DNA of 64,000 nucleotides. Origin: Cetorhinus maximus. Taxonomy: Eukaryota. The notes under the pieces were generated by a model. That model saw only the letters and a program-made list of their open reading frames with translations, was not told the DNA's origin and made no database searches. The translations under genes were made by a program, and so were the position numbers. This document shows positions 1 through 64,000 of the stretch, piece by piece. Numbering within the stretch: position 1 is the first letter of the stretch; each line of letters begins with the position of its first letter. Location of the stretch: assembly GCF_964194155.1 (NCBI RefSeq), contig NC_135893.1:58404001-58468000 (forward strand), given 5' to 3'.

Positions 1-1142
1 TACCAGTGAATGCATGTGGAGTTCTGCAGGTATACAAATCTTCCACCCCTAAAATGAAGATGTGTTTCCTGTGCACATAGTAACACTGGGTTTAAATTCA
101 GATGATCTAGAGAGGTCTACAAACCAGGAGGACAAGTACAGTAAGTTAAGGCAATGTAAATACAATGAGTGGTAACTGGTATCTGTATTTTTTGCTCCTA
201 ATGGCATAAACATCCACTAATATGACTAGCACTTGTCTCTCCCTACAGATTAGCCAAGACGCAGCAACAAAAAACAATTTCACAAAGGTTTACAGTCTGT
301 GTTCAAACAAATGACCACCCATATACACCCTTTCCAACATCTGGTCTTAAGAGAACATAGTTTATTGTATTTAGTGGTTTACATTTACATGGTCAATGCT
401 AAGCTATGCAAGGGTCAATACAACACGGGATTGGCATACATGTATTCAATTCATGGTTATTTGACTGTAGACATTGCTATAAAATTCAGGAAAAACTTAC
501 ACACAAGATTTATACTTTCAATAACAACAGAGGTAGCTTTTATTTCTTGGCTGTATTGCTGAGATAACAGTCTTTATGCTTACAGCCATACACAGATTTG
601 ACGGTGCTAAAGGCAAGAACCTTCATACCAATCACTGTATCCAGTGATCTGGGCTTTTTTCATTCTTCTATCGCCTTCTTTACTAGCGAGATGTTCAAAG
701 CCAACAAAGGTGAAATAACCCATTTAGCATTCACCACACCCCAGATTAACAAAAAGACAATTAGCTAAGGTTTAATCTTGCTGTTATTTTCAAAGCTGAC
801 TGGGGTAGACGAGCATTATGGTAACTAGGTGAGGCTGTCGAGGGACTCCCCTTTCATCTTCCCCATATCACTCACTCTTTACAGGATATTCAGTATATAT
901 TGTTTCAAGTTACTAACATTTTACACAAATTACAATACTTTTCATGACAATATAAATGCATTTGAATATATGTAACATTATGCAAAATGATAATATACAA
1001 TGCATTAATGTAAATTTGCACTGGATAATGTATGGGACAATTACAGATTAGTGCAACATTTAATACAATTAAACTTTGCAATGAATTGAATTGGCAGGGA
1101 AAAAAAAAACACCACTAACAGCAAAAAAGAAACATTTTCTAC

Positions 1143-1187
1143 CTTTGTAAGCTGGGCCAGAGAGATAGATGTTCCAGAGTCATCAAT
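1143..1187 (-). CDS. RBBP6: RBBP6 coding exon 4; gene continues beyond the left edge
   Basis: ttaacag|ATT GAT GAC TCT GGA ACA TCT ATC TCT CTG GCC CAG CTT ACA AAG|gtag; 45 nt; IDDSGTSISLAQLTK vs recalled human IDDSSASISLAQLTK. Confidence 0.95.
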
Positions 1188-3049
1188 CTGTTAACGGAAG
1201 AATTAAATACAGACATTCACATTTAAACCATGATAAGGCACATAGTTCAAACCCAAATAGACAGTCTGGTCATTACTCACATTTTAGTAACAAACTCACC
1301 TGAATAAGCATTTGTTTATAATGCGCATTGCTAATGTACATGCATTGAGTGTGTATGTGCTGGGATGGGAGAAAGTTTAAAAAATTCACACTACAATGAA
1401 ACCTTAATTATAACTTTTGGATTCAGACTGTATTTTAATAGGTGAACAGATGAATAAAGCAGAAGTGACTGCATACAGTTGCCACTGCAACACAGAACAG
1501 AACTGACTGACAAGGGGTTTGAAATATTTTGCAGAAAAGCTATATGAAGTGTGAGAGAAAAAAAAAGGGTTTAATATTCTACCCAAAGTATTGTTGTGGT
1601 TGGGAGGAAGGCAAAGTGTCAGCTCCATGTGCTGAGCACAATCTTTTGAGCTGCTTATGGTGTAGTGATGAAAATGGGGTTTAAGATATAGCAAGATCCA
1701 AAAATGCAATCCATAGATTAATAGTATTGCTTGGGGGGGCGGGGGGGTGTGATGACTTCATTCAGATAATTTTCAGTTAGTAAATTCAAATGCGTTGGGA
1801 ACATCAACTCTAACTTACAGAATCAGCAAGTATTGAATTGAGTTCTTTACACTTAAGACAGATCACAAAAGTGAGGCTGAAAGACGGTCGACATCTTGGA
1901 AAGGCATGAAGAACCAAGTAATCCACCCCTAGAAATCTTTATTGACAGTGGGAAACCGTATACAAGAATGTTGCCTACACAGTATGGCAGGTGCTCTTGA
2001 TGCAATCTATTTCCATTGTGCACCATGAAACAGACTAGTAGCAATGTCTCCTTCCTTCATTCCACATTTCAAATATAGTGAAACTTTTTCTGCCATGACA
2101 CGTTAACTCATGTGAACATAAAACAATAATAGTTGCTCTCTGAACTTAAAGAATAGATTAAGTCTACATGTATCGGCCTGTATATGTTGTTTCCTGCTAC
2201 TACGTTGCTCACCTCCTGGTACTATGCATTTCTAATTGCATGATTCAATACAAGTCAATGTTCTGTGGTCTTGCTCACAGATGGTGAGGGAATAGCATGT
2301 CCTTTAAATGTGTTAGTAGTAACAGATTGTGTGCGCCTAAATTGCCTTCTCAGGAATCGACAAGAACAGGTATTTTTGTAATCAATTGTGTTCTTTTGGA
2401 GTGGCAGCACTAACTGTGGATCAAGAACAGAAGTCGTTACAGCATTGCCGACTTAAACTAAAAATGAAATTAGAGGCTGGGACTTAATTGGACCATGTCA
2501 AAAGGACTGGGCATAATTCACCCTGCTCATGCACTTGACCCTTACTTGATTTGATATGATGCATAACAGCAAAATTCGGAAATTTGTGAAGCAGCAAAGT
2601 AGAATTGATTGCAGCACAGAAGTTTCATTGCAGTACAGGCTGAGGGAACCTGGGAGGCATAAAACAGGTCCTTCAGTGTCAACACTGGCAGGAAGGTGTA
2701 GTGTGACATGCATCAATCTCCTGTTGAAGTGCACACACAAAACCAAGATCACATGCAGTTGTGTGTTTGGGTGGGGATCAGGTAGGAGGGATAATTGGAC
2801 CAGGAGACAGTTAATATTCAGTCCCTATTTTGAATATGTTCTCTTTCATATATTCTGTTGTTAAATTTTTTATTATGTGGAAAAGCTTAGTGCCATTTTC
2901 AAAGTAGAGTTGGTTTGGCTATCTACAATATAGGTAGAGGAGCTGGGAAGGCAAAACTAATGTACTACAGTGCAACCACTGGCAAGAGAGCATATAGATA
3001 TGACAAGTTGAGATATATAGTTTCTTTTGTATATATGGACACAGAAATC

Positions 3050-4770
3050 AATAAATAGAATTACTGAATGGTTACAGCACAGGAGGATGACATTCGACCC
3101 TTCACATCTGTGCTAATTCTCAAGAGCAACCGTTAGCCCCACTTCCTCGCCCTTCCCCTCTATACCTTGTACATTTTCTCGCTGTAGGTACATATCCAAT
3201 TTCCTTTTGAAATGCACACTAGAATCTGCCTTCATTACACTCGGACAGTGCATTCCAGATGCTAACCACTTGCTGTGCAAGAGATTTTCCTTATGTCACT
3301 GCTGGTCTTTTGCCATTCACCTTAAATCAGTGTCCTCTGGTCCTTGACTTTTCCAACAACAAGAATAGTTTTTATCTCAACCCTGATGATTTTGAAAACC
3401 TCTATCAAATCTCATCTCAACTTTGTCCCTAAGGAGAAAAACTCTAGCTTCTCCAATTTATTCTCATAACTAGAAGTCCCTCATCCCTGGAACCATTTTT
3501 GTAAATCTTTTCCGCATTTGCTGTAAAACCTTCACATCCCTCCTAAAGTGCAGTGCAGGTAAGGCTGAACCAGTCTTTTATAAAGGTCCATCAGAACTTA
3601 CTATCTTTTACACGCTACACCTTGGTTTATAAAGCGCAGGGTCCCATTTGTCTTTCTCAACCTGCCCTGCCACCTTTAACAATTTGTGCACATATATCCC
3701 AGATCCGGGTTCCTGCAGCCCTGTAGAATTGTGCTCTATTTTACATTGCCTCTTCCATCCCATTCTTCCTACCAAAAATATATATAGTGGAGAGGGTAGC
3801 TGTTGTCTCCAGAATGATATCAATGGTTTGGTTGAATGGGTGGAAAAGTGGCAAATGGAATTCAATCCAGAAAAGTGCAAGGTAATCCATTTGGAGAGGT
3901 TAGGTTAATTTGGTTAAAAAATGAAGTGTGGTTAAAAAAGAAAACGTGGTTAAAAATTATGTGGTTAGGCCACAGCTGGAATTGTGTGTGCAGTTCTAGT
4001 CACATTACAGGAAGGACATAATTGCTTTGGGGAGAGTACAGAGGAAATTTACAAGAATGTTGCCAGGGCTGGAAAATTGCAGCTACGAGGAAAGACTGGT
4101 TAGACTAGGGTTGTTTTCCTTTGAACAGAGGAAGTGGGGAGGTGACCTAATTGAGCTGGACAGAATTATGAGCGACCCTAGAAAAGGTAGACAGGAAAGA
4201 TCTGTTTCCCGGGAGGTCAATTACCAGGAGGCATAGATTAAAGGTGATTGGTAGAAGGGTTAGAGGAGGCATGAGGACTTTTTCACCCAGAGGGTAGCGG
4301 ATGTTTGGAATTCACGGCCTAAATCGGTTGAAATGCTCAACTCATTTAAAGGGTACCTGGTTCTGTACCTGAAGTGCTGTAACCTGCATGGCTACAGACT
4401 AGGTGCTGAAAGGTGGGATTAAAAATGAGTGGCTACCTACTTTTTTTGGCCGGCGCAGACACAATGGGCTGAATGGCCTCTATGGTTCTATATAATCACT
4501 TCACAATTCTCTGCATTAAATTTCAGCTGCCACCTGACCAGCCATTGCACTGGCCTGTCTGTTCTTTCAAAATCTATCACTATCCTCTTCAATACAAAAT
4601 ACTTCCAAGTTTTGTCTCATCAGCAAATTTTGAAAATGTGTCCTGTACACCAATGTCTAGGCCTTTGATATGCATCAATTGCATTCCTTCCACCTGCCCG
4701 AAAAAAAGCATTCACCATTATCCTGTTTCTTGTCATTCAGCCAAATTTTTATCTAATCTACCACTATTCG
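3050..4770. mobile_element. Nested CR1 fragments: a + strand CR1 (~3785-4495) inserted into a - strand CR1 (~3050-3780, resuming ~4495-4770)
   Basis: ORF fragments WVEKWQMEFNPEKCKVIH and RVQRKFTRMLPGLENCSYEERL on +; the CR1 3' end on - resumes after the insert. Confidence 0.85.
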
Positions 4771-5164
4771 TGTAAAGGTTAACAGGATATGCTCATGTAA
4801 GATACATATGCCTTTATTATGGAAAGGAAATGTTAACCCATTCTCCAAACTTACATCTATGACCATGGGAACATTTTTGAAGAAGACTGATTTTTGCATT
4901 TAATTGTGAACTTCATTTGTATAAATTAAAAGTTGGACTTCATTTTAAACTTAATTTAGATCAATGCCTCATTAATTCCTGCAACAGGAGTACCGAAGGT
5001 TTTGGTCTCTGTTAACCACAAAGGTACATAGAAGAGTTTCAAGGGTCTTTATAAGATAAACTTTAATTTACTTTCCCATTGATTTGTACACATATTTGGC
5101 CTTGGTGATTTGAAGAAATCTTAGCATCTTAATATAGTAATGATTCCCAAAGAATTAAATGAAA

Positions 5165-5595
5165 GCACAGTGAAGATGCATCAGTGTGTTACCTAGACAA
5201 TTATGTAGAGAAACTGGAGGTAAATCATTTTTCCCTGGACCTCAGAAACCTAAGGGGTGATTTGGTAGAGTACATCAAGACAATGAATAATAAATAAGTA
5301 AATAGAGAGTCATTGTTTGCATGTGTCAGAAAGATGGTAACAAGAGGGAACGAATTTTTATCAAGTTAGAATAATTTACATATAGGGAAGGTGGAATGTG
5401 GAATACTCTGCCATCAGCCATTGCTGCAACAAACTCTATAAATTCTCTTAGAAGGGATTTAGATAGTTGCTTGAAAAAAAGATATGCAGAGCAAGGAAAG
5501 TGGATTTGGACGAACTGCCTCATATGGAGAATTATTCCATAGAAGGCTTAATGGTCAGAATGGGTCGTTTCAGTGCGGCCAAATTCTATGATTCT
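5165..5595 (+). mobile_element. Degraded CR1 3' fragment
   Basis: aggggtgatttggtagag (RGDL.E), gtggaatactctgcca, 3' tail ttctatgattct. Confidence 0.7.
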
Positions 5596-7502
5596 GCTTT
5601 TAAAATATTGAACTGTGAATACACCCAACTGAAGTTTAAGATTTGGCAAATATGAGGGTTGACAATTTCCCCACTCCCCAAAAACACATTTTTTTGAACC
5701 AGGACATATTTAAAGCAGTTAAAACCAGCCTGGGCCTAAATAGTATAATATATATAGTACACACAGACACAAAGTTAGCTTATTAGCCTGGCGATTTATC
5801 CTGTCACTTCCACATTGCAAAATGATTCTGGATCCATTGATGCATATGTAGTAAAAGGCATTTTAGACTCCTCTTCTGTGCAATTCTATTTCACTCAAAG
5901 GGAGAGAGAGAGTTGATAACTGGCTGTTGGATCCCGTTATTCACAACACACAACTCCCCAAGTGCCATGACAATGTCGACAGACAAGTAATTAAGCAAGC
6001 ATATACTGTACAGGAATTCTAGATGAAAGCCTCTTCCCCTCTGTTGGACTTAAACAAGCTTTATATTTAGACACTGCAAGCATGCTTTATTGGATTTAAG
6101 TTAATTCCCTCATTGGGCTCGATTTAGTGTTACATTCATGGTATTCAAGGACAAAGTGAAGCACAGATCTGCTTATGTTATGGAATGTTTTTGATGCAAT
6201 GTTGCAACAACTCCACTCCAAGTGATGTCTTCACAAGCAGTGGTATATTTTAAACTTTTGTTACTCCTCAGGTTGGCCAATGATGCTCTAGTTAGTTGTA
6301 ATAAAAAAGGGCCACATACCCTCATCAATTTTCCAAATTTGAGCACTATTTCCTAATTTACACGATTCTCTGAGATTAACAAATACATAGAAAGTAAGTA
6401 CTGAGGGCTCGCATATGTAACAGCAGGATTGAGTATCTTGCTGGGACAACACGGAGGGAGTTTCATTCTGCATCTGATCTATATTTCAAACTATGCTGAG
6501 TACACAATGTTAATATGGTGTAAAATACATTGCATTGCTCATCTAAAGTGAACAGAATTATCCAACTGTGACACAACCACCTCATCCACCTCCACAAAAT
6601 ACTATCCAACCTCTAAATAGATAAATAAATCTGATCACCACCTACAACTCAAGTGTTAACAATACTACAAGACTTGTTTATATCTCTGGCTAGTGCTCCT
6701 ATCCAGCATTAGCAACGATGTAATAAAACTGTTAATTAGCACAAACTCTATGTATTGGAACCTAAATATTTAAAGAGCATCACTGAACTCAATAAAAAGC
6801 TGCTTATGGTCCAATATTTGCATAGTTTCAGTATCAAAAACAGCCCTAATGGTCACCTGCTAGATTGTGCCCGCAGAAAAATTATATTGAATTGGGAGAT
6901 CATTAAGGCAAAGTATTAGATGAGGGAGAGTTATATTCTATACAGCAAATAGTTTTACTTGAGCTACTTTCACACAATGTGCTGCCCAATCTTAGTAGAT
7001 TCTGATATACAGGGTTTGTGAAACTGGCTACAATCTGGAAGTGATGTTTTTGGAATTTTCTAAAGCAGCAGCGGGCAGACCTGACAGAAATAAACCAGGC
7101 AACTAATGCCAACATGTTTACACACTTGTTGCCAGCTGCCTGAAATTGGTGTGCTGGGGACTGCTACTGTCAGCATGGTTACAAAAGCAACCTTGAGTGT
7201 CAACATGAGAGAGAAAAATTTATTTAAAATTATACATGAAAATGCTGGTAGTAGCCAAGTTTAAACTGTGACAAGACAAAACCAGCAGTCTTTTTATAAA
7301 AAGGGAGCAAGCATGACTGATGTAGGAAACAGAAGAGTCACAGTTACTGTGGAATATTCAGGAATTGGGAGTTAACCACACGAAGAATAATGGCATTACA
7401 TTTGCAAAAAAAAGTCAGATAAACTATATTCTTTTATAAAAAGATTTATTTAGGTGGACTGAGCAAGAGGGATCTTAACATAGCTAAACTGCAAGGGCAA
7501 GC

Positions 7503-7595
7503 TCTGAAGAGTCATACGGACTCGAAACGTTAACTCTGTTTCTCTCTCCACACATGCTGTCAGACCTGAGTTTTTCCAGCATTTTCTGTTTTTAA
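7503..7595 (+). mobile_element. Short Penelope-like terminus
   Basis: tgaagagtcatacggactcgaaacgttaactctgtttctctctccac...; same family as 49.3 kb and 51.0 kb. Further diverged termini at ~14865-15000, 31255-31335, 53075-53190 and 63365-63620. Confidence 0.8.
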
Positions 7596-9144
7596 TACAA
7601 ATTGTTGCATTGGCCATAGGTGAGATTCGCCTCACCTCGAAACTGTTGAACACAAAGCACAAGTACTGTACTCAGGCTTCTTCAAAGAGGAAAAAGTTCA
7701 CTGATTTTTGATAGAAAATCCTCCATTTAACTTGGAAGCCTTGCTGTCAGAAAACGATTTAGTGTAAAAGTCTGAAATAATTTCAAAACTTGCTCGTGAC
7801 CCAATGCATTTTGTGGTGCACATAAGCTGCTCTTATAACAATGTTTATTGCCAGTTCAATGATCTCCTAGATCTCTAAAAGCAGCCTAGAATCAACTTTT
7901 AAAAAGGTCCAAGGCTGATAATATGATTTTGGCAAATCAGTTATCTTTATAAACATCAACTGGCCATGTGGAGAAAACTACAAACTGTCCACAACTACCA
8001 ACCCCACCCCACCACAGACACAATGAGCTCCACTAAGTTCAAAAAGATGGCTCATGTTTTAAATATTTCCATGCTGTCTTGGTTTATTGCTGCCAGTGAG
8101 CAGTGGGTAAACTATTTACCCAGATGAGCATTGCTCAGAGACACATTTGTAAAACAGGGCAGCTTGAGATAAAATGCTTAATTACGTTGTAGCAGCTATT
8201 TTTGGGTCAGATGTGCAAGCATATTGGTAATTCTGTGTACTCACTATTCAAAATGGCCTCCATCCACTTCTCCATTACAGAGTAAACCACCAATTCCAGC
8301 AGACCAAAGTCTCGCTGAACTATATTAAGCCCTAATGCATTCCCTAGGATGCGGTCCCTCTACTAACAGCACTTAAGGCTTTCAAAATGCTCAATATTGA
8401 TTTTGCGTGCAGTGACTGGCTTGGAGAACTGCACAAGGCTGCAACATAACTGCCATCATTTACTATAAACAGCAAAACTAAACATTTTTGGTGCTTTCAC
8501 CTTTATACTGAATATGGACATGTCTGATAATTCACAGTAGATTTAGCCAAACAATCTGCAGCATTCCTATTATTGTAATATCATATATTGTGGATATGGA
8601 ATGCATTGGCTGCTACTACAAATCAGTTAAACATCTGGTCCATATAGATAAGGCTGCCAAGTGCTACTGGAGTGTCATCAAGACATGAGCTCCAGGATTA
8701 ACAGTCAAACACATCAAATTTAGCACATTCAATTTGAAACTGGTTTTGAAGCTTTGAGGTTAAATGAGGCAGCTCATTCTTAGTTGGCTAAAATTATTTC
8801 ATTTCTAACACTATCTAAAAATACCCCGATTTATCCAGCTACTTATAGTATCATCTAACCCCCAACAAGTCATTTAGCTATTTGGACCAACTTTGGCAAG
8901 TATACTGTCTCTATCTCAAATGTGATCAGAGGAAGAGGTTTCCTCTGATACATGGTATATAAACATTTAAAGTTTGCATACAATATAATAACCGAAAGGA
9001 ATGGTTTCAGGCCTCAATAATTTAATCTTCATGACCAATTGATAGCACAAGGGACCTAATTGCCCTGATAAAATCAATATCCTAAAGAGACTAAACAAGG
9101 TTTTGACAGCTAATGTTTCTGAGATGAACAAAGATGGCAGAATT

Positions 9145-9390
9145 CTGCCTGCAAAGAGTACATACAAGATGTTCACATTGAGATGAATGTAAAATGCCCC
9201 ATAGTACTAGTCAAAAGCAGGATACTTCCCTGGTGTTCTGGCCAACATAAAATTCTGTGGGACTGTGCGGTGTGCAAATTGGATCTTGCATTTACCCATG
9301 CATCAGTGACTATACTCCAAAATTAATTCACTGGATCTGAACAGTGAAGTGCTCCAAGAACTGAAAGTGTATATATAAACAATTTTTTCC
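9145..9390 (+). mobile_element. Deu-domain SINE-like fragment
   Basis: gtaaaatgccccatagtact...ccctggtgttctggccaacat...ctgtgggactgtgcggtgtgcaaattgg resembles the recalled DeuSINE core. Confidence 0.65.
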
Positions 9391-11264
9391 CTTTGAGAGA
9401 TTAAAAAAAATCTCAAGTGGTCGAGTATAAGGAGTTTCATATATTGACCAACTGTCTAGTAACTGATTAGTTATTACTGATAATCAACTGCCATTTCCAA
9501 ACACAGGCATCTTCAGATTCTGACAACTTAGCCTATGAAAATAGCATTGCCACACAGTGGAACACGAGAGCATCCAGTTCTGCACTATGAAGTGGTATGA
9601 TGTGGGCTTTGTGCATTGACGGCTAACGCTGCTGATTTGTCTGTCACAATCATATTGCTGTGGATAAACACTAAGCAGGTGCAGAGTACCCGTGCTACTC
9701 TTTTATACCACCTTACAGCCAATTAAAAATAGCATAAGGCAAACAATGGCTTGGGGGAGGTAAAATAGTAACAGGATACTTCAGGGGTTTAGATTAAGTG
9801 TCAAATTCCACCAGTTTTCTGAGCCACATTTTTAACACACCTAACTTTAAAAAAATATATAAAACATTCTGTTAATGACTGCTTAGTTTCAGGAAGTAAA
9901 TTGCCTGAAGTTGGTAGGAAACAGTTTTTGAACTATACGTGAATTAAAAGGTAATAAAGGGCGAGCAGGTGGATCTGGCATGAAACAAATTGGGTTTTAA
10001 ATAGATCAGGGCTTAAGTGGGGATTTGAAAACAACTCTTTCTTCCAATGAAACTCATCTATCTTTTCTGTTTATACCAAAAACATCCTACTTAGTATGCT
10101 TGTATATCCCATTACCACTGCTAAACACTGACCTCGCTTAGCTTTCCCTGCAGTCTGGTAACTAGGTCTGTAACCTCTTTCTCTTGCCTTCCCCTGCTGC
10201 CTCCGTAAGCAAAAGGATAAAACTTGACAAAACAGAATGAAGGAAAACTATGAATTCAAAAAACAGTAGAAAATGCAAATAAAGAGAAACAGGTCAAGAC
10301 AAAGTGGAAAACTGTTGCACAAATACAAATGATTTAAACATTGCTGAGCTGCAGTTACCGAATGTTAGCATTATGAATACAGGAATATAAAAGCAAGGGA
10401 AAGCCCTGATATACCCATAACTAAAGGAAGATAAATGCTCTCAGATTAAGGGAAGGTTGAGAAAAGTAAAGCACACCATTAATACCTTACTGCTACAAAA
10501 TAGCAAGTAGTCAGATATTAACTAGTTAACATTTCTTCATTACTGAGGGCTCGGTCAATAATTACAACACTAAGTTTAAACATTCAGTACAGTATTTCTT
10601 TGCAAGAAATAGTTTAAGCGCATCCATGAAATTAGTCAATCGTGGTGGTACAAGGGCAAGCTAATGAATCAAGTGAATTTATAGATTACAATCAAAGATT
10701 TTAACTACTGTGTACATTGTTATCCTAGACTTTTAATTTAAGTACAAGAGCTCCCCCACTGTAAACTTTCCCCAATGGTCAGTCCTTTCTTTGAAATAAC
10801 TGCCATCTTAGATTGTTACAAACTGCAAAAATCTGAATACAGTCTACACTTCAAATTATCTGATCAAATTTCCACTTGGTTGATTTACATTGCTTAGTAC
10901 AAAGCAAAGTAATAGTGTAAAAATACTTCCAATTATTAAGTGTATGCTTATTCCTGTATTTCTGGATGAGGATGCACCCAACACACTCCTAAGCATGGAA
11001 GTACAGTAACATGAAAGATCATTCCATCGCCATTCCTATCTTAAGAATAGGACTAACTGGAACAAATGTTCCAAACTCAAGATCAGAGGGCTTCCTATGT
11101 TCATTCTCAGTGATTTGAGTCACATACCAGAGCAACCTGTAACACTGTAGGTCTAACAGAGTAGTTTCAATGGTATTCCTGCATTTTTGTGCATTGTGCT
11201 AATGTTGTTAAAAATTAGCAGTTGGTTTTTCAGTAAGGTCGCCTAATGTTTAACTAAGCATTTA

Positions 11265-11560
11265 GGTCTCATCCTTTGGATAAGACATTAAGGTCACATT
11301 TACCTGGTCCAGTGGTTGAGGCAAATGCTTAAGACTGCATGACACAATTAAGAACAGGGAGCTCAGAGATCCTAAACAACAATCCTCCTTCAACCATCAA
11401 TAAAAAACTTGGCTCATTCATCTTAGTGCTGTTTGTAGGATGTTGTTATAAAATGGCTGTTGCACTTACATGTTCAACAGCGACTCCACTTCAAAACAAA
11501 CTCCTCCTGTGCAGCACTTTGAGACTTGACAAGAGAAACTACATAAATGCCAATATATCA
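11265..11560 (+). mobile_element. Deu-domain SINE-like fragment
   Basis: gctgtttgtaggatgttgttataaaatggctgttgc...actccacttcaaaa...cagcactttgagac. Confidence 0.6.
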
Positions 11561-13138
11561 TTTGTGAAGGTTCATCAAGAATCTATTTTTGTTTTGATAA
11601 GGTCACCTGCACTATTATTTTTGTGGCAGGAGGATTGAGAATATGGGGAACCCATGAAATCATCATGGTTCAACATCCTGGTGCATTTTTCTATTCACAC
11701 CTAGGGTGGAGACAAATTGGCCTGTATATGCAGTCACTGAATGGAGCTGATTCTGTTCATGTTTCTAAAGCTTACTTAAACTACCCCATCTTTCTTGATT
11801 TTTAAAAGAAACTTCTATATCCATAGCTTTTATCAGCCTGATTTTTACCATAATTTGGCTAGCAAATTTGGTGCATTAAAACACTGCCCCACTGTACCTT
11901 GGTGAAGGTCAAGGATGTGGCCAGAAAGCGTGGAAATCTCTTGACACACAACTTAGTACGGGACTCAGAAATCTCAGTGCAAGTTATGTGGAACTTACAC
12001 CATTCACTCTTCCCCACCACCCCCTGCCCCAGAGTGGAATTAATTTAACCCTTAGCTGTAAGTGTTCAACACCTATACATATATAGATTTACTTATACTT
12101 AAAGTGAATCGTAAGTAGGTACTAAGTACTTTTAAAACAGACAGCACATAACTAAGCCTAAAAAAAACAACAGCATTAGCTCTCAGCAAAGTAAGAGACA
12201 GAAAAGGTCTAATTTTATAATCTGGAATTTACCTGGTCTGTAATAGTAAATCTGCAATTTTTACTGTAAAGTACTCTAACACCTGATTTAACAAGGTAAA
12301 TGTCATGGCAGACACCAGCCCTGTCAACAGCCTCTTTCAGCTAAGTTGAAACTTACAAAAATGCAGAACAAGCCACAGAAGCAGTTTTATGGAGATTAGA
12401 GAATTGACTGGAAAGGTTTGCAAGCTGCTTTTCAAGTTTAAGTTTCCTAAATGCGTGGAGATTCAAAATCAAACCATACATTTAGTGTTGATATTAACTG
12501 GCTACATCCATTAATAAAGTAGACAACCAAATTCTTAGTGTGCCTCATTAGCACACTCAACATAATGAAAGTTTATTATTTTAGGATATATATTTTATTT
12601 GATAGGCTCAAACAAAAAGCATTCAACTTTTACTTCACAGGTAACACACAGAAGGGCAAAACAGCCAGAATTAAGCTTTAAATTGTCAAGTCAGGGGATT
12701 TCTGTGGTGTGCAAGTGAAAAATCATGTACATACGGTATGGAATAGTTTATTACCAATACAGACATAAAAATATACCAGTTTAAGTAGCACCACAAAAGC
12801 CTACTGACTTCCATTTATTTGCAAAGTTCTGTAGCCAGAAAAGGAAAATCAAGTAACAGAAGGATTGAATATTTCTGTTATTTAGTGATACTTGTCAAAT
12901 TTTAGTTTGTTTGAGCTCAAAGTTTAAAAAAAAGCGCTGTTATGGAAATGGATTATCGAGGAAGGAAGTGTTAAACTGCACAAATTCATCATCTGCTTTA
13001 TATCCATCAGGTACTAGAGTCTAATGTGGATTTTTCATGTGCCTTATCATAGTGTAAAGAAACCTGTTTCATAACTATTAAATCATAAAAAGTTGAGTGA
13101 TACAATGTGAAATGGAAGATAATACACTTCAAACATTC

Positions 13139-13144
13139 TTTATT
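13139..13144 (-). terminator. Intronic polyadenylation signal (AATAAA) for the short RBBP6 isoform
   Basis: AATAAA on minus strand about 440 nt after the read-through stop, preceded by at least seven UGUA motifs and followed by U-rich sequence. Confidence 0.65.
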
Positions 13145-13582
13145 TGAATAAACAGAATGCACATAGCCTATACACATGTAATACTAAATAAAGACAGACA
13201 TCACAGGAACACTTTCATGTTCACCATAGCAGACCATTGAACCACAAGCTCTGAAAATGATCATACACTGATCTGTACAACATTAAGTCATACAGAAATT
13301 AACTAGCATTTTCAATGTGAAATACAGTGCATTATGTTGCACCATTAGGTCACACATACAGATAATATGTGCATATACGGGCAATTATTTCTAAATATTA
13401 TCCATCAGTATTTTAAAATACTACGAATGCATTTTAGTAGGCATTACAGAACATACCCTGGTCAAATGTGTACCATGATAAACTTAAGTTTATGCATTGC
13501 TTTTAAATCTATTTAAAAATCATTAACATTATTGTCTAGTGGTTATCAATCATTTTAAAAATAGCAACTTAGATGTAACAAA

Positions 13583-13624
13583 TCAAGAAAAGAAAGGTTC
13601 AGATTGTATTTTTGTTTTACATAC
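13583..13624 (-). CDS. RBBP6: RBBP6 intron-3 read-through tail of the short DWNN-only isoform (VCKTKIQSEPFFS*)
   Basis: Reading through the exon-3 donor gives GTA TGT AAA ACA AAA ATA CAA TCT GAA CCT TTC TTT TCT TGA; resembles the recalled human isoform-3 tail VCKNTISHFF...; predicted 114-aa product. Confidence 0.75.
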   Translation of the reverse strand, partial: VCKTKIQSEPFFS

Positions 13625-13661
13625 TGCTTTCGATGTTCCACTTGCTGGTTCAGAACGATCT
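13625..13661 (-). CDS. RBBP6: RBBP6 coding exon 3
   Basis: gctttccag|A GAT CGT TCT GAA CCA GCA AGT GGA ACA TCG AAA GCA|gtatgt; 37 nt; (I)DRSEPASGTSKA vs recalled human ISRTEPAMATTKA; phase 2 to 0 fits neighbours. Confidence 0.93.
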
Positions 13662-14279
13662 CTGGAAAGCAGAAGACAGTTTGTAAAGATATTACAATCA
13701 TGTGTTTTGCATTTACAAGAAAAACATAAAAGATACCCACAAACATCAAGATGAAGAGGGACAAAACATCATTTTCTGGCAAAGTGTGCAGCATCACAGA
13801 ACTACAGAATCCTTCTTTTATGAATTCTCAATCAAAAATATTCCAACAGTGGGCTCTGAAAAATCTTGAGGGACTATTCACGAATAAAAAAAAGAACAAT
13901 CTTAAGTTGTACATCTCAAAAAAAGGATACATGATTCACTTTCAGTGAGGAAAGGCCATTAGATCCGGTGTGCCTTATCATCTTGGTCAAATGCATCTGT
14001 ATGACGATGGATAAAGGCACACAACATATTCTGATTCAAAATAGTTTTGAAGTCAAACACCAATAAAATTTAGCATCAATGACAGATCCATACACAGTCA
14101 ACACAAGGAGCTTAAAAACATTTCTGTGGACTGATATAAATTAATCTAACTTAAAAAGTACTGACGACATTTATCTTGGCATTCATGTCCAGAGCTCAAA
14201 ATAATAGAAACTGGTTGACATAATCTGGACTGTCCCGAAACTACCTGCAGCAATTCCACTGACCCAAGCAAGAGATCAA

Positions 14280-14575
14280 CAGGTTACTAAGTCTAATTAG
14301 TGCGCTTTAACCAAATAAAATTATAGGATAGAGCACTTGAGGTTGACACTACTGCAGCACTCTGGGGATGCATTAATTCCACTGTATCAAGTGGATGTTT
14401 ACAATGCCATGACATCTTCTAAAAAACTAGTTTTCCTAGCATCCTAACCAACATTTTTTGCCCCTTTAGTCAATAACAGATTAGTAGTTAATTATCTCAT
14501 TGCTGTTTGTGGGATCTTGCTGAGCACAAATCAACAGCATTTGGGACGGAATACTGTACGAATGCTTGTCTTTTT
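14280..14575 (+). mobile_element. Deu-domain SINE-like fragment
   Basis: attatctcattgctgtttgtgggatcttgctgagcacaaat core; other copies at ~49105-49760 (-) and ~53390-53610 (+). Confidence 0.65.
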
Positions 14576-15139
14576 TCAAATTGTATATAACCTATTCGAT
14601 TCAAAGTCAATTAATTCAATTATTCGAATTCACATCTTAAGCACTTAATTCCCACTTTTGATATTTACACTTAATTCAATACTGGGTATAACTTAAGTAC
14701 AAAAAATGGATGAATCAGAAGAGTAAAGATTTTAGATGCAATACAATAACCTTGTCAGACAATTTCAGTCAATGCCTCATCAAGTTTAAAGAATTTACAC
14801 TTAGATTCTCTAGTTCAGTAGTAACACATCACCATTAAAAGACAAATCTTCCTGCTTTGAAAGAGAGAGAAAATGCTGGAAATACTCAGCAGGTCAGGCA
14901 CCTGTGCAGAGAAACAGTTAAGATTTCATGTCGGTGACCCTCTAACTGCTGAGTGTTTCCAGCATTTTCAGATTACCAGCACCTGCAATATTTTGCTTCC
15001 TGCTTGGGACATGTGAAAATGCCCCAAGTTGCAACTAAATTAAGTCAAAAGCCTAAGAACTAACAAAATACATTATACCAAAAGAACTGTATATTATATT
15101 GCACAGGAATGCAACCAACATTCACCACCAGCAGGAGAA

Positions 15140-15955
15140 CAGGCACTTCATACATACAGCACAGAAAAAGGCCACTCTGCCCAAGTCCATTCAGGTGTTT
15201 ATGCTCCACACGAGTCTCTTCCCACCCTACTTCATCTAACCCCAATGTATCCTTCTATGTTTTTCCTCCTCATTTATATCCAGTTTCCCCTTAAATACAT
15301 CAATGCTTTTAGTCTCAGTTACTCCTTGTGCTAGCAAGTTTCACATTCCCACCACAATGGGTGAAGAAGCTTCTCCTGAATTCCTTAATGGATTAATTAG
15401 TGACTATCATTTTTATGGCACCTAGTTCTGGTCTCACCCTAACAAACCCTTAATAAATCTTAAAGCCTTGATCAGGTCACCTTCTCCAGTTTAACCTTTC
15501 CTGATAGCAGGGTCTAATCAAGCTTCTAAACCTTCTCAGCTTTTCAATTCTATTCCTCTAGAAATGAATCCCAATGCATGATTTGCCTTTTTTATGGTCA
15601 TCGGCATTGTTACATTTAATTTGTCGAACTGTACCCTCCAAATCCTTCTGGTCCCTGTAGATGTTGATTTTCAGAACAGTATGTGATCTCCTTATCCTCC
15701 TTATAAAATTATACCACCTCTCACTTTTCTACATTGAAGTTCATTTGCCAGCTATACATTATACACCCATTCCACAAGTTTATTTATACCTTTCTGTATT
15801 TTGTTACAGCCCTCCTATTAACTATAACCCCCAGTTTAGGGCACACTTTGAAATTGTGCTTCCAACACCAGTTTAGATCATTTATCATTGGTGAACAATA
15901 GTGGTCCCAGCACTGATCCTTGTGGGACATCCATTCTCAGTTTGCCAGTCTTATG
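15140..15955 (-). mobile_element. Degraded CR1 3' fragment
   Basis: CR1 3' UTR (acagcacagaaaaaggccact) and gtggtcccagcactgatccttgtgggac (reverse of VPQGSVLGP). Confidence 0.75.
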
Positions 15956-17467
15956 ACACTAGGTTTGAATCAATGGAACTTGAATTATCATAGTCTTACA
16001 ATATCAAGATGTGAAAACATGCTCCCTGCGTGTTAAATATAATAGTAACATGAAAAAGATGCAACAGGAAAACTTAAATATTAAAATGTTACTTTAAGGT
16101 AATTTACTTAAACTTAAGTTTTACATCTCTTCTCATACAAAGGAGCAGGAACAGAACTAGTTTATTTTGGATTAAATGCCACGCTTTCCCTGGTGTGAAT
16201 AGAATGGTATTACTTTGGAACGCTCCACATTTCCGGTTACCACTGACAGTATTAACTCTCATTGTAATAAAATGCCATTATATTCTTCCCAGCACATCCT
16301 CTTGAACTGTTAGAATATGCCCCCATCAAGAAATCACTATCCTCAAAATGCATTTACAGACTAACCAAAAATCACATTCAGGTACTCCTCCACAGATTGG
16401 TAATTTTGATAAGGTTCAGCCACTATGTCAAGTGATCACTTCCAGAAAGTTGATTTAGGGTTCAGACAACTGCCCCAACAGCATAAAGGCCAATTTAAAA
16501 AATATTTCACTAGACTCTGCTGTATTTATTTAGCTAGGTTCAGAAGGAGGTAAACAGAGAACATACAACATAAACAGTTGCAAGAAATGCATACTGCTGG
16601 TGCTTGGTAGGGCAGGACAGGGCAAAAACAAGAGAAAAATTAAGTCATAAGATTAAGATGGTCATAGAACACGACCATTACCAACTCCCAAGGGTTTACA
16701 GCTCAATTCTATTTGTGCATTATGCTTCTTGTTTTGAAAGGCTGTACCTGTTATGGATAAATACTAAGAATATCCATATTAGTTTACTTCTGAAGCTTGA
16801 GACACATGTAAATTAATGGGAATATCAATGTAAACTTTATAATATGGTCTATCTGTTGACCTAAACAGCCCACGAAGTCAAAGTAATGAACACTGTCTTA
16901 AAATTTAGAGATGTCAGATTTATTGGCAGTATTTCAGTAATAAGAGACTTGGGGTGACTGATTAGCTCATGAAAGGGACAAGATCTACCTGATGAATCAG
17001 ATTTGGCTTGGACTGCTATCAGCTAAGTTTGTTTGATGCACGATAACAAGAGGCGAACACAATGGGCAACAACGCAATGAGAGCCCAGTCTTGTCTCTTC
17101 CAGGTCAAAACCCCAGTTTTATCTATCGCATAAGGCACTCTATCCTTTAACTTTACAAAAAAGAATTCTAAAATGCAGTACAGCATATCTACAATTTTAT
17201 GCATTTGCTAGGTACTTTGCGATTATATTGAAACAACCAACGACCATCCATTGTTATTGCAGACATCCAGGCAGCTTGTTGTTTCCTCCAACACAATGGC
17301 ATATGCATATTCACAACATTCAAAATATTTGATAGGTTGATAAATTACAGAACTATGAGATACTGCAATACATTGTTGGCCTTAAATACTCACTAAAATC
17401 TTATCTGCTGCCATTCACATCTAAAATGAAAAACAAAAGGTTGCAGAGTGCATCTCCAGTTAACATT

Positions 17468-20465
17468 CGAACATATGAATTAGGAGCAGTAGGCCACTTG
17501 TCCCTTCAAGCCTGCTCCACCATTCAAGAAGATCATGGCTGATCTGATTGTAACCTCAACTCCACATTCCTATCTACCCCAATAAACTTTCACCCCCTTG
17601 TTAACCAAGAATCAATCTAGCTCTGTCTTAAAAATATTCAAAGGCTCTGCTTCCACTGCCTTTTGAGGAAGTGAGTTCCAAAGACTCTCGACCCTCAAAA
17701 AAATTCTCATTTGTCTTAAATGAATGATCCCTTATTTTTAAAAAGGTGGTTCCCCAGTTCTAGATTCTCCCACAGGAGGAAACATCCTCTACGCATCCAC
17801 CCTGTAAGGTTTCAATTAAGTCACCTCCTACTTTTCTAAACTCAGTGGATAGAAGCCTGGCCTGTCCAACCTTTCCTCATAAGACAACCCACCCATTCCT
17901 GGTATTAATCTAGTAAACCTTCTCTGAACTGCTTTTAATGCATGTACATATTTCCTCAAATAAGGAGAGCAATACTGTACACAGTGCTTCAGATATGGTC
18001 TAATCAGTGCCCTGTACAACTGAAGCATAACCTCCCTACTTTTGTAATCAATTCCCCTCACAATAAATGATAACATTCTTTTAGCTTTCCTAATTACTTA
18101 CCATACCTGCATACTAACCTTTTGAAATTCATGCACTAGGACACCCAGATCCCTCTGAATCTCAGAGCTCTGCAACCTCTCACCATTTAGATAATATTTT
18201 TCTTTTTTCTTCTTCCTGTCAAAATGGACAATTTCACATTTGCCCACACTATCCTCCACTGGCTAGATCTTTGCCCACTCACTTAACCTATGTCCTTTTG
18301 TAGCCTCCTAATGTCCTCTTCACAACTTACTTTCCTACCTATTTTTGTGTTGTCAGCAAATTTAGCAACCATACCTTCAGTCCCTTCATCCAAGTAATTT
18401 ATATAAATTGCAAGTTGAGGCCCCAGCACTGACCCCTGTGGCACACCAATTGTTACCTCCTGCCAATCAGAAAAAGACCCATTTATGCCAACTCTCTGCT
18501 TCCTGTCAGCTATCCAGCCAATCTTCTATCCATGCCAACATGTTAACTCTATACTATGAGCTTATATTTTCTGCAATAATCTTTGATGCGGCAACTTATT
18601 AAGTGCCTTCTGGAAATCCAAATACAGTAAATTCACCGGCTCCCCTTATTCCATAGGACATGCGACTCCTTCAAAGAACTCCAATAAATTGCTTTCACAC
18701 GATTTCCCTTTCACAAAACCATGCTGACTCTGCCTGATTGCCTTGAATTCATCTAGGTGCCCTGCTATAATTTCTTTATAATAGCTTCTAACATTTTCCT
18801 GATGACAGATGTTAAGCTAATTGGCCTGCAGTTTCCTGCTTTCTGTTTCCCTCCCTTTTTGATTAAGAGTTGCATCTGCTATTTTGCAATTGAATGGAAC
18901 CTTCCCTGAATCCAGGGAATTTTGGAAAATTAAAACTAATGCATCAACTATCAACACTAGCCACTTCTTTTTAAGATCCTAGGATGAAGTCCATCAGGAC
19001 CCGGGAACTTATCAGTCCACAGCTCCAACAATTTGCTCAGCATCACTTCCCTGGTGATTGCAATTTTCCCGAGTTCCTCCCTCCCTTCCATTTCCTGGTT
19101 TACAGTTATTTCTAGGATGTTACATGTATCCTCAATGGTGAAGACCAATGCAAAATGCCTGTTTAATTCACCTGCCACCTCATTTACCATTATTAATTCC
19201 CCAGACTCACTTTCTATAGGGCCAATGTTAACTCTAACTCTTTTCTTATTTAAATATCTATAGAAACTCTTACTATGTCTTTCTATTTCTAGTTATCTTT
19301 CTCTCGTACACTAATTTTTCCCTCTTTTTTAATCTTTGTCATTCTTTGCTGGTTTTTATATTTTGTTCAATCTTCTGACCTGACACCCTTCTTTGCGCTA
19401 TTATATGATTTTTCTTTAAGTTTGATACTGTCTTTAACTTTAATTAACCATGGATGGTGGGCCCTCCCCTTGGAATTTTTCTCTCTCATTAAAATGTATC
19501 TATTTTGCATATTCTGAAATATCCTTTTAAGTGTCTGCCACTGCATCTCTATTGACCTATCCCTTAACCTAATTTGCCAGTTCACTTTAGTTAGCTCTGC
19601 TTTCATGCCCTCAATCACCCTTATTGAAGTTTAAAATGCTAGTCTTGGACCCACTCTTCTCCTCAAACAGAATTTAAAATTGAATCATATTATGATCATT
19701 GCTACCTAGGGGTGCCTTCACTGAGGTTATAGAGGTGTCAGCTGTGGCTCAGTTCATAGCACCCTCGCCTTTGAATCAGAGGGTTGTGGGTTCATGTCCT
19801 ACTCCCGGAAACCAAGAACTGTGATTGTACTCGAAAGAGTTGCAATCTGTGACTGTTGATAACTCGAAAAAGTTTCACTGAGGTTATTAATTAATCCTAT
19901 CTCATTGCACAACACCTGGTCTATAGCTTGCTCTCTGGTTGCCTTCAGAATGTGCTGTTCTAAGAAACTATCCTGAAAACATATGAACTCATCTACACTA
20001 CCTTAGCTCACCTGATTTTTCTAGTCTATATGTAGGCAGGAATTCCCCATGTTTATTGCTATACCTTTCTGACAAACTCCCATTATCTCTTCCTTTATAC
20101 TCAGCCCTACCGTATAGTTACAATTAGGGGGCCTATACACCACTCCCACAAGTGACGCCCTGCCTTCTTCATTTCTCAGCTCAACCCAAAATGCTTCTAC
20201 GTCTTGGTTTCCTGAGCTTAGGTCATTCCTCTCTAATGTGCTAATAACATTAATTAACAGAGCCACTCTGCCACCTTTTCCTAGCTTCCTAAAGTCACAT
20301 ACCTTTCAATATTCAGGTCCCTGTCATCCTGTAGCCATGTCTTTAAAGGGTATCAGATTGTACTTGTTTATTTCTATTTGCACCATCAATTCTTCTGTTT
20401 TGTTTCAAATGCTACGTGCATTTAGATACAGAGCCTTTAGTTTTGTCATATTATTTTTGTAGCAT
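17468..20465 (-). mobile_element. Long degraded CR1 LINE covering endonuclease to RT and 3' UTR
   Basis: Frameshifted fragments: LVGVVYRPPN (endonuclease), KFPGPDGLHPRILK, SREVMLQLYRALIRPYLKHCVQYCSPYL. Confidence 0.9.
19731..19873 (+). mobile_element. 143-bp tRNA-headed mini-SINE inside the CR1, 14-bp TSD
   Basis: TTCACTGAGGTTAT at 19717-19730 and 19874-19887; A-box-like TGGCTCAGTTC and B-box-like GGTTCATGTCC. Confidence 0.8.
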
Positions 20466-20773
20466 CTAGTCTTACCTGATTTACTCAGAGCTATACTCTT
20501 TCTTCCTGTCAGTCAATTTATTATTTCCCATATTAGTAAGTCCATTATCCATTAATATTAAGTTCACTTCTGCTATAACTGTTACACAACCTCCTACTAT
20601 TCATTTAAATGTGAACATGCTTCTGCCTTGCATCTACTAAAGAACAAGATTGGATTGCATTTTAGCAATTAGCAGAGACCCCATCAGCTCTCAAAGGCAT
20701 CATTCTCAAGCTCTGAAGATGTCACTCCTTAACACACAGGTATATTTTGCATGAAAAAATTGCAGATACTTAC

Positions 20774-20873
20774 ATGACAAATGTTTTGCCTGCAGATTTC
20801 ACACCTCCAATAGGAATTCTTTTTATAATGACAGATGAATTCTTCGGGATTAAAGCATTATCATCCGTGTATT
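20774..20873 (-). CDS. RBBP6: RBBP6 coding exon 2 (DWNN domain C-terminal part)
   Basis: tttacag|AA TAC ACG...GTC AT|gtaagt; 100 nt; (E)YTDDNALIPKNSSVIIKRIPIGGVKSAGKTFV(I), in frame with exon 1; includes the PIGG di-glycine. Confidence 0.97.
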
Positions 20874-23800
20874 CTGTAAATTAAGGAAACCATTATTCTA
20901 CAGGTGTCAGATTACGAAGAATAACTTTCTCCCGAAATGTGTGATACAACTGCAGAATGCATGTCAATTTCATTCAATTGCTTTAATAAGCCACAAACTA
21001 TATGGATCAGACATCAGTTTCTTTCTAGGAAGAATGGTTTTTGGAGAGGAGGGTGTCACACTATTTTTGGTAATGTGGTGGGAGATTATCAACATAACAG
21101 TAAAATGTATTTTTTCCCAACAATTTGGAAGATGGTTGCTAGAGAAACAGAACTTATTTAATAAAATAAGTTCATTTAAACTGAAGAAAGTCAATCCAGT
21201 GGACTGGATTTGTTAAACCAAACAGCTTGTCAATTTAAAGTGCTTCTTGGGGGGTGTGGCGGGGGCAATCCCTAAAGCAATTTACTAGAAAGTTCTGTTG
21301 ATAAAAATGCAGTGCTGATTAATCTTGAATGAGCCCAAAGCAAGAGAGGACTTGAGCGCTGTGACACATCTTAATATAAAATAGTATTTCAACATGAAAG
21401 ATCTTCTATATGCACAGGAATCCTATGGTCTAAAACCACCTCATCAGCATCTTTCCTTTTCAGTTATTTTAGTTCTGACACTTGTAGAGCAAAGTGCCCA
21501 TTTTATTGCTCAACAGAAGTCTAGCAGATTGCTAGTTTCAATATGTCAGAAGCATGTGATCATGGAAGCCTTGTATGTGCAACAGGAGACAGTGGAACAG
21601 AACACATACGTCAAGCATCAAAGCACAATTTCCCCCAACTCTATTTGGGTTATAATGTTGTACACTGAAGTGAAAAGGTAGCCATCAAATTTTGAACTAA
21701 AGTAATAAAAGTTGAATTTTAAAAAAATATTTAACCATAAACACTGATTTTCCTACTGCATAATACTAAGTTTAACATAATTCATTTAGCAATCAAAACC
21801 ACGTGGCAACAAAGGCATCTGATTCCCTCATGGCACGAAGAGGATAACATAAATGAAATTTCCATTTTCTAAAATGTACTTTTCCCAAAGCAACCCTCTG
21901 AAGTTATATATATTTGTATAATACTAAATTGTGTGGTACTTTTACTGACACAAGCTTTTCTACTTATGATTTTGCAAACTGAATTTAAATTTTAAAACTG
22001 CCAATTCTCTAGAATATTGTTTAAGGTACATGGGTTACAAGTTCAATGGCATAACTGCAACTTGCATGAGACCACAGGCTAAATAAACTTGTTAAATTAC
22101 TATTTGATTTCCTCTGATGTCACAAAACATAGCATTCCTGCCCTCAGTAAATCAGAAGATGTCATTTAATATTTAAACAGGAGGAAAATATTTTGCTTCA
22201 AAGGAGCATAAGAAAACCCAATTAAAATGTAATAGCTGTTTTGTCAGAGAATTTTGCAAATCACCGAATGGTGTCTCCAAATCAGAGCAAAAGTTTAAAC
22301 AACTGGTCTTCCCTTTTGAAGATGAACTTTCGGATGATTGCAGATGACTCCTGGTTGGTCAGCTCCCTACCCTTATGCTTCTTCTCCCCAAATCTCCTCG
22401 CTTCCACTATTTAAGCTCCCTGGCTCTAATGGCGAGTGCCTTTTAGTCCTAACTCCAAGTTAATTGCTAGTTTAAATGACCACTATACTATCACTGACCA
22501 CACTGGCTCTCGTTTTCCCCAGCAAGCACTGTTTTTTTCTCTCCCTCAAATTTGGACTTCTCTGAACATTAAGTTTATGCTTCTGCACTGCAGCATGCTA
22601 AAATTTTTCACCAGGATACCGTCACTGCTTTTCTCCCTCAGCCTCTGCACCGAGGGGCTTCTCATACTTGGTGATTTCAAATTCCATCTCAACATGCTCT
22701 CTCTTCTCAGAGTTCAGTGTACCCCATCCTTCCTTAATCTCTCCCTTCAGATAAACTTCCCAATCCATATTCACAGCCATCCCATTGAACTTGCCTTCTC
22801 AAATGGCCTCACTTCTCCCATTGTGTAAATCACGCAAGACCATTTCAAATGACTTCCTTGTATCCCTCTCCTCTCACATCCCCTTCCCATTAACCCGGCC
22901 CCTGGGAAGGGAAAAAACTCTCCCCGGTTCATTTAAACCTGTACTTTGAAATCATTCACCTCGATACATCTGCTATCAATCTGCTCATGCACATTCTCAC
23001 CTCATCCACTGAAGCCCAAATCTTCATTACAACCATTTACCTTTCACACTGGGCCCTCCCCATGGTACAACCTCTATTCTGACCCCCTCAAGCCCAAGGG
23101 ATGCAGACTGGAGTGGATACTTTAGACAACCAGTTTAGCCATTCACCTACAGATCTTGCAGGACCATGTAAAACATTATTGGGTCGTTTTTTTCATCTGC
23201 CAAAACAGCTCCCTATTCCAGGACCATCCTGGGATGTAAAGAAAAGCCCCAGCTTCTTTTCTCTACAAGCAAACCGTCTTAAGACCCTCTCTCCATCCTC
23301 TCTATGCTCAGCTCCAACATGCAAGGAGCTCAAGGACTTTGTTACTAAGATTGAGAACAGCCAAGTAGGTACCTCTGCCTTCCCTTTTCCTAGCCCACCA
23401 GGTTAAACCTTACCTAAGAGCTACCTACACCCTCCCGTCCCAAACCCTGAACTTGCTCTTTCGCTACTTTTTTCTCTCTCTCAAAGCTCACCTTGTCCTC
23501 CTGCTCCCTCAACCCTATTCCCACTAAGCCGTTGATCACCCCATGTCCCACCCTGGCCTCCGTGATAGTTGGTATTACCTGCTCTCTGTTCCCCTCCCTT
23601 CAAATCTGCCATCATCGCGCCCTTAAAAACCCAACCCTTGAACCCCTTCAGCCTTGCAAACTTCTGCCCCATTTCCAACCTCCTATTTCTCTGCAAAAAT
23701 CCTTTAACATAATGTCAACTCTCAAATTCATGCCTATATCATTGATATATTAAAGGCGGGAGTTAGACCTTAAACTTTTGATCAAAGGTTTTAGTCAAAG

Positions 23801-24280
23801 GTTACGGGAACGGGCAAGAAAGTGGAGTTAAGGCCACAATGAGATCAGCCACGATCTTGCCGAATGCAAACGTGAGACACCAAATGAGCTACCACTTCTG
23901 CTATTTCTCATATGATTCCAGGAACTCAATCCCTTCAATCAGGTTTCTTCCCTCACAGCATCAAAAGTATTCAAAGACACAGACAATATCCTATGTGGCT
24001 GGAATATTGTTAAACTATCCCTCCTCAGCCTTTCTGACCTGTCTACAGCCTTTGACACAGTTGACCACACTACCTGCCTTCAATGTCATACCTGCCAGGA
24101 ATGCACTCGCCAGGTTCCATGCTTATCTATTCAGTCATCAACTGCTCCTGTACTCTTACCTCTGGTGTCTCTATCAGAGCCTAAGCCAGACATTTATCAA
24201 TCTGTTTCATATTTGACCCAGAGAACAACTTCAGACCATATATCCTAGCCATCATTAAGGCTATTTTCATTTGCGTAACG

Positions 24281-24628
24281 GGGGAGGTGGTGACATAGTC
24301 ACAGGACTAATATTCTAGAGACTCAGGGTAATGCTCTGGGGACTTGGGTTCGAATCCCACCACGGCAAATGGTGAAATTTGAATTCAATAAAAACCTGGA
24401 ATTAAAAGCCTGATGACGGCCATGAAACCACTGCCAATTGTCATAAAAGCCCATCTGGTTCACTAATGTCCTTTAGTGCTGTCCTTACCTGGTCTGGCCT
24501 ACATGCAACTCCAGACTCACAGCAATGTGGTTGGCTCTTAAATGCCCTCTGAACAAGGGCAAGTAGGGATGGGCAATAAATGCTGACCTAGCCAGCAACG
24601 CCCACATCCCATGAACAAATTAAAAAAC
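24281..24628 (+). mobile_element. tRNA-derived SINE with a LINE-derived 3' tail
   Basis: B-box GGTTCGAATCCC; tail gggatgggcaataaatgctgacctagccagcaacgcccacatcccatga plus A-run; related copies at 51955-52320 and 55775-56170. Confidence 0.85.
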
Positions 24629-24631
24629 ATT

Positions 24632-24784
24632 AAGATAAAAGCAAAATACTGCGGATGCTGGAAATCCAGAACAAAAACACCTGGAAAAACTCAGCAGGTC
24701 TGACAGCATCTGCAGAGAGGGATACAGTTGACGTTGAGTCCGTATGACCCTTCATCAGAACTAAGAAATATAGAAATGAGCAAA
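24632..24784 (-). mobile_element. Penelope-like element terminus with a damaged hammerhead motif
   Basis: TSD AAAAAACATT (24622-24631, 24785-24794); minus strand AGTT-CTGATGA-AGGGTC-ATACG-GACTC-AACGTC-AACT, with the GAAA core shortened. Confidence 0.8.
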
Positions 24785-24878
24785 AAAAAACATTGCCTGA
24801 CTCTGCCCCTGCCTCAGTTCGTCTGATACTGAGACCCTCACCCATACCTCTGAACTCAAGACGACTATTCCAAAACAC

Positions 24879-25843
24879 TCATTTCACATACCCATTACAT
24901 CAAACTGGAAAAATCATACACGGAGTGGAGTCCTGAAATTAAGGAACTCAAGATCATAAAATACCTCCAATAATGACTTAAGTTCTAACCCCCATAAATT
25001 TGGAGTCATCTAAAACTTTGCTGCTCATGTTTAAACTCGCCCAAGTCCCATAACCCATGCTCATTGGCCTACAGTGTCTTCGATTAAACAATGCCCGATT
25101 TTACAATTGTCATCCTAGTTTATAAAATCCACTATGGGCTTGCCTCCCATCTCTAATCCCCAACTCTCATATCTGCGCTCGTTCGATTCTAGCCTCTTTA
25201 ACAATTCCAATTTTAAATGCTTCCATGAGCCGCCATGCCTTCAGTTGCCAAGACCCTGAGCTCTTTAAATTGTATGGTCCGGGATTTGTAGAAATAAAAT
25301 AGCCTGGTATGTTGTTTAAACTATTTTCTCAGTCCCAAAACAACCCAAAGTAAAAATGTGGCTGTTTTTAATTTTTATCTTATTGGCTATTTAAACGAAA
25401 CCAATTTTAAAAACACAGGGATATAAATGACTGGTATACACTGATGTCCAATGCCACTAATACATGGCCTAGTCACTACACCTATCAGGCATACAGAAGA
25501 CAATGGAACAAGGTGGGGGGGAAAGAAGAACCAGGCAATACTTTACATGTGGGAAATAAATAATAAAGCAGTTATAGAAAGAGCAAGAACTTCTCAGGTT
25601 ACAATTTATTACTGCAATCCCCATCAGGTTTTCCAAGAGGCGGATAAAATTATGTGGAGCCAAATGCTATTTGACAAAGTAGCATTAAAATGCCACCATA
25701 TTTATAAACTCTCAAAATAAAATCAAACTCCAGTAGAATTTCATATCACATACCCATCACATCAAACTGGAACAATCATACACACTGAGTGGAGTCCTGA
25801 AATTAAGGAACTCAAGGTCATAAAATAGCTCCTATAATTACTT
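24879..25843 (+). repeat. ~100-bp imperfect direct repeat (24879-24979 and 25741-25843)
   Basis: Shared cacatacccat.acatcaaactggaa.aatcatacac...gagtggagtcctgaaattaaggaactcaag.tcataaaata. Confidence 0.9.
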
Positions 25844-26184
25844 TTTTCTCCAATTCAAACTGGAAAATATATAAAGTTACACACATTTCTTGAAATATTC
25901 TTCAACTTGTAGCAGGCAACACAAGAACCAGCATAAATCACATAAGATCAACATGCAAAGACTCAAAGACCAAACTCTTTTGAAATTATGCACCAATATA
26001 TCTAGCTGGTCCAATGTACTGCATCATTGTTTATTCCACTGGGTCAAGATCAAATGAAGAGACACATAACCCATTTAATTTTCTTGTTTGAGAACTCACT
26101 ACTAAAACAAGACATCTTAAATTACATTGCACATACACCAAACAGATTTAATAAAAGAGCACGTATGATGGCTGGCTTGTCACA

Positions 26185-27200
26185 TATCACAATAACTTCA
26201 ATTTATATAACACCATTAACGTGGTAAAACATCCCAAGGTGCTTCACAGCAGTGTAATCAGATAAAAATTGACATTGTGAAAGGAGACGACACTAGGACA
26301 GGTGACCAAAAACTTGGTCAAAGACATAGGTTTAAGAAATTTCAACGACAAGAGGTGGAAAGGTGTTGGAAGGGAATTCAAGGGCCTGAAAGCATGATCA
26401 TCAATGGAGGGTGAACAAAGTGTGGGATGCATTAGAGAGCACAGTTCTTTGAAGACTCTTAAGTCCTAAAAAGACGAGGAGAGAACCGGTTGAGGGATTC
26501 AAATAATATCAGAATTTTAAAATTGAAGTGTTACAGGATTTGTTAGTGTTTGGTGGTGATGATGAATGGAACTTGGCTAACTTTGGAAAGGGTACCTAAG
26601 TCTAGGATGAGCTTAAGTTTATGGAGACAGACCAACCAACAGAACAGTGGAATTAGTTAAGTTCAAGTATGAAGTCAAGGCTGTGAACAGCCTGCTTCTG
26701 CCCGATACATTGGCCAGGAAGGCAGATTAAATCAGTGGCAAGGGAGTGCAGTTTGCGGCAGTGACTAATCACAACAGCTTTGATCTTCCCAATATTTAGC
26801 AGGGAGAAATTTCAGCAGCCTGACAACAGTCAGTAGAGAGGTCAAGAGAAATGTTGGTGAAATAGAGCTGGGTGTTGTCAACACACACATGGAACTCGAT
26901 GTTGTGTTATGGATGGTTTAACAATTACATTACAAAGACTATGCTTAGGGAGAGTTTCATTGTCTGTAATATGATTCTGGATGTCCTGTGAAAGGTGTTA
27001 GGTGCAAGTCTTAAGCCTTTCATATCTGCAAAATATTGTAGGAGTGGCAAAGAATAGATCCCATGGAACTCGATATAACTTTATGGAAGCATGAGAAGCC
27101 ATTGCAAGACATTCTTTGATGATGACTCCATAGGTAAGAGTGGAACCAGGTGAGGGTAATCTCAATTAGCTGGACAGAGGCAGCACATTGGAAGATGATT
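26185..27200 (-). mobile_element. Degraded L2 3' fragment
   Basis: L2-type tail in reverse (atttatataacaccattaacgtggtaaaacatcccaaggtgcttcacag) and following body. Confidence 0.7.
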
Positions 27201-28378
27201 TTTGAAGTTCTTTCATGAGGTTGGCATCACTGGCTAGGCCAGCACTTATTGCCCATTCCTAATTGCCCAAGAAGGTGGTGGTGAGCCACTGCCTTGAACT
27301 GCTGCAGTCCATGTGGTTGGTATAGGTACACCCAGTGCTGCTAAGAAGAGTTTCATGATTTCACTGGTTAAATGTCAAATGCGGCAGGCAGGTCAAGAGG
27401 AGGAAGCACGTCATGGTTACAGTGCATGTCATTCCTGACTGACAGCATAAGCTACAGAAACTGTGCTGAAAAGGCAGCAAAATACTTCTCCAATTAGACT
27501 GCATGTTCAAGTATCTACATTCTACGACTTCACTGACGAGAACTTGCAATAAAACGGCAGCATATACAGACCCAACTCATTTTTCCTCCAACATTATAGA
27601 ATTTTCATTCTGTTCAGAGGACAGCCAATCCAATAAGTCAACCCTACTATTCCCATTAGGAAAAATGCATGGCAGATGGTAGAAAACTCTAAAGCCAGCA
27701 GTCACTGCGATTCAAAAACGAGTATTTAGGAATGAAATGGTACACAATACTTAAGTCACGTGAAAATTCATATTAAAATCGATTTATATGCGGCAATTTG
27801 TTGTTAAAATTAATACTTTCGAGAGGATGCAATCCAGGTTCCGACAGGCTCGAACATTAAAATATTTGCCAATTGCTGTCATTATGTGCACCATATTGCT
27901 TCAGACCGTCATCGTCTGAAGGGCACTCTTCGAGACGACGCAGTAGAGAAGGCGAGATGACCTCCAAGGAACATTAGTTGGGAGACTGAGTTCTTGAAGT
28001 TTCATGATTTACCCATGGAGGCGGGACGGCATGAATGAATTTATGAATGACAAAGGGCAAGGAAAGCATTTTTATCTTGAAAAAAAAATCACAGGAAAAA
28101 GCAGATAGTGCCTGCCGGTGACTTAAAAAAAACTGCTTTAACTGGTAGTGAAGATCAAAACGATAATGCTGGAGAAGTTATATCATGGCGCCATACACAT
28201 TTAATGCGCTCGGTTTGCTGCGCCCCAACGTGCAAATATATGTCCTTACGAATTCGGAAAAATCCAGCAAACGTGCGCCATCTTGTCTACCATAACATAT
28301 GAGTTAGAGGCAACACTAAACAAAGGACAGATAGGTAAACAGTATTTAAATGGAAAGAAGTCACTGCGGTTAATTTAC

Positions 28379-28544
28379 CTTCCTTAGTCTGTGCGTTGGT
28401 GATCTGTAAATCGCAGTCTGCCGCCTTCAGCTTCTCTCTGGCCATGATGGTCTTCTTTAGATCACTCAAAGAAATATGAAGCCCATCGAAAGTGACCGTG
28501 TCATAGTTCAGTTTAGAAGAAAATTTGTAATGTACACACGACAT
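28379..28544 (-). CDS. RBBP6: RBBP6 (E3 ubiquitin ligase / 3'-end processing factor) coding exon 1, DWNN domain N-terminal part
   Basis: Translates MSCVHYKFSSKLNYDTVTFDGLHISLSDLKKTIMAREKLKAADCDLQITNAQTKE, near-identical to the recalled vertebrate RBBP6 N-terminus; 166 nt, ends G|gtaaat (phase 1). Confidence 0.98.
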
Positions 28545-29600
28545 TTTTGTTTTTTTTTAAATGGGACAAGCCTTACCCACAAAAAAGTTTTACCCTTTTA
28601 CCACTGCAAAACACAAAAACAAAAAAAAATCCTCTTTTGCACAATTTAATATCTGAAATTCAAGTATTTTAGACTTTGTTGTATTAAAGCAATTTATAAA
28701 AAACACTATACTGGATGGTAAAGTCAGGAAATAACTGGCTTTCTTTCAACTGCACATTGCACAAAATTAAATACTAGCTGCTTTACTCACTAATAAACCG
28801 ATAGTTCAAAAGTCAATGGTATAGTTTAAATGTCCAAGAAATTGTACGAAGTCCAAAGGATTTATTTCCCAAGGTAAAGTGTTCAAAAATATTCAGTTTA
28901 TTTTCCCTCTTCCTTTTTATTACAAAGCCGCAATGCAGTAGATCTCGGCGCAGTTTTTTTAAAATCTAAGAGAATCAGATCCACGTTTCAGTCTTGGTTT
29001 CATTCGGAAAATCCTGTTGCAACGATTGTGCCTAGCTTCGTTTCTCACCCACAGACACTGTCTTCAGGGGCATCTCTAAGTATCGTCTCCTTTTAAGACT
29101 GGGAGGGTTTGTTTTAAACGAAAAAAAGTCACTCGTATTAATGGTAAAGTAAAAGAGGGAACAACAACACATAACACACACAAGGATCTAGTACCACCAG
29201 AGGTGCGCCTCTTTTTCCTCGGCAAGAGTAACTCAGGAGCAAGTGGGATCCATGGCCTATTGTCCGAAAGACTGAGGGGACAAATTGGAAATAAAGGGGG
29301 GTGGGGGTGGGGAAGGGGGTGGGAGGAATGGGGAGCTGGATGTGATACGGGAACGCAAGAGTCCGCGCTCCGAATGGACGGCACACAAGACAGGCCGACT
29401 TCCTGGCGGGTGGTTCCTAGGCTCAGTTCCAATCGAAAGGCCCGTCAGCGTCTCTCAGACACATCTTCGCACTGCAGCACCCTAACGCTCACCCATCACT
29501 ACACCTTGCATATAGCCAACACTTAAAAAAAATAAATAACCATTCAAGTACTAAACTGTTACACAGGGGCGGCGCATTAATGCCAAGTCTGAAGCAAGTC
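28545..29600 (-). other. RBBP6: Probable long (~1 kb) RBBP6 5' UTR within exon 1
   Basis: Repeat-free stretch linking the ATG to the CpG-rich promoter; mammalian RBBP6 is recalled to have a ~1 kb unspliced leader. TSS position is a guess. Confidence 0.5.
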
Positions 29601-29900
29601 CCGCAGTTTCAAACCAACACCACCTCTCCGCCACAACAATGGCGTCTCCAACGCAATAACGCCAGGGGCTTCCCACAGCCAAGTGCAGGGGCGCTTGCGT
29701 CACAATCACCACGAGAGTGTCCACGCTGCGGAAGTGACGCGCCCCGCCTGTCAATCACAGCGCTTTGTTCCCCCGCCCTCACTGACACAGCGCCAATTCC
29801 ACCGCCGCCAAAAAACCGCGAGATTGAGGTAGGTGCTCGAGCTTTATCGTCTCCCTCAGATTTAAGATGGCGTTCGTTGGAGCGGGGGTAGGTATCTCCT
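29330..29900. promoter_or_regulatory. CpG-rich bidirectional promoter shared by RBBP6 (-) and the HELZ-like gene (+)
   Basis: Strong local CpG enrichment in a CpG-depleted window; ETS-CRE composite GCGGAAGTGACGC (29728-29740), TGCGTCAC (~29696), CCCCGCC GC boxes (~29742, ~29770), CCAAT (~29793), YY1-type AATGGCG (~29638) and AAGATGGCG (29864-29872). Confidence 0.8.
29800..29887 (+). other. Probable non-coding first exon of the HELZ-like gene
   Basis: Edge of the CpG island with a YY1-type AAGATGGCG and two GTAGGT donor candidates (29829, 29888). The first coding exon at 45429 starts with a splice acceptor, so an upstream exon is required. Start uncertain. Confidence 0.55.
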
Positions 29901-31979
29901 TGTAAAAGTTGTTTTTCTTTAGCTTTTTAAAAAAACGTGCATATGTTATCGCTTTCTTCGGCTTGCTAAGAGCCAATAAAGAACGCGAAGATCCAACGGC
30001 TAGAGTGGCAGTTCGTTTATAGCGAACTATTTTTGTGTTTATTCCTCAATGTTTTATTATAAATTATGAAGGAAGTTAACTTGCTTTTTGAAAATATTTC
30101 CGTATATTCATATAGAAGCAGTTGGGGTTATACTGATAAACTGGACAGTTATTTTCCCACCATTAGCTGCTTATCCTGTGTCCTCAGGACGGGTTGCCCC
30201 AGCTCAATCAAGCTGCCCTCACCTTCTGTCATGTCGTGTCCAATCATTTGGCAGATCTGTGTATTTCATGTAATCCTAATAAAACTGGTAAGTAACTGTG
30301 TTAAAACGTGCAGTGACTGGTGCGTAAATTCTGCTACCAAATTCCAGCCCCCCCCCAAAAAGTTTTCCTTACATTCCAGATCTGTCATTCGGCAGCTGTT
30401 CATTTTAAAGAAATTGAGGCAATGCAATGTAGCCTTAACCTGAAAGTCTATTGTTAAATATGGTCCTATCATTGAGTAGTCTAAGAATGCTGATGCCAAA
30501 TGGGCAACATAAACTGCTTTGTCACTGGGTGTATTAATGTACTGGTTTGAATGCAATATTGGGAAACCACATGTAAACCAATATTTTTCAATTTTGAATG
30601 GTATTTTTATTTTTCCCATCAAGTTTCTTCTGTTGCCATCGCTTGTGACAAGCTTGCAATCACTAGTGCCTTATCCTACTTCAGACACCTCACAATGTTC
30701 ATTCAATATTTAATCCTTCATTGCACATACAATTCAATATTGGAAGAACAGAGTTTACAATTGTGCTGTAGGGTGTTTATCCACAGTTTCTGTGGACACA
30801 ATACGAGAACTTTTATTCATTCACCATTCCTTTTTGTTGATGTGGTAATGAAAACAGAAGTAGTGTAAAGGCTGAGCAAAATGTATATTCCTATGACACT
30901 TTGGTGGTATAATGTTGGTTATTTTCAAACTGATCAGGGTTGGAAACATACAAAATAAATCCTGTGCATAAGTTTCAATAGCCGTGAATGAAGTTTTGTC
31001 TTCTCATTCCAGTGTTGTGCAGTGTAACTACAGCTCCCTGTTCTACTTGCTGCTATAAAAAGTGACTGCATAAAAAAATCAAGAAAAAGCTACGGGGTTG
31101 AATATCCAGCTGGATAGATTTCTTTTGGTGCTATGAGTGTGAACCATCAGAACAAAGTTATGAGGACCCGATTTAATGACATCTTTAAAACAACATATAC
31201 TGACATAGATATGAATGCGATAACTTTTATGGAGGGGGACCTGATCCTCCTCTGTTTAAAAAACTGAAAATGCAGGAATATTCAGCAGGGCAGATAGCAT
31301 CAATTTTAGGTCCATGACCTTTCATTAGAACCTCCATCGATTGTACTTCATAGTGCGAACAGGACTAGCTTCCTTATCCTGCCAGCATTGTAGACACATT
31401 AAAATGTGGACTGATTGGTATATGGTTCTGCTGTTGTAAACATGGTTGGGAAGCTAGCACATTGCTGTTCGTTTCCCATCACTGGACCCAAATTACTGAA
31501 TGTAAATGCTTTAGATTAGGTGAGATGCACTGTGATGCATATCAAGTATGGGTATGAGAGAAGGGAATTTTACTATGTTTTGAATAGTGAAAAGTTTTAA
31601 TGCATGTTTCAAGAAAAAGTCTTAGTATTGTGACTTTTAGGGAGCTGGGTAAAACCATTTTATAAATATTTTGTGCAATGTTTGGAGGAACTGTTTTAAA
31701 AAATAAATATAAATGTCATATTGGTGTATCAATTAATTTCACAGTTTTGTGGGTTGTAAAATTACGTGTGATCATGTGGTTTAGTTATTGTGTTGACATG
31801 CCTGCTTTTGTGAGAAAGGTTTGCATTTTTGTTTTCAAACTTTGTACCCTGGAATGATTTCTAACTTCCTGTCCCAGAATCATAGAATTTTATAGCAGAG
31901 AGGTTGACAGTTCGGCCCATTTGCAGCACTCGAAAGAGTTGTGCCTCATTTCCCACCTATTTCCTTATTTCTTTTAAAA

Positions 31980-34530
31980 ACACCTCTTTTCACTTTTATC
32001 AAATGTAACACCCCTACTCAGGAAAGGAGGGAAACAGAGAGCAGGAAACTGTAGGCCAATTAGCCTAACATTTGTCATTGGGAAAGTACTGGAATCCAAT
32101 ACTAAGGAAGTAGTAGCAGGACATTTAGAAAATCAATCAAGCAGAGTCGGTGTCATTTTATGAAAATAAAAACGTATTTGACAAACTTGTTAGAGTTCTT
32201 TGAGGATGTAACAAGCAGGGGAGATAAAGGGGAGCCAGAAGATGTAGCGTATTTGGATTTCTAAAAGGCATCCAATAAGGCATCACATGAAAGGTTACTA
32301 TGCAAGATGGTGTTGGGGATAATATATTAGCATGGATATAGTCTTAGCTAACTAACAGTAAGCATAGAGTCAGGATAAACATGTCATTTTAAGGTTGGCA
32401 AATAAACTAACTCATGGGGTGCCTCAGGAATCAGTGCTTAGGCCTCACCTATTTGCAATCTATTTTAATGATATGGAATAATGAATCTGGCTGATTCCTG
32501 AGATGAAAGTGTTGTCTTATAAGGAAAAGTTGAGCAGGTCGGACCGATACTCATTGGAGTTTAGAAGAATGAGGGGTGATCTTATTGAAAGATATCCAAC
32601 TCTACCTGCCCATGACAATATTGGCTGGAGTGACCACTGCATTGCCCTTGTGGAAGTGAAGTCCTGTCTTCACATTGAGGATACCCTTCATCGTGTTGTG
32701 TGGCACTACCATCGTGCTAAATAGAATAGATTTCGAATAGATCTAGCAACTCAAAACTGGGCATTCTTGATGCTCTGTGGGCCATCTGTAGAATTGGATT
32801 CAACTACAACCTGTAACCTCATAGCCTGGCATATCCCTTCCCCTACCACCAAGCCAGGGGATCAACCCTGGTTTAATGAAGAGTGCAGGAGGACATACCA
32901 GGAACAGCACCAGCCATACCTGAATCTGAATCTAGCCTTAAGTCCACTTTCCTGCCTGCCTCCCATAACCTATTCATTCCCTTATGGATCAAAACTCTGC
33001 CTAATCCAGCCTTGAATATACTTAATGACCCAGTCTCCACTACTCTGGTGGAGAATTCCAAAGAGTAATTGACCAAGAAATTCCTCCTAATCACCTGGGA
33101 AAGCTACAACACAGGACTACTCGCGTGCTGAACAGCAAGCAATAGACAGAGCTAAGCGATCCCACAACCAATGAATCAGATCTAAGCTCTGCAGCCCTGC
33201 CACATCCAGTCGTGAATGGTGGTAGACAATTAAGCAATGAACAGGAGGAGGAGATTCCACAAATGTTCTCATCCTCAATAATGGGGGAGCCCAACACATC
33301 AGTGCAAAAGACAAGGCTGAAGCATTTGCAGTCATCTTTGGCTAGAAGTGCTGAGTGGATAATTCATCTTGGCCTTCTGAGGTCCCCAGCATTACAGATG
33401 CCAGTCTTCAGCAAATTCGATTTAGTCTACATAACGCCTGAAGGCATTGGATACTGCAAAGGCTATAGGTCCTGACAACATTCTGGCAGTAGTACTGAAG
33501 ACTTGTGCTCTAGATCTAGCTGCACCCCTAGCCAAGCTGTTCCAGTACAGCTATAATGCTGGCAACTGCCTGGCAATGTGGAAACTTTGTCCAGGTATGT
33601 TCTGTCCACAAAAAGCGGAACAAATCCAACCTGGTCAATTACTGCCATCAGCAAAGTGAGGGAAAGTGTCGTTGACAGTGCTATCAGGTGGCATTTACTC
33701 CGCCATAACCTGCTCACTGGCACTCAGTTGGGTTTCCGTCAATGATCAGCATTAACCAGAAACTGAACGGGACCAGGCATATAAATACTGTGGCTGCAAG
33801 AGCAGGTCAGAGGCTGGGAATTTTATGGCGAGTAACTCACTTCCTGATTCACTAAAACCTCTCCTCCATCTACAAGGCAAAGTCAAGAGTGTGATGGAAT
33901 GCTTTCACTTGCCTGGATGAGTGCAGCTCTAACAATGCTCAAGAAGCTCGACACCATCCAGGACAAAACAGTCCGTTTGATTGGTACTCCATTCAAAAAC
34001 ATTTGCTCCCTCCGCCACTGACACACAGTTGCAGCAGTGTGTACCATCTACAAAATGCACTGTAGTAATTTGCCAAAGTTCCTCTGATAATAGCTTCCAA
34101 CCTGCAACCTCTACCACCTAGAAGGGCAAGGGTAGTAGATGCATGGAAACACCACCACTTGCAAATTCCCCTCCACACATGGATCATCCTGACTTGGAAC
34201 TATATCTCCGTTCCTTCACTGTCATTGGGTTAAAATCAAGGAACTCACTTCCTAACAACACTGTGGGTCTACTGACACCACATAGACTGCACCAGTTCAA
34301 GAAAGGGTTCACCATCACCTTCTTGAGCGCAATTAGGGATGGGCAAAAAATGCTGGCCTAGCCAGCGCCACCTACATCCTGCGAAAGAATGGAAAAAAAG
34401 AGATTCTGAGGGGGCTTGATAGGTAGATGTTGAGAGAATGTTTCCCATCATGGGAGAATCGAGAACTAGGGGCTACAGTTTTAAAATGAGGGGTCTTCCA
34501 TTTAATATGGAGATTAGGAGGAATTTTTTG
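31980..34530 (+). mobile_element. CR1 fragment (~31980-32595, resuming ~34402-34530) split by a second LINE (~32596-34400)
   Basis: CR1 motif EFRRMRGDLIE stops at ~32595 and resumes with gattctgagggggcttgatagg. The inner LINE has KAIGPDNILAVVLKTCALDLAAPLAKLFQYSY and a SINE-like 3' tail. Confidence 0.8.
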
Positions 34531-34534
34531 GTCA

Positions 34535-35160
34535 TTTACTCTTTGGAATTCTCCATTTTGTGCCCCTCTGTGCTCTTCACACTGTTTGTCTCCCAGTTGA
34601 TATTAGGGTAGTTGAAGCCTCCAACTATTATTGCCCTATTGTTTTTGCACTCAGAAATTTGCCTACATATTTGCTCTTCCAACTCCCTTCCAGTATTTGG
34701 GAGTCTACAGTACACTCCTCTCAGTGTGGCTGCTCCTTTTTTCCATTTCTGAGCACAACCCATATGTCCTCATTTGATGCTTCATTTAGTATATCATCCC
34801 TCTTCACAGTTGCAATTGATTTTTTAACCAATAATGCTACACCCCCATTTTTTTTATCCCCCTCCCTATCCTGCCTGAAAGCCTTATATCCAGGGCTGTT
34901 GAGCTGCCATTTTTGCCCTTCTTGAAGCTAAGTTTCCATTATAGCGATGATATCATGCTGCCATGTGTCAATCTGTGCCCTTGGCTCATCATGGTCTTTG
35001 TCAGTGTTTGTGCTCCACATGTGCCTCCGCCCACCCCTTTTCTTCTCCCCCCTGTCGGTGTGTCCTTCTGTTCCTTTCTCCCTCGTGTGTGTCTGGCTTC
35101 CCCTTGAATGTGTTCATGCTATTCACCTCAACCACTCGCTGTGGTAGTGAGTTCCACATC
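34535..35160 (-). mobile_element. CR1 endonuclease-region and 3' fragments
   Basis: ORF fragment GVYCRLPNTGRELEEQICRQISECKNNRAIIVGGFNYPNINW. Confidence 0.75.
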
Positions 35161-36877
35161 CGGTATGTACAGATCCCACCTTCCCCAGTCCCAATGCCTC
35201 AGAAGTCTGATGCCCTCCTTTCTACACCAGCTGGTCTTGCTTTTCAATCTCCTTCTTAGCTCTCTACAATCTGCTTTCGGGACCTCATCCCCTTCCTACC
35301 TAAGTCATTGATACCAGCGTGAACCATGAGCTGTGGCTGACCGCGTTACCCCAGAAGAATGTCCTGCAGCCACTCTGTGGTATCCTTGACACTGTCACTC
35401 GGGAAACAACAGACTATCCTGGAGTCATGTCTAGAGCCATGGAAACACCTGTCACTACTGCTCTTCCTTTCTTCCTCCTCCCCTCCTGTTTGAAAAAGAA
35501 CTTTTGAAGATTAAACCAGTACTGGATTCAACCTCAATGGCTTCTGAACTTAGAAAATAGAGGCATCTCCTAAATAAATATTGAACAGTTTAACAAAAAA
35601 AGCAGCTTTCATTGATATAATGCTTTTAAAGTCAAAAACACTGTGGTGCTTTATTGGGGGTTGTGGTGGGGGTAGGTGTGTGGTCGAGGAAAGGATACAG
35701 ATACTGGAACTGGATAAGGGAACAGATGCCCAGCATTGAAGGCAAAGGATAGAAGGGTCAATCAGAATAAATGTTTGAGAAGGTAAATTTTTTTGAAAGG
35801 GGAGAGAAGGCAAATGGTGCAAGGGTTGAGGGTGCTGTCATGTTTCCCCTGAGTGGGAGAAGATTTCACAAAAAGTCTACAATTAAGAACACTGGTTTGA
35901 ATCTCAAACATGAAGGAAAGGCAAAGTCAAGGAGGCTATTTTTGTTCCAAGTACCCTAATCCTTTTCTTTAATAGAAGAAAGTAAGTTGTACTGTAAATT
36001 TCTTTTGACATTTTCTTTTAAGTTGGAGATCCTGAAATGAATTCTGTTGCCTTCTGGGCCATTTCAATACTGTCAGTTATAAATAAGATAGTTATGAGTT
36101 TCCATGCAGGTCCGTAGCAAACAGTGGCTTGTGAGATTTCAAATTTGTGCATGAATATTTGCAGAGCAGGGTGATGCTGGGAAAATTTGTATTCCCAGCC
36201 AGTAAGTTAGTTTGAATTTGTGCCGCATCCTTTTTGCTATTTGAATCATTCTGGTATGCAGTCTGGTCTTAGTCTCATCATTGGAATAGCCTAGCAGGGA
36301 AACTCAATTTGAAGATCTTCATGTGGGTATAAACTGGCTTGGAAAGTGGCCTACCTTCAAGAATTATTCATATAATGGCATGCTTGCTGCTGGATTTGTG
36401 CAATATATTTTTTTTATAATTTGTAATCTTAAACTTTATTTCTCATATGCTTATAAGACTCACTCATCTCAAAGAACATTGGGCCCAGTTATTCCTTTCT
36501 TTCTCCTCCTCTCCAAGTGAGGTGTTGGGGAGGGAAAAAACAAATTCAGCTTGAATTTAACAAATTAAAAGCTTACTAAGAAATACAATTAATATTTGTT
36601 GCCCTGAATTGTAGATTGTTGCTTGGTAAACTCATCATGTGTGATGATTAAACACAGTTTATTCAATTTATTTAATTGATCTGGGCATTCTTCTGTGTCA
36701 AGGTAGAGCCAACCAGAAAAAAAATGCTGAATGCTGAACAAAACCACTCTTCAGAAATTATATTGGGTCACTGAAAAGAAAAAAGCAACTGGTTTAGAAA
36801 ATGATCTTAGGTTTCAGTTAATAGTTTTGGAGTTTTATCTGTGCCCTAGGGTGTTATTAATGCATTGTGACCACTTC

Positions 36878-38762
36878 CATAGAACACTACAGCACAGAAA
36901 ACAGGCCGTTCGGCCCTTCTAGTCTGTGCCGAAATATTATTCCGCTAGTCCCATTGACCTGCACCTAGTCCATAACCCTCCAGACCTCTCCCATCCATGT
37001 ATCTATCTAATTTATTCTTAAAACTTAAGAATGGGCCCGCATTTACCACGTCAGATGGTAGCTCGTTCCACACTCTCATCACTCTCTGAGTGAAGAAGTT
37101 CCCCCTAATGTTCCCCCTAAACCTTTCCCCTTTCACCCTAAAGCCATGTCCTCTCGTGTTTATTTCTCCTAATCTAAATGGAAAGAGCCTACTCGCATTT
37201 ACTCTGTCTATACCCCTCACAATTTTGTAAACTTCTATCAAATCTCCCCTCATTCTTCTACGCTCCAAGGAATAAAGTCCTAACCTGTTTAATCTTTCCC
37301 TGTAACTCAACTCCTTAAGACCCGGCAACATCCTAGTAAATCTTCTCTGCACTCTCTCAATCTTACTGATATCCTTCCTGTAGTTAGGTGACCAGAACTG
37401 CACACAATACTCCAAAGTTGGCCTCACCAATATCTTATACAACCTCACCATAACATCCCAACTCCTATACTCAATACTTTGATTTATGAAGGCCAGTATG
37501 CCAAAAGCTTTCTTTACAACCTTGTCTACCTGTGACACCACTTTCAGGGAATTATGTATCTGAACTCCCAGATCCCTTTGTTCCTCCGCACTCCTCAGTG
37601 CCCTACCATTTGCTGTGTATGTCCTACCTTGGTTTGACCTTCCAAAATGTAACACCTCACACTTTTCCCTATTAAATTCCATCTGCCATTTTCTGGCCCA
37701 TTTTTCCGGTTGGTCCAGATCTCTGTGCAAGCTTTGAAAGCCTTCCTCGCTGTCCACAACACCTCCAATCTTAGTGTCATCAGCAAACTTGCTGATCCAA
37801 TTCACCACATTATCATCCAAATCATTGATATAGACAACAAACAACAATGGTCCCAGTACAGATCCCTGAGGCACACCACTAGTCACAGACCTCCAGTCTG
37901 AGAAGCAATCATCCACTACCACTCTCTGTCTTCTCCCACACAGCCAATTTCGAATCCAGTTTACAACTTCTCCATGGATACCAAGTGTCTGAACCTTCTG
38001 AACTAACCTCCCATGTGGGACCTTGTCAAAGGTCTTACAATAGTCCATGTAGACAACATCCACAGCCTTTCCTTCATCTACTTTCTTGGTAACCTCCTCG
38101 AAAAACTCTACAAGGTTCGTTAAACACGACCTACCATGCATTTGGCTGTCCAAATAATTATATATCAGATCTCTCAGAACATTTTCCAATAATTTACCTA
38201 CTACTGACGTCAGGCTCACTGGCCTGTAATTACCTGGTTTAATTTTGGAGCCTTTTTTAAACAACGGAACAACATGAGCTACCCTCCAATCCTCCGGCAC
38301 CTCACCCGTGGCTAAGGACATTTTAAATATTTCTACCAGGGCCCCTGCAATTTCTACACTAGTCTCCCTCAAGGTCCGAGGGAATATCATGTCAGGCCCG
38401 GGGGATTTATCTACCTTTATTCGCTGTAAGGCGGCAAGCACCTCCTCCTCTTTAATCTCTATATGTTCCATGAAACTGCTGCTTGTTTCCCTTCCTTCCT
38501 TATACACTATGCCAGTTTCCTGAGTAAATACTGATGCAAAAAAACTGTTTAAGATCTCTCCCATCTTGTGAGGCTCCACACATAGACGACCACCCTGATC
38601 TTCAAGGGGACCAATTGTGTCCCTTACTTTCCTTTTACTCTTAATATACTTGTAGAAACCCTTTGGGTTTACCTTCACATTATCTGCCAAAGCAACCTCA
38701 TGTCTTCTTTTTGCCTTCCTGATTTCCTTTTTTAGTATTTTCTTACATTTTCTATACTCCAT
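36878..38762 (-). mobile_element. Young 5'-truncated CR1 LINE with an open ORF2 reverse-transcriptase remnant (ORF 36945-38855)
   Basis: KSPGPD, NYRPVSLTS, GVPQGSVLGPLLF, FADD, CVQFWSP and LERRRMRGDLIEVYKI motifs; CR1-type 3' UTR ending TTCTATG; no endonuclease domain. Confidence 0.95.
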
Positions 38763-40499
38763 GTATCTGTCAGTCAATATAGATATTTTTGTAAACGGAG
38801 CTCTGTTTATTAAGAAATATGGTGGCGAAATTGCAAACTTTTTTATTTTGACCATCCGTTGTCCAGATGCCCAGGTCAGTTTAGACTCTTAAAATCTAAC
38901 TCATCATGTTACCTATTTCCAAGGTTACTGATGCATCAAGTATGTTTTGTACCATTTGTCATTAGCAGAGAGCTGGTGGCAAGAATTAATTAGTCCTGAG
39001 GAATAATTTGCCTGCTAAAATGAGATTTCCATTTTCATGGGTGTATTTTTTGCCACTGCTGCCCTGTCCCAAAAGTATATATTTTTAAAATATAATTTTC
39101 TTGCTCAGTGCTTCATATGTCCTAATTTTGAGTTGCTGTATGCATTCTGCATGTTTTATCCAACTGTAGCTTTTACATCAGGTTTAGCTATTTTATTTAG
39201 AAGAAATGATAGATCAGAACCAACATCTTATTTTGCATTCTATTGCTAAGGGAAGCCAGCTTTTTAAAGTCAGTTCTTTTCTTGCCATTTCTGTTTTGTG
39301 ATACAATTATGAACACACAATAGACTGATCAGGCATTTTACCACCCTAGACTACATAACTTAAAATGGACTGTGGCAGTGCTTGTGTATTGACATTTTCA
39401 CCTATTTCTGGACTGGGAGTTGTCAGGTAATGACCAGAATCGAGATTTCTTGTCTAACTTTTTTTTTGAAAGATACAAAGGAGCTCCCTAATTTTATTCT
39501 CTCTTCACTTGTTTCCCGTTACCCTTGTTCCTTCTAAATGCCAGACCAACCCACCACCACCCCGCCCTCTTAACAATCCATTCGAACTTTGAGCTTGTGT
39601 AGGGATAGAGGATAGTACAGTGTCAAGCATCCAAAGTCTTCACATAGATTATATAACTATGTTTTAAACAATTTTGCCTTTACTTCCATCAGTTGAATTG
39701 TTTCCATTTTAAAAATATCACATGGGCTGAAGTAAAACCACCAATGAGGAAACCGAGGGCAAAATGGATTTACAAAAATGCACTGGATCATATTATAGAA
39801 TTAGATCATTGTATTCAATAACTATATTTTTGTTAAGAAGTTTGGAAATAATTTCTTGTTTCTGGCTCCCAGTGATGTTATCAGCTTTGGTTATGGAATG
39901 GGCTGAATGTAGAATTAAGCCCTCTTGTTACTCTGGTTCCAATGATCTACTTCTATTCCATCCTAATAGGCAACTCCACCAACTGCAGTGGATTTCGCCT
40001 TACGTCAACTGTTACCAGGCCTCTTAAGTGACACTCAATTGAGTACTCGGTAATAAACCATTGTCTCCACACACTCGCATCAACTACTTCTGCTAAATTT
40101 TTGACAATCAGCTACCTAAATGAATTTCGCTTTTTAGTTGTGTGAAAGACAAAGACCCAAAATGCAGGATTCCGCAGCAGAGATTAAAAATAATAGGACA
40201 GAAAATGAGGTAAATTAATCAGTTGTGGCTGGTAACTCCAAAATGGCTGCACAGAGAGGTGAGTGAGAGTTTTGCAGTTGAGACCCTGAGCAGAAACCTC
40301 TGTTTTAAGCCATGGTTTAAACATGGTGTGGTTGAAGTGAGAAGAAGTGTGGTTAGGATAACCTTGTTGTTATATTATTGGGCTTGCAATTCAGAGACCT
40401 GGTTTAATAATTCACAGAATGTGAGTTCAAATTTCACCATGGGAGTTCAGATATTTCAATTCAATGGCGAATTATGATGTAGAACATTACTGGGAAGCA

Positions 40500-41760
40500 T
40501 TTATAATGGCGTTCAACAGAACCAAGGAAAAATATATATTCTGGCTCAACAGTAACGAGACACTGGCTGAATAAAGAAAGATATAAGGAAAAAATTGAGG
40601 GTGAGGAAGGGGATGTACGCTGCGTACATGGACAACATAAGACCAGGGAGAATACAAAGCAATCAGGAAAGAAGGCGAATAGGAACTATTAAATTATCAA
40701 GGAACATTAAACAAAGTCGTAAAATATTCTACAGGCAAAAATTTTAAAAATGTTTGTATGTTAAGGAGCAGTTAGAATAAAACCAAAGGCAAGGATAGCT
40801 AAATGGAAGAAATAAAATAATTATTTTGTTTCACTATTTAACCACTGAGTTGGATCAAGTGAACATGATATTGGAAGATAAGATTAGAAATGATATAACC
40901 ACATTTTAAATAAAAAGAAATATTAAAGAAGCTAATCGAAACTCAGGATAAAATCCCTGGTCTGGATGGATTGCATCACAGATTTAGAGAAGAGATAGGA
41001 GAGACTGTATTACACAAATTTAATATATTTTGTTTAAAAAAGATGTAGTGCCATAGGACTGATTGCTATCTATATTTAAAAAGGAATGTCCAAGGAACTA
41101 TAGATCAATTATCTTAAGATCAACATTAGGAAAATCAAATCTTGCTTCACTAGCCTCATTGAATTCTTGGAAGAGGGGTAGAATTGAAAAGTAGAGAGGT
41201 TCTGCTCAACTTGTTTTGGACCTTGATTAACCGATATCTGGAATACTTTGTACATATGTCATATAAAATGATACAGAGGGACTGGAGATGGTACAAAAAA
41301 TGTTTACAAGGGTAATACCTGATGATGCAAGCTTTTACCTATCGGGAAAGGTTGAACAGGCTGGGTCTCTTTTGTCTTGAAAAGAAAAGGCTGAGGGGTA
41401 ACCTAACAGGTGGTCTTTTAAAATTCTGAAAGGTTCTGATTGCGTAGTCAGAGTGGGGAAGAGCAAAACTAGACCCCATCACCATAAGCCAGTCACCAAG
41501 AAGTCAATTGAAGAATTCAGGAGAGACTTCTTTACCCAGAGGGTGGTGAGAATGTGGAACTCATTATTCACCTGAACTACTCCTTGAAGTAGTGTAGATA
41601 AATTTAAGGGGAAGCTAGTCCAGTTTATGAGGAAGAAGGGAATTAAGGAGATTATCCTGATAAAGGTAATTGAGGAACAATGGGAGGAACCTTAGAGCAT
41701 AAATGCCAGACGTTTTGGATGGGCTGAATGGCTTATTTTTGGGCTGCATATACTATGCAA
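40500..41760 (+). mobile_element. Heavily degraded CR1
   Basis: aatccctggtctggatggattgcat (.PG.DGLH), aggaactatagatcaatt (GNYR), ttctttacccagagggtggtgagaatgtggaac. Confidence 0.75.
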
Positions 41761-42115
41761 TTCAGTTTAAAAGTGAATTTGCCAACCATAACCGAGAATA
41801 ACGTGGTATCAGGACCAGTGACTGTTGTTTTAAAAATCCAATTAATTCACCACAACTGCAAGAACAACTTGCGTTTACATAGTGCCTTTAACACAAAACA
41901 TGCCAAGGAGTGCTATAAAACAAAATTTGACACTGAACCATGAGATATTGAGACAGATGATCGAAAGATTGGTCAAAGGGGTAGGCTTTAAAGAGGATCT
42001 TGAAGGAGGCAAGAGAGATGGAGAGGTTTAGGGAGGTAACTCCAGAGCTTAGGGCTGTGGCTGGTGAAAGTATGGTTACCAATGGTGGAGCAGTTAAAAT
42101 AGGATATGCAAGAGA

Positions 42116-43190
42116 TGTTGCGACCACAGCAGATGCTATTTGCTGAGCAAGCCAAATCCCAGAGGGAAACTTGTCTTACTGATCATAAACTTTTTTTGTA
42201 TTTTGAAAATGAGGGAAAAACTACTGACCCCAGAAGCATAGAATCCCAGTAACATATTTAGAATTTTAAAATTAAAAGATTCATTGACAAGAAGAAAAAA
42301 AAAACTAAGAACTCAAGATTAAAGTTTCACAGTTAAAACAGTTTTATAAAGCATCCCCCAAAAAACCCCCACTTGGTCAGAACACACAAGTAAACTACTT
42401 GGCAACAGCTCCCTTATAGATATTTAACCATAAAAATCCAGTAATATTACAAGGCAGTAACTGATGTCACTTTAGTAAAAGGTATACTACATGACTCCTC
42501 ACTCTCTTCCACTCCGCTGTGGAAATCCAAAAGAAAGATTAAGAAACAGGCTATTTTCTGAGACAAAAGACTTCTCTGGTTTGACTGGATGGCTGTTTCA
42601 GATTTCACACATTTTCTTGGCACAGAGCTGGTCTCAGGGCAACTCCCCCACACAGCCACCACAATTCAACAAAACATCTTTCCTTACATATCTTTTCCCC
42701 TTTCATCTTGGATTCCATTGTCCTGAAACACCTCTTTGAAGTCAACTTTTCCAAAATATAAAAGTCTCATGTTTGTCTATTGCATCCACTTTTGGGTCAA
42801 ATAAAATTTAATAATGCTCCCTTGTTTACTGATGAAACCTTTAAGTTGTATAAGTCCCTTGACACTTCCAAACTCCCCATTGAAATTTAACAGCTGAAAA
42901 TCCAAGTCTCTATCTCTTAATGCAAATTTCTAAACCTAACCTATTTACTTATAAATCCATTTTACCATTGCTTCTCATTATAAATGCATGCATCTAGCAT
43001 CTTTACTGTTCATCTCTCAGTTCCCAAAGGCAAACTCTTTACTAATTTAGTTTAATTAATTAATTTTAATTAATTTAATTTTAAGTTTAATTAATCATGC
43101 ATACACACATGCATGCATGTACGCACATACAGCCTTCTTTACAAAATGCCACCATATTCCCAAAAATATTTTAAAAAATCCATCTTCACA
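42116..43190. mobile_element. Probable solo LTR (1075 bp) inserted in an L2 3' fragment
   Basis: Starts TGTTGCGA, ends TCTTCACA, flanked by 4-bp GAGA (42112-42115, 43191-43194); interrupts an L2 tail starting ~41865. Confidence 0.65.
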
Positions 43191-43524
43191 GAGATCAAAA
43201 TGGAATGAGTGTTCAGATCTTGGATACAAATGTCCTTTTGATTAACAATGAGATTTCTTTCACTTAATCAGGCTTGTATGTGGCTTGTAGCTGTTTGAAG
43301 TCAAGCAATTCAGTTGTTTCAAACCATTCGAGAAGTAGGTCCACCACCATCACCATCTGAGGCCAGCTAGGAATGGGCAGTAAATGCTGGAAGTGTCCAC
43401 ATTTTGAGAATGAATGAAGTTCAACAAAGACTGTTCAGAGATATAGAATATTAATTAAAATAGAGAGGACAAGAGAGTTGAAGCCTGGATGTGAGAGAAG
43501 AAATGCATATCAAATGACACAATA

Positions 43525-44385
43525 TAAAGGCAAAATACTATGGATGGTGGAGATCTCAACTAAGTGTTGGAAAAAATCAGGTCCGGCAACATCTGTGGAG
43601 AGAGAAACTGAGTTAACATTTTGAGTTGAATATTACCCTTGGAACTGAAGAGAGGTATAAATGGAATGGGTTTTATGCTGTTGAAAAATGGGGTGGGGCA
43701 TGGGTCAAGCGGAACCTAATGGGAGATCAGGGAAGATTAAATACCAAAGATGTCATCGAACAAAAGGCAAAGGGATTGACAATGGTAGTTAGTAAAGAAA
43801 CAAAGCATTGGTCCAGAGTAGATGTTAATAGCAGAATAAAGGTCAGCTTTGTCTGGAAGCAAAAGCATGAAAACAAAATACAAACTGGCACTTTGGGGGA
43901 TGGGGGCTGGGGGAGTATCCAAAATGGAGAACAGAGTTCATAGTCTGAAGTTGTTGAACTCATTGTTGAGTCCACAAGGCTGCAAAGTGCCTATTGGAAG
44001 ATGAGGTGCTGTTCCTCTAGCTTGCATTGGGGTTCACTGGAACATTGCAGCTGGCTGAGGACAGAAATGTGAGCATGAGAGCAAGATGGTGAATTGAAGT
44101 GGCAGGCGACTGGAAGGTTAGTGTCATGCTTGCAGCCTGAGTGGAGATATTCCACAAAGCAGTCACCCAGTCTATGTTTGTTCTCCCCAGTGTAGAAGAG
44201 ATCATGTTGTGAGCAATGATGACAGAATACTAAATTAAAAGAAGTACAAGCAAATCACTGCTTCACCTGGAAGGAGTGTTTGGGGCCTTGGACAGTGAGG
44301 AGAGAGGAAATGAAGGGGCAGGTGCTATAAGGGGATGGATTGTTGGGGATGGTAGACGAGTGGAGCAGGGTGTCACGGAGGGAAC
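43525..44385 (-). mobile_element. Degraded Penelope-like element 3' part (GIY-YIG remnant and terminus)
   Basis: Collinear with the 50967-51858 copy (gttgttgaactcattgttgagtcc, ttccacaaagcagtcacccagtct). Confidence 0.8.
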
Positions 44386-45443
44386 AAGACACATTGTTGC
44401 TTTTATTCCTTTCAGCTGGAAGAGCTTCGCCAGAATTGCTAAGTATTCAAGCCTTAACCTGTGAATTTAATTTTCAACTTAAAAAGGGTTTCAGATAGGA
44501 AGTTAAAAATCTTAATTCATTTAATTTAGAATTAAGAAGACACACAACTGTACCATTGTTTCCATTCATGAGTCAATTAGATCTTAATTTGCTTGGAATT
44601 TTAAATAAGATGCATACTTTTCAAACTTGATTTTTTTTTAATGTTGAAAACGATAGAAGAAAGCAATTCATGTGCTGAAAGTGTGCTTTCTAATGTGATG
44701 CTTGATCTATTGTTAAGCTACAGTTTCAAATACTAGAGGCTTGCTAAGAATGTTGAACAAGTAAACTAAAAGTTGTCACAGAGTTTTAGTGCCACTAATG
44801 TACTTGTCCTAGAATTGGTTGATACTGGTATAAAAAGTGAAAACTCTTTAGTTTCTTCAGACTGACATCCCATTTTGAGGATCACTAAAATTATTCACCA
44901 GACATTTAAAAAAAAATTATTTTGAAGCCTTTTGCACTCATTGTTCATCAGCCTCTCGCTCTACCCAAGAAAGAGAGGAATAACAAACAGGCTTTTTTTT
45001 AATGGAGCTATTACTGTGTCACACTCCTCAGTTACTTGTGCATTATTTCTGTCTTCATGTGGATATCATAGTAAATAAATGGCTGCTTTCCTGACTTAAC
45101 AAATTGCTAAAAATTAAGTAGCTTTCAGATTTTTTGGGTTTCATGTGTTTCCTTGTGTTCCCATAAATGAATGTATACACATATTCAGTGACGTTCAGAT
45201 GCCCTCTGCAATGAGAGAAACAGAGAGACTTCAAGATTAATGGAACTGAATTACTGTGGTTGGGGAAAATTATTTTGAGGCCTAGGATCAAGTAGCTTGT
45301 TGTCCTCTTTTGAGTGTTTAACAAGTACCTCTGGATGCTGTGCAAGGATGGTAGAGGACTTGCTTTTCAACTAGTGCAAAGCAATTGGACAAACGTTTCT
45401 TCAATTAATTTGTAACTATCTATTGCAGGTTTTGGTCTGAAAC

Positions 45444-45632
45444 ATGGCTGAAAGAAGGCCTGGAGAGTCTTGTGACCAAGCATACCAGCAGGCCTGGCTG
45501 CAGAAGTGTAAACTGGCATATAACTGCAAGGAAGGGCTGAATGTAACCAGCTACACTGATGGTTCTACTGCATCAGTCGAGGCTATTAGACTTCAGGAAT
45601 TACTGTACAGAATCTTATGTCTCATACGGCTG
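45444..45632 (+). CDS. HELZ: HELZ-family helicase with zinc finger (possibly a paralog), first coding exon
   Basis: Acceptor tattgcag|G at 45429, in-frame TGA just before AACATGG, donor CTG|gtaaat. MAERRPGESCDQAY...IRLQELLYRILCLIRL aligns with recalled human HELZ MEDRRAEKSCEQAC...IKIESLLYRIASFLQL. Confidence 0.9.
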
Positions 45633-48600
45633 GTAAATACTTTATTTTAACCAAAATATTTATGTTTTGATTTGAAAGGTTTCACAGCGCTTAAAAATGT
45701 TGGTCTTGTTTCTCAAAGGAATCATTTTCCATTGATGCACTGAGCAGTGCAGGCTCAGACACAACTGATTCAATTTTTTCATTTGATTTCAAAAAATTGT
45801 AAAAAATGAGGTTCAAAAGGACAAAAATGATGTCTTTATAAAGAAAAACCTGGATTTTCAACTCTAGATTACATGGTTTCCTTCCATGGTCCAAGTTAAT
45901 CCAGCCACAAAGTACAGTTTCTGAACCAGAATTATTGGATGCTACAATAAAATAAATAAAAAGATGAAGGTAACTTGGGTGCTGTGGGGAAGTTGTTCCC
46001 AATGGTTTTGCAGTTACCCATTAAAATTTTATGTAAATTCAGCAGTGAATCATGGGAAGGAATAGAATGCACTATATTGAGGTACTGCACTGGCAACCTG
46101 GAAAATGGTTTTGGGCGAGGCAGTGGGTGGAGGAGTGGAAAAATACTTGGTTTAAGGCCCTTTTTTACAGATTGAAAATAATGCCTGCATTCAGGAATGC
46201 TTTGATTAACCTATTGAAAGCAACAGAGGAATCTTAAATGCCAACAGGACTGATGGGAATAAAGTTTGAAACCGCAGCAACAATTCAGACTTATTCTGAA
46301 TGGCTTCTCGTGTTTAGATTAAACTACTGTTTTCTTGAGTAACCTTGCTGTCTTCTGAGCCAAAACATGCTTATTATTTGCCACATATGGATTAATACAG
46401 CACTGGTTTAACAGTTACATCTGACTCATGATGAATTGCTTGCTGGAGAATATGTGAGATGGCCATCATATTCTGCTGTCACCTGAAAAGGTGGAGAAAG
46501 CAGCATCAGCAGATGACTGCATACAAAAAAAGGTCAATATTTATTAATGAATAAAAGCGACAAATCAGCCAGATACTATTTAATGCATTATGCCATGGAG
46601 AAATAGAACTAATTAATTTACCATATTCCAAAAAACTGCTTCTTACACCTGTAGGTAACACCCTCCTTTGTATTAAACAGCTTTCTGTCTCCTATTTCAT
46701 TTGGGATGAGATATTGCAAATGGAATGCATGAGCTTCAAATATCCATGAAGTTCATGACTGTTTAGGACAGGATTGAGGAATATTGAAAAATAAGCAAGT
46801 ATTGTACCTTTTTGGGCTTTAAAGACAAGACAACAGGTGCTTATGAACAAAGGCAGAATACATGAGAATATGTAAAGCTTAGCACCATCTGCATCATAAG
46901 TACCTGATAAAATTTGACTATCAACTTGCACCCAGCATGAAGCAAACCAGATATTCTTTTCATCAGTAATTTCTAGACTTAGTATAAGTCTGCTCGTTTT
47001 GAATGTTGGATTGAAAAGGGAAAAGACCTTGTGTTTGTTAGCTATCAAAGAGCCCTTCTCTTAATTGATTTTTGAATAGAGGGCAGTGTTTCATTGCATA
47101 CAGCTATCAAGTCTCCTGCCTTCAATTCTAACCCTTAGGAAAGAGAGAGCAGCCACCTTTTAAAATAAAGATAAATTCCCATTTGGACAGATTTTGGAAT
47201 TTTCAAAATGCAGCAATCAAGCACTCAGTTTGTACTGAGTAATAAAATATATATTTTTTGAATTACCCAGAAGCATGGGGAGCCTATAACTTCTCTGTAA
47301 CTTTGGCCAAGGCGTTGCCATGGAGAATCAGAATAGACTTGCCAATCAATCAGCGTCCCTTTTCTGCTGTAGAATAAATCGTTGTGATCATTTGAAATTT
47401 GGCATTCTTGTGTTTGCCCTGATGAGTATAAGATGAAAAGCTTCAGCTACATGTATGTCTCTCTTTTCAGCCATATTCATGTTCTGTACTACCAAGTGAC
47501 TTAAAATATAATGCTTGATTTGAATCCATCATTTTAGTGTATATATATTTCGTCTATTCCATTCCGTTGAAAATTGCATTTCAATAACTGAAACCCATGG
47601 TGATTTCAATGTTTATCTTGGTACGTGTAAATGCACAAGCCTTACTTTACATCAAGATGCTGGGGAAGCCATGCGAGTTCTCGCAGCATTTCGTTTTGTA
47701 ACTACAGAAGGTAAAATAGATTTATATGCTGAAATTGTGCTGTTAGAACATAGTTGTAGGAAAAAACATACATAACTGGCATGCTTATTACTAATTGAGC
47801 TTTTGTTGTGAATTGTGCAGATTGTAGTGAAAGGCCATTTAGAAAGCATGATCAAATTAATTTTCCTTTTTTTTCGTTTTGTTAATAAATTTGATTAGTA
47901 AAAATACTATATGTCACATTCGTTTATGCATGTCATTTCTTGAGATTTATTTAATCTTTTAAGAGTTTATGCACTTCATGCAGGAAACCGATTTTCAATG
48001 TTTTGTATATATAGTTCAATGACCATATGTCTCTTTTGAAAATAAAGTAAAATGTGTAAGTGACTCTGCAGAAATGCTTTTCAGGAAGATAACCCAGTTC
48101 ATTGCAGGATGGATAATTGAAGTTGCAGCTTCTGTTTACCAGATGCTGTTTCTGTTGGCTTCTCCTTCTGTAGCTACTTATTTTATTTAATGTATTTTTA
48201 TTTTCTGTAACATCTACCTTGCTGCTCCCTTCTTCAATCCCTCCCCCCAGAAATAATATTATGCTTTACTCCATAACAGTGGGTTGGTGTCTTGTTCTTT
48301 GGCAAACCATTTTTTTGATCTACGGAAGGATGAAAACATTTTCATTTCCATTACCTTGCTAGTCCCAGTTGAGTCATTACAGGGGAAGAATTCTACTTGC
48401 AAACGTTGGAAGCAGGAAATTTAATTCTGTCAAGCTGTTCCTGGAAACCTAAAAACTGGAATACCCAAGGAGGCCATTTGGTCTATCCCACCTGTGCCAT
48501 CAACTGGAGTAGCTGGTTCTAATTCAATTTCTCTGCCCTATCCTTGTGTGAAATTTATATTTTATCCTTGAATTGTTACCCAGTTTCTTTTTTAAATGAT

Positions 48601-49297
48601 GCATTTGCCACTATCTCAATAGTTACTTCAAGGTAACAAATTAATAAAGTTTTTTTTTAAGCTCCTCTCTCTCTCTGTTCAATCTCCCAGTTATAATTCT
48701 GACTATATATCTCCATTTTGCTTTCATTCTAATCATTGTAGAATTGTAGCACAGCGCTCTTGGAGCTCAGTCAATACTGATCTCTAGCTACAAAGTGATG
48801 CACAAGAGTGACCCTGGAGAAACACGTGGCCTTTGTTGTGCACTTCTGCTGACATTAGGTACTTAGTGTGTGAGTAATCATAAACTCAGACTTCCTTTGT
48901 TCCACTCTGTGCCACAACACATTGGTATCCCTGTGTTCTGTGCTACCACTGTTGCTAAAATGGAAGAGTAATATTATTTGTAAAAGAGTTAATGGATCTG
49001 TTCCCTATGCTCTGTCTGCAGAGCCATGAGGCAAGCATCACATTTATTAGAGTTCATAGTGCAAGGATACTTTGTGATATTTGATACAAAATTGAAGGAA
49101 AAGAGACTTGCATTAAAATAGTGCCTTTATCTTTCTCAAACCCCCTAAAGTGCCCTTGTACAACAGACTACTTTTTAAAGCCATGGTTAAGCGGGTGAGC
49201 ACAGTAATCATTTTGCATGCCACAAGGTCCCTCGTAAGATGAATGGGCAGTTAATTTTTTGGCTGTGGTGGCTGAAAGTAGACATAGAGAACTGTCT

Positions 49298-49574
49298 AAG
49301 ATAAAAGCAAAATATTGCGGATGCTGGAAACCTGAAACAAAATCAAAAATTGCTGGAAAAACTCAGCGGGTCTGACAGCATCAGTGGAGAGAAAGACAGG
49401 GTTAATGTTTCGAGTCCATATGACTCTTCTTCAGATATATTTCACATTTTTCTTTCTCTTTAGTTCTGAAGAAGAGTCATACGGACTCAAAACGTGAACT
49501 CTTTATTTCTCTCCACTGATGCTGTCAGACCTGCTGAGTTTTTCCAGCAATTTTTGTTTTTGTTTTTGTTTGTG
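49298..49574. mobile_element. Inverted pair of Penelope-like termini with a 14-bp TSD
   Basis: ATAGAGAACTGTCT at 49284-49297 and 49575-49588; minus copy ~49298-49436, plus copy ~49446-49570. Confidence 0.88.
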
Positions 49575-50966
49575 ATAGAGAACTGTCTGTTCTTTGAAGA
49601 GTGCTGGAGAATCTTTAGCATCAATATGAGCCAACAGACAGTAGGCAGAGTCTTAGATTAATGTCTGATATAATGCAGCACTCCGGTGTGATATTGAGCA
49701 TCAATTAAATTGTGCTTGAACTCAACCTTCTGACTGAAGGGGTAAGATTGTTGCTAAGTCAAGTTAGTGCATATATTATTGTGAATGTTTTTCATTTGTT
49801 TATACATATCTCTGTTCACATGCGTGTTTGAAAACAATATAATTCATGCCTATTAACTTCCAAATATGTAGATTTACGGCTAGTATCTTGCATTCCTCAG
49901 TTTATGTAGTTGAAAAACAGGCAGTGTGCAATATTGTATATGTGTTTTTACAGCGTTCTGCTGGAATTAAATGGAGTGCAATATTACTCGTGTAATTCAA
50001 AACACATTCAACTAGTTTACTGTGAATTGTTTGACAGTCATGTCTTCCCTAGATGAGTCAGGGCACCTGAGAAGATGCAGGTATATTTTACTTAATAAAA
50101 ACTATAGGCTGTCTATCGTTGCCTGACACTGATTATTTCTTAAAGTTGCTAAACTGGCTTGAATTTTACTCTTGTGATTTGATAGAGACATTGTTTAGTT
50201 GAACTACTATCTGTAATTCTCTGTCAACTATCTGCTGAGTGTATTTTTCAATACTGTTACGGATGGGGAGAGGTGGTGGGGTAACTTTTCCCCTTTTACC
50301 TTACCTCTTGGTTGTTTGCAACAAGATGTATATTTTAGAGGGAGTGTTTTAAACCCTTTGGGTGTTGTGACTTTAAAGGATAAAACATAAAACAAGCTTT
50401 CGGATAAGTTGAAATCAAAAGACAAGATACACGTTTATTCACACAACACCCAGAATGTAAACACAATACAACACTCATTCCCTCAAACACACAGGCATAT
50501 ACACACAAGGAAATATATATTTTACAGATGACTTGTGCACTTCGATTTTCTTATTATTCTGTTATTAATCTATCACGTGTTTGAATTGATCCTTTAAGGC
50601 GAACTCGTTGCAGGCCTGGATGGGGGCCCTCTCTTGTGGTTCTTTGAAGGTGAATAGAGATTGGAAATCTCTGGATTTTCAGATGAAGTTGCATTCGAGC
50701 TTCTGTAGAAAAAAGAGATTTTTTTTTGCAGGTGGGAACAAATTAGCCCCTCTCCCACTGCCATGGTTGACTGATTGTTAGGCAGGGATCTATCTTCTTG
50801 CTGGAGGATGGTCCCTCTTGTGCCCTATGTGTCGTCTCTAGTAAGTTTTGATCATGTGATCCATGGTTCTATTATCCACACGGACGATATGATGTTAGAA
50901 GCCATTACCATACAATGGGGGATGTTCATACCTGCTTTTAATAAACTGGGTTCTCCCCAACTCTCT

Positions 50967-51858
50967 AAAACAAAAACAAAAATACCTGGAAAAGCTCAGC
51001 AGGTCTGGCAGCATCTGTGGAGAGGAACACAGTTAACGTTTCGAGTCCGTATGACTCTTCAACAGAACTAAGTAAAAATAGAAGAGAGGTGAAATATAAG
51101 CTGGTTTAAGGGGGGGTGGGACAGGTAGAGCTGGATAGAGGGCCAGTGATAGGTGGAGATAACCAAAAGATGTCATAGACAAAAGGACAAAGAGGTGTTG
51201 AAGGTGATGATATTATCTAAGGAATGTGCTAATTAAGGGTAGAAAGCAGGACAAGCAAGGTACAGATAGCCCTGGTGGGGTGGGGTGAAGGAATCGAAAT
51301 AGGCTAAAAGGTAGAGATAAGACAATGGATGGAAATACATTTAAAAATAATGGAAATAGGTGGGAAAAGAAAAATCTATATAAATTATTGGAAAAAAAGG
51401 GGGGATCGGAAAGGGGGTGGGGATGGGGATGGAGGAGAGAGTTCATGATCTAAAATTGTTGAACTCAATATTCAGTCCGGAAGGCTGTAAAGTGCCTAGT
51501 TGGAAGCTGAGGTGCTGTTCCACCCGTTTGTGTTGAGCTTCACTGGAACAATGCAGCAGACCAAGGATGGACATGTGGGCATGAGAGCATGGTGGAGTGT
51601 TGAAATGGCAAGCGATAGGGAGGTCTGGGTTATGCTTGCGGACAGAACGAAGGTGTTCTGCAAAGCGGTCACCCAGTCTGCGTTTGGTCTTTCCAATGTA
51701 GAGGAAACCGCATCGGGAGCAACGAATGCAGTAGACTAAATTGAGGGAAGTGCAAGTGAAATGCTGAAATGTTTGGGCCCTTGGACTGGGAGGAGAGGGG
51801 AAGTAAAGGGGCAGGTGTTGCACCTTCTGCGGTTGCATGGGAAGGTGCCGTGGTTTTA
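50967..51858 (-). mobile_element. 5'-truncated Penelope-like element with GIY-YIG endonuclease remnant, 15-bp TSD
   Basis: FTCTSLNLVYCIRCSRCGFLYIGKTKRRLGDRFAEH...QPSGLNIEF; TCTCCCCAACTCTCT at 50952-50966 and 51859-51873. Confidence 0.92.
51031..51069 (-). ncRNA. Minimal type I hammerhead ribozyme-like motif in the Penelope terminus
   Basis: AGTT-CTGTTGA-A-GAGTC-ATACG-GACTC-GAAAC-GTT-AACT: stem I AGTT/AACT, stem II GAGTC/GACTC, loopless stem III; one core mismatch to CUGANGA. Confidence 0.65.
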
Positions 51859-51954
51859 TCTCCCCAACTCTCTGTTAGCTTTCAAGCTATCACATACTGA
51901 GATGGAGGGGAGTGGGGTAGTTTCTGTAAATATCCAGACAATAAGGTGGTGGTG

Positions 51955-52320
51955 GGGGATGGTGGTGTAATGGTAATGTCACTGGACCAGTCATCCAGAG
52001 GCCCAGGCTAACACTCTGGTTCAAATCCTACCACGGCAGCTGATGGAATTTAAGTTCAATTATTAAATCTGGAATATAACGCTAGTCCAACTATCAGCAA
52101 TTGTTGTAAAAACCCATCTGGTTCATTAATGTCCTTTTACGGAAGGAAATCTTCCATCCTTCCCTGGTCTGGTTTACATGTCCTCCTGACCCCCACAGCA
52201 ATGTGTTTAACTCTTAACTGCCCTCTGAAATGGTCTAGCAAGCCACTCAGTTCGAGGACAATTAGGGATGATCTTGGCCTTGCCAATGATGCCCACATCC
52301 CATGAAAAACTAAAAAAAGA
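51955..52320 (+). mobile_element. Near full-length tRNA-derived SINE
   Basis: A-box tggtgtaatgg, B-box ggttcaaatcc; same body and tail as 24281-24628. Confidence 0.85.
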
Positions 52321-55300
52321 GATAAAATCAGAGGTGGTTTCGTATCCAGAATGCCCCTTCAAGGGAAGAGCACACCACCCATGGACATTTGCCGTTTAAT
52401 GACTTTACAGAGACATGAGCTTGTTCTTTGTCTGTGCAGAAATTACAAAAGTCTCCTGACCCCCATGCTCCATTTTGGGGCAAGATACATTGTCCCAAAA
52501 TGTCCATTGTCTTCATACGCTTGCGGGTTTGATACAAGCATGACATTACCCAGAGCTTGTTATTTAAAGATTTTTGTACTTTCTGGTGAGCCCACAAATT
52601 CCTTTTTCTGTGAAGTGATTTACACATTGCAGAAAAATTTGAGTCGCAGTTGGATTAAATGAACTGTAACTAAACATGATTGACAGAATAGTGACTGGAA
52701 TTTCTTACCATTGCTGTCTCTGAAAAGTAACTATTGCTAACGTTTTCAGCACTAATACATTTTGGTTAGTATGAAGGAAACCTGCCTGTTGCACATTTCT
52801 CTGGAAAGAAGATGGGAAAGTTGAGGGACTGTACCATCCCCCAGTTGGAAGCAAGTATCTGCTCACATTTTCCCCCAGAAAATGGTCTCTGATGTGAGTG
52901 GATTTTTTTTTAAGCAAAGGGTGAACCAAAATTTCTTTGTTTTAATATTTGTTGTAGAGAGTAATTTTGAAATTAGATAGGGCACCTACAGTTCCGGCTT
53001 TCTGAGCTTGCTGCACTGCCAGCAGGAAGCCCAAATTTAAATCTATTTTAGTATTTTGAGTCTAACATGATTCTTCTTCAGAACTCCAAGTCATATTAGA
53101 CTCGATGTCTCTTTTTCTCTCCACAGATGCTGCCAGAATTGCTGTTTTTTTTCAGCATTTTGTTTTTATTTCAGATTTCCAGCTTCCGCAGTAGTTTTTT
53201 TATTTGAATCCATTTTGTTGGACATGTTATAATTGGGTTTCCTTCACATTTTGTCAACATCTGCCAGTGCACAGGGACGGCACAGGGAACAGAAACTGGA
53301 ACACTGTCTTGGTTAAGGTCTTTTTATACCCTGCTCAAGTTACGTTCCCAGTTGGATATGCAAAGGAGTGAGAAGGAAACAAATTGTTTCATGGGGCAGA
53401 TGTAAACGATCCCTCAGCAGTATTTGAAGAATGGGGACATTTTTGTGTGCCAGTTAACGTTTATCCCTCTGCTAACATCTTAAAACAAATCTGATCCCTT
53501 AACTCAGTGGTATTGGCTGTTGTGTTTACCTACATAACACAATTGACAACCAATAAACATTGTTGGTGCATTCTGAAGACATGAAAGGTGCTATATAAAT
53601 GCAAGTTTGTCATTAAGACGCAGATTGACGGAGCCAAGGGTTATTGATTAACTTTGGGGCTAGAATTACTGCTTGTCCAGCTCAGATTGCCATACCTGTC
53701 AGAAAATTGGATTTTCTTTAGCTAAGTCAGAAAAATCCAAGCCTCCAGTGATTGGTCCATTCTTATAGCTTTTATTACTGAGGCAGGCAAACTGACCGAT
53801 CATCAACAATGTCCTGGAGTAATGCATACCTGTAGGGTTCTTGTATTGGATGACCTAATCCTAAGCTTCTATCACCAGTTTTGTCATTTTCGGCCAAAAG
53901 GGACCTTTTTTTATATCTTCCTTCTTACAAGAAGAGTTGCAAATCAGTTATTAGCCAACTGATGACTGTGGATTTGGGTTCTTGTATATCCCATGGAGTG
54001 GTATTTTCACTAGTTGGAGGTGTAGCAGTTCGGCAACACCTCCTTTTCACAGCCCAATCATGATGGATATTGAATCCTGGCTATATGTTTGCATATTCTC
54101 ATCTGTGGCCTCCAGGTAAAAATCTTCCAGCAGTAGTCAATTTGATTCTGGGTTTTCTCAACAGCAATTGCCTTTGTTGTGGTGGAATGACCTACAATAG
54201 GATACTGTGTTGTGTTAGCCACAGTGTTGTTGAGATGGTTCACTTATCCCCAACAGCTTAATTGTGCTCATCTTAAAGGTATTAAGGAATATGAGGCTAA
54301 AGGGGATATAGAGTTAGGTTGCAGATCAGCTACAATTTAATTGAATGGCAGAACAAGCTTAAAGGGCTAAATTATCTACCCCTGTACCAATGTTTCTAAA
54401 GAGGTGCATCTGCAATGAGGCTGCCTCCAGGGTCCACAGTGATAGGTTGACATAGGCCATGAATTCATCTCAATGCTTTGTTCTGGATCTCGAATCAGGT
54501 GAAGACCAGAGGCCGTGAAGAGCTCTTTCAGACAGGTCTTGTACACCTTATGCTTGCCTTGGATTAGGAAGTGGCTGTTGCTGAAGAAAGACCATTTGAG
54601 TAGGGTCCTGAAGGAGTGACTTCCAGGACCCTGAAAGACGACGATGAATCAGAAATGTATATATCTTGTAAAACCCTTTTAAGCTCCCCTCTTAGGCTCT
54701 ATAAAGAGGCACTATATCTGAGATGACCTACTACTATATTTCACAGTTTAACCCACTGACTCACATTCTGGATAGAGTGCATTGGGCCCCAGGTGAGTCT
54801 GCTAATAACACTATTGTCTGCAAAAAGGAGCACCACAATACTTTTAAAAAACATGTACAACTGACATTAAGTCCAGTCCTTAAATATCATTCCAAAATAT
54901 TATGGATGAAGGACAGTGGACAGCCTCTCATTGGCTATGTGATCTTGTTACCCAGCCTTTTGGTATTTGAGATCTGAAGCACTTTTTTCTCAATGACGGT
55001 TTGAACTATTTTGTTGCAGTTGGATAAAAGTATCAATGTGGAAGGTAGTGTTCCAGGAATCTTAAACACCAGGAATAAAAATCCATGTAATTGGCAGCAT
55101 GGAAAGAACTTACAGTTTTACTGATAGGTAAATTGCTTGGGAGTTCAGGAAACCATGGAACTGAGCTGAAAAGAAGCTGAATCATACATTTACTCAATAT
55201 GTGACTTATACTGGACCAATGACAAGTGTTATTGATGGGTTGATGACATTGAGGAAGAAACACTCAATGTACTTGCTAAAAAGTGCCTGATTTAATGTAT

Positions 55301-55771
55301 AATGTAATGTTTTTCCTCAAAGCTAAATGGACCTAATCATGCAATGCTTTCCAAGAGCTAAGAAGGTATTGTATTTATTCACTTTGTGAATAGGAGACTA
55401 AAAATGTTCTGTTCATGATATGAAGGGGTGAGATTGGGAGGCACTTTTCAGGAAAACAATGACTGGCTACCTACAAGTGTACAAACATGTCTTCACAGTA
55501 TTGTCTGTCAATGAATATAACTATAATAGATGTACTACACAAGATTTACAACCCAGTTAAATATAATTTGCACATGTATGAGCTTAATTGCAGGGCGAGA
55601 GTCACTATTTTCCTAAATTTACTGAATTGTTGCCAGTCTGCAAAGTTCAAAGAGAAGGATGGTCTTTGAATATAGAGAAATATTTGTGATGGGTAGATGT
55701 TAGTTTGGAGACTGTATCCAAGGCTAGGCATTGGAGGTGCTTTGCAGCACATACCTGCAACATTGCCTCTT

Positions 55772-56170
55772 TTTTTGAGAAAAAGTCAGTCATGGGATGT
55801 GGACATCCATGGCATTTATTGTCTATCCCCAGTTGCCTTGAGAAGGCGATAGACCATCTTCTTGAACAGCTGATAGAGGTTTCATACAACAAAGTGCCTT
55901 GCTGGGGCAATTAAGAGTCAACCACATTGGTATGGGAACTAGAGTCACATATAGGCCAGACTGGGTGGTAGGTTTCCTTCCGTAAAGGACATTAGTGAAT
56001 CATTAGGACTTTTATGGCAATCTGACGGTCCTTCATGGTATCGGCATTTTATTTCAACATTTCTTTTGAACTGAATTAAATTTGTCAAACTGCCCTGGTA
56101 GGACTTGAGCTCATTTTTTTCTGAATTATTACTTCAGGCACCTTGACTACTAGTCCAGTAACAACTACCT
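55772..56170 (-). mobile_element. tRNA-derived SINE, same family, reverse orientation
   Basis: catgggatgtggac..., aagagtcaaccacattg, ggtttccttccgtaaaggacattagtgaa. Confidence 0.8.
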
Positions 56171-57289
56171 AACTGAAACAGTTGCTCTTGCTTTTTAAAA
56201 AAAACCCCACCAGATTGGGGTAAACAGTAGGTGGGAAGAGAAGGTGATGAAAAACAAAACATTGTTTGATATACTGGGCTGACTTAGAATAAGAATGAAA
56301 AAGATACAAATGATTCTTGGCATGTTTTTATTATATGGCTAACTTGATTAGTGCTTAGCTTGTAGCAACTGGTCTATGATTTTGAGAGGAGATGATCTTT
56401 CAGTTGGCCTTGAAGGTATTAGTTGCAGAGTACACTTGCAGCTAACATATTAAGTCACACAGCTGCATTTTTAATTATTAATGAGGGTATTGATTGTGGT
56501 GACAATTGGTCAAAGTAACAAAAGTTAAAATAGAATTTAAAAAGTCTATGAAGAATGCCATCAGGAATTAACTCCTGATTTTGCCTGTGGCTGGATGAAG
56601 ATGGTCAATATGTTCTTTTGAATGAGAGAGAGAGACACTCACACATTCAAAGGGCTTGGTGACTTAATTTAATGTCATCGGGCATCTAACATGGTTAAAG
56701 AAGAAAAGTTTTTCCATCTGTAAAACTGGTCCATGAAGTTCAGGATGTGGTAACAACTTTTCAATAACTGCACTTTTTCCATAGGTGTTCCTCAGTTCCA
56801 TTGGTGCTGACCAAATACTGTAAATGTCATTCATGCACTTTTGGTATTTCTAATCTTAAGAATAAGGTTGGACTTAGCCTACAAATTACCCTATTTAACA
56901 ATAATGCTCTACATTAGAATCCATGTTGGATTTTGACTACTTTGCCTGTCTCTTGAAAAATGGAAAAAACACATTTGGAACCAGACTAGTGTAACCTAAA
57001 ATTATTTCTTCAGTTTATTTGTGTCAATTCAATTTACAAAAGCAAAGATACAAGATAATTAATACATCTAAAATGTCTGGAGATGTTCCACAGAGAGCAA
57101 CTTAACATTTTTTCAGCTTCATACTCCGATGCTAAAAAAGAAACAGTCCTGTATACTCTGTGCCAGCAATGCCTTTGAGTTCAATCAAGGTTTTCTTTCA
57201 TAATGTAAGCTTTTGTTACAAAGCTGCTTCATCCTGATGTGCTTTCACTGAGAGAGAAAGCTGATGAACCATGACACACTTTTAAAATT

Positions 57290-58215
57290 TGCATGCAGGT
57301 TCTGGTTGATGGCAAAGCCACAATTTTATTGCCCATCCTTAGTGGCTCTGAGGAAGTGGTTATGGGTCTTTTCCTTGAACTGCTGCAGTCTTTGTCCTAA
57401 TGGAGCTCCCATTGTGTTAAGTAAGGAGTTGAAGCATAGCCTGTGTACAAGTCAGGATGGTGGAGAACTTGAAGGTGCTGGTGTTCCCACGCTCTTTCCT
57501 GTGCTAGAGGTTGCAGGGCTGAAAGGTGCTGTTGACTTAAGCTTTGTAAGTTGTGACTGTGTCCTGCAGATCGTACATACTACAACCACAGTATAATAGT
57601 GATGGAGGCGTGATATATTGAGAGGTAACAAGCAGATTGCACTATTCTGAATTGTTGAAACCATCTTGAATATTGTGGCAGCTGCACCAAAATAGGAGAG
57701 CGAAGTATTCCACTATGTTGTCAACTTGACCCTAGTAGGTGGCAGCAGGCCAGGAGATGAGCTACTTATTGGAGTACCCTGCCTCAGCCTGGCTTTCAAC
57801 CATGGTGCTCCAATTAAGCATCTGGTCAAGATGTTGATGGTAGGTCACTTGCAATGATGGTGTCATTTAAGTTCATCAAGAAGTGTGTTTTTTGTTAGAG
57901 ATAGTTATTTCCTGACACTCGGGTAGTGTGAATGGTATCTGTAACTTGTCAGCCAAATGTTATCCAGGTTCTGCTGTAGACTTGCATGTGCTCCTTCATT
58001 ATTAGAAGAGTTGGGAATGGAGCTGAAAATTGGGAAATGGTTGACAAGCAATTACAATCATGAATTTATATTGGAGGAAAGGTCATTCATCAAATGGCTG
58101 AAGATGGTTGAGCCAAGGAAGCCGTTCTGAGGCACACCTGCAGCAAAGTCTTGAGGCTGCGATGATTGGCCTTGCCAATCATGACTGTCTTCCTTTAAAT
58201 ATGATTCCAGCCTTG
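57290..58215 (-). mobile_element. Degraded LINE related to the 32596-34400 element
   Basis: Reverse 3' tail ttttattgcccatccttagt...ccttgaactgctgcagtc and aaggtcattcatcaaatggctgaagatggttg. Confidence 0.65.
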
Positions 58216-59688
58216 ATGGCAGCCGCTGTTTACTTTTTCTCTGATATTTAGCTTGCCTTAATATCTCGATGATGGTGTTGATGAGATCTGAAGCTTTTGA
58301 AGATGTGATTACTCAGCGACTATCTCAGTACTAATGCTGTTCCCCTATATAACAACACAGATTCTCATAAGATTTACCCGAGGCTGAAATGCAATATTAT
58401 GGAAACCAACCACTGGAGACAGCTGAAGGACCTTTTTGAAATAAATTAGCACAATCTGCAATGGGGGTTTGTAGTTTGCAGTGTCCCGTCAACATTTTAA
58501 ACAAACTGTTCTCATCAAATGGATCCTTTTTTCCTAATTAACTCTTGATGAAAGAGAAACTGCCTATTTTATTCAACAGATGTTAATGTCCTTCATTTTA
58601 AACTTGGGGAAGGGACAACCTCTATTTTAAATTTCAGTTTCTTTTGCAATATTCCATTTGGTTAGGTTTCTTCCATGAAATAACAAGGAAGACTTTACAG
58701 AATCATAGAAATTACAACATAGGAAGTCAATCAGTTATTAGCTAATGCTAGTTCATCAAGTCCCCCATAAAATACGTGCCCTTGCCACTAATTTCATAAT
58801 TTTTGACCACTTGTCTAAGACCGCGTCATTCATTTGCACCCTTTGCATCGTGTTCAACCTTGAATTGACCTTCAGTCCTCATACTCTTTCCATCATAAAG
58901 ACTGCTTACTCTCACCTGTGCAACATTGCCCACCTCTTCCCATTTCCGTGCCTATTCCACTGAGACCCTCAACATGTCTTTGTTTCTTCACATTTGACTG
59001 CTGAACACTCTCCTCGCTGGCCTTACAGTCTCTATCCTCTTAAACCCCCACTTATTCAAATCTCTGCTACAGATAACATATCCCTCTTACCACTTCCTTG
59101 CTGATGTACATGAGCTTCCAGTCCTCCAAAGTACGAATGTAAAATCCTCGCTTTCATCCTTAAATCTTTTTGTGGTTTTATTGCAACCTCATTTACCCAC
59201 AAGCAGCCTGTTTTTCTGATGCTGCTTCTTGCACGTCTCATCCTTACTTTGTCCTTCTATTGCTGGTATATACTTCAGCTGGTATATCCTCCCTTCTTTG
59301 CATGGGGGGAGAGGAAGTTAATTTTACAGTGAAAATAGCTTGCATGCATTTGAAATAAGCATTGGGAAGCACGTTTTTGTTATTTTTAAATGTGTATTTG
59401 CTGTGTTTCACATGTAGTTCATTGGCAGGGCATGGAGCGCACTGTCGCAGATCTAGGTGTGCTCTTAGTTTTTGGAGGGGTGCAGATGAGGAAGATGGGA
59501 GAGGTATAAATTGAATGTAATGCGTAATATTGTCCTTAGGTGAATACAAACAATCTAAATTTTAACACTTTAAATTGTATGTTATGTGATGGATTTTGCC
59601 AATAAACATGGGAATAGTATTAAATATTAGTTATTGTGTAGTATTTTGGCACTTGATTGAATGTAAATATTTTTGTATTTCTTTACAG

Positions 59689-59725
59689 AAGAATTACAAA
59701 GAGGCTGAAGAAGATTGTAAAAGTG
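59689..59725 (+). CDS. HELZ: HELZ-like coding exon 2
   Basis: ctttacag|AAG AAT TAC...AGT G|gtaagt; 37 nt; KNYKEAEEDCKS vs HELZ KNYVQADEDCRH. Confidence 0.92.
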
Positions 59726-59904
59726 GTAAGTTGCATAAAATGGCTTCCATTAATTATATGTGTAAATATAATGTTTTCTGTTGAGGTTTTTTAGGAATTG
59801 TTTTTAAAGTTTTAATATTGAAAAAAAACAACCTATATATATTTAGTATGGCTTTTGGTGATAGATGTATTTTTCACATGTTAATTAACTGTTCTGTTCC
59901 CAAG

Positions 59905-60029
59905 TTTTATGCTTCCATGAAATTCTGGGGGAAAACCTGTTAAGAGATGTGTTGGCATCACTGGTTCTAGAGGGAAAACTGAAGGATGTTTATGATGCTT
60001 TGTGCGATTGTAAGACTGAAGACTGTATG
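59905..60029 (+). CDS. HELZ: HELZ-like coding exon 3
   Basis: gttcccaag|TT...ATG|gtaggt; 125 nt; (V)LCFHEILGENLLRDVLASLVLEGKLKDVYDALCDCKTEDCM aligns without gaps to HELZ [42 protein letters not shown]. Confidence 0.88.
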
Positions 60030-60126
60030 GTAGGTCAGCATTTTGGCGATTGAAATTTGTTTTTTAATTAATGCGATTTCAGTAGAATTCATAGCGCACA
60101 AAGCACATGTCGCTTTATGCTTCCAG

Positions 60127-60183
60127 AATGGAGCCTCCTTAAGTCATCTGAGACGGCTACTGCACTTACTGACGGAGTTGCAG
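60127..60183 (+). CDS. HELZ: HELZ-like coding exon 4
   Basis: gcttccag|AAT...CAG|gtaaga; 57 nt; NGASLSHLRRLLHLLTELQ vs HELZ NGMVTKDLTRLKTLLSETE. Confidence 0.9.
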
Positions 60184-61371
60184 GTAAGAGATTAATGTAT
60201 GATTATAGAACTTAAATATGTTTCCCTTGAAACAAGTAATGCGAGAGCAGGTAACTGTTCTGTGCGTTTTTGGGAGGGTGGGAATTTGAGTATACTGCAT
60301 TATTTCATTAGATACAGAATGGATGATATGTTAGGGTTAAGTTCCTCCTACTGTCACTGACAATATGCCTCATCTCCAATCTCTGAGAAGCACACCCAGC
60401 TATGTCAGTGTGATATGGTAATTTGTTAAATCAACAATCTGTCAGTGAGAATGCTATATTAGGTGCTGATTCTATTTTGTGTATGGATTTATGGCTACTG
60501 GGAAACAACCCTCTGAACTAGGACCCCAGCATCTGGTAGAGACCAATGATGATCTGGGCTAGATCAATTTAAGGCACAAAAGTTGAGAATTTGAACACTG
60601 CTATTGTATTGCCATTATTAGTAGTTTTTGAGATCTTGTCTATTGCTTTATTATCAAAGATTCTTTCTGGCTAAGTCACTAAAAATGGTTAACCCCCTCC
60701 ACGGGCCCGACGTGACTTCGCCCTCCCAGGCCGCCAAAATCTTACTCTCCAGGAGCCTGACGTACCTGGTTCCCTGGGCTCCAGCCTCGACGTTCCAGGC
60801 TTCCCGGGCTCCGGCCCTGCCATACCTTTGCTTCCCTCGGTCCAGTAGGCCTCAACACACTCACCAACGCCAGTGTTTTCTGTCCTCCAATCAGAAACTG
60901 TTTCTTTCCCTCATGTGGGAGAGAAGCAGTCTCTGATTGGAGGAGTAGCTCCATGCAGAATCTTCTATCAAAACACAGCTGTTTTACCCGAATTTTGAAA
61001 ACTGGCTCTGGGGGCTGCATCCTATGTGGGTTGTACATTGGACAAGCCTGTGTTAGAATGTTTGAAGCTTCAGTGTGCATTATGTTAACTGTGAATGCTC
61101 TGGACTTTCTCAGAACAATATAACAAGAAATTGTAAATGCTTACATTTCCAGTTCTAGGTAGGACCCAGGTACCATACCATACCTTGTTAAAGCAGGTCA
61201 TAACTGTTCTGAAGGTAGAGAATATTATGTGACTCATGTACAGTGGTTTGCACAATCTATTATAAATGTGTTGCAGATACTTAGTTACATTTGTAAACAG
61301 TGATGCAGAAGATTAACAGAAACTTTAAGGATTTTAATTATTTATGTGAAGTTTCTTCTTTTTTTAAGCAG

Positions 61372-61417
61372 GCTGCAACTAATGGTGCTCTCTTTTCATC
61401 AGAGCAAGATGCCAAAG
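61372..61417 (+). CDS. HELZ: HELZ-like coding exon 5
   Basis: Long polypyrimidine tract then aagcag|GCT...AAA G|gtgtgt; 46 nt; AATNGALFSSEQDAK vs HELZ TATSNALSGYHVEDLDE; supplies the phase 0 to 1 change the next exon needs. Confidence 0.72.
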
Positions 61418-63218
61418 GTGTGTGCTGACATTGTGAAGCTAAATTCATTCCTGCAACAAATAATAATGCTCTTTAAAAAAAAGAACAATGTCACCTCTGA
61501 CACTGACAGAATCTTTATTGGTATGTCTCCCTGATAGGAGAAAGTTGTGGACACTTCACTGAGATTACACCTCATCTAGTGTTTGAGTAGCTTTGCTAGA
61601 GGTGGCTTTAGAAAATGGCTAATACAGTGCTATTTTAATATTCGTTAATACTTGGCACAAATGTAGTATCTATATAAAAAGAAAACTAGGGTGATGTTTG
61701 GACCCTTCAACCCATTTATAGAACAAATCAAAACTTACAGTGAGTTATTAGAACAGTGGTATTATGCTACATATTTTCAGGGATGCTTATTTATCAACAC
61801 TGGGGGTGGCCCTGGGATTTGAGATCACTGGGAAAGGGGCCTCAGATGTAGTCACACTTGATGGGTCGTTCTTGTGGTCTAGGAGTACAGGAGAGTTGGG
61901 GGATTGGTGGGGGGTGGGGTGGTGGTGGTGGTTGGTGGTGGTAGCGGTGCACCTGAAATCATTGGCAGAGGAGTCCTAGGATCTGGAGTATTGTAGAAGG
62001 AGATTCTAGTGCTTGGGTGCATTGTGTTGGTTTGAGATTAAAGAACTCCGAATAGTACAAGGATTGAACAATGCAATATAGAGGTTCTGAGCATGAAGGG
62101 GTCTTGGAATCGGGAAGGGGCATGTTTTGAGGAAGCATTCTTGGGTTCCAGCAAGACTGTTTATAAGCTTCTTTATTTAGGAGGAATCGCCAAAAGACTT
62201 GAGAATGCTGCATTGAATTTCTAAAAATATTCCTGGTCTATATGTGCATGCACATTGCTCCACCTCCTATCCACATGGTGCAACAGGAGCTTTCTTTAAT
62301 TGGATCATACCTATTTTTTATGGAAAACTTAGTAAACTGAAGTTAAAATAAATCTTTGATGTTTGGTCTTTTTACTTAAAAAAAATTGGAGTATGGGATG
62401 GTTTGTGGAGCAGTAAATGGTGTTATGGAGTGAAATGAGAAGAGTTTTAAGTTGGTGGTTCATTTGAGAGCAAGGATGAAAGTTAGAGGAAGAACAGATT
62501 TTCTTTGCTCTTTTGAGGCTTTTGAGAGTTGATTTGAGGAGCAGCACTGGGAGTAAGCTGCCTATTTTGCATAGAAGAATAGAATAGAATGATAGACCAT
62601 TCCTGTGTCGACTCTTTGAAAGAGCCCTCCATTAAACCCCACTCTCTTGCTTTTTGGCCCATAGCTCTGCAAAAGTTTCCTTTTATAAGTGTATACCCAA
62701 TTCTTTTTTGAAAATTACTGTTAAAATACATAATTCAGTCATGTATCTAAAAACATCTTTCGAAAGGAGAAGAATAATAACATCTTCCCCACATTTTTGA
62801 TGGCAGGAGGGTGGTGATGCAACTGATAATAATTGAATTAATAAACTAATATATGGTATAACTCTTTGGTGAAGAACCAAAAACATGGGGGAGAAAGATT
62901 TTTGGTTCTTTTCAGCCTTATGGTTAACCATGCTGATTGATTGTAGCGAGACAGGTTTATCACTGACCTTTCCCACATGGCGCATTTGGGTTTCAGCTAG
63001 AGCCATTTGGGAATATGGCTTCCTCAAGTGATGTGAAGAAAATCAGAAGGGAAGAATCTTCTAGAATTCTACTGTCTGCACCTTTTTATCCAGGATGCTG
63101 ACATTGATTAGCTACTAATCGTGATCACTGGACCAGGTTCTTGCTTACACCCTGGGGAGGCTGAATGCATGTTATGGAGACCTTAGACAGAAAAGTAATT
63201 TTTTCAATTGTCTTTCAG

Positions 63219-63294
63219 AAAGTGAATGTCGATGGAAGTTCCGTCCACCTCCACGAGGTGTTGTTGGAATTGATGAGTATTCCTTGTGTTGCCA
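63219..63294 (+). CDS. HELZ: HELZ-like coding exon 6, start of the CCCH zinc finger; gene continues beyond the right edge
   Basis: tctttcag|AA...CA|gtaagt; 76 nt; (E)SECRWKFRPPPRGVVGIDEYSLCC vs HELZ [25 protein letters not shown]. Confidence 0.92.
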
Positions 63295-64000
63295 GTAAGT
63301 TTATGATTATTAATATGCCTGATACAATACCCAAGTGATGTTAGTAGAGCTGTGCTATATTTATAAAAATCAGAAAATGCTGGAAGTTCTCAATGCCAGG
63401 TAGCATTGGTGGAGAGAGAAAGAGTTAACTTTTCAGGTTGATGACCTTTCATCAGAATTGGAAAAAAGTTAGAGAAATAGCAGGTTTAAGCAAGTACAGA
63501 GGCAGGAGGAGGGGAAGAACGATCTCCATTTTTGTTCTGTGGTAGGATGGAAGGCAAGAGAGGTTAAATGACAAAAGGAATAATGATGCAAGGTGAAAGA
63601 GGGTGATATTGGGATAGATATCATCCGCTGGTTTTCCATGGTGATAGTCTGTGGTGTGCTAGGGTATTGGTTTCCTGATCAAGATTTCTCACTTGGCGAA
63701 ATAATTATTTCAGCTGTACTTTGGAGGACATTTACTAAATGGATGCAAGTCTTGCATACCCCTTAGTGTCTGAACTTGTTTTCATTGGGGATAAATTTTA
63801 TTAAGGGAGGGTGGAGGGGTGGGATCCAGATTTTTAAGATGTTGAGATGTGTAAGCAGGCTTTTTGGCTTCAATTTGGTGTAGAATTACAAGGCAGAGGC
63901 CTAATACTTAATGGGTCGCAGTGGAGCCTGCCTACAAGGCTTATTGTTACTCAGTGGTGAATGTGTAGAACTGATTCCCAGATTAAGTAGTTGAAGCTGT

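Follow-up and report, generated by a model that had tools for sequence, protein, structure and literature searches.

In this study, we describe a second HELZ-type gene of the basking shark (Cetorhinus maximus), here called HELZ-like, whose first coding exons lie in a 64,000-nucleotide stretch of DNA that we analysed as a whole (the window). At a probability of roughly 60%, we read it as an intact paralog of HELZ, likely of genome-duplication origin, whose sequence suggests a dead or strongly slowed pseudo-helicase that would act as an adaptor on mRNAs.

Gene structure, the RBBP6 neighbour and transcripts

The features on which this account draws are as follows; positions are those of the window unless a contig of this genome (G000) is named.

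28379..28544, minus strand: first coding exon of RBBP6 (DWNN domain), 52/55 identical to PDB 2C7H
29200..30000, no strand: CpG-rich stretch between RBBP6 and the HELZ-like gene, from base composition
30121..30287, plus strand: HELZ-like 5' untranslated exon, from an X1 contig
45429..45632, plus strand: coding exon 1, ATG at 45444; spliced to exon 2 in the X1 contig (loose end at 59688)
59689..59725, plus strand: coding exon 2, 37 bases; length and phase as in HELZ; in the X1 contig
59905..60029, plus strand: coding exon 3, 125 bases; supported by the X1 contig and HELZ comparison
60127..60183, plus strand: coding exon 4, 57 bases; supported by the X1 contig and HELZ comparison
61369..61417, plus strand: coding exon 5, long form, 49 bases, the length of the HELZ exon; used by RefSeq shark models
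61372, plus strand: coding exon 5, tandem acceptor
61403 (acceptor), plus strand: coding exon 5, short form, 15 bases, frameshifting; from the X1 contig
63219..63294, plus strand: coding exon 6, the last part encoding the first cysteines of a CCCH zinc finger
Right of the window, up to G000:C15:58886477: exons 7-28
C15:58584244-58584362: Walker B exon

The six exons in the window are all bounded by AG/GT and splice together in frame without stops, as the sequence-only reading had claimed, and we found neither stop nor frameshift in the rest of the gene. The complete HELZ-like gene comprises 28 exons and 1777 codons over 437 kb, with its 5334-base frame intact. The hand counts of identity to human HELZ given earlier for exons 2, 3 and 4 were 7/12, 14/42 and 8/19; without gaps we obtained 7/12, 13/42 and 9/19, measured against two primate HELZ proteins (database proteins P0032 and P0040) that do not include the human sequence itself. 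A search with exon 1 by itself recovered four proteins from sharks, with identities of 75-89% (E values 4e-19 to 1e-27), so that its similarity is not due to chance. Compared with HELZ of this genome, 19 of the 27 introns agree exactly in aligned codon and in phase, and 24/27 lie within 4 residues; introns common to HELZ rule out a retrocopy.

RBBP6 and HELZ-like are arranged head-to-head. The 52/55 identity quoted before for RBBP6 exon 1 was reproduced against PDB 2C7H, and this exon has one match in the genome (2 candidates scored). The stretch between the two genes, with GC of 0.46-0.61 and CpG observed/expected of 0.69-1.46 in 200-base windows, is likely a bidirectional promoter common to both. 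X1 contigs end at 29691 and begin at 30121, bearing in mind that contigs cannot show start sites. A single 1557-base X1 contig spans 30121-30289 and then enters the exon at 45429; a 22-codon upstream ORF starts in the 5' untranslated exon (ATG at 30231).

Run X1 comes from a related organism and is guessed to be RNA. One spliced contig of it joins exons 1-2-3-4-5-6-7 over GT-AG introns, and this sole assembled HELZ-like transcript carries the frameshifting short exon 5, which leads to a stop after 219 codons. Three exon differences were seen in the related organism, all of them (3/3) synonymous. Runs X2 and X6, whose kind is not on record, also cover the exon stretch, unspliced and reading through. 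Run X7 (RNA guessed) gave 0 contigs over exons 2-6 and was not counted as evidence.

Origin and distribution of HELZ-like

A search for a second HELZ near PRKCA and CACNG1, proposed by the sequence-only reading, located canonical HELZ at G000:C25:50178758-50384938 (a few C-terminal junctions of this model are approximate). It is followed by CACNG1, a CACNG4-type gene (called from its position and a gamma-2-like best match, no gamma-4 chain being among the matches), CACNG5 and PRKCA. This is the setting of HELZ orthologues, CACNG1-CACNG4-CACNG5-PRKCA, which is the order next to human HELZ as well. HELZ-like is not next to that set. It sits between RBBP6 and CACNG3-PRKCB, the latter two both found to its right on C15 as had been anticipated. 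Order and strand match between HELZ-like(+) CACNG3(-) PRKCB(-) on C15 and HELZ(+) CACNG1/4/5(-) PRKCA(-) on C25, a correspondence of two paralog pairs only.

Exon 10 matches C15 and C25 only (12 candidates scored), ruling out a third HELZ-type copy in this genome. A third locus, on C13, has 37-39% identity and two AAA_12 sets, and is likely HELZ2 of this genome. That HELZ-like is itself HELZ2 or a misplaced HELZ is ruled out by the tree, the Pfam content of its orthologs and this separate locus. An AAA_12 search of the genome (41 candidates scored) did not recover the HELZ-like gene.

In a tree of 32 rows, HELZ-like groups with chimaera, sturgeon, eel and bonytongue proteins in a clade of its own (support 100/100), sister to vertebrate HELZ (100/99), and the two are joined (99/99) against invertebrates. 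The gene thus lies outside the HELZ orthologue clade, which holds the C25 gene, and away from HELZ2, whose rows lie far outside. The stem branch of HELZ-like is five-fold longer than that of HELZ (0.46 vs 0.093). Approximately unbiased (AU) tests on 13 rows rejected a duplication in cartilaginous fishes only (p 7e-51), ruling out a lineage-specific duplicate, as well as a split predating amphioxus (p 9e-60). Tree and AU tests, on rows without lamprey or hagfish, together date the duplication after amphioxus and before the split of sharks and bony fishes; either round of genome duplication or, less likely, a large segmental duplication could have produced it.

The mirrored CACNG-PRKC neighbours, the intron match and the separate clade sister to vertebrate HELZ make HELZ-like very likely an ohnolog of HELZ from early vertebrate genome duplication. 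The proposal of a 16p12-paralogon ohnolog distinct from HELZ and HELZ2 is accordingly supported by the second HELZ locus, the neighbours and the tree. It had also been proposed that the gene was kept in this lineage, which proved too narrow: chimaera, sturgeons, paddlefish, bowfin (with the gene split over three annotated pieces), elopomorphs and osteoglossomorphs carry it too. Protein searches found no member in tetrapods, in gar, bichir and rays, or in the majority of teleosts; on these searches and the human gene order, HELZ-like appears absent from the mammalian locus.

Helicase motor and docking modules

Motor motifs were surveyed in 29 HELZ-like rows, with 161 vertebrate HELZ rows and 28 further top matches for comparison. 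In this gene, the Walker B glutamate is replaced by aspartate at residue 788 (codons GAT GAT at G000:C15:58584267), and the resulting Asp-Asp aligns with Asp-Glu of UPF1. The second aspartate is present in 12/12 cartilaginous-fish rows covering the motif and recurs in Brienomyrus, whereas glutamate is found in 161/161 vertebrate HELZ rows and 28/28 further matches. The motif Ia asparagine is aspartate at residue 693, and is replaced by Asp or Glu in all 25 HELZ-like rows with a residue there. The motif V glycine is aspartate at residue 978 and altered in 12 of 13 cartilaginous rows, one shark model (P0179) retaining it. The motif VI arginine (arginine finger) is cysteine in 6/6 elopomorph rows and serine in Arapaima (7 teleost rows in all). 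Near-invariant columns are changed more often in motifs (15/59) than elsewhere (8/104; p 0.004, with windows drawn after viewing the alignment), and the PAM2 stretch has 0/7 changed.

Other parts of the motor are kept. This gene has Lys-Thr in Walker A, whose lysine is present in 27/27 HELZ-like rows covering the motif, and retains motif III Gln and both nucleotide-binding arginines, motif IIIa Arg (lost in Stegostoma) and the arginine finger; motif III Gln and motif IIIa Tyr occur in all HELZ-like rows covering them. Sturgeon and paddlefish (5/5) and bowfin rows retain Walker B Asp-Glu where covered, together with motif VI Arg. Shark-chimaera identity in the helicase core is 84% for HELZ-like vs 97% for HELZ; HELZ-like evolves faster than HELZ throughout. 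With key motifs degenerate, the label of an uncharacterised UPF1-like SF1 RNA helicase is probably wrong as to activity, and shark HELZ-like probably lacks helicase activity. The motor is degenerate in cartilaginous fishes, eels and bonytongues; sturgeons and bowfin keep the catalytic residues, and the motor may not be dead across the whole clade. The exchange of Glu for Asp is a conservative substitution. In RecA, which belongs to a different enzyme family, the available part of PMC6182174 describes an E96D protein that binds DNA and is without ATPase. For IGHMBP2, the accessible text of PMC3505976 has motif Ia Asn touching an RNA phosphate and motif VI Arg the gamma-phosphate.

That the protein is a working helicase or RNA-dependent ATPase, only slower or re-specialised (for instance a slow-release clamp), is unlikely, yet it is the alternative that survives best. 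It would account for the unbroken Walker A lysine and motif III and IIIa residues, for the intact Asp-Glu and motif VI Arg of sturgeons and bowfin, and for a core that has held 84% identity from shark to chimaera and whose chimaera model matches Sen1, UPF1 and IGHMBP2. However, the catalytic losses differ by lineage (Glu in cartilaginous fishes and Brienomyrus, Arg in elopomorphs and Arapaima) and concern residues that are invariant, gaps aside, in 189 HELZ rows, a pattern that fits relaxed selection on hydrolysis.

Fold and docking modules persist beside this motor. AAA_11 and AAA_12 both score above cut-off in all four HELZ-like orthologs scanned, none of which has an RNB domain or a second helicase among its Pfam matches. 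UPF1 is the best PDB sequence match of HELZ-like, and the chimaera model (pTM 0.52) matches the folds of Sen1, UPF1 and IGHMBP2 with E values of about 1e-20 to 1e-18, at a TM of only 0.3-0.5 for Sen1 and UPF1. The CCCH spacing C-x8-C-x5-C-x3-H is present at residue 176; zf-CCCH scores 27.9 bits in the chimaera, 26.2 in the sturgeon, 20.2 in the Carcharodon and 16.9 in the eel ortholog (cut-off 20.5). An 11-residue PAM2 core identical to that of HELZ follows the helicase core, with Pfam scores of 16.6-19.5 bits in HELZ-like orthologs (cut-off 20). The C-terminal tail is 33% identical to HELZ (210/632), with short motifs and several blocks common to both. Cys/His ligands, PAM2 and C-terminus are retained from sharks to eels, and identity to the chimaera ortholog is 76% over the whole protein.

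Candidate adaptor role and related systems

PAM2 and PABP are a textbook binding pair. Through its PAM2, HELZ-like would attach to poly(A)-binding protein, and its low-complexity tail would recruit CCR4-NOT, just as in HELZ, where the helicase half is dispensable; judged from these modules, an adaptor acting through PABP and CCR4-NOT is somewhat favoured. The protein would still bind ATP and hydrolyse it poorly, and the acidic motif Ia residue would loosen the grip on the RNA backbone, with no translocation and no unwinding as the outcome. After duplication, the motor (R-loop unwinding) would have stayed with HELZ and the adaptor role with HELZ-like, whose overlap with HELZ would have allowed its repeated loss. 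In the available text of PMC6769256, a C-terminal HELZ fragment alone binds NOT1, NOT3 and PABPC1; that text does not assign the CCR4-NOT sites to motifs. Walker A is required for HELZ unwinding according to the accessible part of 10.1101/2023.12.14.571747.

Competition with HELZ for PABP, CCR4-NOT or RNA targets, by which HELZ-like would tune HELZ output without silencing alone, would draw on the PAM2 and C-terminal blocks common to both and on the degenerate motor; it is improbable, as HELZ's C-terminal half binds CCR4-NOT in the portion of PMC6769256 available, and repression would be expected of a duplicate that carries such a tail. The view that the gene is decaying towards loss, with transcription only via the RBBP6 promoter, would fit the frameshifted transcript, the fragmented bowfin annotation and the patchy distribution, but is very improbable given the intact frame over 28 exons, the 76% identity to chimaera, the synonymous differences (3/3) and the ligands, PAM2 and C-terminus kept from sharks to eels.

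HELZ is among the known systems closest to the proposed pseudo-helicase adaptor. It has the same CCCH finger, UPF1-like core, PAM2 and low-complexity tail with the same terminal aromatic motif, nearly the same introns, and, for HELZ of this genome, 46% identity over the whole protein, rising to 63% in the helicase core. HELZ-like differs in its separate clade and locus, its degenerate motifs Ia, II, V and VI, and a length about 150 residues shorter, a post-PAM2 stretch being missing in cartilaginous fishes and present in sturgeon. The pseudohelicases C. elegans MUT-15, yeast Utp25 and Deinococcus PriA, as far as the available sources describe them, likewise keep a helicase fold with degenerate catalytic motifs in a scaffold role; MUT-15 is described there as DEAD-box-like, whereas HELZ-like is UPF1-like SF1 with an intact Walker A and predicted inactivity. 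Utp25 and PriA are SF2-type as well. The first helicase half of HELZ2, an RNB exoribonuclease-helicase, is related to HELZ-like, and HELZ is named as the closest relative of the HELZ2 helicase domains in the available part of PMC10516660; HELZ2 has its RNB between two helicase domains, in contrast to the single helicase of HELZ-like, without RNB, in 1777 aa. An ohnolog kept in cartilaginous and basal bony fishes, and missing from many bony vertebrates, is known in nanos1B (PMC5932020, in the text available); HELZ-like additionally loses different catalytic residues by lineage.

Our literature search, with subscription papers and Ensembl trees outside its scope, turned up no publication describing a second HELZ gene. 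There was no HELZ match in the supplements of PMC13450315 (1 file; the ohnolog database itself not covered), PMC3964593 (1 file), PMC8455134 (12/24 files) and PMC8302630 (4/5 files). RefSeq names HELZ-like proteins identically to HELZ, and with one name for both genes, HELZ counts and orthology calls in shark, sturgeon and eel mix the two; recognising HELZ-like corrects this annotation.

Merely as a retained ohnolog, HELZ-like would be ordinary. More tentatively, its sequence suggests that this HELZ ohnolog abandoned RNA translocation after genome duplication and that ATP hydrolysis was subsequently lost, independently and through different residues, in cartilaginous fishes, eels and bonytongues, while it retained ATP binding, its zinc finger and a PABP/CCR4-NOT docking tail; this unrecognised gene may be the first natural UPF1-like SF1 pseudo-helicase found, and the pair would split motor (R-loops) from adaptor (mRNA decay). 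HELZ has two reported jobs, ATP-dependent R-loop unwinding and helicase-independent recruitment of CCR4-NOT. From sharks to eels, HELZ-like, with a degenerate motor and intact docking motifs, would offer a natural separation-of-function allele, which may reveal the surfaces of the helicase fold that matter without catalysis, and the short tail motifs common to HELZ and HELZ-like are candidate functional motifs.

Gene structure and transcript evidence

The genome of Cetorhinus maximus measures 4.0 Gb, and the proteins encoded in the window (G000:C15:58404001-58468000) are nearest to shark proteins. Reading of the sequence alone had pointed to six in-frame exons of a divergent HELZ-family gene beside RBBP6, and all six sites were borne out as coding exons of what we here call the HELZ-like gene:

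45429-45632, + strand, exon 1
59689-59725, + strand, exon 2
59905-60029, + strand, exon 3
60127-60183, + strand, exon 4
61369-61417, + strand, exon 5
63219-63294, + strand, exon 6

The modest identity to HELZ noted at that stage held up as well (7/12, 13/42 and 9/19 residues for exons 2-4 against primate HELZ), as did the 52/55 match of minus-strand RBBP6 exon 1 to PDB 2C7H. With shark proteins matched by exon 1 as guides, we traced the gene through 480 kb of DNA downstream, giving a model of 28 coding exons and 5334 bases that spans 437 kb. Stops or frameshifts in downstream exons, together with lack of expression, had been named as grounds for abandoning the proposal; internal stops number zero across 1777 codons. 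Acceptors are AG at 27/27 introns and donors GT at 26, with a single GC donor at exon 11 (G000:C15:58498298, on the same contig as the window), where the equivalent HELZ intron has GT. Identity of the protein is 99% to a RefSeq model of Carcharodon and 91-94% to five further sharks, falling to 76% for chimaera, 54% for sturgeon and 44-48% for elopomorphs; it is 46% (802/1738; helicase core 291/465) to the HELZ-type protein encoded on another contig of this genome, C25.

Transcript support covers a 5′ exon and exons 1-7, ending short of the helicase exons. It comes from a single 1557-base contig of run X1, from a related organism, which links 30121-30287 to these exons through GT-AG joints; the RNA nature of this run was guessed by the tool, and its contigs reveal neither starts nor strands. 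The joints are missing from runs X2 and X6. Three exon differences were seen in X1, all synonymous. Since the 5′ end of this contig lies ~430 bases from contigs over the RBBP6 leader, with a CpG-rich stretch between, the arrangement fits a shared bidirectional promoter. Exon 5 of the contig has 15 bases instead of 49, through use of an inner acceptor, leading to a frameshift and a stop after 219 codons, which counts against a simple reading of HELZ-like expression; the long exon 5 is present in RefSeq shark models, themselves predictions.

Three acceptors are available to exon 5: a tandem pair gives in-frame forms of 49 or 46 bases, and the inner one possibly serves regulated unproductive splicing. 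Further upstream, a 22-codon ORF (30231-30287 joined to 45429-45440) stops 3 bases 5′ of the main ATG, in frame with it. Catshark model P0170 opens with a near-identical peptide, spliced directly to exon 2 with exon 1 skipped, and the ORF can be read either as a conserved uORF or as an alternative N-terminus. In catshark models P0162 and P0169, exon 3 is skipped and exon 4 begins at an acceptor further upstream; the same reading frame, with the same peptide, is open in the window at 60083-60183.

Origin and distribution

HELZ itself is the gene on C25, with 30 exons, 1928 aa and all canonical motifs. Downstream of it, CACNG1, a CACNG4-type gene, CACNG5 and PRKCA (37/38 matches to the alpha chain) all lie on the minus strand, so that the second copy sought near PRKCA and CACNG1 does exist. 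On the window's contig, RBBP6 precedes the HELZ-like gene head-to-head, and CACNG3 and PRKCB, the latter identified by its beta-II last exon, both lie downstream on the minus strand, where they had been looked for. We take these two neighbour orders to be those of human 17q24 and 16p12, respectively. HELZ-like introns coincide with those of HELZ in aligned codon and phase in 19/27 cases, and lie within four residues of them in 24/27, which indicates that the copy arose at the DNA level.

In a tree of 32 rows and 950 columns (LG+C20+F+G4; no cyclostome rows; teleost rows affected by long branches and unusual composition), the 11 HELZ-like rows group as a single clade (100/100), sister to the 12 HELZ rows (100/99). 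Branching within the HELZ-like clade tracks the species, from chimaera and sharks through sturgeons to elopomorphs and osteoglossomorphs, and the two groups make up a vertebrate clade (99/99) that leaves out amphioxus, other invertebrates and HELZ2. The gene belongs to the HELZ family, outside the HELZ clade and apart from HELZ2, and we rejected both HELZ orthology and identity with HELZ2. AU tests on a 13-row subset rejected a duplication restricted to cartilaginous fishes and a split before amphioxus. Mirrored neighbours, introns, tree and AU tests together support the proposal that this gene is an ohnolog of HELZ. A likely HELZ2 locus lies at G000:C13:38.58-38.63 Mb, on a third contig; it carries two AAA_12 sets and is 37-39% identical to the HELZ-like protein. 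Some invertebrate proteins, 3000-3700 residues long, have a first half that is HELZ-like (P0234-P0246 region; e.g. P0236, amphioxus, 3279 aa) and are possibly HELZ2 relatives.

Protein searches found members in sharks of several orders and Callorhinchus, and among bony fishes in Acipenser, Huso, Polyodon, Amia, Aldrovandia, Conger, Anguilla, Synaphobranchus, Gymnothorax, Arapaima and Brienomyrus. In two of these searches (8000 candidates scored; the best 120 of 537 and of 302 hits listed), canonical HELZ was outranked by no protein from tetrapods, lungfish, coelacanth, gar, bichir, rays or other teleosts. An unindexed search gave 146 new hits, seven of which clearly scored higher to HELZ-like than to HELZ, all from sharks, bowfin, eels or bonytongues. 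Because these are best-120 listings, and one shark cluster has 15/20 members among those listed, we grade absence from those groups as no more than likely. Annotation splits the bowfin (Amia ocellicauda) gene into three consecutive fragments of a single contig (P0270, P0306, P0320), either a broken gene or a poor model.

Helicase motifs and a proposed division of labour

Sixteen key positions were compared across 29 HELZ-like rows, 161 HELZ rows from vertebrates and another 28 top hits, of which 6 carry invertebrate names and the others are unnamed; the rows include isoforms and are not independent. Gaps aside, the HELZ rows are uniform at all 16. Among HELZ-like rows, motif Ia has Asp or Glu in place of Asn in 25/25, while the Walker A Lys is retained in 27/27. 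The Walker B Glu, the catalytic base, is Asp in 12/12 cartilaginous rows and kept in 13/14 bony-fish rows, the exception being Brienomyrus. Motif V Gly is altered in 12/13 cartilaginous rows, and motif VI Arg is replaced by Cys in 6/6 elopomorph rows and by Ser in Arapaima, whereas sharks, sturgeons, bowfin and Brienomyrus retain it. Stegostoma P0176 shows further loss (Walker A Gly to Ser, motif IIIa Arg to Gly). Near-invariant columns are altered in the C. maximus gene at 15/59 positions in motif windows drawn by the analyst versus 8/104 elsewhere (p 0.004), and by region at 2/44 in the zinc-finger half, 21/112 in the core and 0/7 around PAM2.

The key positions line up with the motifs of UPF1, for which one study places D636/E637 in the nucleotide site and reports ATP binding and hydrolysis lost in R703A and in R865A (PMC6888360). 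Other work describes RNA backbone contact by the motif Ia Asn of IGHMBP2 (PMC3505976) and a RecA E96D without ATPase (PMC6182174). The suggestion of a UPF1-like SF1 RNA helicase stands as to motif alignment, but the gene fails the sequence test for an active enzyme, and we predict its product to be a pseudo-helicase. The leading alternative, a slow or re-tuned ATPase, finds its best support in sturgeons and bowfin.

CCCH ligands, the PAM2 core and several tail blocks are common to HELZ-like and HELZ proteins, some reaching eels. A predicted structure for the chimaera ortholog (mean pLDDT 68, pTM 0.52, with part of the second RecA domain at low confidence) matches Sen1, UPF1, senataxin and IGHMBP2; the match establishes the fold and says nothing on activity. 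Brienomyrus P0211 carries seven tandem PAM2 cores in its tail beside its independent Walker B change, repeats that fit selection on PABP binding without a motor, though an artefact of annotation may account for them.

These proteins are already predicted in RefSeq, where they bear the generic name of HELZ; in the part of the literature and supplements covered, we found no paper separating the gene or noting its motif loss. Overall, the exon observation is confirmed and the ohnolog reading supported, and to these we add the predicted pseudo-helicase. According to two reports, RNA-DNA hybrid unwinding by human HELZ depends on Walker A (10.1101/2023.12.14.571747), and the C-terminal fragment of HELZ alone bound NOT1, NOT3 and PABPC1 (PMC6769256). 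The simplest reading is that labour would have been divided after duplication, the motor staying with HELZ. The HELZ-like copy would have lost its grip on RNA early, via the shared motif Ia change, and catalytic residues later and separately in several lineages, and may have been retained for docking functions.
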